Assembly (NCBI GenBank): GCA_963727445.1
Contig: CAVSGI010000001.1
Location: forward strand, 396 to 64,395
Reading direction: 5' to 3'
Length of the DNA stretch: 64,000 nucleotides
Source: an uncultured delta proteobacterium
GTDB lineage: Bacteria; Myxococcota_A; Polyangia; Polyangiales; B10-G4
This document shows positions 1-64,000 of this stretch, one piece after another. The stretch's first letter is position 1, and each line of letters starts with the position of its first letter. The translations under genes and the position numbers were made by a program. The notes beneath the pieces were generated by a model. The model was not told the origin of the DNA and did not search any database. It was given only the letters and a program-made list of their open reading frames with translations.

Positions 1-874
1 TACTTGAGCGCGCCGGCCACCGCCGCGCCCGCACGACCCGCCGACGTAGAGGCCCTCGTGCCGCACCAGATCGCGCGTCGTCAGGAAGCACTCCCTGTCG
101 TCGACGCGCACGATCTCGTCGAGGATGCTCGAGGTCGATGGTCGTCGGGAAGAAGTCCTCGCCGATGCCCTCGACCTTGTAGGTGAAGGGCTTGGTGACC
201 CGGCCGGTCTTGACGAAGTCGTAGTAGAGCGAGCCGACCGGGTCGACGCCGACGAGCTGCACCTCGGGCTTCTTCTCCTTGAGGTAGCGGCCGGTGCCGG
301 TGATGGTGCCGCCGGTGCCGAGGCCCGCGACGAAGACGTCGATCTCGCCGCCGGTCTGCTCCCAGAGCTCGGGGCCGGTGGACGCGGTAGTGCCCGCCGG
401 GGTTGTCGAGGTTGTGATACTGGCGGGTGTAGAACGAGTTGGGCGTCTCGTTCGCGAGCCGCTCGGCCACCGAGTAGTAGCTGCGCGGGTCGTCGGGCTC
501 GACGGCCGTCGGGCAGACCACGACCCGCGCGCCGTAGGCGCGCAGGCGCCGCGATCTTCTCCTGCGCTCATCTTGTCGGGCATCACGAAGATGCACTTGT
601 AGCCACGCACCGCCGCGATCATGGCGAGCGCCGGCGCCGGTGTTGCCGCTCGTCGCCTCGATGATCGTGCCGCCGGGCTTGCAGGTCGCCGCGCTCCTCG
701 GCCTGGTCGATCATGTTGCAGCGCCATGCGGTCCTTCATGGAGCCGGCCGGGATTCAGGTACTCGCACTTGACGTAGATGTCGGCGTCGACGTCGCAGCG
801 CGACGCTGTTGAGCTTGACGAGCGGCGTGTGACCCACTGCCGTCGAGGATGTTCTCGACCGCGCCCTTCATCAT
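1..874 (-). pseudogene. Cysteine synthase / cystathionine beta-synthase family (PLP fold type II) gene. The 3' end runs off the window and the frame is broken about ten times.
   Basis: Minus-strand start ATGATG at 874-869. Joining the three minus frames gives ..HTPLVKLNSV..DADIYVKCEYLNPGGSMKDRMALNMIDQAEERGDLKPGGTIIEATSGNTGAGLAMIAAVRGYKCIFVMPDKMSAEKIAALRAYGARVVVCPTAVEPDDPRSYYSVAERLANETPNSFYTRQYHNLDNPGGHYRSTGPELWEQTGGEIDVFVAGLGTGGTITGTGRYLKEKKPEVQLVGVDPVGS... Only the central block survives as track ORF 81..596. Each break I resolved is one extra base, e.g. aatcccggcCggctccatgaag. Confidence 0.8.
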
Positions 875-929
875 GGCCGCGCACTCTAGCGAGGGCAGCC
901 GGGGAGTCAATCTGCTCCGGTGAGGTGCT

Positions 930-2720
930 CTACAGGCGGGTGCCGCTGAAGGTCCCGCTGACGTCGCCGCTGTCGCCCGAGCCTTCGCCCCAGCCGCCCA
1001 TCCACATCCCGTCGTTCAGGGTGGTGGCCGTGCCGTTGGGCAGCGGATCGCCGGCGGTGGCCGTGCCCTGGAGTGTGAGAACTCCCTCGGCGCCGATCAC
1101 TCCGTCGATGCCGAAGTCGAGGAAGGCGCCCGCCGCGCCGAGCGCGGTGTCGCAGTAGTCGGCGTAGGTCATGGCGTCGAGGACCCCGATGTTGCTCTCG
1201 AGGGTCGTGCCGACGGCCATGCAGTCGACCCAGTCGCGCAGCATCTCCGCGCTCGAGGCATAGCCGATGGCGGGCAAGATGCCGTTCACGTAGATGTAGC
1301 GAACCAGGCGCCCGTAATCGAGGTCGAAGCCGTGCATCGGCAGCACGACGCTGTTGCCCGTGACCATGATCTCGGTCTCCATGCTGCGGGGGCGTCCGGC
1401 GAGGCCGGCGTCGAGCACGTCGAAGCTGAAGTCGTGCTCGGCGCCCGCAAGATCGTGCACCGTCACGTGCATCTCGAGGAGCTCGTGGATGAAGGTCGCG
1501 GCCCCGTCGGTCGGCTGGTCCACCGTGAGGCGCGAGGTGAAGCGGGCGCGGTTGATGGCGGTGGCCAGGTCGCTGGCGATGACGCCCCAGGCGGTGATCG
1601 AGTCGGGGACGTACATGGAGATCTGCGAGTTGACGAGGTTCTGGACCGGGATCCCCGCGTCCTCCCACGCGCCGCAGCCGCCGATGATGTTGCGCTGCGC
1701 CCCTTCCCAGGAGCGGAAGTCCTGGAGGTAGAGGGCGCTGATGTCACCGATGGGGTGGTTGATCTCCGAGCACATGTCGTAGTCCTCGCCGCTCATGCAC
1801 TCCCAGTGGCAGGTCTGGCGCATCACGAAGTCGGTGACGAAAGCGCCCGGGTCCTGCCCGTACTCGCCCGGGGTCATGCCGTCGATGTCGTCGTCGTCGA
1901 AGAGCTCACCGATGACGTCGACGCCCGTCTGGATGCTGGGCGGCAGGGAGTCGCCGAAGTCGAACTGATCGTCGAGCATGTAGACGCCTTCGACCAACAC
2001 GTCGATCTCGACGTCCGCGATGGTGACGTCGACGCGCGTCTCCACCGCGCTCGTCACGTTCAGGTTGTCCGTGCAGCCGAAGCCCGTCACGGCACCGGAC
2101 TGTTTGGCCTGAACCGCCACGGTGTAGCCCGCGCCCGCGGTGACGGGGACGAAGGTGGGGCTCTGGGAGAGGCGCATCACGGGGGTGGCGGCGATGAGCG
2201 CGGTGGGGAGCGAGGCCGGGTCGAGAGCGCTGCAATCCTGTCGGACGAAGAGGTACGCCTCGTAACTGTCGAAGGGCGCCGGCCCAGAGCCGGCATAGCC
2301 GAGGTCGACGCGGATCGACCCGGAGTCCTCGTCGGTGATCGCGACCTGGAAGACGAGGGGATCGCCGAGGGGCGGCGTCACCTGCACGGCGAAGGTCACG
2401 GCCGCGGCGCCGGCGGTCACCGCCACCGTCGTTTCGCCTCCCCCGTCGGTGGTGCTCTGGCGCGCGCCGATCATGGCGTCGCCAGCGAAGCCCTGGATCT
2501 CCCAGTCGAGGACGGCGCCCGTGATCACCGATCCGTCCGCCTGCTCGTAGCGCACCGTGAGGTCCGCGCGCTGCTCGAAGCGCACGACCTGGCTGAGGTC
2601 GCTCACCGCGACGAGCCGCGCGCCGTCGGTGGGCATGGTCGTCGTGGATGGACCGTCACTACAGGACGCGACGAGAGGGAAGATGAGCAAGAGCGTGGTG
2701 AGGGGAGCGAAGCGATCCAT
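930..2720 (-). CDS. Hypothetical lipoprotein (596 aa)
   Basis: Intact ORF. The N-terminus MDRFAPLTTLLLIFPLVASC has a lipobox (LVAS|C). Composition is acidic and protein-like, unlike the Arg/Ala-rich antisense ORF 1332..3866. No family recognised. Confidence 0.7.
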   Translation of the reverse strand: MDRFAPLTTLLLIFPLVASCSDGPSTTTMPTDGARLVAVSDLSQVVRFEQRADLTVRYEQADGSVITGAVLDWEIQGFAGDAMIGARQSTTDGGGETTVAVTAGAAAVTFAVQVTPPLGDPLVFQVAITDEDSGSIRVDLGYAGSGPAPFDSYEAYLFVRQDCSALDPASLPTALIAATPVMRLSQSPTFVPVTAGAGYTVAVQAKQSGAVTGFGCTDNLNVTSAVETRVDVTIADVEIDVLVEGVYMLDDQFDFGDSLPPSIQTGVDVIGELFDDDDIDGMTPGEYGQDPGAFVTDFVMRQTCHWECMSGEDYDMCSEINHPIGDISALYLQDFRSWEGAQRNIIGGCGAWEDAGIPVQNLVNSQISMYVPDSITAWGVIASDLATAINRARFTSRLTVDQPTDGAATFIHELLEMHVTVHDLAGAEHDFSFDVLDAGLAGRPRSMETEIMVTGNSVVLPMHGFDLDYGRLVRYIYVNGILPAIGYASSAEMLRDWVDCMAVGTTLESNIGVLDAMTYADYCDTALGAAGAFLDFGIDGVIGAEGVLTLQGTATAGDPLPNGTATTLNDGMWMGGWGEGSGDSGDVSGTFSGTRL

Positions 2721-2747
2721 GGGCGCAGCATATCGCGCCTCGCAGGC

Positions 2748-3794
2748 TCACGAGCCCACGATCTTGCCGCGCCTGTAGCCCGGCGCCCGCGAAAACGGTG
2801 CGAGGGAGAGGTCGTCGCGCTCCCCACGCGCGAGACGACGCGCGCCGGCGTAGGCGATCATCGCGGCATTGTCGGTGCACGAAGCGAAGGGTGGGACGTA
2901 CACCGACACCCCCACGGCCCGTGCAGCGTCGCGCGCGCGCGATCTCAGGCCCCGATTGGCGGCCACGCCGCCGGTCAGCACCAGCCGCGGCACGCCGGTC
3001 ACCTCGCACGCGCGGAGGGACTTCCGCACCAGGCTCTCCACCACCACGCGCTGAAACGACGCGCAGACGTCGGCGCGCTCGTTCTCGGTCGCCGGCACGC
3101 CGTGCTCCTTCACGTGATGCGCGACCGACGTCTTCAGCCCGGAGAACGAGAAGTCGATGCTCGTCTTCTTCGGCATCGGCAGCGGGAATTCGATCGCGCG
3201 GGGATCGCCCATCTTCGCGAGGCGGTCCACCACCGGGCCGCCGGGATAACCGAGGCCGAGGAGCTTCGCCGCCTTGTCGAAGCATTCGCCCGCGGCGTCG
3301 TCGCGGGTCTGACCGAGAAGGAAGATCTCGTCCTCCGAGCGAACCTCGTAGAGCGCGGTATGACCGCCGCTCGCGAGCAGCGCCACGTAGGGCATCTCGG
3401 GCGGCGGCTCGGCGTCCTCCCCCTCGCGCCGGAGGTAAACGGCCAGCATGTGGCCCTCGAGGTGATTGACGCCGACCAGGGGAAGCTCGCGCGACCAGGC
3501 GATGGACTTCGCCGCCGACAAGCCGATGAGCAGTGCGCCGACGAGGCCCGGCCCGTTGGTCACGGCGATGGCGTCGACGTCGTCCAGGCCGTTCGGCAGC
3601 GCCGCGGTCGCCTGCTCGATCACCGGCACGATGGCGCGGAGGTGCGCGCGGGAGGCGAGCTCGGGCACCACACCGCCGTAGGGCGCGTGCTCGGCGATCT
3701 GGCTCGCGACGACGTCGGAGATCACCTCTCCGTCCTCGCGCACCACCGCGGCCGCGGTCTCGTCGCAGGAGGACTCGATGCCGAGGACGTTCAC
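2748..3794 (-). CDS. tsaD: tRNA N6-adenosine threonylcarbamoyltransferase TsaD (Kae1/Gcp family)
   Basis: MNVLGIESSCDETAAAVV...YGGVVPELASRAHL...GPGLVGALLIGLSAAK...VNHLEGH... is the canonical TsaD N-terminal and metal-binding signature. Length of 348 aa is typical. Confidence 0.97.
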   Translation of the reverse strand: MNVLGIESSCDETAAAVVREDGEVISDVVASQIAEHAPYGGVVPELASRAHLRAIVPVIEQATAALPNGLDDVDAIAVTNGPGLVGALLIGLSAAKSIAWSRELPLVGVNHLEGHMLAVYLRREGEDAEPPPEMPYVALLASGGHTALYEVRSEDEIFLLGQTRDDAAGECFDKAAKLLGLGYPGGPVVDRLAKMGDPRAIEFPLPMPKKTSIDFSFSGLKTSVAHHVKEHGVPATENERADVCASFQRVVVESLVRKSLRACEVTGVPRLVLTGGVAANRGLRSRARDAARAVGVSVYVPPFASCTDNAAMIAYAGARRLARGERDDLSLAPFSRAPGYRRGKIVGS

Positions 3795-3801
3795 CCGGAC
3801 C

Positions 3802-4272
3802 TCACCGCTTCAGATACCAGAACCCGAAGTGTCCGCCGCTCGCCGGATTTCCGTCGCCGACGATGATGCGGGCCTCGAGGGTGTCGTCGTCGATGAGGGA
3901 GATGAAGACCATCGCGTCGCGACCCGCGATGGGGCCGGTGGTCGGCCGGCTCGCGTAGATGTAGTTCTGGACCCGCCCCTGGCCGGGGAAGTCGTACTGG
4001 CTGAGCTGGTCGTGCTTCAGCGGCTCGATCACCTCGAGAGGCGTATCGTCGAAGGCGTCGTAGCCCTCGGTCGTCAGAAAGCCGGGCGCGCTCCCTGGCG
4101 AGGGAGCGAAGTCGCGGATCGTGAGCCCGGTGCCCGGGGGAAACCCGCTGAGCAGGAACTCCGGGCGCGCATCGCCGACCACGGTCCCCTGCCAGGTGCC
4201 GTCGTAGTCGCTCAGATCGCTGCACGCGGAGGCGAGCACGATCAGAGCGAGCAGAGCGACGGGGCGGGCCAC
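3802..4272 (-). CDS. Small hypothetical lipoprotein (156 aa)
   Basis: MARPVALLALIVLASAC lipobox. Ends 8 nt upstream of the tsaD start on the same strand. No family recognised. Confidence 0.6.
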   Translation of the reverse strand: MARPVALLALIVLASACSDLSDYDGTWQGTVVGDARPEFLLSGFPPGTGLTIRDFAPSPGSAPGFLTTEGYDAFDDTPLEVIEPLKHDQLSQYDFPGQGRVQNYIYASRPTTGPIAGRDAMVFISLIDDDTLEARIIVGDGNPASGGHFGFWYLKR

Positions 4273-4297
4273 GGGCCGAGGATAGCGCAGAGAGCGC

Positions 4298-6157
4298 TCA
4301 GGGGCTCCGCCGGCGCCGCCGGCGCCGTGCCCAGAGGGCGATGAGACCGAGCATCAGCACGGCGAATCCGCCGCGGCGCGCCGGGCTGGGCGAGATCGCG
4401 CAGCCGCCCCCGTCGTCACCGCCGCCGCCGCTCAAGGCGGCCGGACGGACGCAGGCGTTGGTGACGCCGTCGCCGGTGCGGATGCACTCGAAGCCGGCCG
4501 AGCAGGCGTGGTCGGGCCCGCAGGTGGTCGTGCACACCGACCCGCCGGGCAGCGCGGCGCAGAGGTTGCTGATGCAGTCCTCGTTTGCCGTGCAGCTCTC
4601 CCCCACCAGCCCCGAATCGGGCGCGCAGATGCTGGCCGAGCCGACGTCCACGCAGCTGAAGCCAGCGCTGCACTCGCCCGTGCAGCTCGCGGTGCACCAG
4701 CTGGTGTCGCCGCGCACGGCGCAGGTGGGCGCTTCGGGGGCGCAGTCGGCGTTGGTGACGCAGCCGGCGCCGAGGCCGCCCCGCGCGCCACGCACGCAGA
4801 CCGATTCCCGGCAGTGGAAGACGTCGCCGCAATCGTCGTCGGAGCTGCAGCTCGCGCTGCAGTAGCTCGTCCCGAGCTCGGTGAAGCAGAGCCCCGAGCG
4901 ACAGTCGGCGTCGGCCTCGCAGGGCTCGCCGGCGCCGCGAAGGCCGGAGACGATCGCGGCGGCGACGCAACCGCCGCACGCGCCGGGAGCCGCCGCGCAG
5001 GCCTCCCCCGAGATGCACATCCCGGCGTCTCCCTCGCACGGCGTGAGGCAGCGCTGCCGCCCGTCCCCCGGATCGGTGCAGAAGAGGCTGGCGCATTCGC
5101 TGTCGGACGTGCAGTCGGCGCCGACGCCGAGGCGCATCCCACCCGGCGGGTCAGCGACGGGGAGGCACCGGCCGTCGCAGCCGCTGGTGTGTGCGCAGTA
5201 GTAGCCGACGGAGCAGCCGAGGCTCGGGGTGAGCGGCGAGCAAGGCTCGGTGCAGACCTGGCCGATGGGCGTGTCGTCGCACATGCCGCCGACGCATTCG
5301 TCACCGCTGCTGCACGCCTCGCCGAGCGCCAGGCAGCCCTCGTCCACCAGGTCGTCGCAATCGTTGTCGCTGCCGTCGCAGACCTCGTCTTCGTCCGCGG
5401 CGCAGGCGCCGCTCAGCTCCACGCCGTCGCGGATGAACGCCTGCAGGTCGGGGTTATCCCAACCGTTGTAGACGCCCTCCGCGGTGCCGCAGATCGGATT
5501 CCGACTGCCTCCGAGATCGAAGATGAAGGAGGCCACGCCGTACACGCGACCATCCGGGCCGATGAGAGGGCCGCCCGAGTCGCCTTCGCAGACGGTCGGC
5601 TCGACGAAGACCTTGTCGCCCAGCACCCGCTGGACGCGCTTCTGGGTGCTGTACTTGGTGCCAGCGTCGGAGGAAGGTGTCTGGCCGAAGCCGACGCCGG
5701 TGATGGTCTCGCCGATGAGGCCGCGCGGAGAGTCGAAGCTCACCTCCAGAGGCATGGGCGACGCCGGCGTGCTGAGGATCAGCATGCCGAGGTCGGTGTC
5801 GTCGTTCGATTCGATGTCCCAGGCGCCGGGCGCGGCCAGCACGTCGCTGACGCGATACTCGGCCGAGAAGCTCATGATGGAGGAGCCGGTGTAGACCGAG
5901 AACGCGCCTGGCACTTCCGTGGCGTCACCGCTGCCCCGCACGCAGTGCTTGGCGGTGAGCACCGCGCGCGGAGCGATGATGCTCCCGGTGCACAGGGCGC
6001 CTCGCCGTCCGTTGTAGACGAGGACGACGGCCGGGTGATTGTTGCGGTCGAGGGTCCCGTCGACGATCGCCGCCCGACCCTCGGAGACATCCTCGACGGG
6101 GGCCAGGCAGCCCGCCGCCGCGACCGCGACGGCGACCGTGAAGAGCACTGACTTCAT
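4298..6157 (-). CDS. Secreted trypsin-like serine protease (S1 family) with a Cys-rich repeat region and a MYXO-CTERM-like tail
   Basis: Signal peptide MKSVLFTVAVAVAAAGC. IVDG..LTAKHC (catalytic His) and CEGDSGGPL (catalytic Ser). CDGSDNDCDDLVDEGC is a MopE-like motif, followed by many CxxxxC repeats. The C-terminus GGGCAISPS..FAVLMLGLIALWARRRRRRR matches the MYXO-CTERM pattern. Confidence 0.9.
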   Translation of the reverse strand: MKSVLFTVAVAVAAAGCLAPVEDVSEGRAAIVDGTLDRNNHPAVVLVYNGRRGALCTGSIIAPRAVLTAKHCVRGSGDATEVPGAFSVYTGSSIMSFSAEYRVSDVLAAPGAWDIESNDDTDLGMLILSTPASPMPLEVSFDSPRGLIGETITGVGFGQTPSSDAGTKYSTQKRVQRVLGDKVFVEPTVCEGDSGGPLIGPDGRVYGVASFIFDLGGSRNPICGTAEGVYNGWDNPDLQAFIRDGVELSGACAADEDEVCDGSDNDCDDLVDEGCLALGEACSSGDECVGGMCDDTPIGQVCTEPCSPLTPSLGCSVGYYCAHTSGCDGRCLPVADPPGGMRLGVGADCTSDSECASLFCTDPGDGRQRCLTPCEGDAGMCISGEACAAAPGACGGCVAAAIVSGLRGAGEPCEADADCRSGLCFTELGTSYCSASCSSDDDCGDVFHCRESVCVRGARGGLGAGCVTNADCAPEAPTCAVRGDTSWCTASCTGECSAGFSCVDVGSASICAPDSGLVGESCTANEDCISNLCAALPGGSVCTTTCGPDHACSAGFECIRTGDGVTNACVRPAALSGGGGDDGGGCAISPSPARRGGFAVLMLGLIALWARRRRRRRSP

Positions 6158-6163
6158 CTGTTT

Positions 6164-8002
6164 CTATCTCCGTCGCCGCCGGAGGAGCACGACGCCCCCG
6201 CACAACATCGCCAGGGCGAAGAAGGGTGCGGTTGGCGAAGAGCCCACCGGCCGACCAACCGAGCACCCACCACCGTCCTCTCGTCCTGGTGGAGACGGTG
6301 CCACGCAGACCGCTCTCGCGCCATCCGACGTGCGGACGCACTCGAAGGCGCCCGCACAGGCCGTGTCAGGACCGCACAGACGGGTGCAGATCCCCGCGCC
6401 GGTGCACACGCCCGAGATGCAATCCTCGGGTACGGTGCAGGAGTCACCGACGACACCCCTGGCCGGAGCGCAGACGCTCGCGTCCCCGATGTCGACGCAG
6501 TCGAAGCCTTCGAGGCACGGGTCGGCGTCGGAGCAGAAGCTGGTGCACCAGGTGACTCCGTCGCGGGTCGCGCAGAAGGTGTCACCACGGCAATCGCCGT
6601 TCACGATGCACGAGTCGCCCACGCCGCCGCCAGGACCGCGGATGCACATCCCGTCACGACAGTGGAAGCGATCCGCGCTCCCGCAATCGGCGTCTTCGCC
6701 GCAGGCGCGCGTGCAATAGGAGAGGCCGGCCTCCGAGTTGCACATGCCCGACGCGCAGTCTTCCATGGCGCTGCAAGGCTCGCCGAGCCCGCGCGCGCCG
6801 ACCACGATGGCCGCGTCGACGCAGCTGCCGCAGGCGCCCGCCACCGCCGAACAGACCTCGCCCGCGTAGCAGGTTCCCTCGTCACCGCGGCACGGGGTGA
6901 GGCAGCGCTGCCGGCCGTCGCCGGGGTCGGCGCAGAAGAGCGAGATGCACTCGAGGTCGGTCGTGCAGTCGGAGCCGTCCGGCGCACCCATGGGGCGCGG
7001 GTCGGGGAGGGGTACGCAGAGCCCATCGCAGGAGCCGGAGCGTGCACAGTAGAGCCCGGTCGGGCAGCTGAGCTCGGGGCGCAGCGGATTGCAGCTCGCG
7101 CTGCAGAGCCGTCCCTCTGGCGTGTCGGCGCACATGGTGCCGATGCACTCGTCGTCGCCGGTGCAGGGGGAGCCGAGGGGCGAGCAGGTCTCGTCGACCT
7201 CGCCATTGCAGTCGTTGTCGTAGCCGTCGCAACGCTCGGCTCCGTCGTTGAGGCAGGAGCCGGAGTCGCCGATCACCATGTCGATCATGTCGAGGAAGAT
7301 GTCGAGGCGGTTCGCCGCGGCCAGGGAGCCGGCGCCGCAAGCGACTCTCTCGCCGAAGGAGGTGGTGCCGACGATCTCGTTGTTGGCCGCGAGCATGATC
7401 GGCCCCCCGCTGTCGCCCTCGCAGGTCATCGGTGTCGTGTAGAAGATGTCCCCGTCGACGAAGCGGATCCGCCCGCTGGCGCGGAGCTTCGTGCCCACCG
7501 TTCCAGCCGGGGTGGTGCCGTAGCCGATCGCGATGACGTCGTCGCCGATCGAGTCTCGGATGTCGCCGCGATGGACGACGAGCGGCTCGATGCTGGTGAT
7601 CCCCCGCTGCAGGGTGATCAGCGCGATGTCCCGTCCCACCAAGCCGGTGAGGCGTGCGTCGTAAGAGCCAGGGGTCGTGGTGACGTCCACCGCCGAGTAG
7701 GTGGCCGACAAGAGACTGGTCGAGTCGCCCACGCCGATGATGAAGGCGGAGGCCGGATCCGGAGCGGCCGCGTTTTCGCGCTGGACGCAGTGCTTGGCGG
7801 TGAGCACGACGCGCTCGGCGATGAGTGAGCCGGAGCACAATCCCGACGCCGCGGAGTTGTAGACGACCACCACGGCGGCGGTGCTGTCCGGGGAGCCGTC
7901 CACGATGGCCTCGGCGGCACCGCTGGCCTCGTCGAGGGAGGTGGGCGCCATACACCCCACCAGCAGAACGCCCAGGACGAAAACCAAGGAAGAAATCCGC
8001 AC
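6164..8002 (-). CDS. Secreted trypsin-like serine protease (S1), tandem paralog of 4298..6157, with a MYXO-CTERM-like tail
   Basis: LTAKHC, CEGDSGGPI, CDGYDNDCNGEVDETC, Cys-rich repeats and C-terminal GGGCSVGR..FFALAMLCGGVVLLRRRRR. The track ORF runs to 8107. I prefer the GTG at 8002, which has GGAGG 8 nt upstream and gives the signal peptide (M)RISSLVFVLGVLLVGC. Confidence 0.9.
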   Translation of the reverse strand: MRISSLVFVLGVLLVGCMAPTSLDEASGAAEAIVDGSPDSTAAVVVVYNSAASGLCSGSLIAERVVLTAKHCVQRENAAAPDPASAFIIGVGDSTSLLSATYSAVDVTTTPGSYDARLTGLVGRDIALITLQRGITSIEPLVVHRGDIRDSIGDDVIAIGYGTTPAGTVGTKLRASGRIRFVDGDIFYTTPMTCEGDSGGPIMLAANNEIVGTTSFGERVACGAGSLAAANRLDIFLDMIDMVIGDSGSCLNDGAERCDGYDNDCNGEVDETCSPLGSPCTGDDECIGTMCADTPEGRLCSASCNPLRPELSCPTGLYCARSGSCDGLCVPLPDPRPMGAPDGSDCTTDLECISLFCADPGDGRQRCLTPCRGDEGTCYAGEVCSAVAGACGSCVDAAIVVGARGLGEPCSAMEDCASGMCNSEAGLSYCTRACGEDADCGSADRFHCRDGMCIRGPGGGVGDSCIVNGDCRGDTFCATRDGVTWCTSFCSDADPCLEGFDCVDIGDASVCAPARGVVGDSCTVPEDCISGVCTGAGICTRLCGPDTACAGAFECVRTSDGARAVCVAPSPPGREDGGGCSVGRPVGSSPTAPFFALAMLCGGVVLLRRRRR

Positions 8003-8142
8003 TTCTGTCACCTCCACCCCCGAACGAGGCGTCAAACTAGCTGCCGCCCTCCCCCACCGCAACGCGGTGTCCCTCCCACGATGGGAGCGCCGGTCGTCCG
8101 CCAGCATCGGGTGTGGATGCTCACACCAGACGACTTCTGTCG

Positions 8143-11100
8143 TCAGCTCAAGGAGTTAGCCGCGGCTTCCCAGCGATGGTAGCCGAGCGCATCGCCGGCC
8201 TGGGCGGCCTTGTCGGCAGCAGAGCGATAGAGGGACAGCGCCTCCACCCGCTTGGTGCGGTGGTGCTCGATCACCCCGATCGTCCCCATCGAGAGGCTCT
8301 CCAGCGCAGGCGCGCCCGCCTTCTGGGCCAGCTCTCGCGCCTCTTCGGCCGCTTTGGTGGCGTCTTCCAGCTCGCCCAGGCGGACCAGCACCTCCGCCAG
8401 CTCCACCAAGGTGCGCGCCCGTCGCTCCGGCGACGCATCGACCTGCTTTTCGAGCTCGGAGGCCCGCCGGAAGGCGACGGAGGCGCCGGTCGGGTCGTTG
8501 TCTTCCCGCCGCACCAGCCCCATCGCCAATTGCACCCGCGCCTCGACGTCGTGGTTCTTCTGGCGCTCGGCGAGCTCGAGCGCCTGACCGAGAAGGCGCA
8601 CCGCGTCGCGGCGCCGATCGCGGCGGGAGGCGACCCTGCCGAGCGCCAGGAGCATCCGGGCGCGCTCGGCGCTCGCGGGCCCCACGAGATCGAGCGCCTC
8701 GCGCAAGACGCCATCGGCGCCGGCCACCTCGCCCGCGCGCTCCAGGGCTTCGCCCAGCTTGCGGCTGAACGTGACGATGGCGCCCTCGAGCATCAGATCG
8801 CCGGTCTCGAGCATCTCGCGCCGGCCGAGCTCGAGCGCGCGCCGAAACGCGAGGATCGCGGCGCTGGCGTCGTCCCGGCGAAGCGCGACGTCTCCCATGC
8901 GCTCGAGGAGCATCAGCGCGCTCATGGTCTCGCCCGCCCGATAGCCGTGGTTGGCGCGCACCTCGAGGGGCTCGTCAGCGTTGGTGGTGAGCTCGAGGGC
9001 GCGCGCGTGCAGATCGCGGCGCGCCTCGGCCGGGATGCCTCCCTCGACCAGATCGCGGATGAAGGGATGGGAGAAGACGAGGTCGCTGTCGTCGATGCGC
9101 AGGAAGCCCTGGCTGGTGACGTCTTCGAGGCCGGCCAGATCACTCTCCTCGACCAGCCCGCGCAAGTAGTCGAGGCTGCAGCGATCCCCCACGACCGACG
9201 CCGCTTGGAGCACGCGGCGCGCCGGGAGCGACAATCGGTCGAGGCGCTGCGCGATGGCGTCGGCGAGGCGAACGGGAAGCGAGTCGTCACCGATCTCACC
9301 GCCGCCGAGCGCCTGCACCTGCTCGAGGTAGAGCGGCAAGAGGCGTCGATGCGGCGCCACCTCCACGACCTCGCGCGGCTCCTCGGACTCGTGGAGGAAC
9401 GCGTCGGCGGTCGCCGGGTCCAGGCCCGAGATGTCGATGACCTGGACCTCCTCGCTCTTCTTGAGATCGCCCGAGTAACCGGCGGTGGCGAGAAGGGTCG
9501 AGGTATCGCCGAGGTGCTTCGGCAACTCGCGCAGGACGTCCTGGCTCAGGCCATCGAGCTGATTGAAGTCGTCGACGACGAGCATCACCCGCCCCGAGTC
9601 GGCGTTGCCCACGGCGATCTTCACCGCTGTGGAGAGCGCCACCGCCACCGCGCTCGATCGACCGCGGTCGTCGAAGCCCGTGAGCCCGACGGGGTTCGCC
9701 ACCTCCGAGATGCCTGCGCGCAAGAGCGGCTCCGAGAACACGCCGTTTGTGGATGCGAGGCGCGGCAGATCGCTCTCCTCCACGGAGAGGAGCGCCGCCA
9801 CCAGCTCGCGGATCGGTGCATAGGGCACCGGGGCGCGGGTCCAGTGCGGCCCGGCGCCCACCACCAGGTCTCCCGCCTCTTCGCCCTGATGGGCCAGCTC
9901 TTCGAGGAGGCGGGTCTTGCCGACGCCGGGCTCGCCGGCGAGGTGGATCCACACCAACCGTCCGTCCGCTTCCTGACGCAGACCGCCGAGGCGTTCCAGC
10001 TCCGCGCGTCGCCCGATCAACTGGCGGGTCGCCTGAGTGTCCCGGTAGTGCGAGGGCGTGAGCGGCCGCATCGGCTCGAGGTCGATGTCGAAAGCCTCGA
10101 CCGGGACCTCGACCTCTCGCTCGGTGCCGCCCAGCCGCGCGCCGCAGGAGCCACAGAAGCGCATGGTGGTGGGGTTGTCGGCACCGCAGCTGCCGCACGC
10201 GACGACCGCGGTCTGCGCCTTCTTGCGCGCGGCCTGCTCCACGGCCTCTTTGATGGCCTGGGCCATCTCGTCCGCCGTCTGGAAGCGATCGTCGGCGCGC
10301 TTGGCGAGCGCCTTCATGGTCACCTGCACCAGCGAGTCGGGGATCTCGCGGAGCGGCGCGGCTTCGGCGGGATTGGGCACCGGATCGTTGATGTGCCGCA
10401 GCACGACCTTGGTGGGGGTCTCGTCTTCGAAGGGCAGCTGATCGGTCAAGAGCTCGAAGAGCACGACACCGAGGGCGTAGAGGTCGCCGCGACCGTCGAC
10501 CGCATCACCGCGCCCCTGCTCTGGCGACATGTAATCCGGCGTTCCGCAGACGAGACCGGGCGAGGTGATGGAGGTGCTGCCCGCGCCGCTCACGATGGTG
10601 GCCAGACCGAAGTCCACGACCTTGACCAGATCGCCGCCGGATCGGAAGCGCTTGATGATGATGTTCTCGGGCTTGAGGTCGCGGTGAACGACGCCGAGCG
10701 CATGCGCTTCGCCCAGAGCGCCGAGCACGCCGACCAACGCATCGCGGATGCGGGTGAACGGCAGCGGCCCCTCTTCGTGGATCACCAGAGCGAGGTCCTT
10801 GCCCTGGAGGAACTCCATGACGAGGTAGAGGATCCCGTCGTCGGTGCGTCCGAAGTCGATGATGCTGACCGAGTTCGGATGGTTCAGGCGGCTCGACGCA
10901 CGGGCCTCGGTGTAGAAGCGCGCGACCGTCTGCTCGTCGCCGAGGAGGTGCGGGTGGATCACCTTCACCGCCACCGTGCGCCCGAGCGCGGTTTGCTCCG
11001 CGCGGTAGACGCGCCCCATGCCGCCGACGCCCACCAGCTCGTGGAGGGTGTAGGAGCCGCCGACGGTGCGGCCCACCAACGGGTCGTTTTGCGCGCTGGT

Positions 11101-11184
11101 GGAGGAGATCGACGACCCGCAGCGCGAGCAGAAGCTGTCGCTCTCGTTGCAGGGGGCGCCGCAGTGGTGACAGACTACGGCCAC
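8143..11184 (-). CDS. Multidomain Ser/Thr protein kinase: zinc ribbon, kinase domain, zinc ribbon, P-loop NTPase (STAND-like), TPR-like C-terminus
   Basis: N-terminal CHHCGAPC..CSRCG. Kinase motifs HRDLKPENIII, DFGLA, GTPDYMSPEQ. Second ribbon CGSCGADN..CGSCG. Walker A LAGEPGVGKTRLLEEL. Long helical C-terminus. GTG start at 11184. Confidence 0.95.
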   Translation of the reverse strand: MAVVCHHCGAPCNESDSFCSRCGSSISSTSAQNDPLVGRTVGGSYTLHELVGVGGMGRVYRAEQTALGRTVAVKVIHPHLLGDEQTVARFYTEARASSRLNHPNSVSIIDFGRTDDGILYLVMEFLQGKDLALVIHEEGPLPFTRIRDALVGVLGALGEAHALGVVHRDLKPENIIIKRFRSGGDLVKVVDFGLATIVSGAGSTSITSPGLVCGTPDYMSPEQGRGDAVDGRGDLYALGVVLFELLTDQLPFEDETPTKVVLRHINDPVPNPAEAAPLREIPDSLVQVTMKALAKRADDRFQTADEMAQAIKEAVEQAARKKAQTAVVACGSCGADNPTTMRFCGSCGARLGGTEREVEVPVEAFDIDLEPMRPLTPSHYRDTQATRQLIGRRAELERLGGLRQEADGRLVWIHLAGEPGVGKTRLLEELAHQGEEAGDLVVGAGPHWTRAPVPYAPIRELVAALLSVEESDLPRLASTNGVFSEPLLRAGISEVANPVGLTGFDDRGRSSAVAVALSTAVKIAVGNADSGRVMLVVDDFNQLDGLSQDVLRELPKHLGDTSTLLATAGYSGDLKKSEEVQVIDISGLDPATADAFLHESEEPREVVEVAPHRRLLPLYLEQVQALGGGEIGDDSLPVRLADAIAQRLDRLSLPARRVLQAASVVGDRCSLDYLRGLVEESDLAGLEDVTSQGFLRIDDSDLVFSHPFIRDLVEGGIPAEARRDLHARALELTTNADEPLEVRANHGYRAGETMSALMLLERMGDVALRRDDASAAILAFRRALELGRREMLETGDLMLEGAIVTFSRKLGEALERAGEVAGADGVLREALDLVGPASAERARMLLALGRVASRRDRRRDAVRLLGQALELAERQKNHDVEARVQLAMGLVRREDNDPTGASVAFRRASELEKQVDASPERRARTLVELAEVLVRLGELEDATKAAEEARELAQKAGAPALESLSMGTIGVIEHHRTKRVEALSLYRSAADKAAQAGDALGYHRWEAAANSLS

Positions 11185-11203
11185 GGTTGCGCGATCTTAG
11201 CTC

Positions 11204-11983
11204 ATGGTGGACCCCATCCAAAGCGCCAACGTTGGCCAGCCAACAGACCTGGCGCGCACCGCGCGGGTCGATTCGCTCCGCGTCACCGTTCTCGGGGTCA
11301 ACGCATGGGCGCTGCTGCTCTTGTTGCCCTGGCTGTTGGCGGCGCCCGCGGAGCCAACAACGGTTCTCTGGCTCTTCATCCCCCTCATCGCCCTCGGCGT
11401 CGGCACGCTCGCAATCTCTTCGCAGCGTCTTTTCGCCGCGTGGGTGCTCCTCGGGGTCTTCCCGGTCTTGTGCGCCTTCATCGTCGCCTTCATGCCTCAG
11501 CTCACCGAGCACCCCCCCCATGGGACGTTCAGCCACGCCCTCGGGGCGCTGGGGCTGGTCGCCTTCGGGGCCGGCGCCGCCATGGCGGTGGGTAGGCCCC
11601 TCGAGGTGCGGAGCGCGTCCCGCCGTCCTCTCGGCACGGTCGCGCCCGTCGAAGAGCGGTCCCAGCGACGCAGGGGCCGGCGGATCCTGGTCGCCATCAC
11701 CACCGCCGGCGCGTTCGCCATCGCGCTCTTCGCGCCCGCTGTCGGCGACCAGAGCGCGTACGTGCAGGCCTGGGGAGAGGCGAGCCGCGAGGCCGCCACG
11801 CTGAGCGCAGTGGTAGGCGGCGGCCTTTCGGCGAGCCTCCTCGCCCTTGTCATCGGCCCGGGCCTGCGCGCCAGCCGCGCGCGTGCGCCCGTCGCGCGTC
11901 AGGCCAACCGGCGAGCGCTGATGCTGCTCGGGCTCTTCGTGGTCGGTCTGGTGCTCTACGCCTTCTACGTCACCGCGCGCTGA
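11204..11983 (+). CDS. Hypothetical integral membrane protein
   Basis: Several hydrophobic spans (WALLLLLPWLLAA, LWLFIPLIALGVGTLAI, VLLGVFPVLCAFIVAF, LMLLGLFVVGLVLYAFY). The start is uncertain: only 19 nt separate it from the divergent kinase start. Confidence 0.5.
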   Translation: MVDPIQSANVGQPTDLARTARVDSLRVTVLGVNAWALLLLLPWLLAAPAEPTTVLWLFIPLIALGVGTLAISSQRLFAAWVLLGVFPVLCAFIVAFMPQLTEHPPHGTFSHALGALGLVAFGAGAAMAVGRPLEVRSASRRPLGTVAPVEERSQRRRGRRILVAITTAGAFAIALFAPAVGDQSAYVQAWGEASREAATLSAVVGGGLSASLLALVIGPGLRASRARAPVARQANRRALMLLGLFVVGLVLYAFYVTAR

Positions 11984-12038
11984 GCGCCGTCGTCAGCGGC
12001 CTTCGTCGAAGCGGCGCATCCCCTCGAGGAGCAGCCCC

Positions 12039-12614
12039 TCACTCGACATGGTGATGACGCGCTCCGCGGGACGGATTCGAAGGGTCGAGAGTGAACTCGC
12101 CGTCGTCCAGCACCAGCATCTCGTAGAAGGCTTCTTCGCCGCGGAGCTGACCGTAGGCGGCGTCCCAGATCATCCCCTCGCTGAAGAGGATGCGCCCCTC
12201 ACGGCCTCCGGCAGCGATGGAGAGCTGCCCGCTCTTGCGACCGTTCGACAGGATCTGCACCACGTCCGGCAGGGCCATCTCCGAGAGCGAGCCGCTCACG
12301 CCCCGGCCGCTCGCACCGCGCGCCTTGTTTCCGGTGCTCAGCACCTGACGGGTCTTGGCGGCGACGACGTCTCCCGAGGCGGGCTTGACGAGGTAGTCCG
12401 CCGCGCCGATCTCGAAGCCGCGCCGGACCGAGTCACGATCGCCCAGCCGGGTGATGAAGAGCACCGGAACCTCGGCGCCCTTGCCCCCCTGCCTGAGGCG
12501 GGTGACGAGCTCGAAGCCGTCGATGGGCTTGAGGTCGACCTCGGCGATGACCGCGTCGATGCCGCCCTTCTGCACACGCTCGTAGGCCTCGATGGCTCCG
12601 CGCGCGATCTCCAC
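12039..12614 (-). CDS. Response-regulator receiver plus DUF4388 (PATAN-like) domain. Probably the C-terminal part of a larger frame-broken gene.
   Basis: ...DAVIAEVDLKPIDGFELVTRLRQ..VPVLFITRL..GAADYLVKP is a REC domain. SLSEMALPDVVQILSNGRKSGQLSI...GEEAFYEML is DUF4388-like. The same frame stays open upstream to about 12845 (..LLSDCPTVLLVDPDAEETAVLELRLVEHGFD) with no start codon. Confidence 0.8.
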   Translation of the reverse strand: MEIARGAIEAYERVQKGGIDAVIAEVDLKPIDGFELVTRLRQGGKGAEVPVLFITRLGDRDSVRRGFEIGAADYLVKPASGDVVAAKTRQVLSTGNKARGASGRGVSGSLSEMALPDVVQILSNGRKSGQLSIAAGGREGRILFSEGMIWDAAYGQLRGEEAFYEMLVLDDGEFTLDPSNPSRGARHHHVE

Positions 12615-12723
12615 GTCGAAGCCGTGCTCGACCAGCCGGAGCTCGAGGACCGCCGTCTCCTCGGCATCGGGATCGACGAGCAGGACCGTCGGGCAATCGC
12701 TGAGCAGCCGGTTCTTGAGGTCG

Positions 12724-14220
12724 TCACCGAGGACGACGCTCTTGAGGATGTCGATGATGTTCCCGTCGAAGAACTTGTCGCGATGGCGCTCGAGAGCCGC
12801 GACCGCCTCCTTGGGCTCGAGGATCTTGCGGAACGGGTTCTTCGCGTGGGACGTCGAGATCGCAGTAGGTCTCGACGATGGCGAGGATGCGTGCCGGCAT
12901 CGGTACGTCCTTGCCGCTCAGGCGATCGGGGAACCCCTTACCGTCGGGGCGCTCGTAGAGATGATCGAGGGCCGCGGTGGTCGCCTCGACGAGCTTGACC
13001 GACTCGAAGAAACGCAGCGGAGCCTGGTGGGTCTTCTGCGCCTGGATGCGATGCCCCTCGTACTGCGCGACGTTGAGCGGCGTCAGGTGGTAGCTCGCGC
13101 CCTTGCCGATGTCGTGGATCTGGGCCGCGACCGTCAGGCCGAAGCTGTCCTCGTCGTTCAGCCCCATACGCTCGGCGAGGCGTTTGCAGAGACGCGCCAC
13201 CTGCGCCGAGTGTCCGCGGAGCTCGTTGCGGCTCTGCTCGAGGAGCGCGACCAGCACGTTGAGGGTGTCGAGATACTCGGCGTAGGAGACGCCTCGGACC
13301 ACCGCCGGCTCGGGCTCCGCTTTCGGCGTCGTCACGGGCGCGGAGGGGATCTCGACCGGCGATTGCGCGGCGGAGGAGGGTGGCGCAGCCGCCACGTCGG
13401 GCGCTTCGATGGTCAGCTGGGCCCGCTGTCGGCGGGCCGGCATCACCGGCTGGGCGGTGTCGGCGGGGCCGAGATCGATGGGGGGTGCGGACTTGCGCCG
13501 GCGCGCGGCGGGCGCCAGGGGCCGCTCTCCCGTACCCATCGAGGGGTCGGTCATGGGATCGGGCGCGCTGGCACCGGTGTTCTGGTAGTAGTCGACGCCG
13601 CCGTAGTTCTGCTGCCCGACGCCGAGGCTGCGACCCACGGAGGGGAAGCGCGCGGCCAGCTCTGCGAACGCCGTGCGGTGACCGTCGTAGTGCTTCTTGA
13701 CCAGCGCTTCGATGGTGGCGGGACGCGCGATGTACACCAGCACGTTCTTCACCTTGCTGACCATCTGGACCTGCTTGACGATGTCGTCCGCCACCGGATC
13801 GGCGGCGACCACCGACAAGGCGCCCTTGTCCGCGTCGTAGAGGATGGGAAAGATGGTCAGCTTCTCGGCGAGCTTCTTCGGGACCAGGCGCAGCACGGCG
13901 GGCGCCACCGAGAGCTTGGCCAGCTTGGGCGTCGTCACGAAGCGGGTACGGAAGATGTTCGCGAGGTACTGGAGCAGCTCCGCCTCGGTGATCGCCCCGA
14001 TCTCGATGATCGCGTCCTCGCAACGGCCCTCGATCTGCTGCGCGTGCAGAATCGCGCGCTGCTGCTGCGCCGGCTCGATCATCGCCTCTTGAACGAGGCG
14101 TTCGAGGAGCTTGGTTCCCGGTGGAACTCTCTGTCCCGGCGGCGGCGGACTCACGGTGGAGATAGTATCGCAGACCGCGACTGGCCTCGTGGTAGATTTC
14201 GCGCTCCGATGGACGGGCAC
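12724..14220 (-). CDS. Signalling protein with a GspE/MshE-N-like N-terminal domain and an HD-GYP phosphohydrolase domain. The 3' end is frame-shifted.
   Basis: KLLERLVQEAMIEPAQQQRAILHAQQ...IGAITEAELLQYLANIF..V..L is MshEN-like. HSAQVARL..AAQIHDIGK..HLTPLN..YERPDGKGFPDRLSGKDVPMPARILAIVETYCDL is HD-GYP, with GFP in place of GYP. The text after CDL is Arg/Pro junk. The real start is possibly the GTG at 14154. Confidence 0.8.
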   Translation of the reverse strand: MPVHRSAKSTTRPVAVCDTISTVSPPPPGQRVPPGTKLLERLVQEAMIEPAQQQRAILHAQQIEGRCEDAIIEIGAITEAELLQYLANIFRTRFVTTPKLAKLSVAPAVLRLVPKKLAEKLTIFPILYDADKGALSVVAADPVADDIVKQVQMVSKVKNVLVYIARPATIEALVKKHYDGHRTAFAELAARFPSVGRSLGVGQQNYGGVDYYQNTGASAPDPMTDPSMGTGERPLAPAARRRKSAPPIDLGPADTAQPVMPARRQRAQLTIEAPDVAAAPPSSAAQSPVEIPSAPVTTPKAEPEPAVVRGVSYAEYLDTLNVLVALLEQSRNELRGHSAQVARLCKRLAERMGLNDEDSFGLTVAAQIHDIGKGASYHLTPLNVAQYEGHRIQAQKTHQAPLRFFESVKLVEATTAALDHLYERPDGKGFPDRLSGKDVPMPARILAIVETYCDLDVPREEPVPQDPRAQGGGRGSRAPSRQVLRREHHRHPQERRPR

Positions 14221-14724
14221 CGGTGGAGAGCGTCGACCACTCTATTGGCCACGACTCTGGTCCTCGCCTCCGCTTGTGGAGGTGGTGGGAGCTATCGAGA
14301 CGGTGTCTTCACCGACGACGAAGCGCGCTTCGACATCGCGCACCCAGGCGCCGGGTGGCGACCGTTGGACGTTCAGGACAACGACCTCGCCTGGGACAAC
14401 GAGCGCCTCGGTGCCGTGATCCAAGCGAACGCGACCTGTGATCCGGACATGGACGTCCCGCTCTCCGCGCTCCGCAACCACCTGCTGATCGGCTGGACGG
14501 CGCGAGAAGTCCAGAGCGAGGAGCTGATCCAGCTCGATGGACGAGAGGCGCTACAGACGCATCTCCTCGCCAAGATCGACGGTGTCCCGCGCGAGCTCTT
14601 TCTCACCGTGATGAAGAAGGACGGCTGCGTCTACGACTTCGCCCTCGCGGCTCCGCCGGGAAACGGTTTCGCGAGCGCGCGCCCCGCCTACGATCAGATC
14701 GTGGCGAGCTTTCACACGCTCTGA
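14209..14724 (+). CDS. Hypothetical lipoprotein (171 aa)
   Basis: The in-frame ATG at 14209 inside track ORF 12592..14724 gives MDGHRWRASTTLLATTLVLASAC (lipobox) followed by normal composition. The ORF upstream of 14209 is an antisense shadow of the HD-GYP gene. Confidence 0.65.
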   Translation: MDGHRWRASTTLLATTLVLASACGGGGSYRDGVFTDDEARFDIAHPGAGWRPLDVQDNDLAWDNERLGAVIQANATCDPDMDVPLSALRNHLLIGWTAREVQSEELIQLDGREALQTHLLAKIDGVPRELFLTVMKKDGCVYDFALAAPPGNGFASARPAYDQIVASFHTL

Positions 14725-14729
14725 GCTTC

Positions 14730-14951
14730 TCAGTGCGCGACGCGGTCGCGACCCACCACCACGACCACCGGCGGACCCCGTGCGGCCGAGCTCCCAGCGC
14801 ATACGTTGGGACTGTCGCACATCCGGACGGTGCCGTTCGATGCGAGCGCTTCCTTCACCAGCGCGCCGCTGAGCACCTCGCGCTCGTAGGCGAAGAAGGC
14901 TTCGACGTCTTCGGCGTCGGGCGGGCTCAGGTCCCACCGCCCGGGTCCCAC
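14730..14951 (-). CDS. Hypothetical protein, probably the 3' part of a frame-broken gene
   Basis: GC3-rich frame. Coding-like sequence continues upstream across a frame break near 15066 (..AEAAVDVDALDAELVRLAGARSRLRLRVGRVAEALV / ..NVDTIEAWLARAERRTYKHLREEVEVAETL..). No family recognised. Confidence 0.3.
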   Translation of the reverse strand: MGPGRWDLSPPDAEDVEAFFAYEREVLSGALVKEALASNGTVRMCDSPNVCAGSSAARGPPVVVVVGRDRVAH

Positions 14952-15352
14952 CCGCGCCAGCGTCTCGGCGACCTCGACCTCCTCGCGCAGGTGCTTGTAC
15001 GTGCGTCGCTCCGCTCGCGCGAGCCACGCCTCGATGGTGTCGACGTTCGCGACCCGCGCTACCGCCCGCGGTGGCGAACCAGCGCCTCGGCGACGCGGCC
15101 GACCCGAAGGCGCAGCCGACTCCGCGCGCCCGCGAGGCGCACGAGCTCCGCGTCCAACGCGTCCACGTCGACGGCCGCTTCGGCGCTCTGTCTCAGAAGC
15201 CCCACGACGAAGTTCCCCCAGCTTGGAAAAGAGCTTGCCGCCTCAGGTCCAACCCATGCTCGCGAAGGCTGGTCTTTCCCGTCGTCGCTCTCGATATGTC
15301 ACCCCCGAGGGGTGACGCGCTGGTCGTTGTTCGCGATCACGTGACGTGGTCC

Positions 15353-16879
15353 TCAGATGAACTCGACGCCCTGCGCCAGGGGCAGCTCGCCGCCCCAGTT
15401 CACGGTGCAGGTCTGACGGCGCATGTAGGCCTTCCAGGCGTCGGAGCCGCTCTCGCGACCTCCGCCGGTCTCCTTTTCGCCGCCGAAGGCGCCGCCGATC
15501 TCGGCGCCGCTGGTGCCGATGTTCACGTTGGCGATGCCGCAATCGGAGCCGATGGCCGAGAGGAAGCGCTCGGCGGAGCGCATGGACTCGGTGAAGATCG
15601 CGCTCGACAGCCCTTGCGGCACGGCGTTCTGCGCGGCGATGGCTTCGTCGAGACCGTCGACTTCGAAGACGTAGAGGATGGGCGCGAAGGTCTCCTCCCA
15701 CGCGATGGGGAAGTCCTCCTGACGAGGCGCCTGGACGATGGTGGGCTTCACGAAGAAGCCCGCGCCCTCCACCTTGGCACCGCCGGTGAGGACGGTGCCG
15801 CCCTGGGCCTTCGCCTTTTCGATGGCCGCCTCGTAGGCGCTGACCGCCCGCGCGCTCGAGAGCGGCCCCATGAGGGTGCCCTCCGACAGAGGATTGCCGA
15901 TGGAGACCGACTCGTACGCCGCCACCAGGCGCTCGCGCAGCTGCGCCGCGACGCCCTTCTGCGCGAAGATCCGGCGGGTGCTGGTGCAGCGCTGACCCGC
16001 GGTGCCCACAGCGCCGAAGGTGATGGCGCGCACGGCGAGGTCGATGTCGGCGTCGTCGAGCACCACGATCGCGTTGTTGCCGCCGAGCTCGAGGAGGCTC
16101 CGCCCGAGACGGCTCGCCACTCGGGACGCGACCTGCTTGCCGACGGGAATCGAGCCCGTGAAGGAGACGAGCGGAAGCGCGGGGTCGTCGGCGATCAGAG
16201 CGCCGAGCTCGGCGCCGCCGAGGACGAGAGAGAAGACGCCCGAAAGACCGTGGGCCTTCTCCACTTCGCGGCAGATCGCGTGCACCGCCAGGCTGACGAG
16301 CGGCGTGGTCGGCGAGGGCTTCCACACGCAGGTGTCACCGCAGACGGCGGCGAGGGCCGCGTTCCAGGACCACACGGCGACAGGGAAGTTGAAGGCGGTG
16401 ATCATCCCGACCGGTCCGAGGGGATGCCACTGCTCCATCATCCGGTGGCGGGGACGCTCGGAGGCGATGGTCAGTCCGTAGAGCTGACGGCTCAGTCCGA
16501 CGGCGAAGTCGCAGATGTCGATCATCTCCTGGACCTCGCCGTGCCCCTCGGAGCGGATCTTCCCCATCTCGAGGCTCACCAGATCTCCGAGCGCTTCCTT
16601 CGACTCCCGAAGGCGCTCACCGAGATCGCGCACCATCTCGCCGCGCTTCGGGGCCGGGACCATGCGGAAGGTCTCGAAGGCGCGCTGCGACGCCGCCACC
16701 ACCGCGCGGTATTCCGCCTCGGTGTGGGTCGGCACCGAAGCCAGCGGCTCGCCCGTCGTGGGGTCGGTGCTGGCCACGGCTCGGCCGCTCGCGCCCAGCC
16801 ACTCGGGCCGCGCGATGCCGTCTTGATCGATCTCGATGCCGAAACGGCCGAGGAGCTGCTGAGTCTTCGCCTGCGTCAT
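15353..16879 (-). CDS. NAD-dependent aldehyde dehydrogenase, ALDH7 / piperideine-6-carboxylate (aminoadipate-semialdehyde) dehydrogenase-like
   Basis: 508 aa. EMGKIRSEGHGEVQEMIDICDFAVGLSRQLYG, ITAFNFPVAVWSWNAALA, LELGGNNA and GTAGQRCT (catalytic Cys) match the ALDH7 (antiquitin) subgroup. Confidence 0.93.
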   Translation of the reverse strand: MTQAKTQQLLGRFGIEIDQDGIARPEWLGASGRAVASTDPTTGEPLASVPTHTEAEYRAVVAASQRAFETFRMVPAPKRGEMVRDLGERLRESKEALGDLVSLEMGKIRSEGHGEVQEMIDICDFAVGLSRQLYGLTIASERPRHRMMEQWHPLGPVGMITAFNFPVAVWSWNAALAAVCGDTCVWKPSPTTPLVSLAVHAICREVEKAHGLSGVFSLVLGGAELGALIADDPALPLVSFTGSIPVGKQVASRVASRLGRSLLELGGNNAIVVLDDADIDLAVRAITFGAVGTAGQRCTSTRRIFAQKGVAAQLRERLVAAYESVSIGNPLSEGTLMGPLSSARAVSAYEAAIEKAKAQGGTVLTGGAKVEGAGFFVKPTIVQAPRQEDFPIAWEETFAPILYVFEVDGLDEAIAAQNAVPQGLSSAIFTESMRSAERFLSAIGSDCGIANVNIGTSGAEIGGAFGGEKETGGGRESGSDAWKAYMRRQTCTVNWGGELPLAQGVEFI

Positions 16880-16887
16880 GGGCGCGG

Positions 16888-16895
16888 AGTATAAG
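16888..16895. promoter_or_regulatory. Candidate shared -10 region for two divergent, near-leaderless genes
   Basis: The 23-nt intergenic region is gggcgcggAGTATAAGaggcgac. TATAAG (16890-16895) ends 7 nt before the E1 GTG at 16903. The complement TATACT (16893-16888) ends 8 nt before the ALDH ATG at 16879. Confidence 0.3.
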
Positions 16896-16902
16896 AGGCG
16901 AC

Positions 16903-19113
16903 GTGAGCGCCTTCGACCCCGTTCGCTCCGCCGATGATGGCTTTCTCACGGCGCTGAGCCACTTCGTCCCCCGCGGCGCCCGCCGCGGGGCGAAGGATCC
17001 GGTCGCCGACGGCACCTCGCTGACCACCGAAGAGGCCTGGGCGCTCTTCGAGGCCCAGGTGAAGAGCCGCCACCTGGATTTCGCGGCGCGAACGCTGCGG
17101 AAGCTGGGCGCGGGCTACTACACCATCGGCAGCGCGGGCCACGAGGGAAACGCGGCGGTGGCGGCGGCGCTCCGGCCCGACGATCCGGCGCTGCTCCACT
17201 ACCGCTCCGGGGCGTTCTTCCTGCACCGAGCCGCGAGGCATGGAGGTGTCGACGGAGTGCGGGACGTGCTCCTCGGCGTGGTGGCCTCGCGCGAGGAGCC
17301 CATCGCGGGCGGCCGCCACAAGGTCTTCGGGAGCCGCGCGCTGCACATCCCGCCGCAGACCTCGACCATCGCCTCGCACCTGCCGCGCGCGCTCGGGCTG
17401 GCGCTGGCCCTCGAGCGACGCCGGCGCGTGCCCATCGCCGCGCCCTACCCCGACGACGCGATCGTGGTCTGCAGCTTCGGCGACGCATCGGCGAATCACT
17501 CGACCGCCGCCGGCGCGATCAACGCCACGCTGCACACGGCACATCAGGGCCTGGCGGTGCCGCTGCTCTTCGTCTGCGAAGACAACGGCCTCGGGATCAG
17601 CGTGCCCACGCCGAGCGGGTGGATCGAAAAGGCGTACGGAAGCCGACCGGGGCTTCACTACGTGGCCGCCGACGGCTGCGATCTGGTGGAGGCCTTCGAA
17701 GCCGCAGAAGAAGCGGTGCGCTACGTGCGACAGCGGCGGCGGCCGGCGTTCCTCCACCTGGCGACCGTGCGCCTGCTCGGCCACGCCGGCTCCGACATCG
17801 AGATCGCCTATCGCTCGGCTGCGCAGATCCGCGGAGCCGAGGAGCGGGACCCGCTGCGCACGAGCGCGAAGATCCTCGTCGAGGCCGGCGCGGCGAGCCC
17901 CGAGGAGCTGCGCCTCTTCTACGAGCGCATCCGCGCGGAGGTCGGCGAGACCGCGCGCTCGGTGGCGGCGAGCGTGGGGCTCGGGAGCCGCGACGAGGTC
18001 AAAGAGCACCTGAGCGCCGCGGAGGAGGAGTGGGACCTCTCGGGAAGGCCCGCCCGGCCCGCCATCCGCCGCACCTTCCTCGGCAACAAGCTCCCCGAAG
18101 AGCGCGGCGGCCTCACCCTCGCGGAGAGCCTCAACGCCGCCCTCGGCGACATCCTGGCGCGCCACCCCGAAGCGTTGATCCTCGGCGAGGACGTGGGCAA
18201 GAAGGGCGGCGTCTACGGCGTCACGCGCGGCCTTCAGAAGCGCGCGGGCGCGGCGCGCGTCTTCGACAGCATCCTCGACGAGCAGTCCATCCTCGGCGTC
18301 GCCCTCGGCGCCGGCCTGGCGGGCTACCTGCCCATCGCCGAGATCCAGTACCTCGCGTATCTGCACAACGCCATCGACCAGCTCCGCGGCGAAGCGGCGA
18401 CGCTCTCCTTCTTTTCGAAGGGTGCGTACACGAACCCGCTGGTGCTGCGCGTCGCTGGCTACGCCTATCAGAAGGGCTTCGGCGGACACTTCCACAACGA
18501 CAACGCCATCGCCTCACTCCGCGACATCCCCGGCCTGATCCTCGCGTCCCCCTCGAGGCCGGACGACGCGGCAGGGATGCTGCGCGCGTCGGTCGCGGCC
18601 GCACGCACCGGCGCGGTGGTGGTCTTCCTCGAGCCCATCGCGCGCTATCACACGCGCGATCTGTACGAGGAGGGCGACGGCGGGTGGCTCGCGCCCTACG
18701 ACCCGACGTCCATCGTTCCCCCCGGGAGCGCGCGTGTGCACGGCGACGGGACGGACCTCTTGCTGGTGACCTTCGCCAACGGGCTCTTCATGAGCCTGCG
18801 TGCGGCCCGCCGTCTCGCCGAAGAAGGGGTGAAGGCGCGCGTCCTCGACCTCCGCTGGCTCGCCCCGCTGCCGGTCGCGGATCTGCTGCGCGAAGCGGAG
18901 GCGGTCGGCAGGGTGCTCGTGGTGGACGAGACGCGACAGAGCGGCGGCGTCTCGGAGGGCGTGATCAGCGCGCTCGTGGACGCGGGCTTCGCGGGGCCCC
19001 TGAAGCGGGTCACCAGCGATGACAGCTTCGTCCCTCTCGGCCCGGCGGCCGACTACGTGCTTCTGGGGGAAGACGAGATCGCAGCGGCCGCGCGCGCCCT
19101 CGTTTCGGGTTGA
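16903..19113 (+). CDS. Thiamine-diphosphate-dependent 2-oxoacid dehydrogenase E1 component, alpha-beta fusion
   Basis: 736 aa. The N-terminal half is E1-alpha-like (YYTIGSAGHEGNAA..., SFGDASANHSTAAGAINA, LFVCEDNGLGISV). The C-terminal half is transketolase pyrimidine-binding plus C-terminal domain (ILGEDVGKKGGVYGVT..., QYLAYLHNAIDQL, RVLDLRWLAPL). Confidence 0.93.
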   Translation: MSAFDPVRSADDGFLTALSHFVPRGARRGAKDPVADGTSLTTEEAWALFEAQVKSRHLDFAARTLRKLGAGYYTIGSAGHEGNAAVAAALRPDDPALLHYRSGAFFLHRAARHGGVDGVRDVLLGVVASREEPIAGGRHKVFGSRALHIPPQTSTIASHLPRALGLALALERRRRVPIAAPYPDDAIVVCSFGDASANHSTAAGAINATLHTAHQGLAVPLLFVCEDNGLGISVPTPSGWIEKAYGSRPGLHYVAADGCDLVEAFEAAEEAVRYVRQRRRPAFLHLATVRLLGHAGSDIEIAYRSAAQIRGAEERDPLRTSAKILVEAGAASPEELRLFYERIRAEVGETARSVAASVGLGSRDEVKEHLSAAEEEWDLSGRPARPAIRRTFLGNKLPEERGGLTLAESLNAALGDILARHPEALILGEDVGKKGGVYGVTRGLQKRAGAARVFDSILDEQSILGVALGAGLAGYLPIAEIQYLAYLHNAIDQLRGEAATLSFFSKGAYTNPLVLRVAGYAYQKGFGGHFHNDNAIASLRDIPGLILASPSRPDDAAGMLRASVAAARTGAVVVFLEPIARYHTRDLYEEGDGGWLAPYDPTSIVPPGSARVHGDGTDLLLVTFANGLFMSLRAARRLAEEGVKARVLDLRWLAPLPVADLLREAEAVGRVLVVDETRQSGGVSEGVISALVDAGFAGPLKRVTSDDSFVPLGPAADYVLLGEDEIAAAARALVSG

Positions 19114-19146
19114 AAGCCCGCCGATTGGGGTTAGCTTCCGGCGACC

Positions 19147-19590
19147 ATGACTCTCAAGGCACGCATCCTCGAAGACCTCAAGAAGGCGATGCTCGCGAAG
19201 GACGAGCTGACGCGGGACACCCTCCGCATGGTCAAGGCCGACCTCATGAACAAGGAGGTCGAGACCGGCCGCGACGCCACCGACGAGGACACCCTCGGCG
19301 TGCTCGCGCGCGCGGTGAAGACGCGCGAGGACTCGGTGACGCAGTACGACGAAGGCGGCCGCCCGGACGCTGCCGACAAGGAGCGACAGGAGATCGCCGT
19401 GATCCAGCGCTACCTGCCGAAGAAGCTCGGCGAGGCAGAGGTTCAGAGCGAGATCGAGGCGATCGTCTCCGAGCTCGGCCTCAGCGGCAAGAAGGACATG
19501 GGCAAAGTGATGAAGGAGCTCAAGTCCCGCCACGGCGCCGCGATCGACGGGCGAACCGCCTCGAAGCTGGCGGCAGAGATCCTGGGATAG
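19147..19590 (+). CDS. GatB/YqeY domain-containing protein
   Basis: MTLKARILEDLKKAMLAKDELTRDTLRMVKADL...KEIAVIQRYLPK...MGKVMKELK... is the full-length YqeY pattern (147 aa). Confidence 0.9.
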   Translation: MTLKARILEDLKKAMLAKDELTRDTLRMVKADLMNKEVETGRDATDEDTLGVLARAVKTREDSVTQYDEGGRPDAADKERQEIAVIQRYLPKKLGEAEVQSEIEAIVSELGLSGKKDMGKVMKELKSRHGAAIDGRTASKLAAEILG

Positions 19591-19784
19591 TCTGCGCGCT
19601 CGCTACGCCCTACCGGCGTGGACGCGGAAGCCCGCGAGAGCGAACGCGAAGAAGAGCCCGAGAGCGAGCTCATCACATCGCTCTTTGGCGTCACCCCTCA
19701 CGGGTGACACTATCCGGAGACCGTTGACGGCGACGATCTCGCTCGTGCAAACCTAGACCATGGGTCTGCGCAAGAATCGTTCGC

Positions 19785-19819
<35 letters not shown>

Positions 19820-19893
19820 GGAACAAGGCTGGCAGACCCAAACGATGGCAGACGAGGGTTTGTTGGAGCGGCGGCATACCCATCTTCGGGTGG

Positions 19894-21333
19894 ATGATCC
19901 TGCTCGTGGTGTCGGCATGCGTCCCAGATGGCCCCGGCCAGGGCTCGACCAGCGGACTTCACGACGACGGGGGCACGCGAGAAGCGCATGGACCCGGACT
20001 TCCCCATTGCATCAATGACGGACCGCTCGGTCGTCAGGCGATCCCTCGTCGCGTCGTCGTCAACCATGGGCGGGACCATGCCCGGTACGACCTCCCGCCT
20101 CGTGGCCCCTTGTCCATCGAGATGGTCGTCACCGGAATCATGGACCTGGACGTCGAGGGGCCCTCGGCGGATCACCCTGACGAGGTCGAAGCGACGTTGA
20201 ACATCGTCGGTCACGGACGCGCGGTCCTCGGCGCGGGCTCCGACGGCACGCTCACGTATGCCACCTGGCGCGGTCGCGCTCTCGACTTGAGTCGACCGAG
20301 CACCCATTACGCCGACGGAACGCCGATCGATGCGCCCCGCGCGGTCACGCTCGCATCGGACCTCCAGGAACGATTCGATTCGCTCGGACAGGAGCTGGCC
20401 GCGAGTCTTCGGGGATGCCTCGGCGACCCGCCCGAGGATCCGCCTTCGTGCCCCACCAACGGACAAGCAGCACAAGTCGCGGGGTTCGACGTCGGGGGAG
20501 CTTCGTGCGCCGGTTGTTGGGGCGCTGCCCTCACTGAGCTCACTCACTGCTTGTTGGGTGTCGCCGAAGGCTGTGCCGCCTGTGCAGGTGCCGGGCTCTT
20601 TGCCGGCCTGTGTGAGGTGATCTGTCTGGTGGTGGGCTTCCTCGCCTGCATCGCCTTGTACATCTTCTCGATCATTGAATGCCAGAACAGCGAGGCCTGC
20701 TGCCCTGAACGGTGCGATGACAACATGGACTTCATCAACCCCACCCCCCACTGCTGCCATCGGGACTCGACGTGCGTCGATCCCACTCGCGGCCTTTGCT
20801 GCGATCACAGCTGCGGCGGCGGCACCTGCTGCCCGGTGGGCAATACCTGTGCGAGCGACCCGAATCTAGCCGGAAGCCTCGCCTGCGATTCCGCGACGGT
20901 GTGCTGTCCCACAGCGAATGCGTGTGGGGACAGCTGCTGCGCTGAAGCGAACATGTGCGCCGACCAGCTCAACGGACCGTGTTGCGAGGGAACTCGGGGC
21001 AACCCCGGCGGTCCCTGCCCCGGCTCTCCGGGCGACGACTCCACCCCCGCCAACTGCTGCAACCCTGACCAAAGCTGCGCCGACTTCGGCGTGTGCTGTA
21101 AGGCGGGTACGCAGTGTGAGATGCGGGGAACCTGCTGTCCTGACGGCTACCAGTGTGCGACCCCAGATGGGGGATGCTGCCCCGCTGGGACGCACTTCTG
21201 TCCCGACTGCTTCCCGAACGGAGCGTGCTTCGAAGGCGACTGCCCGACATCGGAAACTGGTGAGCCGGTGTTCTGCCTCGAGCGAGGAGGCGTCGAACCG
21301 GTGCCCTCCATGCCTCCGGCGGACGGCCCATGA
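19894..21333 (+). CDS. Cys-rich lipoprotein 'A' (479 aa): N-terminal globular part, a Cys-studded hydrophobic segment, and a C-terminal CC-repeat (granulin-like spacing) region
   Basis: MILLVVSAC lipobox. Hydrophobic stretch LFAGLCEVICLVVGFLACIALYIFSII. C-terminal repeats CCPVGNTC, CCPTANAC, CCAEANMC, CCNPDQSC, CCKAGTQC, CCPDGYQC, CCPAGTHFC. The stop overlaps the next start (ATGA at 21330). Confidence 0.7.
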   Translation: MILLVVSACVPDGPGQGSTSGLHDDGGTREAHGPGLPHCINDGPLGRQAIPRRVVVNHGRDHARYDLPPRGPLSIEMVVTGIMDLDVEGPSADHPDEVEATLNIVGHGRAVLGAGSDGTLTYATWRGRALDLSRPSTHYADGTPIDAPRAVTLASDLQERFDSLGQELAASLRGCLGDPPEDPPSCPTNGQAAQVAGFDVGGASCAGCWGAALTELTHCLLGVAEGCAACAGAGLFAGLCEVICLVVGFLACIALYIFSIIECQNSEACCPERCDDNMDFINPTPHCCHRDSTCVDPTRGLCCDHSCGGGTCCPVGNTCASDPNLAGSLACDSATVCCPTANACGDSCCAEANMCADQLNGPCCEGTRGNPGGPCPGSPGDDSTPANCCNPDQSCADFGVCCKAGTQCEMRGTCCPDGYQCATPDGGCCPAGTHFCPDCFPNGACFEGDCPTSETGEPVFCLERGGVEPVPSMPPADGP

Positions 21334-22013
21334 AAACGCGATGGCTCTGTCTTCATATCATCGCCGCCTTGGCTACGGGTTGTGGCGGAGATGACACGGG
21401 TCCGTTTGATTCCGCCGTTGACAGCGTCGCTGCCGATGACATGTCGGTGGGCGATGCGCTTCGGGATGGCACCGCTGGGGATGCCGGTTCCGATGGTAGT
21501 GGCGTGACCTGCGAAATCGCTCCCACCGTCGACACCTCGTGGTTCGGCGGTTCACTGCTCTACTGTGGATTCGGGACCGAAGCGTGCGGAGCGACCGCGA
21601 CCCCGACCGGGCCGTGCCTCTGCACGCAGGAATGGTCGTCCCCGTCGACGGGCTCGCGCTGCGGTGGCGCCGTCGTCTCTCCGGATGGCTCCCACACGTA
21701 TCTCGCGTCATGTGACCCCCAAAGCGGTACTTGCCGATGCTCGTTCGACGGTGACGAATGCTACTGCCGAGCGAAGCCCGCCCGCCCATGCAGCGACCTC
21801 TGCCAATCGGGTTCGAGGGGATGCCTCTGCGGCACGCTTCCGGATGGCACTCCCTCCAACCGATGCATAGACATGTGCCAAGACGTGCCCGGCCTGGTGG
21901 AGTGCTGCGCAGATCCCGATGCCTCAGGAGCCTGTTTCTGTGATGGCGAACCCCGCTCCGACATCTGCGAGCGCAGCCTGAACTGCTGCTGGACAGGAGG
22001 GAACGAAATCTGA
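21330..22013 (+). CDS. Cys-rich lipoprotein 'B1' (227 aa)
   Basis: MKTRWLCLHIIAALATGC lipobox. About 24 Cys in the mature part (CLCTQEWS, CRCSFDGDECYC, CLCG, CCADPD, CFCDG, NCCWTGGN). Paralog of 23083..23736. Confidence 0.7.
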   Translation: MKTRWLCLHIIAALATGCGGDDTGPFDSAVDSVAADDMSVGDALRDGTAGDAGSDGSGVTCEIAPTVDTSWFGGSLLYCGFGTEACGATATPTGPCLCTQEWSSPSTGSRCGGAVVSPDGSHTYLASCDPQSGTCRCSFDGDECYCRAKPARPCSDLCQSGSRGCLCGTLPDGTPSNRCIDMCQDVPGLVECCADPDASGACFCDGEPRSDICERSLNCCWTGGNEI

Positions 22014-22041
22014 TGGGGGGCGCTGGGCTCGACTGGCAGCG

Positions 22042-22160
22042 CTGCAACCCTGACCAAAGCTGCGCCGACTTCCGTTTTGTCTCGACCGCGGAGGTGTCGA
22101 TCCCGTCCCCTCCATGCCTCCAGCGGATGGCGCGTGAAAACCCTCTGTGCCAACGTGACG
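22042..22160 (+). pseudogene. Decayed duplicate of the A 3' end / B 5' junction
   Basis: 22042-22072 is identical over 31 nt to 21057-21087 (ctgcaaccctgaccaaagctgcgccgacttc). 22073-22160 resembles 21268-21350 (..ccctccatgcctcc[a/g]gcgga.. then GTGAAAAC.. for ATGAAAAC..). About 180 nt of A are missing in between. Confidence 0.6.
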
Positions 22161-23100
22161 TGAGACAGCTTCCATCAGGTAAATAGTGAGGGTGGAGGAG
22201 ATGACGTCAGCATGGATCAACACGTTCACGGATCGGTACAGGGCTCGCCAGGGCCGCGTCTAGGTCACGGCGCTTCATCGACACCTCGCCGGCGCAGATC
22301 TGGGCGACGATGGTCGACGAGGGCGTGTACGTCGCGTCGATGCGCACGATGTACCGTGTCCTGGGCGGCCAGGGCGAAGTCCGGGAGCGTCGCGACCAAC
22401 GCCGTCATCCTCCAGCGATGACGCCAGACGGTCCGAACCAAGCCTGGAGCTGGGACATCACGAAGCTCCGGGGACTACGCCCGTACGAGGCCTTCTACCT
22501 GTACGTGATCCTCGACATCTTCAGTCGCTTCGTCGTGGCGTGGATGCTCGCGAAGCACGAGCGGGCGACGTACGCGACGAATCTCATCGAGCGAGCCTGC
22601 GAGGCGGAGGGGATCGAACCGGGGCAGCTGGTCCTTCACTCCGATCGCGGCTCGCCGATGACCGCGAAGCCCGCGGTCGCGCTCATGGGTCAGCTCGGCA
22701 TCGACCCGAGCTACAGTCGGCCGCGAACGCCGAACGACAACCCGTACAGTGAGTCGCACTTCAAGACCTTGAAGTACCGGCCCGAGTACCCGGGCAGATT
22801 CGGCTCGTACGAGGACGCTCACGCGTACTGCTGCGACCTGTTCCCCTGGTACAACCACGAGCATCGGCACTCCGCGCTCTGCTGGCTCACGCCCGCTGCC
22901 GTCCATCACGGCCGCGCCGATGCCATCCTCGACGCGCGGCAGCGCACCATGCTCGAGGCCTACGATGCGCATCCTGAGCGCTTCGTCCACGGCCCCCCGC
23001 GGGTCCGCCGCCTCCCCGAAGAGGTGTGGATCAACCAGCCGACATCGGCGATTCAGATCGAAGGATCAGCTCACTGAAATTCATGAAACGAGCTGTCTCA
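22161..23100 (+). mobile_element. IS3-family insertion sequence remnant (about 0.94 kb, orfA and the 5' part of orfB deleted)
   Basis: Ends TGAGACAGCT (22161-22170) and AGCTGTCTCA (23091-23100) form a perfect 10-bp terminal inverted repeat (TG...CA). They extend imperfectly to about 30 bp. The element encloses an rve/DDE orfB fragment. No target-site duplication is seen. Confidence 0.75.
22205..23077 (+). pseudogene. IS3-family transposase OrfB (integrase core), 5'-truncated
   Basis: ..RFIDTSPAQIWATMVDEGVYVASMRTMYRVLGGQGEVRERRDQRRHP..PNQAWSWDITKL..FYLYVILDIFSRFVVAWM..LHSDRGSPMTA..SYSRPRTPNDNPYSESHFKTLKY..YNHEHRHSAL. DDE residues are present. There is no OrfA/HTH and no plausible native start. 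Confidence 0.85.
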
Positions 23101-23736
23101 AATTCGTTGACACCTTCCGAAACGCGAGTGTTGTGCCTGCATCTCCTCGCCGCATTGGCTACCGCTTGCGGCGGAGATGACACGTCGGCTCTCGATAGCA
23201 GGACCGGCGACACGACACCCGACGCGGGCAGCGGCGCCTGCGACACGATTCCCGAGGTCGATACGACTTGGTCCGGCGGTTCACTCCTCTACTGCGGATA
23301 CGGAACCGCCTCGTGTGGAGCAACCGCAACACCGGATGGCCCATGCTTGTGTACACAGGAATGGTCGACGCCATACTCCGGACCACATTGCGGCGGAGCC
23401 GTGGTCTCCCCCGATGGCGGCCACACGTACCAAGCATGGTGCAATCCGCGAACCGGCGTGTGCCGCTGCGCCTTCGATGGCGACGAATGCTACTGCCAGG
23501 CACGGCCCGCCCGCGCCTGCAGCGATCTCTGCTCGAGCGACATACGCGGATGCATGTGTGGTGCGTTTCCCGACGGAACGCCTAGAAGCGTGTGTGTTGA
23601 CACGTGTGGCGATCCCGAGCTCGGGCAGTGCTGCCTCGACTCCGACTCACCCAATGTCTGCAATTGCTGGGAACCCCGCTCCGACGTCTGCGAGCGCAGC
23701 CTGAACTGCTGCTGGACGGGCGGGAACGCAATCTGA
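23083..23736 (+). CDS. Cys-rich lipoprotein 'B2', paralog of B1
   Basis: MKRAVSNSLTPSETRVLCLHLLAALATAC lipobox. The mature region aligns with B1, with all Cys conserved (roughly two-thirds identical by eye), and has the same C-terminus ERSLNCCWTGGN. The ATG at 23083 lies inside the IS3 right end. The ancestral ATG position reads TCC. Confidence 0.7.
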   Translation: MKRAVSNSLTPSETRVLCLHLLAALATACGGDDTSALDSRTGDTTPDAGSGACDTIPEVDTTWSGGSLLYCGYGTASCGATATPDGPCLCTQEWSTPYSGPHCGGAVVSPDGGHTYQAWCNPRTGVCRCAFDGDECYCQARPARACSDLCSSDIRGCMCGAFPDGTPRSVCVDTCGDPELGQCCLDSDSPNVCNCWEPRSDVCERSLNCCWTGGNAI

Positions 23737-23829
23737 GACTGCTCGAAACCATGAGCGGCTCTCTGAAGCGGCCCGGAATTAGCGGCGGGCGCGCGTGCCG
23801 GCGCCCCGGATCCGGGGTAGGTTCCCGCG

Positions 23830-24672
23830 GTGCGCCTGTCCGCTCTCGCTCTGGTCGTGGTGGCGCTCGCCCCGGCGAGCGGGGCGCTCGCGTCGGATTT
23901 CTGGGACGAGGTGAAGAGCCCCGGCCTGAGGAGCTACCGGCGTCACCTGGCGGAAGGCCGTGCTGCGGCTGCCGCCGGCCGCTTCGAGGATGCGCTGAGC
24001 GAATCCGCGGTGGCCATCGAGATCATCGAAGAGCGCCCGGACGCATGGATCCTCCGTGGGCGCGCCCTCGGTGAGCTCGGCCGTCTCGACGCGGCGACCG
24101 AAGCCTTCGCCCGCGCTCTCGCGATCGACGACGACGCCCTGTCCACGCCCGAGGAGGGCCGTCACGCAGCTCAGCTCCTCGCGGCGGGTGGGCGCTACGA
24201 TCTCGCGGCGCGCGTCCTGCCGCGCCTCCTCGGACACATGCAGGCGTCGAGCGCGCGCACCGAGCTCTATGCGCTCTATGGAGACGTGCTCTCCGCGCTC
24301 GGCCCGGAGCGACTGGGGGACGCGATCGCCGCCTATCGCGAGGCCGTGCGCCAGACGGGCCGCCACGATCCGCGGGCGGCCCTGGGGCTCGCGCTCTGTC
24401 TTCGCCGGGCGGATCGCGCGGCCGAGGCGCGCGACATCGCGCGCGGCGTGACGACCCGGGGGCACATCGACGGTCTGCTCCACGCGCTGCCGCTCCCCGA
24501 ATCGGAGCGCGCGGCGCGGCGCGCGGTGGCGCTCATGGCCATCGGTGATCGCGAAGGCGCCAAGCAGGCCTGGCGCGACGCATCCGCGGGAGAGTTCTTC
24601 GCGGACGAAGCGCGCGCCGAGCTCGCGGCCCTCGGAGGCCCCACGCGCCCGTCGCGGGAGGACGCAGAATGA
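23830..24672 (+). CDS. Secreted TPR-repeat protein
   Basis: Signal peptide MRLSALALVVVALAPASGALA. Repeated 34-aa-like helical units (AWILRGRALGELGRLDAATEAFARALAID..). GTG start. Confidence 0.65.
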   Translation: MRLSALALVVVALAPASGALASDFWDEVKSPGLRSYRRHLAEGRAAAAAGRFEDALSESAVAIEIIEERPDAWILRGRALGELGRLDAATEAFARALAIDDDALSTPEEGRHAAQLLAAGGRYDLAARVLPRLLGHMQASSARTELYALYGDVLSALGPERLGDAIAAYREAVRQTGRHDPRAALGLALCLRRADRAAEARDIARGVTTRGHIDGLLHALPLPESERAARRAVALMAIGDREGAKQAWRDASAGEFFADEARAELAALGGPTRPSREDAE

Positions 24673-25637
24673 AGCGTGCGCTGGCGCTCGCTTTCGTGGC
24701 GATCCTCGCGAGCCTCTTGCCTGTCCGCGACGCGCGCGCGCAGGAGGTCGACCCCGGCTTCTGGCGCTCGGTGCGCGAGCCCGGATACGGGCGCGCGATG
24801 CATCTGGCGCAGCAGGGCATGTACATCCTCGAGGTGCACGCGCAGCGGCTTCGCGATGGCACCGCAGGGCCGCACGAGCTCAACGCCATCCTCGAGAGCG
24901 CCATCGAGCGCTTCGATCTCGCGCACCGCCTGGCACCGAACGACCCGGTGATCCTCTATCTGCACGCGAGCGCGCTGTCTCAGTGGACCTCGCCCGATGG
25001 TGATCACGGAAAGACGCCGATGGACGACGACGCGCTCGCGATCTTCGAAGAGCTGCGCGAGCTCGACCCCACCTTCCTCGCGGACCGCGTGGCATTCACC
25101 GTCGGCATCATCTACACCCGGGCGCACCGCTTCGCCGAGGCCGCCGACGAATACCGCGTCGCCATCTCGCGTGCGATCGAGTCCGACTCGACCCACTGGT
25201 CGAACCTCGCCGAGGTGACCATGCTCGCGGGCGACGTCGAGGAGGCGGTGCGCCTCTTCGAGCGCTCCATCGAGATCGCAGACGCCATCGGTCAGTCGCG
25301 GGACCTCGCCCTCTGGGGGCTCGCCGTGGCGCTCGATCGCGTGGGCGAGCACCGCCGCGCACTCGAGGTCGCCGACGACGCGCTCACCAACGACCCCGAC
25401 GAGCCGATGGCAGCCCTGCGGAGCGAGGGCGTGTTCTACGAGCCCCCTCACGAGATCTACTGGTATGAAGGCCTCGGCCACGCCGCGCTGGCCCGCCGCG
25501 CCGAGACCGCGGAGAGCCGGGCGCTGCATGAAGCCCAGTCCCGCCAGTCCTTCCGGCGCTATCTCGCGGAGGGCGGCGATGCCTCGCCCTGGGCGGCGCT
25601 GGCCCAGCGCCACGCCGACGGGCTGATCGCTCGCTGA
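24669..25637 (+). CDS. Secreted TPR-like repeat protein
   Basis: Signal peptide MKRALALAFVAILASLLPVRDARA. Helical repeats. The start overlaps the upstream stop (ATGA at 24669). The N-terminal motif D(F/P)(W/GFW)..V..PG is shared with 23830..24672. Confidence 0.65.
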   Translation: MKRALALAFVAILASLLPVRDARAQEVDPGFWRSVREPGYGRAMHLAQQGMYILEVHAQRLRDGTAGPHELNAILESAIERFDLAHRLAPNDPVILYLHASALSQWTSPDGDHGKTPMDDDALAIFEELRELDPTFLADRVAFTVGIIYTRAHRFAEAADEYRVAISRAIESDSTHWSNLAEVTMLAGDVEEAVRLFERSIEIADAIGQSRDLALWGLAVALDRVGEHRRALEVADDALTNDPDEPMAALRSEGVFYEPPHEIYWYEGLGHAALARRAETAESRALHEAQSRQSFRRYLAEGGDASPWAALAQRHADGLIAR

Positions 25638-25676
25638 TTTCTGGACGGATCCGAGCCGGTCGGGCATGGACGAGAG

Positions 25677-26336
25677 ATGCGCCGCGCTCTCCGCGCCAGC
25701 AGGCTCGTCGCCTCGGTGGTCGCCACCTTCATCTATCTCGCCTTCGAGGAAGCGGTGCGGGCCTCCCAGGAGCGCGCCGCCGAAGCCAGAACCGCCCTCG
25801 ACCAGCCCCGCGCCGACGCGACGAATACCCTGTCGGTGCACGATCGCCCCACCCTGCCCGGCACGGTGGAGGCGCCGATCCGAGACCTGGTGGCGATGTC
25901 GCCGGTGATCCGCGTGATCGAGCCCGCCGCTGCGCCTCCCCGCCCCGCGGTGCTCTTCGAGGCCCCCGATGCCCGGGAGCGCGAAGAGCGCGCGCCCGAC
26001 GTGGCCACGCTGCTGTCGACGCTGCGCCGCGACGTCGGCTGCACGACGAAGGCGAACGCCACGCACGAGGCGTGTCGCGCCGCGGAGACCCTCGGCGACC
26101 TCCTGGACCGCGACGCGGTGCTCGAGGCGCTCGAAGAGACCGTCACCGCGGCGCGCCGTCCGGATTGTGTGCGGCGCGCCTCGGCACGCGCCCTCGGACG
26201 ATCGTCCCGCGCCGCGGCCCGGAGCGCGCTCCTGCGCATGCTCGCCGTCGCCAGGGGCCGCGCCGAGTGGAGCGGCAGCCGGACGGAGAAGGATCTGGTC
26301 GCGCTCCTCCTCCGCACCCTCGACGCCGCGGCCTGA
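25677..26336 (+). CDS. Hypothetical membrane-anchored protein with a HEAT-like C-terminal repeat
   Basis: N-terminal anchor LVASVVATFIYLAF. The C-terminus ..EACRAAETLGDLLDRDAVLEALEE..VRRASARALGRS..ALLRML is reminiscent of HEAT/PBS-lyase repeats. The assignment is weak. Confidence 0.45.
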   Translation: MRRALRASRLVASVVATFIYLAFEEAVRASQERAAEARTALDQPRADATNTLSVHDRPTLPGTVEAPIRDLVAMSPVIRVIEPAAAPPRPAVLFEAPDAREREERAPDVATLLSTLRRDVGCTTKANATHEACRAAETLGDLLDRDAVLEALEETVTAARRPDCVRRASARALGRSSRAAARSALLRMLAVARGRAEWSGSRTEKDLVALLLRTLDAAA

Positions 26337-26383
26337 GCGCCCGATAATCCGCGCGCGGGGCGGAAGCGAGCCGAGGAGGGCCG

Positions 26384-27394
26384 GTGAGAGCGTGGAAAAT
26401 CGAAGGGAGCTTCGGCGTCGAGAACCTGAAGCTTCACGAGGAAGAAGACGAGGCGCCGCAGCACGGGCAGGTGCGCCTGTCGATGCGCGCCTGGTCGCTG
26501 AACTATCGCGACCTCCTGATGGTCCGGGGCGAGTACGACCCGCGCCTTCCGCTGCCGCACGTGCCCCTCTCCGACGGCGTCGGCGTGGTGGAGGCGGTGG
26601 GCTCGGGCGTGAGCCGGGTGGCCGAGGGCGACCGGGTGCTGCCGATCTTCGCGCAGAAGTGGTTCAGCGGCACGCCCACCAAGCGTGAGCTCATGTCGGC
26701 GCTCGGCGGCTCCATCCCCGGCACGCTCCGCGAATCCATGATCGTCTCCGAGGAGGCGGTGGTGAAGGCGCCCGCGCACCTGAGCGACGCCGAAGCGGCG
26801 ACGCTGCCCTGCGCGGCGCTCACCGCGTGGAGCGCGCTGGTCGAACAGGGCGAGCTCAAGGCTGGCGAGACGGTGCTCATTCAGGGCACGGGCGGGGTCA
26901 GCATCTTCGCGCTCCAGATCGCGAAGATGTGCGGCGCGCGCACCATCGTCACCTCGAGCAGCGAGGAGAAACGCCAGAAGGCGAAGGCGCTGGGCGCGGA
27001 CGAGACGATCGATTACCGCGCCGACCAGAGCTGGGGACGCACCGCCAAGGCGATGAGCGGCGGCGAAGGCGTCGACCACGTGATCGAGGTGGGCGGCGCG
27101 CGAACCATCGAGCAGTCCGTGCGCGCCGTGAAGCCGGGCGGCCAGATCTCCGTCATCGGCAACCTCTCCGGCAACACCGCCGAGGTGAACCTGGTCTCGA
27201 TCCTGATGCGCAACGTGCGCGTCCAGGGGGTCTTCGTCGGCCACCGCGATGGCCTCACCCGCATGTGCCGCGCCTTCTCTCAGCACACCCTTCGGCCGGT
27301 CGTGGACCGCACCTTCCCCTTCGAGCAAGCGCCCGCCGCATTCGAGCACCTGGCGAGCGCCGCCCACTTCGGCAAGATCGCCATCGCGCGTTGA
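26384..27394 (+). CDS. Medium-chain (zinc-type) alcohol dehydrogenase / NADPH:quinone oxidoreductase family protein
   Basis: MRAWKIEG..VRLSMRAWSLNYRDLLMVRG..PLSDGVGVVEAVGSGV..GDRV..; Rossmann motif VLIQGTGGVSIFALQIAK; 336 aa. Confidence 0.92.
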   Translation: MRAWKIEGSFGVENLKLHEEEDEAPQHGQVRLSMRAWSLNYRDLLMVRGEYDPRLPLPHVPLSDGVGVVEAVGSGVSRVAEGDRVLPIFAQKWFSGTPTKRELMSALGGSIPGTLRESMIVSEEAVVKAPAHLSDAEAATLPCAALTAWSALVEQGELKAGETVLIQGTGGVSIFALQIAKMCGARTIVTSSSEEKRQKAKALGADETIDYRADQSWGRTAKAMSGGEGVDHVIEVGGARTIEQSVRAVKPGGQISVIGNLSGNTAEVNLVSILMRNVRVQGVFVGHRDGLTRMCRAFSQHTLRPVVDRTFPFEQAPAAFEHLASAAHFGKIAIAR

Positions 27395-27433
27395 TCGAGG
27401 TGGTGGGACGGTCGTAGGCTCCCGCTCCTGAGC

Positions 27434-29293
27434 ATGAGCGTTCGGGACCCCTTCGCAGAGGACGCCAAGGCGCTCCACATCGAGATCGACGCGATCCTGG
27501 CGAAGGACCTCGACGACCTCGCCCTCCGAGACGCGCTCGAGGCGCTCGAAGAGCGCAAGGCGATCCACCTCGTCTACTACCGGCTGATCCGCTCGCTGCT
27601 CGAAAAGAACCCGGTGGTCTTCGGGCCCCTCGTCCGACCGCGCCTCGACTCCTGGGGCTACGACCGCAATGGGAAGTGGCATCACCCCTGGACCAACGAC
27701 GAGGGCAAGCGCGATCTCGCCTTCATCCTGAAGCTCGCCGAGGAGCGCGGGGATGACGCGCTCTTCAAGCGCGCGATGCTCGTCTATCTCGATCGCGCCA
27801 AGTGGAAAGACCGTAACGCGCTCTTTCAGAAGGAGCTCCTCGCCCGCCTCGAGGGAGCCGCCGAGCCTCACGAGCGCGCTTCCGTCTTGTCGCGCTTCGA
27901 CCGGCTGGGCGTCCTCGACGACGACACGGCCCTCACCATCTACGCGGCGGCGCCCCTCGCCGGCCGGTCCTTCATCAGCCGTCACCTCCCGTGGCGGCCC
28001 TGGGGCACGGACGACGTCGATTTGTTGCCGAAGCTCCTCGAGGAGACGCGCGATCGCGATCCCGACTTCTACTTCGAGCTCTACCGCCGCCTCGCGGGGG
28101 ATGCGACCTGGGCAAGGGACGTGGACGTCGTGCTCCGCGAGGCGAGCGACGACGCGCTCGCGGCGGAGCTCGAGAAGCTCCACCCGCAGCGCTACGTGAA
28201 GAACGCGGCGAAGGTCTTCGCCAAGGCGCTCAAGGAGCGCGACGACGCGGCGCTGCCCTACGTGAGCCGCCACGTGGACGCGGTCGTGCGGGGCTTCTTC
28301 GGCCGGGGCGAGTACGGGGATCTCCTGCGCATCGCCTATGACCGCGGCTACGACACGCTCTGGGCGGGGCTCCTGCGCCACGCCGCGCCGCCGAAGGACT
28401 GGAACGCCGAGGTCCGGCGGCTCGCAGAGGTCCGTCGTGACGGCGGCGATGCGCGACGGCGCCTGCTCCTCCTCGCCGGCGCCGGCCGCGAGCTCAGCCT
28501 GCCGGGCCTGGGCCTCGCGCGGTTGCAGCCCCTCGAGGACGACACGGCGGTGCTGCTCTTCGAGCGATATCCCGAGCTGCTCCGCGGGCCCTTCAAGCGC
28601 AACATCTTCGGGGGCTGGCACCAGCCCTACACGAAGCTCGTCGCGCGCGTCCTCGCGGAGGGGGACGAGCTCCTGATCGACTTCCTCGCGAGTCGCTTCG
28701 TCACCCGCGGCGGTCCCTACATGAACGAGAAGGTGCTGGCCTCCGCGGCGACGCTGTCGAAGCACTACGAAGCGCTCCGCGGCGACCCGGTCGCCTTCGC
28801 CGAGCGCGCGGCGAACGTCCTCGGCCAGGTGCCGCCCTTCGTGATCTACGCCTACGAGCTTCTGCTCGAGACGAACCGCCTGGCGCGGCTCCTCTACGAG
28901 CACGCGGCCCGGGACTATCTCGCGAGCCCCGTCGCGATCCGCGATCTTCTCGAGGCGCCCGAGATCCACGCGCAGCGCCTCGCGTTCCTCGCCCTCTCGC
29001 TCGACGACGAACGCGCCCGTACCCTCGGCGCGGCGAATCTCGATCTCCTCGCCGCGACGCTCCTGCGCCCACTCCACCGGCGGACCCGGCTCCTCGCCAT
29101 GGACGCGCTCGACAACGCCGCGCGCGATGAGGCGACGGCCGCGCGCGTTCTTCACACCGCGCGCGAGGCGATGTTCCTCCCCGACGTGCGTTACCCGAAG
29201 GAGGAGCTGGTCGGGCTCCTCGGGCGCATCCTCCATCGGCACGCGAGCCTCCGCAGCGAACGCGAGCGGCCGGTCGTCTACGGGAGGGCGTGA
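27434..29293 (+). CDS. Retron-associated large alpha-helical repeat protein (candidate ARM-like accessory protein)
   Basis: Intact 619-aa ORF. Leu/Ala/Arg/Asp-rich helical periodicity throughout, with no signal peptide or catalytic motif recognised. The stop overlaps the next start (ATGA at 29290). Confidence 0.7.
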   Translation: MSVRDPFAEDAKALHIEIDAILAKDLDDLALRDALEALEERKAIHLVYYRLIRSLLEKNPVVFGPLVRPRLDSWGYDRNGKWHHPWTNDEGKRDLAFILKLAEERGDDALFKRAMLVYLDRAKWKDRNALFQKELLARLEGAAEPHERASVLSRFDRLGVLDDDTALTIYAAAPLAGRSFISRHLPWRPWGTDDVDLLPKLLEETRDRDPDFYFELYRRLAGDATWARDVDVVLREASDDALAAELEKLHPQRYVKNAAKVFAKALKERDDAALPYVSRHVDAVVRGFFGRGEYGDLLRIAYDRGYDTLWAGLLRHAAPPKDWNAEVRRLAEVRRDGGDARRRLLLLAGAGRELSLPGLGLARLQPLEDDTAVLLFERYPELLRGPFKRNIFGGWHQPYTKLVARVLAEGDELLIDFLASRFVTRGGPYMNEKVLASAATLSKHYEALRGDPVAFAERAANVLGQVPPFVIYAYELLLETNRLARLLYEHAARDYLASPVAIRDLLEAPEIHAQRLAFLALSLDDERARTLGAANLDLLAATLLRPLHRRTRLLAMDALDNAARDEATAARVLHTAREAMFLPDVRYPKEELVGLLGRILHRHASLRSERERPVVYGRA

Positions 29294-30876
29294 TGTTCGT
29301 CGCCGTCGACTACGCGAGCCCCAGCGCTCTGGTCAGCACCCGCAAAGACAGCGCCCTCGATCTGCGGAGCGACGGCACCCGACCTGTGCGCCTGCACGCG
29401 CGCATCGAAGAGCCCTACGTGCTGCCGGTGCGCCTGGCGCTACGCGCGCTCGGCGAGGTGGTCTGGTCGGACGATCGCTGGGTGGACGACATGTGGTACG
29501 GGTTCATCCTCGACCCGGTCGTCACCGTCCACGACGACCGCGTCTTCTTCGAGGCGTTCAGCCAGGACCAGAGCGCCTACGGGTTGGTGATCCTCGATCG
29601 CGCCGTGCTCGAGACCGAGGGCGAGGTGGTCATCGGCACCACCAACGTGGACTTCACCGCCTGGCTCTGGGCCGCGCTCGGCGAGATGCGGAGCAGCCGA
29701 ACGACCTGGCTGCGCGTGGGGCCGGAGGGGGTCGAGGTGCGCACCAGCGGCGGCGGCAGCCGCTTCGAGCCCAAGGTGGAGATCCCCGACCACTGGGTGC
29801 GCGGCTTTCTCCAGATGCAGGCGGCGGCGGCGATGCCGGGCACGCGCCTCGTGTTGAAGCCGGTGGACCTGCTCTCCGCGATCCGCTACCTCCGCTACAC
29901 CAAGGCCAAGGTGAGCCCCCGCGCCCTGCGCTACGAGATGCCTCCCGGCGAGGACGCGCGGTTGGTGATCGAGCCCTTCGAGCACGTGGTGCCGCTGCGC
30001 GGAGCGGACCACGGCCGTGAAGAGGAGCGCGTGATCCGCACCTGGGGCCGGCGCCGGCTCCGCCTCCTCGAGCCGCTGCTCCCCTACGCGGACGAGGTGC
30101 GCGTCTACCTCAAGGGTCGCGCGCTGCCGAGCTTCTACGCCGCCCAGCTGCCCGGGGTGACCTTCGTCCTCGGCCTCACCGGCTGGACCGCGAACAGCTT
30201 CACCCGGAGCGGGGGGCACGATCTGGCCACGGGCATCGAAGATGCGGACGAGCGGCTGGTGAACGCCGCGATCGAGGCGCTGCGCGCGCGGCAGGCGGCG
30301 ACGGCGGAAGAGATCGCGCGCGCCATCTCGGCGCCGCTGCCCGAGGTGGACCGCGCGCTCGCGCGCCTCTGCCGGCGCGGCCGGGCCATCTTCGACGTCG
30401 AGGCGCGCGCCTATCGCCATCGGGAGCTCTTCGCCGAGCCGCTGGATCTGAAACGGGAAGCGGAGCTCTTCCCGCCGGACCGGCGACGCGCCGAAGCGCG
30501 CAAGCTCCTCGACAGCGGGGCGGTCGAAGTCGAGTCGGTCGCCGTGGAGCAGACCAGGAAGGTCCGAAAGCTGAAGACGCCCGAGGGTCGGGTGACCCGC
30601 GAGGTGGTGCACCGCGACCATCGGGTGCGCGGGAAGATGCCCGGCGTGACCCGCACCGAGATCGTCGTCGCCGAGAGCGGCCGCGTGATCTTCGGCACCT
30701 GCAGCTGCCCCTTCTTCGCGGACAACCTCCTGAACCGTGGACCCTGCGAGCACATGGTGGCGCTCCTCGAGGCGAGCGCGAAGGAGCGCAAGGACGCGCC
30801 GACCTCCACTGAGGCGTCGGGCGACGCGAGCCAGCCAGCGCCGCCGCGACACGACAACCACGGAGAGGACGCATGA
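29290..30876 (+). CDS. Retron-associated SWIM zinc-finger protein
   Basis: 528 aa. The C-terminal CSCPFFADNLLNRGPCEHMVAL fits the SWIM CxCx(n)CxH signature. It ends 25 nt before the msr/msd inverted repeat. Confidence 0.85.
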   Translation: MMFVAVDYASPSALVSTRKDSALDLRSDGTRPVRLHARIEEPYVLPVRLALRALGEVVWSDDRWVDDMWYGFILDPVVTVHDDRVFFEAFSQDQSAYGLVILDRAVLETEGEVVIGTTNVDFTAWLWAALGEMRSSRTTWLRVGPEGVEVRTSGGGSRFEPKVEIPDHWVRGFLQMQAAAAMPGTRLVLKPVDLLSAIRYLRYTKAKVSPRALRYEMPPGEDARLVIEPFEHVVPLRGADHGREEERVIRTWGRRRLRLLEPLLPYADEVRVYLKGRALPSFYAAQLPGVTFVLGLTGWTANSFTRSGGHDLATGIEDADERLVNAAIEALRARQAATAEEIARAISAPLPEVDRALARLCRRGRAIFDVEARAYRHRELFAEPLDLKREAELFPPDRRRAEARKLLDSGAVEVESVAVEQTRKVRKLKTPEGRVTREVVHRDHRVRGKMPGVTRTEIVVAESGRVIFGTCSCPFFADNLLNRGPCEHMVALLEASAKERKDAPTSTEASGDASQPAPPRHDNHGEDA

Positions 30877-30901
30877 GCGTCCTGTCGATAGAGATGATCA
30901 C

Positions 30902-31057
30902 GACCGGTGAGGAGCTCGAAGCGAGATCAGCCTTCTGCGCGGTGTTTCGCCGTGCTGGCGTATTGAGCTCATCACATCGCCGCGGTCCCAGCGCACGAAA
31001 CGCCGGGAGCCACGGGTCCAGGGCCCCGAGAGTGGTCCTTCGGGTTCCTCACCGGTC
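30902..31057 (+). ncRNA. msr-msd: Retron msr-msd non-coding RNA (template/primer for msDNA)
   Basis: A 20-bp inverted repeat (30902-30921 / 31038-31057) closes a 116-nt structured region 22 nt upstream of a retron RT. Both DNA mismatches become G.U pairs only in the + strand transcript. AAGCGAGA follows the 5' arm. Internal hairpins lie at 30937-30955 and 30980-31015. Confidence 0.7.
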
Positions 31058-31078
31058 ACCTTCTCGTCGGGCGGGCGC

Positions 31079-32359
31079 ATGAGCCTCCTCAGGCGCTTCC
31101 TCTCCTTCTTGTGGCGCCTCTTCTTCGCCTCGAAGAAGCTCGAGCGGCGCACGACGCGCCACGGCCAGGGCGACCTCGATCAGACCCACGAGGAGGTCGA
31201 TCTCTCGGGCGGTCCGCTCAAGCCCGCGCATCGACGCAGGGCGCTCCACGACCCGCGTCTTCTTCCAAAGCCCGCGCGAAAGAACCCCTGGGAGAAGCCG
31301 CCGAAGGTGATGGACGCCGACGAGGCCGGCCGCCTCTTCGCGCCGACGATGCGCACCAAGAGCCGGCGGCTGCGCACCCTCGTCGCCGACGAGGAGCAGC
31401 TCGCGCGTCACGACCTCCCCGCCTGGAAGAGCGAGGCCGAGGTCGCAGCGGCCCTCGGCGTGACCCGCGGCGAGCTGCGTCATTTCAGCATTCATCGCCA
31501 GCGTGAGCGCACCCCCCACTACGTGACCTTCGCCGTGCCCAAGCGGAGCGGAGGCGAGCGATTGATCTGCGCGCCGAAGGCGCAGCTCAAGGCCTTGCAG
31601 CGAACGCTCCTGAAGGAGCTCATCGAACACCTTCCCGTTCACGACGCGGCCCACGGCTTCCGCAAGGGCCGCTCGGTGCGCACCGCCGCCGAGGCGCACG
31701 TCGGCCGCGCGGTCGTCGTGCGCATGGACCTGCGCGACTTCTTCGGAACAGTCACCTTCGTGCGCGTGCGCGGTTACCTGGTGGCGATGGGTTATGGCTA
31801 CGAGGTCGCCACCATCCTCGCGGTGCTGATGACGGAGGCGCCACGCCAGCCGGTGGCCGTGGGAGACGACGTCTTCCACGTCCCCGTCGGCCCGCGGAGC
31901 GCGGTGCAAGGTGCGCCCACCAGCCCCGCGATCTGCAACGCGATCGTCCACAAGCTCGACGCGCGCCTCTCGGGCCTCGCCGCCGCGCTCGGGTTTCGGT
32001 ACACCCGCTACGCGGACGACCTCACCTTCTCCAGCGACGATCCCGAACGGGTCGGCCGGTTGATGCACGCCGTGCGGGAGATCGTGCGAGACGAGGGCTT
32101 CGCGCTCAACCGCGACAAGACGCGGGTCATGCGCAAGGGCGGCCACCAGACGGTCTGTGGCGTCACCGTCAACGAGACGCTCGGGCTCAGCCGAAAGACG
32201 CGCAAGAAGCTGCGCGCGATGATCCATGCGGAGAAGCAGAGTCGTGACCGTGGCGAGGCCGACGCCTCGCGCACGGCGATGATCGAGGGCTGGCTCGCCT
32301 ATCTGTCGATGCTCAATGAAGAGCAGGCCGAGGCGCTCCGCGTGCGCTGGGTCAGCTGA
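31079..32359 (+). CDS. ret: Retron-type reverse transcriptase
   Basis: YVTFAVPKRSGGERLICAPKAQLKALQRTLL (RT1-2), AHGFRKGRS, RMDLRDFFG, LPQ-type block VQGAPTSPAICNAIVHKLD (retron NAxxH), FRYTRYADDLTFS (YADD), VCGVTVN (retron VTG-like block). There is a roughly 110-aa N-terminal extension. 426 aa. Confidence 0.93.
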   Translation: MSLLRRFLSFLWRLFFASKKLERRTTRHGQGDLDQTHEEVDLSGGPLKPAHRRRALHDPRLLPKPARKNPWEKPPKVMDADEAGRLFAPTMRTKSRRLRTLVADEEQLARHDLPAWKSEAEVAAALGVTRGELRHFSIHRQRERTPHYVTFAVPKRSGGERLICAPKAQLKALQRTLLKELIEHLPVHDAAHGFRKGRSVRTAAEAHVGRAVVVRMDLRDFFGTVTFVRVRGYLVAMGYGYEVATILAVLMTEAPRQPVAVGDDVFHVPVGPRSAVQGAPTSPAICNAIVHKLDARLSGLAAALGFRYTRYADDLTFSSDDPERVGRLMHAVREIVRDEGFALNRDKTRVMRKGGHQTVCGVTVNETLGLSRKTRKKLRAMIHAEKQSRDRGEADASRTAMIEGWLAYLSMLNEEQAEALRVRWVS

Positions 32360-33167
32360 GCTCGTCGTTCAACAGGTCGAGTCGGGCGAGGCCCGGCTTC
32401 AGCTGCTCGCGCCAGCACCGCTCGAAAACCAGCACCTGACGCACGGGCGAGAAGAGCCCGAGGGCGGCGCGCGCCGGCTCGGGGTGGGCGTCGAGGGTGC
32501 GCGCGTCCTCGCCCACCTCGCGAAGGATCCGCGCGGCCTGCTCGCGATGCGGCGCGACGGTGGTCGCCACCAGATGACGCCAACTCGTGAGCGTCGAGGG
32601 ACGAAAGCGCTTCAGCGACTCCTCGACGTAGGCCCAACCGAATCGCTGGTGGCCCTCTTCGTCGGCGACGGTCGCGTCCAGCACCCGGCGCACCGCACCA
32701 TCGGGACAGCGCTCGCGCAGGTCCTCCACGAACGCCACCGAGATGGTCTCGTTGATGAGGAGCATCGAGATCGCCGTGGTGAGCGCGCGCTCGGGCATGG
32801 GCGCGCGGAGGTAGCGCTCGGGATCGCGCAGCTCGACGGGGTCCGGAAGCATCGGCGTCGCCCCGAGGGCCTCGCAGAGCGCCGCGCAGAGCGCCGTGTG
32901 CCGGATCTCGTCCACCACCAGGTCCGCCGCGCCCGCGTAGACCTCCAGAGGATCGCCCGCGCCGACGACCTCGGAGGCGAAGCGCGTCATGATCTGGATG
33001 GAGCGGAACTCGGTGCGCACCCGCTGCTGCCAGGTTCGGCGCGCCTCCTCGAGGAGCGACGGATCGTGCGCCTGCGGATCGAAATCCGACAGGTCGACGC
33101 CATCCCCCAGCACCTCGGCTGAGAGCGCCGCGAAGGGTGGTCCAGCGCGCATGAGCGGACGGGCCAT
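32352..33167 (-). CDS. Ferritin-like (di-iron carboxylate type) domain protein
   Basis: Two ExxH motifs in helical context (LVVDEIRHTA, VADEEGHQRFGW) plus LINETISVAFVEDL. 271 aa. The 3' end overlaps the RT 3' end by 8 nt (convergent). Confidence 0.6.
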   Translation of the reverse strand: MARPLMRAGPPFAALSAEVLGDGVDLSDFDPQAHDPSLLEEARRTWQQRVRTEFRSIQIMTRFASEVVGAGDPLEVYAGAADLVVDEIRHTALCAALCEALGATPMLPDPVELRDPERYLRAPMPERALTTAISMLLINETISVAFVEDLRERCPDGAVRRVLDATVADEEGHQRFGWAYVEESLKRFRPSTLTSWRHLVATTVAPHREQAARILREVGEDARTLDAHPEPARAALGLFSPVRQVLVFERCWREQLKPGLARLDLLNDELS

Positions 33168-33171
33168 GCGA

Positions 33172-33675
33172 TCAGCCCGCGTCTGACATCATCGCCGCGT
33201 CCGCCTCCACCGAACCGTCCCCGGAGGGACCGACGTCGGACGCATCGGACATCCCCGCATCGGACGGGGCCGCGTCGGAACCCGCATCGCCGCCCGGGCA
33301 GGAGACGGCGGGGCCATCGAGGCAGGTCCCGTCGCCGCAGTCGGTGTACAGGCCGTAGTTGCAGATGGTGTCCGGCGGGCAGTAGCAGGTGTCGATCATC
33401 CCGGCGCTACAGCATGGCTCCCACGTGCCGCCGTCCCCGCCTCCGTCGACGGTCGCGTCCCCGCTCGGATGCGAGTCGCCGCACCCCGTGAACAAGAGTG
33501 CGCTCCCCGAAAGGATCAGCGACAAGAGCAGCGGCCAGGCGCTGCCCGCCACGCACCCGGCACCGAAGAAGACCAGCGCGAAGACAAGAAGGGCGAAGGG
33601 GAGACGGGAGGCGTGGCGAACCATGTCGGACACCGGAGCAACGATCGTACCGTATCCGGGCTGCGGAATTGCCAC
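33172..33675 (-). CDS. Small membrane-anchored Cys-rich protein
   Basis: Two hydrophobic spans (LPFALLVFALVFFGAGC, WPLLLSLILSGSALLF) and the Cys cluster WEPCCSAGMIDTCYCPPDTICNYGLYTDCGDGTC. An alternative start is the ATG at 33624. It ends 4 nt before the ferritin-like gene. Confidence 0.5.
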   Translation of the reverse strand: MAIPQPGYGTIVAPVSDMVRHASRLPFALLVFALVFFGAGCVAGSAWPLLLSLILSGSALLFTGCGDSHPSGDATVDGGGDGGTWEPCCSAGMIDTCYCPPDTICNYGLYTDCGDGTCLDGPAVSCPGGDAGSDAAPSDAGMSDASDVGPSGDGSVEADAAMMSDAG

Positions 33676-33714
33676 GAAAGCGCCCGGTCGGTGTGCCGAG
33701 GCGTGCCGCGGGCT

Positions 33715-34566
33715 TCAGCTGCGACCGGTGACCTGGTGGGCCACGCGCCCGACGAAGAAGGGACCCATCTGAACGATGTAGGTCGAGGTCTGCTTCGTCT
33801 TCCGCATGGTCTGGACCACGTGGGAGAGGCGGTGGAGGTTGTCGCCGATGAGGCCGATGACGAACTCGTTGTCGCCCTGGTCGAGGCCGTGACAGGCGAG
33901 CCGGATGTCGTGGGCCAGGTCCTTGGCCCCATAAGCGCGGCCGATGATGGCGTGCTCCTTGAGGATCTTGCCCTGCTCGCGAGCGTCGAGCTTCTCGAAC
34001 TCACCGCTGCGTCGAAGCGGATACCAGACGTGCCACGGCCACTTGTCGTTGAGGGCGGTCTCCTGCGGACGCTCGAGGATCCAGTACTCGAGGTCCGGCT
34101 CGTAACCGCTCGAATACGTGCGACCGAACATCGTGTAGGACGGCCGAAGCGTGAGCTGCGCGAGGCGCGTGTCCCGGAAGATCGGCCGGATGGTGGTGAC
34201 GAAGTGGTCGGGGTTCTCGCTCCAGGTGAGCAGACCGATGGCGCGCGGATCGTTGACGTCCTCGTAGACCACCCCGGCGGCGCCGGCTTCCTCGAGCGCG
34301 GAAGCGATCGTCTTTGCAGCGTCCTCGGGATCGGCGCCGGGCGCGCAATCGAAGATCAGGAGCTGCATGAAGAGGCGCCGGTCCATCACCTGGCGCTTGC
34401 CGTCCTTCTCACCGCCGTACTCGTTGATGTCCACCTTCATCAGGTCGGTGGCGCCGCCGCTCTTCGGCGACTCGGTGCGAACCGGCGCAGACGGCTGGGC
34501 GGCGGCTGGGCCTCCGACGCCGGCGGGCGGACGCTCCGAGGGATTGAACTCGCTCCTGTTGCTCAT
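33715..34566 (-). CDS. Chlorite dismutase (Cld/HemQ) family protein
   Basis: The in-frame ATG at 34566 gives MSNRSEFNPS... WHVWYPLRRSGEFEKLDAREQGKILKEHAIIGRAYG, DIRLACHGLD..DNEFVIGLIG and LSHVVQTMRKT match the Cld-family C-terminal core. The track ORF upstream of 34566 is Arg-rich junk. Confidence 0.75.
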   Translation of the reverse strand: MSNRSEFNPSERPPAGVGGPAAAQPSAPVRTESPKSGGATDLMKVDINEYGGEKDGKRQVMDRRLFMQLLIFDCAPGADPEDAAKTIASALEEAGAAGVVYEDVNDPRAIGLLTWSENPDHFVTTIRPIFRDTRLAQLTLRPSYTMFGRTYSSGYEPDLEYWILERPQETALNDKWPWHVWYPLRRSGEFEKLDAREQGKILKEHAIIGRAYGAKDLAHDIRLACHGLDQGDNEFVIGLIGDNLHRLSHVVQTMRKTKQTSTYIVQMGPFFVGRVAHQVTGRS

Positions 34567-34598
34567 GCGCCGGAGCTTACCCCACATCTTCGCTGCTG

Positions 34599-35123
34599 CT
34601 AACGGGGCGTCGGCCGTCCCAAGCGCTCTGCGGGCTCGGGCTCCTGGCTCTCCTGGGCCCAGGGATCGAGGACCTCGCTGGTGGCCGGCATCGGCCACGG
34701 CTCGTCGCGGGATTCGAAGGGGTCGAGGACCTCGCTCGTCACGGCCCAGTGCCTGCGCTCCATGCTGGCGCGGAGAAAGTCGGCGACGGCGAGGCCGATC
34801 CACGCCGCGCCCCGCTCACCCGAAGGAGCCGCGACGTGGGTGAGACGCCGCCGGCCGGCGGGTTCCTGAAAGAAGAGCTGCGCCGAGCGTCCGTCGCGCG
34901 CGACCACTACTGCGAGCGTGCCCCGCGTGTGCTCGACGCCGGCGTCGAGGAGCGAGACCACCGGAATGTTCAGCGCCCGCTCGACGACTTCGCGCACGCG
35001 CTGGGCGCCGACCTGTGTGCTCTGAGACTCCACGGTGACCGCGAGTGGTTCGTCCGCGCGCGCCCGGCTCACCCAGAGGCTGCCCAGACAGAGTGAGATG
35101 ACGAAGACCGTGACCGTTCTCAT
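34599..35123 (-). CDS. Hypothetical secreted protein (175 aa)
   Basis: The in-frame ATG at 35123 gives the signal peptide MRTVTVFVISLCLGSLWVSRARA. The rest of track ORF 34599..36581 is antisense shadow of the M2 peptidase gene. Confidence 0.5.
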   Translation of the reverse strand: MRTVTVFVISLCLGSLWVSRARADEPLAVTVESQSTQVGAQRVREVVERALNIPVVSLLDAGVEHTRGTLAVVVARDGRSAQLFFQEPAGRRRLTHVAAPSGERGAAWIGLAVADFLRASMERRHWAVTSEVLDPFESRDEPWPMPATSEVLDPWAQESQEPEPAERLGRPTPR

Positions 35124-35186
35124 GATGCCTCGAGTATACGCGACGCCGTTGACTCGGGCCGCCGGGGGCGGGCATGGTCCGGCGCC

Positions 35187-37025
35187 ATGAAGCCGCCCTT
35201 CCTCGTCGCCGTCCTCGTGACCGCGCTCCTCGCCTCCGCCTGCGGTACGCCCGGCGCGGGCCAGCCCACCACGCCGCCGCCGCCCACGCGGACGGTCCAG
35301 GACGAAGCCAACGACTTCCTGGCCTATTACACGCCGCTCATGGTGGGCCTCTACACGGAGATGGTCCGGGCGAGCTGGACCGCGAGCACCGACGTCAGCG
35401 AAGAGCACACCGGTCTGCGCACCGGCGCCGACACGGTCTGGGGTGCCTTCGTCGGCAGCGGCCTGGTGATCGACCGCGCGCGCACCCTCCTCACCCACGA
35501 GAGCGAGCTCGACGAGCTCACGGTGCGGCAGCTCCGCATGGTGCTCGAGAACGCCGCCGTCGCGCCCCAGACCAACCCAGAGCTCGCGCGCCGGCGCGTC
35601 GCAGTGGAGAGCGCTCAGTCGGCCATCCTCGACGGCTTCCAGTTCTGCCTCGATCGCCGGGGCGAGACCTGCCGCCGCCCGCTCACCACCAACGACATCG
35701 ACCGCGTGCTGGTGGAGTCCGACGACTTGCGCGAGCGGCTTCGATACTGGGACGCATCCAAGGAGGTCGGGGTGGCGCTGCGGCCCGGCCTCTCGGAGCT
35801 GCGCGACCTCCGCAACGCGACCGCGCGAGAGATGGGCTTCGCCGACTTCTTCGCCTATCGCATCAGCAACTACGGGATGACGCCGGACGAGATGATGGCA
35901 CTTCTCGATCGCATTCTCGAGGAGGTGCGTCCGCTCTTCGACGCGCTCAGCTGCTGGACGCGCTACCAGCTCGCCGAGCGCTTCGGCCAGCGCGGCGAGG
36001 TTCCAGCGCGGATCCCCGCGCATTGGATCGGCAACCGCTGGGCCCAGGCGTGGCCCGGCCTGGTCGAGACCGTGGACATGGACGCGCTGGTCGAGGACAA
36101 GGAGCCGGAGTGGATCGTCCAGCAGGCAGAGCGCTTCTACGTCTCCTTGGGCTTCCCCGATCTGCCCCAGACGTTCTGGGAGAACAGCGACCTCTACCCG
36201 GTCCCCGAGGGTGAGGAGCGCGAAAAGAACGATCACGCCAGCGCCTGGCACGTCGATTTGAACCAGGACGTGCGCAGCCTGATGAGCGTCGAGCCGAACT
36301 GGCGCTGGTTCGGCACCACCCACCACGAGCTCGGCCACATCTACTACTACCTGGCGTACTCCAACCCCAACGTGCCGCCGCTCCTTCGCGAGGGCGCGAA
36401 CCGCGCCTTTCACGAAGCGGTGGGCAACCTGATCGAGCTGGCCAGTGGTCAGATGCCCTACCTGCACCAGGTGGGGCTCATGCAGGAGGGGCAGGAGCCC
36501 GACCAGATCCAGGTGCTCCTCGACCGTGCCCTGACCGGCCCCATCGTCTTCTTGCCCTTCGCCATCGGCACCATGAGCCACTTCGAGAAGGCGCTCTACT
36601 CGGATGGTCTACCCGACGCGCAGTTCCAGTCGTATTGGTGGGAGCTCGCCGGCCAGTATCAGAACGTGGCGCCTCCCGACGAGCGCCCGGCCGACGGATG
36701 CGATGCGTGCAGCAAGACGCACATCATCGACGACCCGGGTGAGTACTACGACTACGCCCTCGCAGAGGTGCTCGTGTACCAGTTCCACGATCACATCTGC
36801 CGCGAGATCCTCCACCAGGACCCCCACGCCTGTAACTACTACGATCACCCCGAGGTCGGCGCGTACCTCTACGACATCCTGCGCGTCGGCGCGACCAAGG
36901 ACTGGCGGCAGGTGCTGATGGAGGCCACCGGCTCGGAGCTCAGCGCCCAGCCGATGCTCGAGTACTACCGGCCGCTCTTGGAGTATCTGAACGCACAGAA
37001 CGGCGACCGCTGCAGCGGCGACTAG
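35187..37025 (+). CDS. Peptidase family M2 (angiotensin-converting-enzyme-like peptidyl-dipeptidase) lipoprotein
   Basis: Lipobox MKPPFLVAVLVTALLASAC. The zinc site HHELGHIYYYLAY closely mirrors the ACE HHEMGHIQY. A downstream EAVGNLIELA supplies the third ligand Glu. 612 aa. Confidence 0.88.
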   Translation: MKPPFLVAVLVTALLASACGTPGAGQPTTPPPPTRTVQDEANDFLAYYTPLMVGLYTEMVRASWTASTDVSEEHTGLRTGADTVWGAFVGSGLVIDRARTLLTHESELDELTVRQLRMVLENAAVAPQTNPELARRRVAVESAQSAILDGFQFCLDRRGETCRRPLTTNDIDRVLVESDDLRERLRYWDASKEVGVALRPGLSELRDLRNATAREMGFADFFAYRISNYGMTPDEMMALLDRILEEVRPLFDALSCWTRYQLAERFGQRGEVPARIPAHWIGNRWAQAWPGLVETVDMDALVEDKEPEWIVQQAERFYVSLGFPDLPQTFWENSDLYPVPEGEEREKNDHASAWHVDLNQDVRSLMSVEPNWRWFGTTHHELGHIYYYLAYSNPNVPPLLREGANRAFHEAVGNLIELASGQMPYLHQVGLMQEGQEPDQIQVLLDRALTGPIVFLPFAIGTMSHFEKALYSDGLPDAQFQSYWWELAGQYQNVAPPDERPADGCDACSKTHIIDDPGEYYDYALAEVLVYQFHDHICREILHQDPHACNYYDHPEVGAYLYDILRVGATKDWRQVLMEATGSELSAQPMLEYYRPLLEYLNAQNGDRCSGD

Positions 37026-38088
37026 CTAGAAGCTATCTCAAAACTCGTGGGATCTAAGTCTGCGAGGATTAAGAAGAAAGCGTTGGGGGATCGACGTCGG
37101 ATCGGTTTTCTGATCTACGGTCTGAATGGATCTGACCGATCAGCAGTGGAAAATCCTGGAGCCCCTTCTTCCTGAGCGCGACAGACGTAGGGGCAGCCCA
37201 GGAAGGCCACGACGGTCTGCTCGTGAGGTGCTCGACGGCGTGCTGTGGATTCTACGCACCGGTGCGCAGTGGGGCGATCTGCCAGGACGTTATCCGCCGT
37301 ACCAGACATGCCACCGACGCTATCAGCAGTGGGTCGACGAAGGTGTGATGGAGCGAATGCTGCGAGCGTTGGCTGAAGACCTACGGGATCGCGGGAAGCT
37401 GGACCTGACAGAAGGATTCATCGACGGCACCCACGCGGGGGCCAAAAAGGGGGGCCTTGCGTTGGAAAAACTCGTCGCGGGAAGGCCACCAAGATCATGG
37501 CAGTCGCAGACGGCAATGGTCTTCCTATCGCCGCTCTCGATTGCGAGTGGTCAGCGTCATGAGGTCACGCTCGTCGACGAAACGTTAGACGCGGCCTTCT
37601 TGGACGAGCTGCCGCAACGTTTGATCGGAGACAAGGCGTACGACAGTGTTCGCGTGGCTGCAGAACCTCCGACGGCTCGTTACCCGCTACGAACGCCGGC
37701 CAGAAAACTTCCTGGGCTTCGTGCGGCTCGGCTGTCTCGTCATCCTGCTCAGACAGTTCTGAATCACCCAGTTCGAGAAACTCGTCCGAGATTGATTTAT
37801 CAGGCGCCGGAGGGAGGGTCGCACCCCGGGGTGTCCGGCCGTGCCAACGCGCACGCAGTGTCGCACCCGCGTTGGCACGGACGGACAGGGGACCTTGCGC
37901 GAGCGCTCTCTAGTCGGCAAGAAGGCGTAGCGGTGCCGTCAGGCGACGCGGAGCTGGATTGCCGACGAGACCACGTTGCTGGTCTTGCCTCGCGCTCGCA
38001 TCTGCAAGGTCCCCGAGCCCCGGGGTGGGACCCTCCCTTCGGCGCGGTCATGCAGTTCGCGAGCGCTGAGTTTTGAGATAGCTTCTAG
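37026..38088 (+). mobile_element. IS5-family (IS427-like) insertion sequence, decayed
   Basis: Perfect 21-bp terminal inverted repeats CTAGAAGCTATCTCAAAACTC (37026-37046) and GAGTTTTGAGATAGCTTCTAG (38068-38088). The outer CTAG can equally be read as a 4-bp target duplication. The element encloses a broken DDE transposase gene. Confidence 0.85.
37126..37762 (+). pseudogene. IS5/IS427-group transposase, frame-shifted and internally deleted
   Basis: [70 protein letters not shown].. is the typical N-terminus. The frame slips at gccAAAAAGGGGGGcc and returns near 37545 (..[18 protein letters not shown].. is in another frame). DKAYDS is joined directly to [38 protein letters not shown], so about 45 aa of the catalytic core are missing. 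Confidence 0.85.
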
Positions 38089-39884
38089 CCGCCGAAGCTG
38101 GTCTCCAGGCCGATGTCGGCGATGCTCCCCTCGGGGCCGCCCGAGTCGATCCCCGAATCGATCCCCGAATCGAACCCCGAGTCCATCCCCGAATCGATCC
38201 CCGAATCGATCCCCGAATCGAACCCCGAGTCCATCCCCGAATCGAACACGCACGCCGGGCTGGAGAGGCAGTCACTATCGGCGCAGTCGACGTCCATATC
38301 GCAGTCGTTGTCGACACCGTCGCGACAGGAGATCTCGCTGGGACACTCCGGATCCAGCCTGCACCCGCAACCCGAGTCTATGCCGCTGCCCGTGTCCACC
38401 CCCGTGCCCGTATCCACGCTCCCATCCGGCAGCCCAGCATCGAAGCAGCTCGGGTCTAGCGGTTTCATGCACATGCGCGTGCTCGGCGCCTCTCCGGTGT
38501 CGGTGCAGCTCCCCGACACGCAGAGCCAAAGGTGCTGGGTCCCGGACTGGGTCCCCTCGGTTACACATGGATCGCCCTCACACCCGAACCACATCTGATC
38601 CGTGGTGTCGCAAGTTCGGGTCGTGTCGACGGTCACTGTGCAGCTCTGCTGCGAGATCCGCGTCGGGCCCGGCACGCAGCTTCCGGAAGCGTCACAGGTG
38701 TAGGGCGTGGTCATGACCGTCTGGGTGCCCGCGCCCATGCAGATCTGGTCGGGCATCGCGTCTTCGAGAGACCCACAGGCGCCGACCACTTCGTCGTCGG
38801 GGCAATCCGCGTCGCTCGCGCATCCGACGCACGCGCGCATCCCTTCGTCACAGGTGGTGCTGCCGGCGCATGGATCGCCGCCCGGTGTACAGCTTCCGTC
38901 CGCGGCGCACGTGCCGGGCGCGGTGCAGAAGAGGCCGTCGTCGCAGGCCGCGCCCGCGCCGCCCGTGTTGGTGCAGGCGCCCGCCGTGGCGTCACACGCG
39001 TCGGTGGTGCACGCGTCCCCGTCGTTGCAGGTGACGCAGGCGCCGCCGCAGCAGCTCTGGCCCGTGCGACACAGGGCGGTGCGAACGCAGACGTCCCCTT
39101 CGCAGCGCGCGAGCTCGCAATCGGCGGGCTGGCAATTCGCGCCCGCGCCGGTCTCGACGCACCCGGCGCCGTACTGACAGCCGTTCATCGGATCGCAGAC
39201 CGGCGAGTCGGTGGACGCGGTGCAGAGATCGTTGCGCGCCTGGTGGATGCACTCGCCCCGGAAGCAGACGTCGTCTGTGCACCCCACCCCGTCGTTGCAG
39301 TCGAGCTCGGTGCGGCACGCGGGCTCGACGCCCCCGTCCGCCGTGCCGCCGTCGACCTGGTCCGGCAGCCCGGTGGCGGGGTAACGGCTCGGCTGACAGT
39401 CGCCGTTCTGGTTGCAGCTGGAATCCGGGCTCTCGCAGGGGTCGACGTAGAGGCACTGCGCGTAGAAGCGGAGCCTGAGGACGATGGCGTGGCCCTCCAC
39501 GTAGCCGCTGATCGCGCGCACCACCGCGATCGGGTCGGCGCTGCTCTCGTCGTAGAGCCGCCCCTCGATTCGGTAGAGCCGCGTGGGGTCGTCGTCTGCC
39601 GGGACCAGCGTGTGGGTGACGGGCCAGCTCCCGCCGGTGTCGGGATTGACGATGTCCTGCAGCGCCAGGCGGAGCTGCTGGGGTGCGCTTCCGTCGCCTC
39701 CAGGAACCGCCGCACCTCGGTCGGCACCCCAGGCGAGGATCTCGATGTCGCGCGCCACCTCGCGCACGGCGCGGTCCGCTTCGAAGACCACGGTCACCTG
39801 CGTCGCGGGCCTCGGATCGGGGCAGCCGCCAGCGGCGAGGACGAGGGCGAGAGCGACGGGCGCGACCGAGACCCGCGACATCAC
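38085..39884 (-). CDS. Secreted Cys-rich protein with a C-terminal (DSGx)n repeat
   Basis: Signal/lipobox MMSRVSVAPVALALVLAAGGC. The central 350 aa carry dozens of Cys (CNDGVGCTDDVC, CDGDACTTDAC, DGVDNDCDMDVDC). The C-terminus reads DSGMDSGFDSGIDSGIDSGMDSGFDSGIDSGIDSG. The stop TAG lies in the CTAG at the IS end. Confidence 0.8.
   Translation of the reverse strand: MMSRVSVAPVALALVLAAGGCPDPRPATQVTVVFEADRAVREVARDIEILAWGADRGAAVPGGDGSAPQQLRLALQDIVNPDTGGSWPVTHTLVPADDDPTRLYRIEGRLYDESSADPIAVVRAISGYVEGHAIVLRLRFYAQCLYVDPCESPDSSCNQNGDCQPSRYPATGLPDQVDGGTADGGVEPACRTELDCNDGVGCTDDVCFRGECIHQARNDLCTASTDSPVCDPMNGCQYGAGCVETGAGANCQPADCELARCEGDVCVRTALCRTGQSCCGGACVTCNDGDACTTDACDATAGACTNTGGAGAACDDGLFCTAPGTCAADGSCTPGGDPCAGSTTCDEGMRACVGCASDADCPDDEVVGACGSLEDAMPDQICMGAGTQTVMTTPYTCDASGSCVPGPTRISQQSCTVTVDTTRTCDTTDQMWFGCEGDPCVTEGTQSGTQHLWLCVSGSCTDTGEAPSTRMCMKPLDPSCFDAGLPDGSVDTGTGVDTGSGIDSGCGCRLDPECPSEISCRDGVDNDCDMDVDCADSDCLSSPACVFDSGMDSGFDSGIDSGIDSGMDSGFDSGIDSGIDSGGPEGSIADIGLETSFGG
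38141..38248 (-). repeat. 12-bp tandem repeat x9, organised as two 48-bp super-units, coding for (DSGx)n
   Basis: Read directly: ccgagtcgatcc ccgaatcgatcc ccgaatcgaacc ccgagtccatcc, then the same 48 bp with one change, then ccgaatcgaaca. Confidence 0.95.
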
Positions 39885-40597
39885 GGCCCTCCGAGGGTGA
39901 AGGTCACCTGCCCGGTGGTCCCGAGGGTCGGGTCCGCCTGTCCGGGGTCATAGGCGACGACGGCAGCGGTCACCACGCCACCGACGACGAGCGCGCCCAC
40001 GATCGTCCAGAACCACCAGGTCGTGTAGAAGGGTCGGCGCTCGGCGAGCTCGGCTTCGGCCGCGCGACGACGCTCCTCCTCCTGGCGCAGCTGCTCCTCG
40101 CGCGCCTCCTCCGCTTCCACCGAGGACCGAAGGGAACCGATGCGCGATTCGACCTCGGCGCGATTCGACGCATCCGGCACGCGCTCCAGGTAGTGCTCGA
40201 AAGCTTCGATCGCTTCGCGCTTGCGCTGAAGACGATCGAGAGAGGTGCCGATGTTGAAGAGGAGCACCGGTCGGTCGCTCAGCTCGAAGGCGGTCTCGAA
40301 GCTCTGAAGCGCATCCTCGAAACGGCCGTCGGCGAAGGCCATGCGGCCCGCTTCGAATCGGGTCCGGGCTTCCTGCTCGATGCGCTCGGCGCGCTCGTCG
40401 GCCGCGGCCCCGAAAGCGTCCGGCTCCTCCGGTGCTTCTTCTTCGACCGCCGCATCGGCGGCGACCTCGGTCTCGGGGGCTGGCTCTTCCGTCTCCTGTG
40501 CCGAGGCGACGCGTGCAAGCCACGTCGCAGCGCAGAAGAGCAAGACAAACGACGCACACCGGCGGAGCGGCACGAAGGGAGCATACCAAAAGGTCAA
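39881..40597 (-). CDS. Secreted/anchored TPR-like protein with a coiled coil and a C-terminal TM helix
   Basis: Signal peptide ..RRCASFVLLFCAATWLARVASA. GRFEDALQSFETAFELS..LLFNIGTSLDRLQRKREAIEAFEHYL is TPR-like. The charged coil EEAREEQLRQEEERRRAAEAE is followed by the TM helix WWFWTIVGALVVGGVVTAAVVAY. The likely start is the GTG at 40573 rather than the TTG at 40597. Confidence 0.6.
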   Translation of the reverse strand: MTFWYAPFVPLRRCASFVLLFCAATWLARVASAQETEEPAPETEVAADAAVEEEAPEEPDAFGAAADERAERIEQEARTRFEAGRMAFADGRFEDALQSFETAFELSDRPVLLFNIGTSLDRLQRKREAIEAFEHYLERVPDASNRAEVESRIGSLRSSVEAEEAREEQLRQEEERRRAAEAELAERRPFYTTWWFWTIVGALVVGGVVTAAVVAYDPGQADPTLGTTGQVTFTLGGP

Positions 40598-41412
40598 AGC
40601 TCCTGCTCCAGCATGAGCCGGCGCAGCGCCGCGGTGGCAGGAGGTAGCCGGCTCACGCCTCGATGGACCAGGGAAAAGGTTCGGTGGACGGGAGTGTGGG
40701 CATGCGGGAGCAGGGCGAAGGTGCCGTCCGAAAGCTCGCGATCGACGGCCGCGCGGCTCAGAAGCGCGATCCCGACACCCGCACGCACGTTGCCCTTTAC
40801 CGCGGCGATGCTGTTGAGCTCCATCACGATGTCCGCCTCCGGATAGAGACGGTCGAGGTGCGCCCGCGTCGTGGTCCCAGGGTTGAGCGTCACCACGGGC
40901 GCGCTGCCCACCGCGGAACCCGGCAGACCGATCCAGATCAGCGCGTCGTCCCGAAAATGCTCGCCCCGGCCGTCGCTGACGATGGCGAGGTCGAGCTCGC
41001 CCTTCTCGAGCCCGTCGAGCGCGTCGTCGGTCGTCGACTCCCGAACCTCGTAGCGCACTCCCGGATGGAGATGGACGAGGCGCGCGAGAATCGGCGGCAA
41101 CAGATAAGTGCAGACGGTGGCCCCCGCGCCCACAGCGACCCGGCCCGTGTCGAGGCGGCTCACCTCCGCGACGGCGCGCAACCCGTCCTCGACGGCGGAG
41201 AGAGCCGCGCGCGCACGCGGCAGGAGCGCCTCGCCTTCCGCCGTGAGCGAAGCCCCACGGCGGCCCCGGTGAAAGAGGCGGGCCCCAGCGCGCTCCTCGA
41301 GCCTCTGGATCGAAGCGGTGAGGGCGGGCTGGCTCAGATGCGCGTGGCGCGCAGCGGCGGTGAAAGTCCGGTGCTCCACGATCAGAACGAAGTGGCGAAA
41401 CGCATCAAGCAT
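40594..41412 (-). CDS. LysR-family transcriptional regulator
   Basis: MLDAFRHFVLIVEHRTFTAAARHAHLSQPALTASIQRLEERAGARLFHR is the LysR HTH, followed by a substrate-binding domain. Divergent from the TauE/SafE gene. Confidence 0.95.
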   Translation of the reverse strand: MLDAFRHFVLIVEHRTFTAAARHAHLSQPALTASIQRLEERAGARLFHRGRRGASLTAEGEALLPRARAALSAVEDGLRAVAEVSRLDTGRVAVGAGATVCTYLLPPILARLVHLHPGVRYEVRESTTDDALDGLEKGELDLAIVSDGRGEHFRDDALIWIGLPGSAVGSAPVVTLNPGTTTRAHLDRLYPEADIVMELNSIAAVKGNVRAGVGIALLSRAAVDRELSDGTFALLPHAHTPVHRTFSLVHRGVSRLPPATAALRRLMLEQEL

Positions 41413-41482
41413 CAGTGATGCTTATCGTAACAGACAATTCTATCCATTTGACCTATCAACGGTCCGAGCCCAGGCTCTCTCC

Positions 41483-42193
41483 ATGTTCGGCCTCATCCTT
41501 CCTCTCGGGATCGCCGCTGGCGCCCTGACCACCATCGCGGGGGTCGGGGGCGGGATGATGATGGTGTTGGTCCTCTCGCTGCTGGTCGAGCCCCAGTGGG
41601 CGCTGGCGGTCACGGCCCCCGCGCTCCTCCTCGGCAACGCGCATCGCGCCTGGGTCTTCCGCAGCTCGGTGGACCGCCGGCTGGCTCTTTCGCTGATCGC
41701 AGGTGCGGTGCCGGCCGCCTTCGTCGGGGGCCTGTTGACGGTGCGGATCGAGGAGTGGGTGCTGCACTGGCTCATCCTCAGCGCCACGCTCTTCGCGCTC
41801 CTCAAGCAGCTCGGCCGCTTCGACTGGTCGCCGGGCCCGAAGGCGATGCTTCCCGTCGGCGCGGGCACCGGCTTTCTCACCGCGACCACCGGCGGCGGCG
41901 GCCTGCTCCTCGCCCCCATGCTCCTCTCCGCCGGCCTGCGCTCCGAAGCTTACGTGGCCACCGCCGCGACGGTGGCCACGGCGATGCACGTGGGCCGGAT
42001 CGGCGGCTACGGCATCGGAGGCCTGATCGACGCGCACACCCTCACCATCAGCGCCGCCCTCGCCCTCGCCATCATCGCCGGCAACTGGTTGGGGAAGAAG
42101 AGTCGCGAGCACATGAGCGAACGCTTCAAGCTCGCCGTCGCCTGGGGCGCGATGCTCGTCGCGATGGGGCTGGCCGTCGCGGGCGTCGCCTGA
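41483..42193 (+). CDS. TauE/SafE family sulfite/anion exporter-like membrane protein
   Basis: The in-frame ATG at 41483 gives MFGLILPLGIAAGALTTIAGVGGGMMMVLVL..; a second GTGFLTATTGGGGLLLAP motif; about 7 hydrophobic spans. This is the typical TauE/SafE (DUF81) pattern. Confidence 0.85.
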   Translation: MFGLILPLGIAAGALTTIAGVGGGMMMVLVLSLLVEPQWALAVTAPALLLGNAHRAWVFRSSVDRRLALSLIAGAVPAAFVGGLLTVRIEEWVLHWLILSATLFALLKQLGRFDWSPGPKAMLPVGAGTGFLTATTGGGGLLLAPMLLSAGLRSEAYVATAATVATAMHVGRIGGYGIGGLIDAHTLTISAALALAIIAGNWLGKKSREHMSERFKLAVAWGAMLVAMGLAVAGVA

Positions 42194-42206
42194 GGACGGA
42201 CCGCGC

Positions 42207-43124
42207 TCAGCGCACGGCGTCGTAGCTGCGTGCGTGCAGGTTGAGGCGGAGCCCGCCGCTGAGCGTGCCCGCGTTGATGACGTCGGCGCCGCCCCACAGG
42301 TCGACGCTGAGCCAGGGACGGACGAAGAGCTCGACACCCAGGCGCGCTTCGAGGGTCCAGCGACCGACGAAGTCGCGGGTGTGGCTCACGCAGTCGCCGA
42401 GGACGCTTGTCACTTCCACGCCGACGCCCTGACCACCGGCCATCACCTCGCCCCGGATGCGAACGGGACCCACGGGGATCGCTACCCCCAGGACGACGCC
42501 GCCGGTGACGGCGGAGACGTCACCGGCGGTGAGGGAGCGGGCGCCGAGCCGGACCTGGCCCGTCGGCGCCCCGCCGGTGGAGCCGTCGACCTCGATCCCC
42601 GTGAGGAAGTAGCGGCCGATGGCGACCGTCGCGCGGAAGTTGATCCCGCCCGTCATCACGGTCGGGTCTTGAAGGTCCCCAGCGTTGAGGACGAAGGAGT
42701 AGGGGTTCGCGTCGTGATAGGTGACGCCGCCGAAGGTGATCCCGTCGAGAGAGAGGCGCCGGAAGGAGGGACCGAGCTCGAAGCGGATCGCCGGCCACGT
42801 CGAGTTCCACCCTGCGCCGAAGCGCGTGCACTGCTCGAAGCCGGTGATGTCCGTCTCGTCTCGGCAGGGTGCCGTGCCGATCTCGATCCCTCCGCCACTG
42901 CTGGAGGAGGAGGAAGAAGACGAAGACGAAGAGGAGTAGTCGTCGTCGCTCCAACTCGATCCCCCCGCATTGCTGCTGCTCGATCCGGAGCTGGAGGAAG
43001 ACGACGACGACGACGACGACGAGCCCGGCGGCTCGCATCCGTCGTTGGCCCGCGCGACACCCGGATCCACGAAGCAGAGCAACGCGAGGATCGGAAGGCA
43101 GAGGAAGAGCCGGAGCTCGGTCAT
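42207..43124 (-). CDS. Secreted protein with two poly-Ser tracts and a beta-rich (possibly outer-membrane barrel) C-terminal domain
   Basis: The in-frame ATG at 43124 gives the signal peptide MTELRLFLCLPILALLCFVDPGVARA. Then PPGSSSSSSSSSSSSGSSSSNAGGSSWSDDDYSSSSSSSSSSSSSGGG, followed by alternating Gly/hydrophobic strands ending ..GGLRLNLHARSYDAVR. The start overlaps the upstream stop. Confidence 0.65.
   Translation of the reverse strand: MTELRLFLCLPILALLCFVDPGVARANDGCEPPGSSSSSSSSSSSSGSSSSNAGGSSWSDDDYSSSSSSSSSSSSSGGGIEIGTAPCRDETDITGFEQCTRFGAGWNSTWPAIRFELGPSFRRLSLDGITFGGVTYHDANPYSFVLNAGDLQDPTVMTGGINFRATVAIGRYFLTGIEVDGSTGGAPTGQVRLGARSLTAGDVSAVTGGVVLGVAIPVGPVRIRGEVMAGGQGVGVEVTSVLGDCVSHTRDFVGRWTLEARLGVELFVRPWLSVDLWGGADVINAGTLSGGLRLNLHARSYDAVR
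42896..43023 (-). repeat. Two trinucleotide-repeat tracts coding for poly-Ser
   Basis: On the + strand: ..ctgctggaggaggaggaagaagacgaagacgaagaggag.. and ..ggagctggaggaagacgacgacgacgacgacgacgag.., i.e. runs of Ser codons on the - strand. Confidence 0.9.
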
Positions 43125-43639
43125 CGTGCCACCTCCACAGTCATCGTCGCGCCATCTCTGCGAAAGCAGACCGGGTCGACGGGGGCACCCTCGGCCATTC
43201 CGGTCACGTCGACGCAGACCCGCTCGAGATCTTCTTCGTTCGCCCCGGGCTGTTCGTAGGCCAGCGCCTCGGTGGCCCACGCGTGACCATCGAGCGTGGC
43301 GACGATCACCTCGCTGCGCGGATCGTAGAGCTCCATGGGCGTCATGCCGGTGCCCGCTTCGCCGAAGACCGCGATGGAGCGGAAGGTCACGTCGACGGGG
43401 GTGGTGCAGCGGTTGCCGATCTCGTAGTCGATGGCGACCCAGCGACGGCCCACCGCGCCTTCGCCGCGCGGCTGCATGCGCACGTCCAGACAATCGAGAG
43501 AGCGCATGCGCGGCTCCGAAGCCCGGCCGTAGTCGGTGAAGGAGCCGGGCTCGTATCCCACGCCGCATCCCATCACGGCCGTCAGCGTCAGGACTGAAAG
43601 GACCAAACGGTTCACGACCTTCGACACTGCATCTGTCAT
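43121..43639 (-). CDS. Hypothetical lipoprotein (172 aa)
   Basis: The in-frame ATG at 43639 gives MTDAVSKVVNRLVLSVLTLTAVMGC (lipobox). It is translationally coupled to 42207..43124 (overlap at 43121-43124). Confidence 0.6.
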   Translation of the reverse strand: MTDAVSKVVNRLVLSVLTLTAVMGCGVGYEPGSFTDYGRASEPRMRSLDCLDVRMQPRGEGAVGRRWVAIDYEIGNRCTTPVDVTFRSIAVFGEAGTGMTPMELYDPRSEVIVATLDGHAWATEALAYEQPGANEEDLERVCVDVTGMAEGAPVDPVCFRRDGATMTVEVAR

Positions 43640-43745
43640 ACCCGACCGATAGGGGCCGAGTTCCCCGAAAAACCGGGGTCGTCGCTGAAAGATCGCCCCC
43701 GCGAGCGTGAATTTCACGCTCAGGTGGGCCGCGGGGTCACGACCG

Positions 43746-44979
43746 CTACCAGATCTCCATCGGGCCCAGCTCCTCGCCGGACAGAACGAAGAACGCTTCT
43801 CCGTACGTGCTGAGGTGCTCGAGGGCGAGGTCGAGGTCCTCGCGGCTGTGGCCGCGGGTGACGTTGAGGCGGAGGCGCTCTTCGCCTTCCTTCACGCCGG
43901 GATAGGTGATGGGAACCATCATCACGCCGTTCTCGAGGAGCGCCACGTGCATGAAGAGCGCCTTGCGCTCGTCGCGGCACATGACCGGCATGATGTGGGT
44001 GTCGCTGTCGCCGAGGTCGAAGCCGATCTCCGTCAGGCGGCCGCGCATGTAGTCGCGCTTTTCGTGCAGCTCGGCCACCAGCGCCCTCACCGTCGTTTTC
44101 GAGCATCGTCAGGATGGTCGAGGCGGCGGCGACGATCGGCACCGGGAGGCTCGCGCTGAAGAGGAAGGAGCGCGCGTAATGCTTCACGTGCTCGACGATG
44201 TCGGTCTGCCCGACGAGGATCCCGCCGATGCCGCCGAATGTCTTGGAGAAGGTGCTGACGATCAGCGGGACGCGACCCTCGAGGCCGTACTTCTCCACGA
44301 TGCCCTTGCCGCTCTTGCCGAGGGTGCCCGTGCCGTGGGCGTCGTCGAGGATCAAGAACGCGTCGTACTTTTCGCAGAGCTCGACGATCTCGACGAGCTT
44401 CGCCTCGTCGCCGTCGAGGGAGTAGATGCCCTCGATGAGCACGATGGCGTTTTCGCGCTCCTTGTTCTTGAGGATGCGCTCGAGGGACCGGACGCTGTTG
44501 TGATTGAAGAAGCGGACCTCGGGCTGGCGGGTCGGCGTGCCGGCGGCGAGGAAGGTCCCGTCGAGGATGCAGGCGTGACTGAGGTTGTCGAGGATGAGCG
44601 TGGTGTTCTTGTCGGCGAGGCTCATGATCGTCCCCACCATCGCCTGATAGCCGGTGGTGAAGAGCAGGCACTTCTCGAAGCCGAACCAGTCGGCCAGGCG
44701 CTCTTCGAGCTCGACGTGCGCGGTGGTGGTCGCCTGCACCCGCGAGGAGCTGAGGCCGACGGCGAAGCGGTCGACGGCCTCCTTCGCCGCCTCCTTCACC
44801 TTGGGATGATTGGTGAGGCCGAGGTAGTCGTTCGAGCTGAAGTTGACGATGGGCTTTCCGTCGATGGTCGTGTGCAGCCCGCCCGACTCGAAGGGACGGA
44901 AGTACGGATAGACCTGCTTGTCGCGAGCCTCGCGAATGCGCGTCAGCTCTTTCCTCGCCTTTTCTTCCAGCCAGCTCAT
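43746..44979 (-). pseudogene. Alpha-oxoamine synthase family enzyme (8-amino-7-oxononanoate synthase / serine palmitoyltransferase-like), with one frame break near 44095
   Basis: MSWLEEKARKEL..PYFRPFES..FSSNDYLGLTNHPKVKEAA..GLSSSRVQATT..DDAHGTGTLGKSGKG..STFSKTFGGIGG (PLP Lys)..TILTMLEND / VRALVAELHEKRDYMRGRL..HIMPVMC..GVMMVPITYPGV..RLRLNVTRGHSRED. The two halves sit in different frames (track ORFs 43720..45015 and 43746..44090). The break could be an assembly error. Confidence 0.85.
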
Positions 44980-45036
44980 GGGGCGCTGTCTAATCCTCCC
45001 CCCCACTCCGAGCAACCCTCCCGCGAACCGCGGCGG

Positions 45037-46209
45037 CTAGGCAGCGCGCTTCATCACCACGGCGGAGACGTTTCCGTAGAGGCCGACGGTGGTCACGACC
45101 ACGGTCTGCACCTCCTCCGGCGCTTTTCCTGCGATCAGCGGCCCCACCGGCGCTCCCTCGAACCAGGCCATCGCCGTGGCCATCCCGATGGCGCCCGCGC
45201 CGCCGAAGGTCTCGCCGAAGATCGCCTTGGGCGTAGCGATGGCGACCTCGTGCCCGAGGGCGGCGGTGATCCCGGTGCGCTCTTCGTGATCGATCGCCTC
45301 GAGGCCACAGGCCGCCGATGCCACCGCGTCGACGTCGGCGGCGGTGAGCCCCGCATCGGCGAGCGCCGCCTCGACGGCGCGCTGCACCGGATCAGCCGAG
45401 GCGTGGACCAGCACGGCCGGCGACAGGGGTGGCTCGAAGGCGGTGCCGTAGCCGGCGAGGTAAGCGCGGATCGGCGCGCCACGCGCCCGGGCGGCCACCG
45501 GCCGCTCGACGAAGAGGTACGCGGCGCCTTCTCCGAAGGACAGTCCCGGCGCGTCCTCGGACGCGGCCACGGCGCCCAACTTGCGATAGGCGAGGTAGAG
45601 CGGAGAGGAGAGCGGCTCGCCGCCGCCGACCAGGAACGCGTCGGCGCGCCCGTGGGTCAGGTGCGTCTCGCAGGAGAGCACCGTGTCGAGGGCGCCGCAG
45701 TTTCCGTCGACGACGGTGACGTTCGGCGCGCGCAGGTCCTCCCAGATGCTCACGTAGCCCGCGGCCGCGTTGATGACCGTGTTCGGGAAGCGCGACGGGT
45801 TGATGTAGCGAGGGTCTTCGAGCTCCGCGACGAGGTTCAGCTCGGTGATGGCGTCGAGGGATCCATAGGCCGTCGACGAGCAGATCCCGACGCGGCTCGG
45901 ACCGTAGGCGACGAACTCGCCGTCGCGCTTCACACCCGCATCCTCGAGGGCGTGCTTGCCTGCGACGATGAGGAACTTCGTCAGTCGATCGAAGTTCCGC
46001 AGGCCCTTCGGACCGAGATAGTCCTTGGCCTCGAAGCCCCAGACCTCGGCGGCCCGTGGATTTTCGACCTTGTCGTCGAAGGCGGTGTGCTCGCCCGCGA
46101 ACGCCTTCTTCTTCGCCGCCTCGGGATCGGCGAGGGCCGCGATCAACGCCTCGCGTCCGATGGCGATCGGGCTGACCACGCCGAGCCCGGTGATCGCCAG
46201 CGGCCTCAT
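45037..46209 (-). CDS. Beta-ketoacyl synthase-like protein lacking the active-site Cys (chain-length-factor / KS0 type)
   Basis: Intact 390-aa thiolase-fold ORF (MRPLAITGLGVVSPIAIG.., FPNTVINAAAGYVSI, GETFGGAGA). At the nucleophile position it reads ICSSTAYGS instead of ..ACA/C... The start overlaps the upstream KS stop (46206-46209). Confidence 0.8.
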   Translation of the reverse strand: MRPLAITGLGVVSPIAIGREALIAALADPEAAKKKAFAGEHTAFDDKVENPRAAEVWGFEAKDYLGPKGLRNFDRLTKFLIVAGKHALEDAGVKRDGEFVAYGPSRVGICSSTAYGSLDAITELNLVAELEDPRYINPSRFPNTVINAAAGYVSIWEDLRAPNVTVVDGNCGALDTVLSCETHLTHGRADAFLVGGGEPLSSPLYLAYRKLGAVAASEDAPGLSFGEGAAYLFVERPVAARARGAPIRAYLAGYGTAFEPPLSPAVLVHASADPVQRAVEAALADAGLTAADVDAVASAACGLEAIDHEERTGITAALGHEVAIATPKAIFGETFGGAGAIGMATAMAWFEGAPVGPLIAGKAPEEVQTVVVTTVGLYGNVSAVVMKRAA

Positions 46210-47452
46210 CGCGGAAGCCCCACGTCATCGGGGAGCAGCCCGGGCTTCGCCAGGCACAGGACGGCGTCGTAGCCGCCGAAGGCGAGCGCGTTGTTGAGGA
46301 CGACCTTCACCTCGCCCCCGTCGCGCGCTTCGTTGGCCACCACGTCCACGTCGCACTCGGGATCCTGGTTCTCCAGGTTGATGGTGGGCGGCAGGATGCC
46401 GGTCTCGAGGGTCTTGATGCAGGAGACCGCTTCGATGGCGCTCGCGGCGCCCATGCAGTGGCCGAAGACGCTCTTGTTCGACGAGACCGGGACGCGCCGG
46501 CCCTCGAAGATCTGCGTTGATCACCTTCGCTTCGACCCTGTCGTTGGCGACGGTGCCGGTGCCGTGCGCGTTGATGAAGGAGACCTCGGCTGGCGTGATG
46601 CTGCTCGAGAGGATCGCGCGTCGCATCGCCTCGACGCTGCCCGGACCCGTCCGGATGCGGCCGGGTGATGTGATGCGCATCGCAGGCGAGGCCGTAGCCG
46701 CCGACCTCGGCCAGCGGCTCGCCGCCCCGCCGCGCCGCGAGGTGCGCCTCGGACTCGAGGACCACGATCCCCGCACCCTCGCCGAGGAGCAGACCCTTGC
46801 GATCGTCGTCGAAGGGCTGCACCGGTCCGGCGTCATCGCGCCCAGGCGGACGAAGCCCGCGAACTCGAGCTTCTCGAGGATCTCGGTCGCGCCGGTGATC
46901 GCCACGTCGGCGCGACCCGGCGCGGATCTGGTCGGCCGCGAAACCGATGGCGTAGTTCCCCGCCGCGCACGCCGCGGGGAGCGTCTGCACCATGCCGCGG
47001 GTGTCGAAGGCGCGCGCGATGTGGATGGGCAAGAGCGTCGAGCCGTAGCGCTGCAGCTTCATCGCGTGGACGGCGTCCTCGCCTTCGTGGATCCAGGCAG
47101 CCTCGAGCTCGCCGAGGATGTTGGCCTCGCCCATGGTCGTGCCGAGGATCACGGCGGTGCGCGCATTGGCGAGGTGCTTTGGGGCGAGGCCCGAGCTCTG
47201 CACCGCCTCGCGGGCCGCGGCGAGGGCGAAAGCCGAGCACCGCCCGGCGTGGCGCGCTTCGGCCGCGTTGAGGTAGTCGCGGGGACGGAACTGCTTCACC
47301 TCACACGCCATGTGGCGGTCCATCGAGGCGGTGTCGAAGGCCTGCACCTCCGCTGCCCCGCTCCGGCCATCGACGAGGGACTCCCAGAAGGCGGAGATGC
47401 CGATTCCGACGGGGCTGACCACGCCCATCCCTGTCACGAACACACGAGCCAC
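46206..47452 (-). pseudogene. Beta-ketoacyl-ACP synthase (FabF/KAS II-like, catalytic Cys-His-His present), with at least 4 frame breaks
   Basis: MARVFVTGMGVVSPVGIG..TLPAACAAGNYAIGFAADQIRAG / RADVAITGATEILEKLEFAGFVRLGAMTPDRC / PFDDDRKGLLLGEGAGIVVLES..GLACDAHHITRPHPDGSG / SVEAMRRAI..SFINAHGTGTVANDRVEAKVIN / IFEGRRVPVSSNKSVFGHCMGAASAIEAV..ALAFGGYDAVLCL. The pieces are spread over track ORFs 46307..47452, 46225..46905 and 46206..46454. Confidence 0.85.
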
Positions 47453-47577
47453 GGGCGCGCTGCTTTTAGCGTGTATCGGCTCGCCCGTCCACGGAGCCTC
47501 GCCGCGAAAAACCGGCCGGACGGACGGCTTTTGGCACGGCTTGACCGGTCCCGCGCACGCCCGTATCTACCGCCGCC

Positions 47578-49258
47578 ATGGAGCCCCGTTTCGACACGCT
47601 CGTGCAGGCGCTCGCGGAGATCCCGCGACGCGGAAATCGTGGATTCACGCTTCGTCGGCACCGACCGCCAGGAGCGCTACTTCACCTACGAAGAGATGTG
47701 GCAGGAGGCGAATCGCCGTGCGGCGTTCCTGAGGGCGATGGGCCTCGAGAAGGGCGATCGCCTCGCGCTGGTCGTCCCCGAGGGCCACGAGTTCGTGCTG
47801 AGCTTCTTCGGGGCGGTGGTCGCCGGGATCGTGCCGGTGCCGATGTTCCCGCGGGCGACCTTCAAGGGCGTCGACGGCTACGTCGACATCCTCGCCCACA
47901 TCGTCGAGGCCTCGGGCGCGAAGGTGATGCTCTCGATGGAGACGCTGCGGCCGATCATCGACAAGGTGAAGGAGCGGGACGTCGAGCTCCGGCAGGTCGC
48001 GATGTGCGAAACCGCATTCGAAGGCGAGACGCCGGCCTTCGAGCGTCCCGAGGTCACGCCCGAGGACCTGTGCTTCCTCCAGTTCACCTCGGGCAGCACC
48101 AGCCGGCCCAAGGGCGTGATGGTCACTCACGAGAACCTGGTGGCCAACGCCAGCTGCTTCCTCGGCCCCGCCCCCGGCCTCGACCGCAACGACGACGACG
48201 TCGGCGTGAGCTGGCTGCCCCTCTTCCACGACATGGGGCTCATCGGCTTCATCCTCGGCACCATCGTCTGCGACATCCCGGTGGTGATCATCCCGACCGC
48301 GCAGTTCGCGCGCGCGCCGCGGCTGTGGCTCGAGACGATCCACAAGCACCGCGGCACCATCACCTACGCGCCGAACTTCGCTTACGAGCTCGTCGCCAAG
48401 CGCGTGAGGGACAAGGACCTCGAGAGCCTGGATCTCTCGTGCATCCGCGTCGCGGGTTGCGGCGCCGAGCCCATCCGCGCCAAGAGCCTCGCTGCCTTCG
48501 CCGAGCGCTTGGCGCCCGCGGGATTCGACGGCGACAAGGCGTTCCTGCCGAGCTACGGCATGGCGGAGCGACCTGGCGATCACCTTTCACCCGCTGCGGC
48601 ACGCCGATCGTCGTCGATCGGGTCGACCCCGCCGCGATGAAGGCGGGCAAGGCGGTGCCGAGCGAGCGCCGGATGCGCTCGAGCTGGTCTCCTGCGGCCG
48701 CCCCTTCGAAGGACACGAGCTGGCGATCACCGACGACGACGGCGAGACGCTCGCCGAGCGGCGCGTCGGCGAGATCGTCGATCCGCGGCCCGAGCGTGAC
48801 GACGGGCTACTTCCAGAACCCCGAAGCGACCGCCGCGGCGTTCCGCGAGGGCGACTGGCTTCACACCGGCGACCTCGGCTATCGCGCCGAAGGCGACGCT
48901 CTACATCTGCGGCCGCATCAAGGACTTCATCATCATCAACGGCGCCAACCACTACCCGCAGGACATCGAGTGGATGGTGGGCGAGCTTCCGAGGGCGTGC
49001 GGCGCGGCAACGTGGTCGCCTTCAGCGTCATGAACGGACGGGATGGAGGAGCTGGTGCTCATGGCCGAGGGGAACCGGGCGGACGCCGAAGAGCTCCGCA
49101 AGACGATCGCCCGGACGGTGGCCGAGGGCTTCGGCCTGAAGGCCGCGGACGTGGCCATCGTCCCGGTCGGCACCCTGCCCAAGACCTCCAGCGGCAAGGC
49201 CCAGCGCCGAAAGGCCAAGCAGATGTACGAGGATGGAGCGATGCCCGCCCATCCGTGA
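47578..49258 (+). pseudogene. Fatty acyl-AMP ligase (FAAL, FadD32-like adenylating enzyme), with at least 8 frame breaks
   Basis: MEPRFDTLVQALAE / ..RYFTYEEMWQEANRRAAFLRAMGLEKGDRLALV..LCFLQFTSGSTSRPKGVMVTHENLVAN..WLPLFHDMGLIG..TITYAPNFAYEL..AGCGAEPI..PSYGMAE / ATLAITFHPL / GTPIVVDRVD.. / LVSCGRPFEGHELAITDDDG.. / RGPSVTTGYFQNPEATAAAF..WLHTGDLGY / ICGRIKDFIIINGANHYPQDIE / NVVAFSV / ..VPVGTLPKTSSGKAQRRKAK. Confidence 0.85.
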
Positions 49259-49368
49259 GGACGGCTGGCGTCGCGAGGCGCCATCCACTATGGTTCGCGC
49301 GACTCAAATCCGGCGATCGAGGCTATCCGGCCCTCCGATCCCCACGAGTTCTGGAGACTGTTGACCCG

Positions 49369-49610
49369 ATGGAACGGTCCGAGCTTCTGACGATTTTCCG
49401 CAGATGGCGACCGAGATCGCCGAGAAGGACTTCAGCGATGTGACCGAGGACGGTGACATCGCGGAGCTGGGCCTCGATTCGCTCAGATGCTGGAGCTGGT
49501 GGGCGCGATGGAGCGCGAGCTCGAGGTGTCGATGCCCGACGAGCAGCTCGTCGGCATCCAGACCGTGCGGCAGCTCCTGGAGTCTGGTCGAGAAGCGACA
49601 GAAGGCCTAG
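49369..49610 (+). pseudogene. Acyl carrier protein 1 (3 frame breaks)
   Basis: Stitched: MERSELLTIFR-MATEIAEKDFSDVTEDGDIAELGLDSL-MLELVGAMERELEVSMPDEQLVGIQTVRQLLE-LVEKRQKA*. LGLDSL is the phosphopantetheine Ser motif. Two of the breaks are a missing base at c-AGATG. Confidence 0.7.
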
Positions 49611-49710
49611 GGGGCCGAGGGGGACGAGCAGTCCCCAGAACCAAGGGGCCCGAGCGAGCAGTCCCCAGAGGCAGGGGCCGGGACACGGTCCTGCGAAGAA
49701 GGAGCAGTCG

Positions 49711-49955
49711 ATGTCCGACGAAGCATCTGAAGAAGAAGCTCCGAGAGATCATCGCCGAGGTGTGCGAGGTCGACGAGATCCCGGACGACGACCCCGTTCG
49801 AGGATCTGGGCATCGACTCGATGATGGCCATCGAGATCGTCGCGGAGGTCGAGCGCACCTACAAGCTCTCGATCCCGGAAGAGGAGCTCAAGGATCTGAC
49901 GAACTTCACCGCGGTGTTCGAGATGGTTCGCAGCAAGCTCGACGCGGCCGCTTAG
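49711..49955 (+). pseudogene. Acyl carrier protein 2 (2 frame breaks)
   Basis: AAGGAG RBS 8 nt upstream. Stitched: MSDEA-LKKKLREIIAEVCEVDEIPDDDP-FEDLGIDSMMAIEIVAEVERTYKLSIPEEELKDLTNFTAVFEMVRSKLDAAA*. LGIDSM is the phosphopantetheine Ser motif. Confidence 0.75.
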
Positions 49956-50097
49956 TAAGGCCGCGAAGCGGCCGGCACGAGTGGGAGCGGCGCGGAGCGG
50001 ACGAGCCGGCGGAGCGGCGCGTGGCGCCGCGTCGGCGGATCGGGAGCGCAGCGTCGCGGAGCCGGGATTGCGTCCCCGTCCCCCGCTCTCCCAGACA

Positions 50098-50526
50098 ATG
50101 ACTCACACACCCACCGACTTCGTTCATCGCCTGCCGTTTCGCGTCGGCTACATCGACACCGATCGCGCCGCGGTGGTGCATCATTCCGTCTACCTGCGCT
50201 GGCTCGAGCACGGGCGGATCGAGTTCTTCCGCGATCGCGGCCTCGAGTACAAAGCGCTCGAGCTCGACGACAGCCTGGGGCTGCCCGTCGTCGAATGCCG
50301 CATGAAGTACAAGCGCCCCGCGCGCTTCGACGATCAGATCGTCATCGAGACGCGCATCGGCCGCCTGAGCCGCGCCACCGTCCGCTTCGACAGCGAGGTG
50401 AAGCGCGACGATGGAGAGCTGTTGTTGCAGGCGGAGATCACCCTCGCCTGCGTACGGCTGCCCGAAGGCAGGCTCCGCAGCCTGCCCGAGCGCGTGAAGC
50501 TGGTCTGCGGAGCGACCGAGGGCTAG
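50098..50526 (+). CDS. 4HBT/YbgC-type hotdog-fold acyl-(CoA/ACP) thioesterase
   Basis: The in-frame ATG at 50098 gives MTHTPTDFVHRLPFRVGYIDTDRAAVVHHSVYLRWLEHGRIEFFRDRGLEYKALE..GLPVVECRMKYKRPARFDD. This is the YbgC/4HBT catalytic Asp context (YIDTD). 142 aa, intact. Confidence 0.85.
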   Translation: MTHTPTDFVHRLPFRVGYIDTDRAAVVHHSVYLRWLEHGRIEFFRDRGLEYKALELDDSLGLPVVECRMKYKRPARFDDQIVIETRIGRLSRATVRFDSEVKRDDGELLLQAEITLACVRLPEGRLRSLPERVKLVCGATEG

Positions 50527-50984
50527 GGAGAGGCGTCACCCGGGGGTGCGCCGTAAGCCGCCGCCGAGCCAGAGTCCATGGGAGGAGAGGCGTCCCCAGG
50601 GCTCCCGTCGTCACCACCGTCCGGCAGATCTCCGTCGGGCCCGGTGTCCGCCGGGATACCATAAGGCGGCGCGACGTTGCCGGTGTCGATGGCGGAGTCC
50701 ATGGCCGCGCCGGTATCGCCCGTGCCAGTGTCGAGGGTCGTGCTGGTGTCGGTCCCGACATCACTCGCCGTCCCGTCGTCACCGCACCCGGTGATGGTCA
50801 TCGTTCCCGCCACCGCGGCGCCGAAAGCGAACTTCGCCGCGCGGCCGAGGCGCGTCTTCGGCAGGGGCGCGGGACCCGCGCTCCGATACGCCATCGGCAA
50901 CGCCTCACCGCAGAATGGGCAAAGCGGATCACTGATACGAACGTGTCGGGCGCAGCCCGGACATGGAAGCAATCGTGCACTCAT
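50523..50984 (-). CDS. Zinc-ribbon protein with a TM anchor and an acidic Asp/Gly/Thr-rich tail
   Basis: MSARLLPCPGCARHVRISDPLCPFCG (CxxC..CxxC), anchor AAKFAFGAAVAGTMTITGC, then a low-complexity tail. The track ORF starts at 51008; the ATG at 50984 is preferred. Confidence 0.55.
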   Translation of the reverse strand: MSARLLPCPGCARHVRISDPLCPFCGEALPMAYRSAGPAPLPKTRLGRAAKFAFGAAVAGTMTITGCGDDGTASDVGTDTSTTLDTGTGDTGAAMDSAIDTGNVAPPYGIPADTGPDGDLPDGGDDGSPGDASPPMDSGSAAAYGAPPGDASP

Positions 50985-51182
50985 CGTGAATCTCCCCAGC
51001 GCGAGCATACCACCCGCCCGCTTGACCCTGCTTCGGCTGCGCCTTTAATGCGCGCCATGCGCCAGGGCTCACCACGCATCCCCCCCTTCGTCGGGCTCAC
51101 ATCCTGCGGCCGTCAGGCTCCGGCGCCTTCTCCCCTGCAGCTCCGCTTCCTGTTGGAGAACTGATGGAGGAGGATCACGCAG

Positions 51183-52805
51183 ATGGCCGAAGCTGACCCC
51201 GCCAAGATCGAGGACGGATGGGTCGGCCAGGTCATCGGTGACCGCTACCGCATCGTCGACACCCTGGGCGAAGGAGCCATGGGCGCGGTTTTCGTCGCCG
51301 AGCATTTGACCCTCCACAAGAAGGTCGCGCTCAAGATCATCCACGCCGAGCACGTGGACGACGAGGAGCTCCGCGCCCGCTTCGCGCGCGAGGCGATGGC
51401 GACGGCGCGCCTCGACCACCCCCACGTCGTGAGCGCGCGCGACTACGGCTCTCTCGACGACGGCAGCATGTACCTGGTGATGGACCTGGTCTCGGGGCAG
51501 ACGCTCCGGGAGCGTCTGGAAACCGGCCCCGCCCTCGCCTGGACCGACGCCGCGGAGATCGCGGCGCAGATCGCCGACGCGCTGATCGCCGCCCACGCCG
51601 AGGGGATCGTTCATCGCGATCTCAAACCCGACAACGTGATGCTCAAGCCCGGCCGCGGCGGCGACCGGGTGAAGGTGCTCGACTTCGGCATCGCGCGGGT
51701 GCCGACCGATGCGGAGACGGCGACCGACGGTGCCGCGCCGGGGACACCGCTCACCCGGCTGGGCCGGGTGATGGGAACCCCTGGTTACATGGCGCCCGAG
51801 CAGGCGATGGGCGACAACGTGGACGCGCGCGCGGACATCTACGCCCTCGGCGTGATCCTCTGGGAGATGGTCGAAGGCCGCCGTCTCTTTTCGGGCGCGG
51901 AGTTCGCGGAGGTCATCGCGCAGCAGCTCACGACCACGCCGCCGCGCCTCGAGAACGTCCCCGAGGAGCTCGCCGCCATGGTCGAGCGCATGCTCGTGAT
52001 CGAGCCGCGGGACCGCGCATCTGAGGTCGCGGAGATCCACGACACGCTCAGGCGCCTCGTCCGGCGGGCGCGGCGAACGCCGCTCGCCAACGCGGAGGTC
52101 GACCGGGCATCGCTGCCCCAGAGGCACTCGACGCCTGCCGCGTTGCCACTCGTCCTCTTGGGCTGTGCGGGGCTCGCGCTCGTCTCCCTGACCTCGATCG
52201 TCTTCGGCGTAGCGCTCTGGCCTGGCGGAGAGGAAGCCGACCCGAACCCGCAGACGGTGGCCGGGCCCGCACCCGAGACGAGCGCGCCGGCTCCCGCGAC
52301 CTCACTGCCCACCGGGCTCTCACCCGAGTCACAGCCGCCACGGGCGAACGTGGCCGAGGCGCGCGACGTCGACGCCGACCCCTGGGACGCGCCTGCGCCC
52401 GAGCCGCTCGGCCGCATCCGCGAAGAGCTCGACCGAGGACGGACGCCGAACGGTCGTGTCGATCGCACCCTCACCGGACTCGCCGCGCGCCATCCCGACG
52501 ACCCGCGACCCTTTCTGCTTCTGGCGCGCGTCTACCTCGCACGCCGCTGGCGCGCCGACGCCATTCGCGAATATCGGCGCGCGTACGAGCGCGACCCGGC
52601 GGCGCGAGGAGACCCGCAGATGCTCGCCGATCTGGTGAACCTGGTCCCGCACAACACCGTGGGTGACGACGCCTGCCGGCTCATCGAGGACGCCTACGGG
52701 GCAACCGCGGTCCCGGCGATCGAGGAGGCGCTCGACGCGCACCGCCTCGATCCCGACGCGGCCGCCCGCTACGTCCTGTTGCGGCAAGCGCTCCGCGGGG
52801 AGTGA
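51183..52805 (+). CDS. Ser/Thr protein kinase with a TM segment and a C-terminal TPR-like domain
   Basis: IGDRYRIVDTLGEGAMGAVFVAEH..VALKII, HRDLKPDNVML, DFGIAR, GTPGYMAPEQ. TM helix ALPLVLLGCAGLALVSLTSIVFGVAL. Helical C-terminus. Confidence 0.95.
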   Translation: MAEADPAKIEDGWVGQVIGDRYRIVDTLGEGAMGAVFVAEHLTLHKKVALKIIHAEHVDDEELRARFAREAMATARLDHPHVVSARDYGSLDDGSMYLVMDLVSGQTLRERLETGPALAWTDAAEIAAQIADALIAAHAEGIVHRDLKPDNVMLKPGRGGDRVKVLDFGIARVPTDAETATDGAAPGTPLTRLGRVMGTPGYMAPEQAMGDNVDARADIYALGVILWEMVEGRRLFSGAEFAEVIAQQLTTTPPRLENVPEELAAMVERMLVIEPRDRASEVAEIHDTLRRLVRRARRTPLANAEVDRASLPQRHSTPAALPLVLLGCAGLALVSLTSIVFGVALWPGGEEADPNPQTVAGPAPETSAPAPATSLPTGLSPESQPPRANVAEARDVDADPWDAPAPEPLGRIREELDRGRTPNGRVDRTLTGLAARHPDDPRPFLLLARVYLARRWRADAIREYRRAYERDPAARGDPQMLADLVNLVPHNTVGDDACRLIEDAYGATAVPAIEEALDAHRLDPDAAARYVLLRQALRGE

Positions 52806-52906
52806 GCGCCCGCCTTGCCACTTTTTTCACTCCTCGCGCCGAGCGCGGTATCCGTCGAGTCGTCCCCCATCGGCGGGCGAGCCGGCGGACGACTGGAGGT
52901 GATGAA

Positions 52907-53596
52907 ATGCGTGCGTTCTGTGGGCTGAGTGCCCTGATCCTTCTCGCGGCCTGCGGCGGGGCCACCACGGCCACCACGGCCAGCACGATGGCCGCGTCCC
53001 CCACCTACGAGTCCAGCCCCCTGGCCTCGGTGGAGGTCGACATCGAAAACGGCGAGCTCCCGGACGGATGGAACGACGCGAGCCGGCCGGCCCCGTGGTC
53101 GGCCGAGCCCGTGGCGACGGGCGACGCGCCGAGCGAGCTGCTGGCCGCCTGGCGTGAGGCCGACAACCGCGAGCAGTGCGCGCCGCTGGCGCCGACGAGC
53201 TACCTCGAGGGCGCGCGCATTCGTCGCGCCGACTACGCCGGCGGCTGGGCCGTCGAATTCGACAAGCAGGGCATGCCGGGGATGACCCGCAACGGACGCG
53301 CCTGCACCGATTGTGGCCGCGGCGCCTACGGCATCGCCGGCACCGCCATCGAGGTCGACGACGAGGATCCGATGGAGGCCGAAGAGCGGACCCTCGCCGA
53401 CGGAAGCCGCGTGCGCTACGAGGTCTCGGTGGACGAAGCCGACAGCGACGACGGCGGTGCAGCGGGGAGCGTCGCGACCCTCAAGATCCGCGGACAGAAC
53501 TGCGTCTACCAGGTCTGGTCCTTCTCGGGCGACGAGCACCTCGAGGGACTGATCGAAGACCTCCGCTTCGTAGGCGAGGACGGAGAAGAGTACTGA
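52907..53596 (+). CDS. Hypothetical lipoprotein (229 aa)
   Basis: GGAGGTGA RBS, then the in-frame ATG at 52907: MRAFCGLSALILLAAC (lipobox). Followed by the only canonical intrinsic terminator in the window. Confidence 0.65.
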   Translation: MRAFCGLSALILLAACGGATTATTASTMAASPTYESSPLASVEVDIENGELPDGWNDASRPAPWSAEPVATGDAPSELLAAWREADNREQCAPLAPTSYLEGARIRRADYAGGWAVEFDKQGMPGMTRNGRACTDCGRGAYGIAGTAIEVDDEDPMEAEERTLADGSRVRYEVSVDEADSDDGGAAGSVATLKIRGQNCVYQVWSFSGDEHLEGLIEDLRFVGEDGEEY

Positions 53597-53626
53597 CGGC
53601 CTCCCCCGAAGCCCGAGCTTTCACGC

Positions 53627-53656
53627 AGCGCCCACCTCGCGGTGGGCGCTTTTTTT
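53627..53656 (+). terminator. Rho-independent terminator
   Basis: AGCGCCCACC-tcgc-GGTGGGCGCT forms a perfect 10-bp GC-rich stem with a 4-nt loop. It is immediately followed by TTTTTT(T), 31 nt after the stop at 53596. Confidence 0.8.
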
Positions 53657-54028
53657 CGTCATGCGAGATCCGGAGGAGATCCTCTCTCCCGCTCCCCCCG
53701 GCTCCTGTAGGCTGCGCTCCCGATGGAACACACGGACGACGCGAGCTCCTGGTTCGGCGCGCGCATCGGCACGCTGCGCTGCGCCGCCGCCGGGCTGTCG
53801 AGCTTCGCGGCGTCCGGGCGCGCGCCATCGGGATGGACTGGAAGAGACCCACCCGCCTCGGCGCATCACCCTCGCCGACGGAAAGGCGCCTTTCTCGTTC
53901 GTCACGTGGTGACGCGTCACGGTGTCTCCCGTGCCACGGTGACACCGGATCGGCGCCCCCCTTCCGACTGAAAACCGCGGCGGCGGCGCCGTGGCACGCG
54001 CATTGCCAGAGCACTCGGATCGAAGCCC

Positions 54029-55294
54029 ATGGCCCGCGCGCGTCCGCACTTTCTCATCCTCGTCGTCCTCCTCGTGGGTGCGTCCGCTCCGGTTCGTGCA
54101 CAGTTGGCCCCGCTCGAGGCGCGGCTCTGCGCCGGCCGGTCACCCTGCCGAGTGCTCGAGGTGCGCGATGCGGGTCGCGATGCTGGAGGACGTGCGCTTC
54201 GTGTTGCGAAGGTCGCGCTCTTCGACGTCGGTCATCCCCGCGCCGACGGGAGCGCAGCGCTCTACCCGGAACCCTGCGCTCCCTTCGAGTGGCATTCGAT
54301 CATCGGAACCGGGGCCGGCGCACGGACGCAGTTGCTCACTCGCATCTGCAACGACGGCTACGGCGCGGCGGGGGTCGGTTTCGACGACGTTCGCGTGGAT
54401 CCAAACCGGGTCTCGGTCTTCGAGACGGGGGGCTCGGCGTGGCGATGGTCCGAGTCCAACCAGGTGTCGATTTCCCCCCCGAGGCTGCTGCGAACCTCCT
54501 CCGAGGGCTACTGGAACATCGGGCCGAATGCGATGGTCGTGACGGTCGACTACGAGCACTTCACGGCGGCGGGGGGCTGGGGGGCACCGGTCTGCGGAGA
54601 GGAGCCATCCGACGGCGTCGCGATCGCGGATCCGACCTACCGCTGGGCGTCGGTGCCGCGCGTCACGCTCGCGCCCAGCGCCACTCGCCGGTTGGAGCGC
54701 GGCGAGATCGACCTGGGCCGCTGTGCACTCTCCATGTCGGGGCAGCGTGGGTGGAGGACGCTGTCCGGCGAGCGGCACTCGGCACTGGACGCGGTTCGAG
54801 CGTTGTGGGTTCGCGGGGGCCCTTTGCTCATCGATGTCGTGGACGACCAGGTGACGCCCGACGACACCGTCGAGCTCTACGTCGCCCGGGATGCGCGCCC
54901 CTCGTATGCCGAGCATTGCGTGGGGCCGCCGAGCGCGCCGCGGAGCCATCGAATTCGTCTACGGGATGGCCGCCTGCTGCCACAGGGAACCGGCGGCCGC
55001 CTGCCCCCGGTGAGACGGATCGTTCGCTTGGATGGAAGCCTGCGCTTCATCGTGCAACTGCCGGCGTCGTCGGCGCTCACCATCGTCCGTGACGATGTCG
55101 ACGGAGAACAGCGGTGGCGGGCCGCGTCGAGCACGCTGAACGAGAACGACGACCGCTCGGTGGGCGACGTGTGGTCCGTGAGGGGCGAGGACCAGGGCTC
55201 GGCCGGGCCGGCATGCTCCGTCACCGGTGACACGCTCGTGCCATCCGTGGAGGTTCCGATCGAAACCGTCAGCACGTCGCGAAGCGAGGAATGA
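54029..55294 (+). CDS. Hypothetical secreted protein (421 aa)
   Basis: Signal peptide MARARPHFLILVVLLVGASAPVRA. Normal composition. No family recognised. Confidence 0.6.
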   Translation: MARARPHFLILVVLLVGASAPVRAQLAPLEARLCAGRSPCRVLEVRDAGRDAGGRALRVAKVALFDVGHPRADGSAALYPEPCAPFEWHSIIGTGAGARTQLLTRICNDGYGAAGVGFDDVRVDPNRVSVFETGGSAWRWSESNQVSISPPRLLRTSSEGYWNIGPNAMVVTVDYEHFTAAGGWGAPVCGEEPSDGVAIADPTYRWASVPRVTLAPSATRRLERGEIDLGRCALSMSGQRGWRTLSGERHSALDAVRALWVRGGPLLIDVVDDQVTPDDTVELYVARDARPSYAEHCVGPPSAPRSHRIRLRDGRLLPQGTGGRLPPVRRIVRLDGSLRFIVQLPASSALTIVRDDVDGEQRWRAASSTLNENDDRSVGDVWSVRGEDQGSAGPACSVTGDTLVPSVEVPIETVSTSRSEE

Positions 55295-55373
55295 CGTGCC
55301 GCCGGCGGTGACGAGGCAGAGACCCAGCGACTTCGAGACAGCCCGACTCATCGTGGGGTCGATCATACCAGCC

Positions 55374-56786
55374 CTACGGGCAGCGGCCGACGCTCACCGA
55401 CCAGCTGAGCTCGTAGCCGTCACAGACCGCCGCCGGAGCGTCCTCGCGGGAGACGACGATGAAGAGCTGCCCCGAGTCATCCCGGGCGAAGCGATCGAGA
55501 TCCAGGGAGATCTCCTCGTCGGTGGTGCCGGGGTTGTTGGAGCACGCCTCGAGCGGGTCGGAGGAGCGTTCGTAGTACGCGCACAGGGAGTAGTCGTCCG
55601 GGAGATTGGCGAGGGTGACCAGCGCGCACATGCCGAGCTCGCGCGAGCTCTCCGTGACGTCGACCCCGACCCAATCCTGGGTGTCGTCCCCGGGGAAATA
55701 GCCGCGGATGGTCGCGCTGCCGACGTCGTCGATGGGCGCGAAGAACTTCGCCTCGTCCCGCGTGTTGCCCAGGTCGTACATGTCGGCCCAGCGGCAGACG
55801 CCCTCGCCGGGCAGGTCGTCGGGCGAGAAGACGGTGTCACGCATGAACTCGTAGGACGCGGTGCGCCAGGACGCGTTGAACTTGGGGTTGGTCGCCCACC
55901 TCGAAGCGTCGTCACTCGATGTCCACGCCGTTCGGTAGTAGTCGACGCCATTGTCGGCGAGCACGCGCTGGCCCGTCCCCGGGCCCGCGTTGAAGAAGAC
56001 CGTCGACCAGAAGAACTGACCGACCGCATCCAGAGCGGCGAACTCGCTGGTGCCGATGGCGATCGCGGCTCGTTCACGAGCCCACGCGAACATCCCGGCG
56101 TTGGCGTAGAGCCCCTGCTCGATGGTCAGGCAGTTCAACGAGCGAACCGTCTCGCCCCGCTCGTTGACGCTGCTGGCGACGCAGGTGCCCGAGTCGACGA
56201 GCTCCACGATGTCGGGAGGCATGAAGGGACGCAGCGCGGCGAAGTTGTCGACGAGCGTGTCCACCCCGAAGAAGGTGAACCCGTCGACGTAGAGATCGCT
56301 TCCCGAGGCCTCCACCTCGTCCCAGGTCGGGATGGACTCGGCCGCGTCCGGATCGGACATCGCGATGGTTCGCTTGAGGCCTTCGAGATCGAGGGCGAAG
56401 TAGCCGCCCTCGGTGATGAAGTTGATGGCCACCGCCACCTCGTCGACCTCGGCCGCCGTGCCGCGGCTCGCGAGCGCTTCGTTCACGAAGGTCGTGACCT
56501 GTGGGAGCGCCGCCCGGAAGCGCTCCTCGCCCCAATTCGAGTCGTTGAAGAAGCCGTTGTAGCGCCGGGGCCGAACACCGTAGCGCGCCTGGATCTCCGC
56601 GGCGGTGATGTCGTAGAGATCGTTCCCCGAGGCATCGGCTTTGCCGTCCGATGCGGGATCGTAGGCCTCGAGACAGGCCGGATCCGTGCACTCGGGAGAG
56701 GTCGCGGGCGTCTCGCCGGCGCAGGCCGTGATCGAGGTGAGACAAGCCAGAAGCAGAGCGTTTCGCACCGAGCGCGAGCGTAACAC
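55374..56786 (-). CDS. Hypothetical lipoprotein with a C-terminal pre-peptidase (PPC)-like domain
   Basis: I prefer the GTG at 56786 (GGGGAGGG upstream), which gives (M)LRSRSVRNALLLACLTSITAC. The C-terminus ..GYFPGDDTQDWVGVDV..LPDDYSLCAYY..DGYELSWSV resembles PPC domains. The track ORF start at 57074 would overlap the divergent gene. Confidence 0.6.
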   Translation of the reverse strand: MLRSRSVRNALLLACLTSITACAGETPATSPECTDPACLEAYDPASDGKADASGNDLYDITAAEIQARYGVRPRRYNGFFNDSNWGEERFRAALPQVTTFVNEALASRGTAAEVDEVAVAINFITEGGYFALDLEGLKRTIAMSDPDAAESIPTWDEVEASGSDLYVDGFTFFGVDTLVDNFAALRPFMPPDIVELVDSGTCVASSVNERGETVRSLNCLTIEQGLYANAGMFAWARERAAIAIGTSEFAALDAVGQFFWSTVFFNAGPGTGQRVLADNGVDYYRTAWTSSDDASRWATNPKFNASWRTASYEFMRDTVFSPDDLPGEGVCRWADMYDLGNTRDEAKFFAPIDDVGSATIRGYFPGDDTQDWVGVDVTESSRELGMCALVTLANLPDDYSLCAYYERSSDPLEACSNNPGTTDEEISLDLDRFARDDSGQLFIVVSREDAPAAVCDGYELSWSVSVGRCP

Positions 56787-56832
56787 GCCCTCCCCGTCCC
56801 GCGCACGCTCCCAGGTGTATCCTCGAGGGGTC

Positions 56833-57885
56833 GTGCGCCCGTTCACCATCGCTCTCTCGGCTCTGGCACTCACGCTCTGCGCGTGCGGAGACGACGGCGC
56901 GACGCCCGACGGCGGCGGGGCTGACGCCGACACCGGAACGACGACCCGCGACGGCGCCGCGGATGGCACGACACCCGACACCGGTGGCGCCGCCGACGCA
57001 GGCCCCACCGGCGACCTGCCGAGCGGGGACATGGGCATCGCTTCTCGCCATCCGGGCGACGAGGGCATCGACACAGACCCCGACGTGATCTTCGCCGACG
57101 ACTTCGAGAGCTACGGTGATGCATCGGAGCTCGGGGGCCGCTGGAACGGCAACACCTTCGGGATCCTCGACATCGTGCGTGACGGGGCCAACGTCTACGC
57201 CGGCAGTCAGGCCCTGCAGATGACCCAGCCTCAGCAGGACGCGGAGCACTCGAACGGCGTCCAGCGTCTGGTCGATCCCGAGCTCGATGTGCTCTTCCTG
57301 CGCTGGTACGCGAAGCTCGCCCCCAGCTTCGACGTGGTGGGCTCGAGCCACAACGGCGCAGGCATCTCCGCTCACTACTTCATGGGATTCATGTCGACGC
57401 CTGGCATTCCGGCGGACGGCACGAACAAGTTCCTGATCGAGTACGAGTGCTGGCGGGGAGAGGCCTCCGATCCGAGCCCGGGGAGCCTCAACGTCTACAT
57501 CTATCACCCCGAGCAGCGCAGCGACTACGGCGACCACTTCTTCCCGAACGGAGACGTTCTACCCAACACCAGCATCCCCGGCGACTTCGGCCCGGACTTC
57601 GTGCCCCGACCGAACGTCACCCCGGAGCTCGACCGCTGGTACGCCTACGAGGTCATGTTGAAGGCGAACACCCCCGGCATGCGTGACGGGCGCATCGCCC
57701 TGTGGCTCGACGGAGAGCTCATCGCCGACTTCCCGAACCTGAGGCTTCGCGACGTCGACACGCTGACGATCGACCGCTTCGGTCTCTCCCTGCACGCGGG
57801 CTCGAATCCTTCGAGCGAGACCTACAAGTGGTACGACAACGTCGTCGCCGCCCACTCGTACATCGGGCCGCTCTACTCGCCCTGA
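56833..57885 (+). CDS. Lipoprotein, possibly a polysaccharide-lyase / concanavalin-like fold enzyme (tentative)
   Basis: The in-frame GTG at 56833 gives (M)RPFTIALSALALTLCAC. The mature part ..VIFADDFESY..RWNGN..GSQALQM..LFLRWYAKL..RWYAYEVMLKANTPG..DGRIALWLDGELIADF..LRD..IDRFGLS.. resembles secreted beta-jelly-roll lyases. The family is not confirmed. Confidence 0.55.
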   Translation: MRPFTIALSALALTLCACGDDGATPDGGGADADTGTTTRDGAADGTTPDTGGAADAGPTGDLPSGDMGIASRHPGDEGIDTDPDVIFADDFESYGDASELGGRWNGNTFGILDIVRDGANVYAGSQALQMTQPQQDAEHSNGVQRLVDPELDVLFLRWYAKLAPSFDVVGSSHNGAGISAHYFMGFMSTPGIPADGTNKFLIEYECWRGEASDPSPGSLNVYIYHPEQRSDYGDHFFPNGDVLPNTSIPGDFGPDFVPRPNVTPELDRWYAYEVMLKANTPGMRDGRIALWLDGELIADFPNLRLRDVDTLTIDRFGLSLHAGSNPSSETYKWYDNVVAAHSYIGPLYSP

Positions 57886-58004
57886 AGACCGACGATCGGA
57901 AAGCGATTCGCGTCGTGGCCGAAGCGGAGCATCCGCGCGGCGCAGTGCTCGGTGGCTCTACGGATTGAACGGCAGCGCGGACTTTCGTCTACACTCGTGA
58001 ACAG

Positions 58005-59183
58005 ATGATCGACGGTTCGCGCCTCGTGCTCCTGGTCCTCCTCTGCGCCGCTTGCGGATCCGGCGCGACCTCCGATGGGGGCCATGACGCCGCCGCCGAC
58101 GCCGCTGACACGCCCGACGCCGACGCTGCGGTGAGCGCGGATGGGGGAGACGGCGGGGACGGGGGTGGAGACGGCGGCGCGTCGGACGGCGGCCTCCCCG
58201 GCGGTCCCTTTCCCGAGGGTGCCCCCTTCGAGACGGCCGAGGAGATCTGGGAGTACGCCGAGGTGGAGGGCGCCGTGTGCGGCAACGGCAGTCCGCTCGG
58301 CGTCGCGGTCAACCGAAGCACGGCCTCGAACGACGTGCTGCTCTTCTTCGCCGGCGGGGGCGCGTGCTGGGACGTCAACACCTGCTTCGTGCTGCGTTCG
58401 GCGGTGCACCTCGACGAGAACGTCGGCGAAGCGGTGGTCCTCGGCGAAGCGCAGGCGAGCGCGCTCCGCGTCTTCCTCGATCGGGACGATCCCGACAACG
58501 CCTTCCCCGACGCGAGCTACGTATACGTTCCGTACTGCACGGGTGACGTCCACGCGGGGACGCGGGTCGCGACCTACGAGGCGCTCGGGATGACGCGCAT
58601 GGTCCACCACGTCGGCGCGACCAACACCGACCTCATCCTCTCGCGCATGCGGGCGACGTGGTCCGAAGCGGAGCGCGTCTGGGTCACCGGGGTGAGCGCG
58701 GGCGGCTACGGGACGACGATGCACTGGTGGCGTGTCGCCGAGGCCTTCCCGGCCGCACGCGTCGACGCGCTCTCCGACTCGGGCCTCCCCATCGCGCCCA
58801 GCGCGGCGCGCATGGCGGAGATGCGCAGCGCGTGGGCGCCCCGCTTTCCTCCGGGATGCGCCGAATGCGAGACCGAGATGGGATTCGCCGGCCTTTTGCC
58901 CCATTACGCCGCGACCCGGCCCGAGGACGCACAATACGGTCTCCTCGCCTACACCCACGACGGTGTCATCGGACTCTACTTCGATCGTGACGGCGCCGCG
59001 GTGGAGCGCGCGCTCGGGGCCCTGCGCACCGCCGCTCCTCCTTCCCAGCGGACCTTCTACGTCGATGGCGTCGACCACGTCCTGTCGCCGATGCCCGCCC
59101 TGACACGCGACGGCGTCTCGATCGCCGACTTCGTCCGTCGATTCGCCACGCGCGATCCGACGTGGGAGCACGTCGGGCCCTGA
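58005..59183 (+). CDS. Lipoprotein, pectin-acetylesterase-family-like alpha/beta hydrolase (tentative)
   Basis: Lipobox LVLLVLLCAAC. LLFFAGGGACWDVNTC, YVYVPYCTGDVHAG and VWVTGVSAGGYG (GxSxG) resemble the PAE/Notum-type esterase blocks. Confidence 0.55.
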   Translation: MIDGSRLVLLVLLCAACGSGATSDGGHDAAADAADTPDADAAVSADGGDGGDGGGDGGASDGGLPGGPFPEGAPFETAEEIWEYAEVEGAVCGNGSPLGVAVNRSTASNDVLLFFAGGGACWDVNTCFVLRSAVHLDENVGEAVVLGEAQASALRVFLDRDDPDNAFPDASYVYVPYCTGDVHAGTRVATYEALGMTRMVHHVGATNTDLILSRMRATWSEAERVWVTGVSAGGYGTTMHWWRVAEAFPAARVDALSDSGLPIAPSAARMAEMRSAWAPRFPPGCAECETEMGFAGLLPHYAATRPEDAQYGLLAYTHDGVIGLYFDRDGAAVERALGALRTAAPPSQRTFYVDGVDHVLSPMPALTRDGVSIADFVRRFATRDPTWEHVGP

Positions 59184-59219
59184 ACGGCCTCTGGGCCCCG
59201 CTTCGAGCGCGAGCTCGGC

Positions 59220-59432
59220 TTGGTGTTGGTCCGTGCGACGCGAGATGGGCTCGCGGTCGACACCCAGGTGCTCGGCGCCCGCTTTCACGAGACGGCGAAC
59301 GCCGAGATCGCGCGCGCCCTGGGTACGTCGGTCAATACGGTACGCAATCAGCTCCGCGGTCTCTTCCGCAAGCTGGGCGCCAGCACCCGCGCCGAGGCCA
59401 TCGCGCTGAGCCTCGGCCACGGCGATCGCTGA
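59220..59432 (+). CDS. Orphan LuxR/GerE-type HTH fragment
   Basis: ..ETANAEIARALGTSVNTVRNQLRGLFRKLGASTRAEAIAL.. matches the LuxR C-terminal HTH. There is no upstream receiver or ligand domain and the start is poor (TTG/GTG). It may be a remnant. Confidence 0.4.
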   Translation: MVLVRATRDGLAVDTQVLGARFHETANAEIARALGTSVNTVRNQLRGLFRKLGASTRAEAIALSLGHGDR

Positions 59433-59494
59433 GCACGCGGGAGGGCTTCGCTGACGCATCCGAGCCAAAACTTAGCCAATTGGAAAAGTTTCTC

Positions 59495-59523
59495 TTGACC
59501 CCGCTCTCGAGGGAATCTAATAG
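59495..59523 (+). promoter_or_regulatory. Candidate sigma70-type promoter of the ArsR-SRPBCC operon (near-leaderless)
   Basis: TTGACC (59495-59500), a 17-nt spacer, then TAATAG (59518-59523), which ends 8 nt before the ATG at 59532. It sits in the only AT-rich patch nearby. It is flanked by the palindromes TTAGCCAATTGG (59472-59483) and TTAGCCATATGGCAAA (59524-59539). Confidence 0.4.
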
Positions 59524-59531
59524 TTAGCCAT

Positions 59532-59873
59532 ATGGCAAACCATGGTACGACGCTCGATGCCGCGTACCACGCGCTCTCGGACGCGACGCGGCGGGCCGTC
59601 ATCGAGAGGTTGGTCGCGGGTCCGGCGACCATCAGTGAGCTGGCAGAGCCGCACGCGATCACCCTGCCGACGTTCATGAAGCACTTTCGGGTGCTCGAGG
59701 ACAGCGGGTTGGTGCGGTCTGAGAAGCGGGGACGCGTTCGCACCTGCTACTTGGAGCCTCTGGCGCTCCGCAGCGCCGAGGCTTGGTTTTCCCAGCAACG
59801 CCGCCGAATGGAGCGGAAGCTCGATCGGCTCGCATCGTTGGCCGAGGAAATGGAAAGGAAGTCGAAGAAATGA
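59532..59873 (+). CDS. ArsR/SmtB-family transcriptional regulator
   Basis: ..YHALSDATRRAVIERLVAGPATISELAEPHAITLPTFMKHFRVLEDSGLVRSEKRGRVRTCYL is the classic ArsR winged HTH. 113 aa. Confidence 0.9.
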   Translation: MANHGTTLDAAYHALSDATRRAVIERLVAGPATISELAEPHAITLPTFMKHFRVLEDSGLVRSEKRGRVRTCYLEPLALRSAEAWFSQQRRRMERKLDRLASLAEEMERKSKK

Positions 59874-60355
59874 GCGTTGTCCACGATACATTCACAATCG
59901 TTCGTGAAATCGCGGCCTGTCGGGAGCACGTCTTCGCGGCTTGGGCCAATCCCGAGCTGAAGCGACGCTGGTTCGTCGACAGCGACGGCCCACAGTGGAC
60001 CGAGCGCGACTACAGGCTCGACTTTCGCGTCGGTGGCAGGGAGACGGGGCGCTTCATACTCACCGAGGGCCCGGGCGCCGGCGAGCACGCCAACGTCACG
60101 CACTACCTGGACATCGTCGACGGCGAGCGCATCGCCTTTGCGTACACCATGGCGATCGATGGTCGCATCCACTCTGCTTCGCTCACGACGGTGACGTTCG
60201 AAGACAAAGGCGGCGGCACGCGCCTCTCGTACACCGAACAGGGCGCGTTTTTCGGGGCGTCCGACGGCGCCCAGATGCGTCGGGGCGGCTGGGTGAAGCT
60301 GCTCGAGGCGCTCGACGGCGTACTGGAAGAGACCAAGGGGCAGATGGGGGCGTGA
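59870..60355 (+). CDS. SRPBCC / AHSA1 (Aha1-like) domain protein
   Basis: The ATG overlaps the ArsR stop (ATGA at 59870). TFTIVREIAACREHVFAAWANPELKRRWF..DFRVGGRE..Y.DIV.GERI.F.Y.M......S..TV.FE..GGGTRL is the typical ArsR-partner SRPBCC pattern. Confidence 0.85.
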   Translation: MSVVHDTFTIVREIAACREHVFAAWANPELKRRWFVDSDGPQWTERDYRLDFRVGGRETGRFILTEGPGAGEHANVTHYLDIVDGERIAFAYTMAIDGRIHSASLTTVTFEDKGGGTRLSYTEQGAFFGASDGAQMRRGGWVKLLEALDGVLEETKGQMGA

Positions 60356-60385
60356 GCGGTCCTCGGATGACCGCTGCCGCCGGAC

Positions 60386-61984
60386 CTATTCGAGCGTCGT
60401 GAGGCTGAGCGGGGTCAGCTCCGTACGCACCGACGCTCCCATTCGGTAGTAAGGGCCGTTGGGCGTGACCGAGTAGCAGTCGCTCGGCGTGCCCATGTAG
60501 ACGGGGCCAGTGTATTCGGCATCGGCCTCTACGACGTCGCGGACGCGCAAGACCGGGCCGACGGATGCGCACGCCTCGTAGTCGTCCTGGAAGAACAACG
60601 TGGTGGCGGCGTCGGGCAGCGGCTGGCTCGGGGGGATGACGGCGAGTGGCTCGGTGCACCCCGCGTCGGCGTATTGCGCGGTATCGAGCAGCGCGTGAAC
60701 GGTGTGTTCGGAGGGAAGACAGGCGAGGCTGTCGTCGGGGAACGCCACCGGAGCGCAACGCTCGCCCGCCTCTTCGAAGTACGCGGTGGCGCCGTGGAAC
60801 GGGGTGTCGGCGATACCCGGAAAGAGGAACACGCCGTCGTCGCGAACGAGATAGAGCGTCCGCATCGGTCCCGCTCCGCGCGGCGCGCTGTCGAGCGGCA
60901 GCATCTCGAGCGGCACCACGCGATAGACGTGGTCGGTGCCCGGGGTCATCACGTCCGCGAGGGGCGTCTCGACGCAGGTGTCTCCGCTCCGACGAAACAC
61001 GGGACCCGTGATCTCCGTGTCGCGGCGGCCGATCGTCAACATCGTCCCGCCGCTCGCCAGCGTCTCGAAGGTGTACACCACCTCGGGCAGATCTCCACAC
61101 TCGGGCAGCGCCGGCGGACGCGTCGCCACCACCGGAACGGTGCAGGCATCGTCCGCGTAGACGTCGCTGAGGGAGTACAAGTTGTCGATCGGCAGACAAC
61201 CTCGGTCGGCGATCGCGAGTGCATGGGACGGCCCACAGGGACCGTAGCGCGGATCGACCCCGCGCACGGTTCGGCGCGCGCCATCCTCGGCCACCCACCT
61301 CTGTACGCCCAGGGCGTCGCCGTCGGGCACCGTCTCCAGCTCGCCCGCGACGAACGCGTCCGGAGGCACGACCGCGTCCGTCCTGCCGAAGGTGCCCTCC
61401 GGCGGCGGATCGCGCGGCCCATCGCACGACCCCACGACGCCGTCGTAGTACGCGGTGGGCGCGCTGATCGGAGTCACGCTGCGGACCTCGTTCACGAGTC
61501 CTTCATGGCCACAGGCCGGCGTGATCATCGTCGAGAGCTGCACGTGCGTCGCCTCACCGCACTCGGGCCGGAAGTTGACGACGATCGGATCGTCGTCACA
61601 GGTCGCAGACACGTGCCCGGTCGGCGAGTTTCCGGGGAGCAACGGCAGACAGCGCAGTCGACCGTCCGTCGCGTAGGCGAAGTCGCAGTACACCTCGAGC
61701 TCGCTGTCCCACCACGCGTAGAACACGGGGTCGGCGCCCTCCCCGACGATGACCTTCGCTTGGAGCCGCGAGCCGCTCACCAGCGCCGGCAGGAAGCGGT
61801 CAGGGGTATCGGGCAGGCCGCCGTCCCCCATCGATCCGTCGCTGCCGGCGTCACCGTCGGTGGCCCCGTCCATGGTCATGCCATCGGCGGCTGCGTCTGT
61901 GGGGCCCGTCGCGCTGTCGTCCCCACACGCCGTGATGGCGAGCGCGCCCAGGATCAGAACTCTCGAGGTCTTGCCCATACCCAC
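60386..61984 (-). CDS. Hypothetical lipoprotein (532 aa)
   Basis: MGMGKTSRVLILGALAITAC lipobox. Normal composition with scattered Cys pairs. No family recognised. Confidence 0.65.
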   Translation of the reverse strand: MGMGKTSRVLILGALAITACGDDSATGPTDAAADGMTMDGATDGDAGSDGSMGDGGLPDTPDRFLPALVSGSRLQAKVIVGEGADPVFYAWWDSELEVYCDFAYATDGRLRCLPLLPGNSPTGHVSATCDDDPIVVNFRPECGEATHVQLSTMITPACGHEGLVNEVRSVTPISAPTAYYDGVVGSCDGPRDPPPEGTFGRTDAVVPPDAFVAGELETVPDGDALGVQRWVAEDGARRTVRGVDPRYGPCGPSHALAIADRGCLPIDNLYSLSDVYADDACTVPVVATRPPALPECGDLPEVVYTFETLASGGTMLTIGRRDTEITGPVFRRSGDTCVETPLADVMTPGTDHVYRVVPLEMLPLDSAPRGAGPMRTLYLVRDDGVFLFPGIADTPFHGATAYFEEAGERCAPVAFPDDSLACLPSEHTVHALLDTAQYADAGCTEPLAVIPPSQPLPDAATTLFFQDDYEACASVGPVLRVRDVVEADAEYTGPVYMGTPSDCYSVTPNGPYYRMGASVRTELTPLSLTTLE

Positions 61985-62109
61985 CCCTGTCCTCGAAGCA
62001 GTACCACATCTCGGCGCCCGGGTGTCCGCGGGACACGATCACCAAGCGTTGGGGATATCGCTGGCCGATCGGAGTGCGCAACGTAGCGTCCTGCGCTAAG
62101 TCTGCGCCC

Positions 62110-64000
62110 GTGAATCGTCGGCTGGCCGAAGTGTCGTCCACGCTCTCACTGCTCCTCTTCGCCGGGTGCGGTGAGCCGGACGCGGCTTCGCCCGATGGCG
62201 GGTCGCCGGATGCAGGGGACGCGGCTGTGTCGATGCCGAGGAGGCCGGAGCCGCCCACCGCGCCACAGGCGGCGGCGCTCCCCGAGATGGGGCCGTGCCC
62301 ACGGGGGTGGCGCACGGTCGAGGTCGAGGGGATCGATGTCTGCGAGCCCTGGCCCGAGAGCGGCCGCGCAGACTGCGGAACGAGCGCGTTTCACCTCCCG
62401 GGCTCCGCCGGCTGCGCGCGCGTCGGGCCCGCGTGCCCGACCGGTGACTTCGCCGATGGGCTACCCGCGACGGGCGTTCTCTACGTGACCGCGGACGGCA
62501 CCGGCGACATTGGAGCGGACGGTTCGCGGGCCCGACCCTTCGAGTCGATCGAGGCGGCGCTCGCCGCAGCGTCCCCGGGCTCCACCATCGCCCTGTCGAA
62601 GGGCGAGCACGTCCTCACCGATGGGCTCCGGCTCGAGTCGGCGATCACCATGGTGGGCGCCTGCACGGAGGCGACCGTCGTGCGCAACGCGCCGGAGATG
62701 CCGGTGGCGGGAGCACCGCTCGACTCGACCCTCAAGCTCACCGCGGCCGGTGCAGCAGTTCGGAGCCTGACCGTCACGGGAGACCGAGCTGGTCTCCTGG
62801 TCAATGCCGCCGACACGACGATCGAGGGCGTGGTCGTCGATCGGGCCTACGCGCTGGGCCTGGGTCTGTTGGGTGGGGCGGACGTGGTCGTCCGCGACTT
62901 CGTCGTCCGCGGCACCCGGCCGGCCGTCGACGGTCGTTTCGGACGCGGCGTCAACGCAGACAGCGGCGCCCACGCGACGTTCGAGCGCGTCGCGCTCGTC
63001 GAGAACCGCGAGGTCGCGGTGAGCGTCTCCGACACCGGGACCACGGTGTCGCTCACGAACGCGGTCATCGCCGACACGCTTCCGCGCGCCGACGACGACT
63101 GGTTCGGGCGAGCGTTCGCGGTGCAAGGGGGCACCGTCCGGGTCGAAGCGAGCGCCATCGAGCACAACCGCCACGATGCCGCGTTCGTCAAGGACGCCAC
63201 CTTCGAGATGGTCGACTCCGTGCTGCGAGACACCGAGCCCCAACAGACCGAGACGCACTACGGCAGCGGCATGCTCTTGTCGGGGAGCGACGTGATGCTC
63301 CAGCGGCTACGGATCGAACGGAACACGTCGGTGGGGGTGCTGGCGGGGAGCGGATCGACGCTTCGGGCCGAGGACCTCGTGGTGATCGACAGCGCGCCAC
63401 GGCCGACCGGAGACGCGGGCCTCGGCATCGAGGTGACCGGCGGCGCCACCGCTCAGGTCAGCCGTGCGTATCTCGCCGGTCATGCGGCGGCCGCGGTCGC
63501 CGTGACCGAGGCGTCGCAGCTGACGGTGGAGGACTTCACGATACGAAGGTCCGTGGGTCGACTGGACGGAGGCGACGGGGTCGGTGTGTCGCTGACCGAT
63601 GACGCCGTCTTCACCGCCACGCGGCTCGACATCGAGAACGTTCGGGACGCTGGCATCTACGTGCGCACCGGCTCTCGCGCCGACATCACGGACCTCCGCA
63701 TCGCCGACGTGCGCTTCGACCTGGTCGATCGCGACTATGGTCGCTCGATCAGCGTGGAGATGGGGGGCTCGCTGACGCTCGAGCGCGCTCGGCTCGAACG
63801 GGCCGATCAGGCGCACCTGGTGGTCCTGATGGGCAGCACCGCGACGCTGTCGAACCTCGCGATCATCGGACCCAATCCACCCGACGACGGTCGCGGCAAC
63901 ATCCAGCTCCTCGGCATGGGGCTCGCGGTGCAGGAGAACAGTCAGGTCACGGCTGACCGGGTGTCGGTCCTGGATACGATCGGGTTCGGCGTCCTGGTCG
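62110..64000 (+). CDS. Right-handed parallel beta-helix repeat lipoprotein (pectate-lyase-fold), 3' end off-window
   Basis: Not in the ORF track because it has no stop. I translated 62110..64000 by hand and found no stop. (V)NRRLAEVSSTLSLLLFAGC is a lipobox. VLYVTADGTGDIGADGSRARPFESIEAALAAASPGSTIALSKGEHV is a DUF1565-like cap. It is followed by repeated ~22-aa units (..V.L..V.I....G.GV....A...). Confidence 0.75.
   Translation, partial: MNRRLAEVSSTLSLLLFAGCGEPDAASPDGGSPDAGDAAVSMPRRPEPPTAPQAAALPEMGPCPRGWRTVEVEGIDVCEPWPESGRADCGTSAFHLPGSAGCARVGPACPTGDFADGLPATGVLYVTADGTGDIGADGSRARPFESIEAALAAASPGSTIALSKGEHVLTDGLRLESAITMVGACTEATVVRNAPEMPVAGAPLDSTLKLTAAGAAVRSLTVTGDRAGLLVNAADTTIEGVVVDRAYALGLGLLGGADVVVRDFVVRGTRPAVDGRFGRGVNADSGAHATFERVALVENREVAVSVSDTGTTVSLTNAVIADTLPRADDDWFGRAFAVQGGTVRVEASAIEHNRHDAAFVKDATFEMVDSVLRDTEPQQTETHYGSGMLLSGSDVMLQRLRIERNTSVGVLAGSGSTLRAEDLVVIDSAPRPTGDAGLGIEVTGGATAQVSRAYLAGHAAAAVAVTEASQLTVEDFTIRRSVGRLDGGDGVGVSLTDDAVFTATRLDIENVRDAGIYVRTGSRADITDLRIADVRFDLVDRDYGRSISVEMGGSLTLERARLERADQAHLVVLMGSTATLSNLAIIGPNPPDDGRGNIQLLGMGLAVQENSQVTADRVSVLDTIGFGVLV

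Follow-up and report, generated by a model that had tools for sequence, protein, structure and literature searches.

A divergent fatty acyl-AMP ligase/ketosynthase/α-oxoamine synthase cassette of uncultured myxobacteria and a proposed carrier-protein-tethered route to an α-aminoketone

A seven-gene cassette found in uncultured myxobacteria appears to encode a self-contained route to an α-aminoketone, in which the intermediates would stay tethered to carrier proteins through priming, one extension and α-oxoamine condensation. We put the probability of this reading at about 50%. The cassette is syntenic across an order of these bacteria, and the comparisons described below support the view that its genes form one functional unit, which is neither an ordinary FAS nor a canonical bio operon. 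A literature search found no publication on the cassette.

Organization and conservation of the cassette

The window (the whole analysed stretch of 64,000 nucleotides, from an uncultured delta proteobacterium) contains two operons separated by a 125-nt divergent gap. The genes of the α-oxoamine synthase (AONS), of KS0 and of KS are on the minus strand, those of the fatty acyl-AMP ligase (FAAL), two ACPs and a hotdog thioesterase (TE) on the plus strand (Table 1). Pfam searches and frame translations reproduced the gene content, order, strands and boundaries given in a preliminary description of this DNA, including the divergent promoter gap and the two ACP motifs. The same description had reported the lack of KR, DH, ER and AT; a Pfam domain search found none of these in the cassette or its window flanks, and none recurred in the cassette core across the compared loci. 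Aminotran_1_2 was matched in two pieces (43720-45015 and 43746-44090, minus strand) and 4HBT within 49981-50526. The KS0 start and the KS stop overlap by 4 nt, and the two genes are translationally coupled.

Table 1. Features of the cassette in the window
Feature	Position	Strand	Evidence and state
α-Oxoamine synthase (AONS), ~410 aa	43746..44979	-	Pfam Aminotran_1_2; one +1 frameshift near 44082-44090
KS0, intact chain-length-factor-like ketosynthase homologue, 390 aa	45037..46209	-	Pfam ketoacyl-synt N + C domains
KS, FabF-like with Cys-His-His	46206..47452	-	Three ORF pieces carrying KS N-/C-terminal domains; four frameshifts
Divergent promoter region with operator palindrome	47453..47577	.	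50-locus intergenic comparison
Fatty acyl-AMP ligase (FAAL-type), ~557 aa	47578..49258	+	Pfam AMP-binding + AMP-dom_DIP2-like; ~8 indels
ACPa, ~80 aa, motif LGLDSL	49369..49610	+	Frame translations, tblastn of L001 ACPa; three frameshifts
ACPb, ~80 aa, motif LGIDSM	49712..49955	+	Frame translations, tblastn; two frameshifts
Hotdog thioesterase (YbgC/FadM family), intact	50098..50526	+	Pfam 4HBT + 4HBT_2

Comparison with a relative (locus L001, 83% identical) revealed approximately 18 frame-breaking indels over five of the seven window genes: one in the AONS gene (~44082), four in KS (~46515, 46642, 46822, 46920), eight in FAAL (~47650, 48568, 48596, 48665, 48780, 48898, 48993, 49037), three in ACPa and two in ACPb. 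As sequenced, only KS0 and TE are intact ORFs. That most genes of this copy are frame-broken had not been stated in the preliminary description. In tblastn, residues 1-299 of the L001 AONS matched 44979-44083 and residues 299-410 matched 44084-43749 with 92-94% identity, and the TEs of the two loci were 91% identical. When the indels were removed, all genes read through with zero stop codons. The dN/dS values of the seven frame-corrected genes were 0.09-0.16 (0.088 for the stop-free AONS) and those of the flanking genes 0.23-0.36; the cassette is under strong purifying selection. The clustering of the indels favours assembly error or very recent decay over an old pseudogene, and the frame-broken state of the window copy is probably a local assembly error.

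Relatives of KS0 were detected in 141 GTDB species, and the best 80 were all Polyangiales/Sandaracinaceae MAGs. Intact copies with conserved synteny in at least 141 species-level genomes place this gene arrangement far beyond a chance association. Among loci with enough flank, KS was present at 63 of 74, FAAL at 46 of 65, at least one ACP at 43 of 58 and AONS at 51 of 57. In an independent, AONS-anchored metagenome sample KS0 was present at 23 of 28 loci and FAAL at 21 of 28. Two ACPs were found in only 25 of 58 loci, thus ACPa is optional, and it is the ACPb type that is retained in single-ACP relatives. The TE, present in only 22 of 58 loci, is accessory. Some lineages have KS0-AONS without KS, FAAL or ACP nearby and one clade has FAAL-ACP-KS-KS0 without AONS nearby, which shows that the parts of the cassette are separable.

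The divergent promoter region contains a palindrome with the core GGCCGGACGGAC at 47514-47525 and A/T-rich flanks spanning 47504-47535. On the FAAL side a −35 (TTGACC, 47541-47546) and a −10 sequence (TATCTA, 47564-47569) were recognized, on the KS side a −10-like CTTTTA (reverse complement TAAAAG) near 47463-47468; a generic σ70 scan and an Rfam search of the region gave no matches. GGCC-N4-GGCC with an A-rich and a T-rich flank occurred in 39 of the 50 loci whose intergenic regions were compared. In a PWM scan of 1.36 Mb high-scoring copies were located solely at cassette promoters. The palindrome is a conserved putative operator, specific to the cassette promoter.

The ketosynthase pair and the loading enzymes

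The triad residues of KS, described earlier as an intact Cys-His-His, were all present in the alignment. In KS0 the corresponding positions are Asn170, Ala and Glu333. The earlier statement that KS0 lacks the catalytic triad was therefore correct; its placement of the active site at ICSSTAYGS (residues 108-117) was not, because it is Asn170 (in VDG-N-CGA) that occupies the position of the FabF cysteine. Asn170-Cys171 is invariant among the relatives, and by this measure KS0 is too well conserved for a mere spacer. Neither protein passed the FabF/FabB cutoffs. Instead of joining ordinary FabF/FabB, an outcome that would have spoken against the preliminary description, the pair grouped with heterodimers of the KS/chain-length factor (CLF) type such as anammox amxFabF2/amxFabFmut and ishigamide Iga11/12.

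The anammox pair (9S5H/9S5I) provided the best solved-structure match for both subunits: chain B of 9S5H (amxFabF2) for the L001 orthologue of KS (368 bits, 45% identity), and chain C (amxFabFmut) for KS0 (134 bits, 32% identity). It likewise consists of an active KS and a triad-less partner with Glu at the second His position, and amxFabFmut has the STxYGS and FPNTV motifs in common with KS0, including the tunnel residues Phe135 and Val139, which correspond to the invariant F141 and V145 of the KS0 set. It differs in belonging to another phylum, in its dead subunit, which carries Val or Thr at the position of the KS0 Asn that precedes the invariant Cys, and in its neighbours, which are amxACP, a FabZ-like dehydratase, radical-SAM enzymes and oxidoreductases but no AONS or FAAL. 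Activity of the anammox enzyme requires both subunits, of which the dead one tunes the chain length (bioRxiv 10.64898/2026.05.19.726425). In vitro it carried out only malonyl-ACP decarboxylation and acetoacetyl-ACP formation and did not elongate hexanoyl-ACP, a result that according to its authors may reflect assay limits (bioRxiv 10.64898/2026.05.19.726425). Since this relative did not elongate hexanoyl-ACP, elongation of a FAAL-loaded primer by KS/KS0 is an assumption of our scheme. The long-chain product proposed in the preliminary description looks doubtful by analogy, because the closest characterised relative prefers C6-C8 and the two tunnel residues are invariant here.

Structures of type II PKS KS/CLF pairs (actinorhodin, 1TQY; ishigamide Iga11/Iga12, 6KXD) were also among the PDB matches. 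Those systems, too, combine an adjacent, translationally coupled active KS and inactive homologue with stand-alone ACPs. However, the cysteine is replaced by Gln in the classical CLF but by Asn in KS0, and the cassette is without cyclases, aromatases or KR and probably performs one extension only.

The L001 orthologue of FAAL scored 524 bits on NCBIfam PRK09192 'fatty acyl-AMP ligase' (cutoff 600). Its top PDB matches were all FAALs (3PBK, 7R7E, 3KXW and FadD32), and the alignment to these had only one-residue gaps through the segment after YGMAE. The L001 ACPa was matched by NCBIfam acyl carrier protein models, and the L001 TE by TIGR00051 (YbgC/FadM; 88.9 bits, cutoff 68.7).

The α-oxoamine synthase and alternative assignments

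The PLP lysine in STFSKTFG, a motif noticed earlier, and the His/Asp motifs of AONS align to serine palmitoyltransferase (Spt) 3A2B. AONS remained under every curated NCBIfam subfamily cutoff (BioF, Spt, Kbl, ALAS, CqsA) and formed a clade of its own, with mostly Spt-like nearest neighbours. By E-value bioF was its top NCBIfam family, with the CFB Spt model marginally behind (325.6 and 320.1 bits). The BioF cutoff is 426.45 bits, and AONS is thus not a bona fide BioF. Spt-like, non-biotin chemistry is favoured because CFB-type Spt is the best-scoring model for five of the six nearest outgroup clusters, because a 55%-identical relative (P0244) is an AONS-SDR fusion adjoining an MFS exporter, because another relative (50% identical) is located in a mini-FAS cluster, and because a KS-less lineage of the clade retains just ACP|AONS, resembling AcpR+Spt (PMC9386255).

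Among the alternatives, the one that survives best, unlikely as we consider it, is that the cassette is a new early biotin segment. AONS would then be the BioF of the lineage, and FAAL, the dedicated ACP and KS/KS0 would make pimeloyl-ACP, for example from ACP-loaded glutarate and one malonyl-ACP via 3-oxopimeloyl-ACP, which FabG/Z/I would reduce as in the BioZ route. A true BioB (TIGR00433, 397 bits, cutoff 225) lies tail-to-tail with the ACP/TE end in nine GTDB loci from at least three KS0 clades. It was found beside 8 of the 49 loci with at least 8 kb of flank (16%), or 8 of the 36 of those with FAAL, and also near the KS-less ACP|AONS locus L169. Thus one half of the objection foreseen in the preliminary description, biotin genes nearby, did materialize, and the other, a bona fide BioF, did not. 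BioB is, however, convergent with the cassette and not co-transcribed, has neither the cassette operator nor a BirA box, and is always accompanied by an unrelated AspAT-like gene and an unknown gene, as inherited synteny would predict. It was adjacent in just 1 of 20 AONS-anchored metagenome loci, and BioA, BioD, BioC, BioH and BioW were found in no locus examined. The missing KR, DH and ER would suit a vitamin pathway, since the BioZ and BioC/BioH routes borrow FAS II (PMC7645780, PMC12704756), and so would the order-wide conservation, the tight purifying selection, the C6-C8 preference of the nearest KS/KS0 relative with its invariant tunnel residues, and the FabK-like ER that replaces TE in one relative. 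The BioZ/BioF route (PMC7645780) is similar in its dedicated condensing enzyme adding one malonyl unit to a short primer, in borrowing FAS II for reduction and in feeding an AONS-family enzyme; yet BioZ is a KAS III homologue using glutaryl-CoA, without FAAL, dedicated ACP or KS0. Every characterised FAAL acts on fatty acids rather than on dicarboxylates (PMC12820801), no requirement of BioF for a dedicated ACP is known, and the SDR fusion in P0244 fits ketone reduction rather than BioA-type transamination.

Less probable still is that AONS is a genuine Spt and that myxobacterial sphingolipids receive their long-chain base from the cassette, with FAAL and ACP acting like AasR and AcpR, and KS/KS0 with housekeeping reductases setting an unusual long acyl length. 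The trio of acyl-ACP synthetase AasR, dedicated ACP AcpR and Spt is established in Rhodobacteria, and sphingolipids are also produced by δ-proteobacteria, which encode distant homologues of AcpR (PMC9386255). In both systems acyl chains are placed on a dedicated ACP by a stand-alone adenylating enzyme before an α-oxoamine synthase uses them, and the ACP|AONS lineage, a minority of the clade, adds to the likeness. The best PDB match of AONS was Sphingobacterium Spt (3A2B/8GUH), Spt models of the CFB/δ type scored best for the nearest outgroup clusters, and an SDR lies a few kb from AONS in about nine loci. That SDR, however, scored best as an unrelated glutathionyl-butene dehydrogenase type; the three Spt models were far under their cutoffs (320/640, 280/500, 223/670), the ligase is FAAL-type and not AasR-type, and genes of the ceramide-synthase or CerR type were not among the recurrent neighbours of the cassette. 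A KS pair between loading and condensation is part of no known Spt system, and its tunnel residues match those of a short-chain-preferring partner.

It is improbable that the product is a small diffusible aminoketone or hydroxyketone signal, made either because KS/KS0 merely decarboxylates malonyl-ACP or forms acetoacetyl-ACP as a very short AONS substrate, or by a CqsA/LqsA-like AONS acting on FAAL-loaded acyl-ACP: the in vitro activities of the anammox pair (with the reservation of its authors), the dedicated operator, which suggests ligand-responsive control, the MFS exporter beside the AONS-SDR relative and the separability of the parts would agree with it, but the CqsA-type model scored 184 bits (cutoff 428), far less than the BioF, Spt and Kbl models, and no CqsS/LqsS-type sensor kinase recurs nearby.

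Proposed pathway and product

The closest parallel to an α-aminoketone route of this kind is RedL of undecylprodiginine biosynthesis, which is organized as A-ACP-KS-AT-ACP-OAS, with PigJ/PigH as a related pair. RedL begins with an adenylating enzyme that puts a fatty acid onto a carrier; after a single malonyl extension by KS the β-ketoacyl chain resides on a second carrier, from which the α-oxoamine synthase releases it by condensation with an amino acid. The parts of the cassette match A-ACP-KS-(AT)-ACP-OAS one for one, and its two ACPs mirror the two ACP domains. In contrast to RedL, every part is a separate protein, KS is paired with a dead KS0, and an AT is missing. The preliminary description had invoked the PigJ/PigH-RedL logic. 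The parts list agrees with it, but as to kinship the resemblance is one of analogy only: the PigJ model scored 86 bits (cutoff 900), and no prodiginine genes are nearby.

In the proposed pathway FAAL would adenylate a free carboxylic acid, which we suspect to be of short to medium chain length, and load it onto the dedicated ACP. The KS cysteine would take the acyl group, and the heterodimer, with KS0 as a chain-length-factor-like partner with a dead triad, would condense it once with malonyl-ACP. Because the cassette has no AT, the malonyl group is proposed to be loaded by housekeeping FabD. AONS, with PLP, would then carry out a decarboxylating condensation of the acyl-ACP or 3-oxoacyl-ACP with Ser, Ala or Gly, by which the product would be freed from the ACP. 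The TE could serve as an optional proofreader of mis-acylated ACP, and one divergent promoter would control both operons through the regulator-bound palindromic operator.

Counted against this pathway were the marginally best score of AONS on the BioF model, the true BioB adjacent in a minority of loci, the lack of hexanoyl-ACP elongation by the anammox pair, the separability of the parts, and the conservation of KS0 beyond that of a spacer.

For the product we consider a specialised amino-lipid or a molecule of the signal type most likely; we expect a lipid-like aminoketone, and a biotin precursor is less likely. Retention of the β-keto group would give a RedL-like 1,3-dicarbonyl amine able to cyclise, as to a pyrroline or pyrrole, whereas prior action of housekeeping FabG/Z/I would lead to a sphingoid-like aminoketone or amino-alcohol.

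Gene content and reading-frame state of the cassette

Pfam and NCBIfam agreed on every domain assignment in the seven-gene cassette (see table). Together with the sequence motifs they bore out the divergent layout of the preliminary description, in which a fatty acyl-AMP ligase (FAAL), two acyl carrier proteins (ACPa and ACPb) and a hotdog thioesterase (TE) are encoded on one side, and a ketosynthase (KS), a triad-less KS homologue (KS0) and an α-oxoamine synthase (AONS) on the other. The lack of KR, DH, ER and AT genes noted there was confirmed, none being present with the cassette in the window. Similarly, no reductive or acyltransferase gene was recurrent in the cassette core of the relatives' loci. 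The GC content of the window is approximately 69%, and real genes are marked by a GC3 of about 0.9. The neighbours of the cassette in the window (LysR, TauE, unknown lipoproteins, a Ser/Thr kinase and a zinc-ribbon protein) are unrelated to it.

Features of the cassette and of the remaining window (positions in nt of the window)
Feature	Position	Strand	Basis or remark
AONS, α-oxoamine synthase	43746-44979	minus	Pfam/NCBIfam; lysine motif STFSKTFG
KS0, ketosynthase homologue	45037-46209	minus	Pfam/NCBIfam
KS0 Asn170-Cys171	~45697-45702	minus	at/beside nucleophile position
KS stop/KS0 start overlap	46206-46209	minus	4 nt
KS, FabF-like	46206-47452	minus	Pfam/NCBIfam
Divergent gap	47453-47577		125 nt
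Putative operator	47504-47535		core 47514-47525; one half degenerate
FAAL promoter	47541-47578	plus	−10 TATCTA at 47564-47569, ending 8 nt before ATG at 47578
FAAL-type ligase	47578-49258	plus	Pfam/NCBIfam
ACPa	49369-49610	plus	Pfam/NCBIfam; motif LGLDSL present
ACPa-ACPb spacer insertion	~49611-49696		87 nt relative to L001; direct repeat
ACPb	49712-49955	plus	Pfam/NCBIfam; motif LGIDSM present
ACPb-TE spacer insertion	~49957-50089		133 nt relative to L001
TE, hotdog thioesterase	50098-50526	plus	Pfam/NCBIfam; YbgC/FadM family
Candidate frameshifts	~1-750 and ~14730-15300	minus	GC3-rich coding signal seems to switch frames
Cysteine-rich proteins	19894-21333 and 21330-22013	plus	adjacent; apparently secreted
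Transposase-like ORF	22310-23077	plus	IS3/rve type, integrase core

Only the KS0 and TE genes are intact ORFs in the window; in the other five genes the coding phase jumps. The indels were mapped by alignment to L001, an intact cassette of a relative (83% nucleotide identity, 87% identity for KS0). About 18 frame-breaking indels were located (AONS 1, KS 4, FAAL 8, ACPa 3, ACPb 2). After frame correction there was no in-frame stop in any of the seven genes, and their dN/dS was 0.09-0.16, compared with 0.23-0.36 for three flanking syntenic genes. The indels fall in three patches (permutation P ~0.004-0.008) and are mostly single C/G insertions at non-homopolymer positions, which do not duplicate the adjoining base. 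The remaining window has ORFs of up to 1013 aa and just one or two possible frame jumps. Since stops are missing, dN/dS is low, the non-duplicating indels are clustered and frame jumps are few elsewhere, we read the lesions as a local consensus error or a very recent loss, not as old decay. An old pseudogene cluster was rejected as the main reading on the absence of stops, the dN/dS of 0.09-0.16 and the clustering of the non-homopolymer 1-nt indels.

Comparison with L001 also revealed insertions in both spacers flanking ACPb, that between the two ACP genes containing the direct repeat TCTGGGGACTGCTCG twice. Outside the cassette, two minus-strand stretches are candidate frameshifts. The transposase-like ORF, located beside a stretch of lower GC3, may be what is left of a mobile element some 20 kb upstream of the cassette. 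The 2.7-kb stretch holding the two cysteine-rich ORFs was rated as non-coding by the GC3 model.

The condensing pair, the ligase and the oxoamine synthase

To set the catalytic positions of the two ketosynthase-like proteins, a multiple alignment was made that included FabF of V. cholerae and both chains of the anammox KS heterodimer amxFabF2/amxFabFmut (PDB 9S5H, chains B and C). The triad residues of KS, a Cys in AACAAGN, a His in NAHGTG and a His in FGHCMG, were found in the window pieces, and the intact Cys-His-His claimed for this protein was upheld when the sequence was aligned to FabF of V. cholerae and to amxFabF2. KS0 had been described as lacking the nucleophile at ICSSTAYGS. The loss itself is real, the triad positions being occupied by Asn170, Ala/Ser and Glu333 (neither the Asn nor the Glu varies among 13 members of the KS0 family), but ICSSTAYGS is not the active site: it lies 55 residues upstream of the nucleophile site and is a family signature shared by the anammox protein. 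At the cysteine position KS0 has Asn170 and amxFabFmut has Val; neither has the Gln of the classical CLF, and KS0 is thus CLF-like rather than a classical KSβ. The genes for KS and KS0 overlap, as is typical of KS/CLF pairs. A triad-bearing subunit, a triad-less homologue, adjacency and predicted co-transcription make the two proteins a putative KS/CLF-type heterodimer.

Both proteins scored under the curated cutoffs of the FabF model TIGR03150 (KS 379 and KS0 143-155 bits, cutoff 493.75) and of the FabB model PRK07967 (204 and 50-57 bits, cutoff 630). The pair therefore does not group with ordinary FabF/FabB; such a grouping was what the preliminary description had named as contrary to its proposal. 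Ordinary fatty acid synthesis or a FabF duplication was rejected on these scores and on the missing triad of KS0. Membership of KS in the PigJ family of prodiginine biosynthesis was not supported, the match to NF053555 being partial and reaching 86 bits (cutoff 900).

The best solved structure for KS and KS0 was one and the same entry, 9S5H chains B and C, whose source was traced to Brocadiales (45% identity for KS, 32% for KS0). The two anammox proteins, each inactive alone, together form a KS/CLF-like heterodimer that decarboxylates malonyl-ACP, yields acetoacetyl-ACP and favours C8 and C6 probes over C16; Phe135 and Val139 of the dead subunit, amxFabFmut, line the tunnel (bioRxiv 10.64898/2026.05.19.726425). 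The corresponding residues of KS0, F141 and V145, are both invariant. The KS pair is the sole part common to the cassette and the anammox gene cluster, the latter containing an ACP, a FabZ-like dehydratase, radical-SAM enzymes and oxidoreductases but neither AONS nor FAAL. Purifying selection on KS0 is equal to that on the active KS. Asn170 and Cys171, located at and beside the nucleophile position, are invariant, as is Cys110. The constraint on KS0 and the invariant Cys171 next to Asn170 argue that a pure spacer role is insufficient.

The ligase carries the Pfam domains AMP-binding and AMP-dom_DIP2-like. Its top PDB matches were 3PBK (E. coli FAAL, 331 bits), the FAAL domains 7R7E-G, Legionella 3KXW and FadD32, and its best family was NCBIfam PRK09192 'fatty acyl-AMP ligase', with a score of 524 bits near the cutoff of 600. 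In the alignment with 3PBK, only 1-residue gaps occurred past YGMAE, in the segment where the FAAL-specific CoA-blocking insertion would lie. An ACP gene follows the FAAL gene in 43/58 loci, and relatives with a single ACP keep the ACPb type.

Alignment of the AONS with 3A2B showed the PLP-binding lysine of TFSK and the DDAHG and SHA/DHA motifs of the AOS superfamily. All AOS subfamily models matched to a similar degree, with E-values from 1e-97 to 1e-54, and the AONS passed none of them. The placement was made by HMM cutoffs and by classification of the nearest clusters. The cutoffs of bioF (TIGR00858, 325.6 bits against 426.45), Kbl (300 against 460) and ALAS (220 against 339) were not reached. 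The CFB, β and α type Spt models gave 320/640, 280/500 and 223/670, respectively, as score and cutoff. A CqsA-type α-hydroxyketone synthase, which had been proposed as a possibility, found no support (184 bits with the CqsA/LqsA model PRK07179, cutoff 428). The best PDB matches were Sphingobacterium Spt, Thermus BioF/Kbl and Kbl. When 1.8 billion representatives were searched exhaustively, the AONS clade was tight at 46-74% identity, beyond which identity fell to about 40-44%, the background level. Among the six nearest outgroup clusters, CFB-type Spt was the best classification for five and the other was a true BioF; the nearest true BioF, P0260, belongs to Saganbacteria/Margulisbacteria lineages. 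Three relatives from the clade, P0242, P0244 and P0245, also scored under the BioF cutoff (312-340 bits).

The surroundings of these relatives differ. P0244 (L087:2991-5225, 55% identity) is an AONS fused to an SDR/ketoreductase domain, with genes for an MFS transporter and a TPR protein adjoining. P0245 (L088:4709-12596, 50% identity) lies within a complete mini-FAS cluster comprising a KS, three SDRs, an ACP, an Sfp-type PPTase, a FabD-like AT and a FabA/Z-like dehydratase. A minority lineage (L169, L151 and L167) has only ACP and AONS. In this lineage (L169:5863-9615, L151:130-3930) the ACP gene faces a convergent operon of PGM-like, NAD-dependent epimerase/dehydratase-family and hexapeptide-repeat acyltransferase genes, which could serve aminolipid modification or be unrelated sugar-nucleotide genes. 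P0242 and P0250 were found on a short contig or among unrelated neighbours. The contexts of P0244, P0245 and the ACP-AONS lineage suggest an enzyme acting on dedicated acyl-ACPs, whose ketone product would be reduced in at least one relative, and they point to Spt-like rather than BioF chemistry. The ceramide genes were indeed not adjacent, as the preliminary description had stated: no ceramide synthase or reductase recurred in the window or when the flanks of 80 loci were clustered. A generic SDR occurs in about 9 loci.

Conservation among relatives and the divergent promoter region

Database searches with KS0 yielded more than 120 clusters at 59% identity or above, the named ones being Myxococcota or Sandaracinaceae. 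A pattern scan of GTDB species representatives detected a KS0 relative in 141 species; the best 80 of the 141 were all Polyangiales/Sandaracinaceae-type MAGs. Neighbours were counted only over loci with enough flank around KS0. KS was directly upstream of KS0 in 63/74 loci and AONS downstream in 51/57. FAAL was near KS0 in 46/65 loci, at least one ACP in 43/58, two ACPs in 25/58 and TE in 22/58 (38%). An independent metagenome sample anchored on AONS gave KS0 in 23, KS in 23 and FAAL in 21 of 28 loci. The genes thus cluster across relatives, contrary to the possibility, raised earlier as adverse to the pathway, that the orthologues are never found together. As TE occurs in only 38% of the loci, and was once swapped for a FabK-like enoyl reductase, it is probably an accessory proofreader, with product release by the AONS reaction itself.

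Parts of the cassette are separable among lineages. One clade has FAAL, ACP, KS and KS0 with no AONS within 6-10 kb. In another (L025, L027, L034, L036, L038, L041, L042, L053, L060 and L065) KS0, mostly with a downstream AONS, lacks KS, FAAL and ACP neighbours over distances of up to 10 kb; in six of these loci, including L065, a gene for a DUF6159 protein precedes KS0. Because this clade usually retains AONS, KS0-AONS is the most persistent gene pair. Accessory neighbours (SDR, an AspAT-like aminotransferase, GST, kinases and TPR proteins) were each found in at most about 15% of the loci. The SDR near some cassettes scored best as an unrelated glutathionyl-butene dehydrogenase type, and the second aminotransferase is AspAT-like, not BioA. 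In a MAG labelled Gemmatimonadales (L004/L035:8690-9916) a gene with an HXXSHH domain lies between an inverted KS and KS0-AONS, with FAAL absent nearby; the neighbours on this contig and the 63% KS0 identity indicate that it may be mis-binned Myxococcota.

Fifty FAAL/KS intergenic regions were compared (among loci L001-L085), and their layout proved to be fixed. In the relatives the FAAL-facing promoter consists of a TTGACA-type −35 and a TATCTA-type −10 that ends 8 nt before the ATG, and the spacing in the window is the same. With the −10 ending so close to the start codon, the mRNA of the FAAL operon is probably leaderless. The KS-facing promoter of the relatives is of the TTGC-N17-TATAG type. 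A generic σ70 scan returned no sites, although clear TTGACA/TATCTA-type elements are evident by comparison of the relatives. Between the promoters, 39 of the 50 regions contain a putative operator palindrome, sometimes duplicated, in which GGCC-N4-GGCC is flanked by an A-rich and a T-rich arm. When 1.36 Mb of loci and the window were scanned with a PWM, high-scoring copies were found at cassette promoters only, suggesting that the cassette has its own operator. No conserved regulator gene was found beside the cassette among the relatives, and no riboswitch or known RNA in the region.

Proposed pathway and the biotin question

The sequence data establish what the genes are, their catalytic residues, the synteny, the purifying selection and the operator; which substrates are used, how many extensions take place, what becomes of the β-keto group and what is made are inferred. 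In the mechanism that these data support best, FAAL would load an acid onto a dedicated ACP, and KS/KS0 would lengthen it by a single malonyl unit, the malonyl-ACP coming from the housekeeping FabD. AONS would then condense the chain, still bound to the ACP, with a small amino acid and so release an α-aminoketone. TE would edit mis-acylated carriers. RedL and the AasR-AcpR-Spt system (PMC9386255) follow the same logic, which the cassette would realise in dissociated form and with a KS/CLF-type condensing unit.

Alternatively, the cassette might supply the pimeloyl moiety of biotin by a fifth route not recognised before, which we consider unlikely. By this route the FAAL-type ligase would load a short dicarboxylate onto the dedicated ACP, its extension to 3-oxopimeloyl-ACP by the KS/chain-length-factor pair would dispense with the BioC/BioH methyl-ester disguise, and a divergent BioF would make KAPA. 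None of the known pimeloyl routes (BioC/BioH, BioI/BioW, BioZ and BioE) resembles the cassette, and reductive genes are likewise absent from the BioZ and BioC/BioH routes (PMC7645780, PMC12704756). Such a route would account for the missing reductive genes, the recurring BioB neighbour, the tunnel residues of KS0, which are of the short-chain type, and the vitamin-like conservation across Polyangiales/Sandaracinaceae. It is also favoured by bioF being the top AONS family by E-value. A bona fide BioB (397 bits, cutoff 225) is encoded about 3 kb from the cassette of locus L005. In nine GTDB loci from at least three KS0 clades, tblastn located BioB beside the ACP/TE end in tail-to-tail orientation; it adjoins the cassette in 8 of the 49 GTDB loci whose flank reaches 8 kb or more, and also occurs close by in the KS-less locus L169. 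(BioB-bearing loci are L005, L012 at 5366-6340, L020, L024, L047, L050, L063, L068, L071 and L169.) However, BioB was always accompanied by the AspAT-like gene and a gene for an unknown protein of about 355 aa, as in inherited synteny, and it adjoined only 1 of 20 AONS-anchored metagenome loci. Neither BioA nor BioD turned up near any cassette. BioB carries no copy of the cassette operator in the 1.36-Mb PWM scan, and no BirA-type operator was found in the cassette promoters or upstream of BioB. Moreover, the AONS relatives are Spt-like, one being fused to a reductase. An AONS within bona fide BioF, with biotin genes nearby in relatives, had been named in advance as evidence against the aminoketone pathway; the enzyme falls short of BioF (325.6 bits, cutoff 426.45), whereas the neighbouring BioB in 8/49 loci was found.

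Literature searches turned up no publication describing this gene combination: a stand-alone FAAL, dedicated ACPs, a KS/CLF-like pair homologous to that of the anammox ladderane cluster, and an AONS. The enzyme families and their chemistry are familiar; the architecture is undescribed and order-wide, and the AONS clade is unnamed. Throughout an order of mostly uncultured myxobacteria the cassette is fixed and under tight purifying selection, and dozens of intact copies provide templates for heterologous expression. Should its product be a specialised amino-lipid or signal, this would be a new product class for Sandaracinaceae, and the cassette would serve as a genetically tractable model of RedL-type chemistry in dissociated form; should it feed biotin synthesis, it would be a new early pathway. 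Either way, the cassette offers a second, testable biological context for the poorly understood dead-KS partners outside anammox bacteria.
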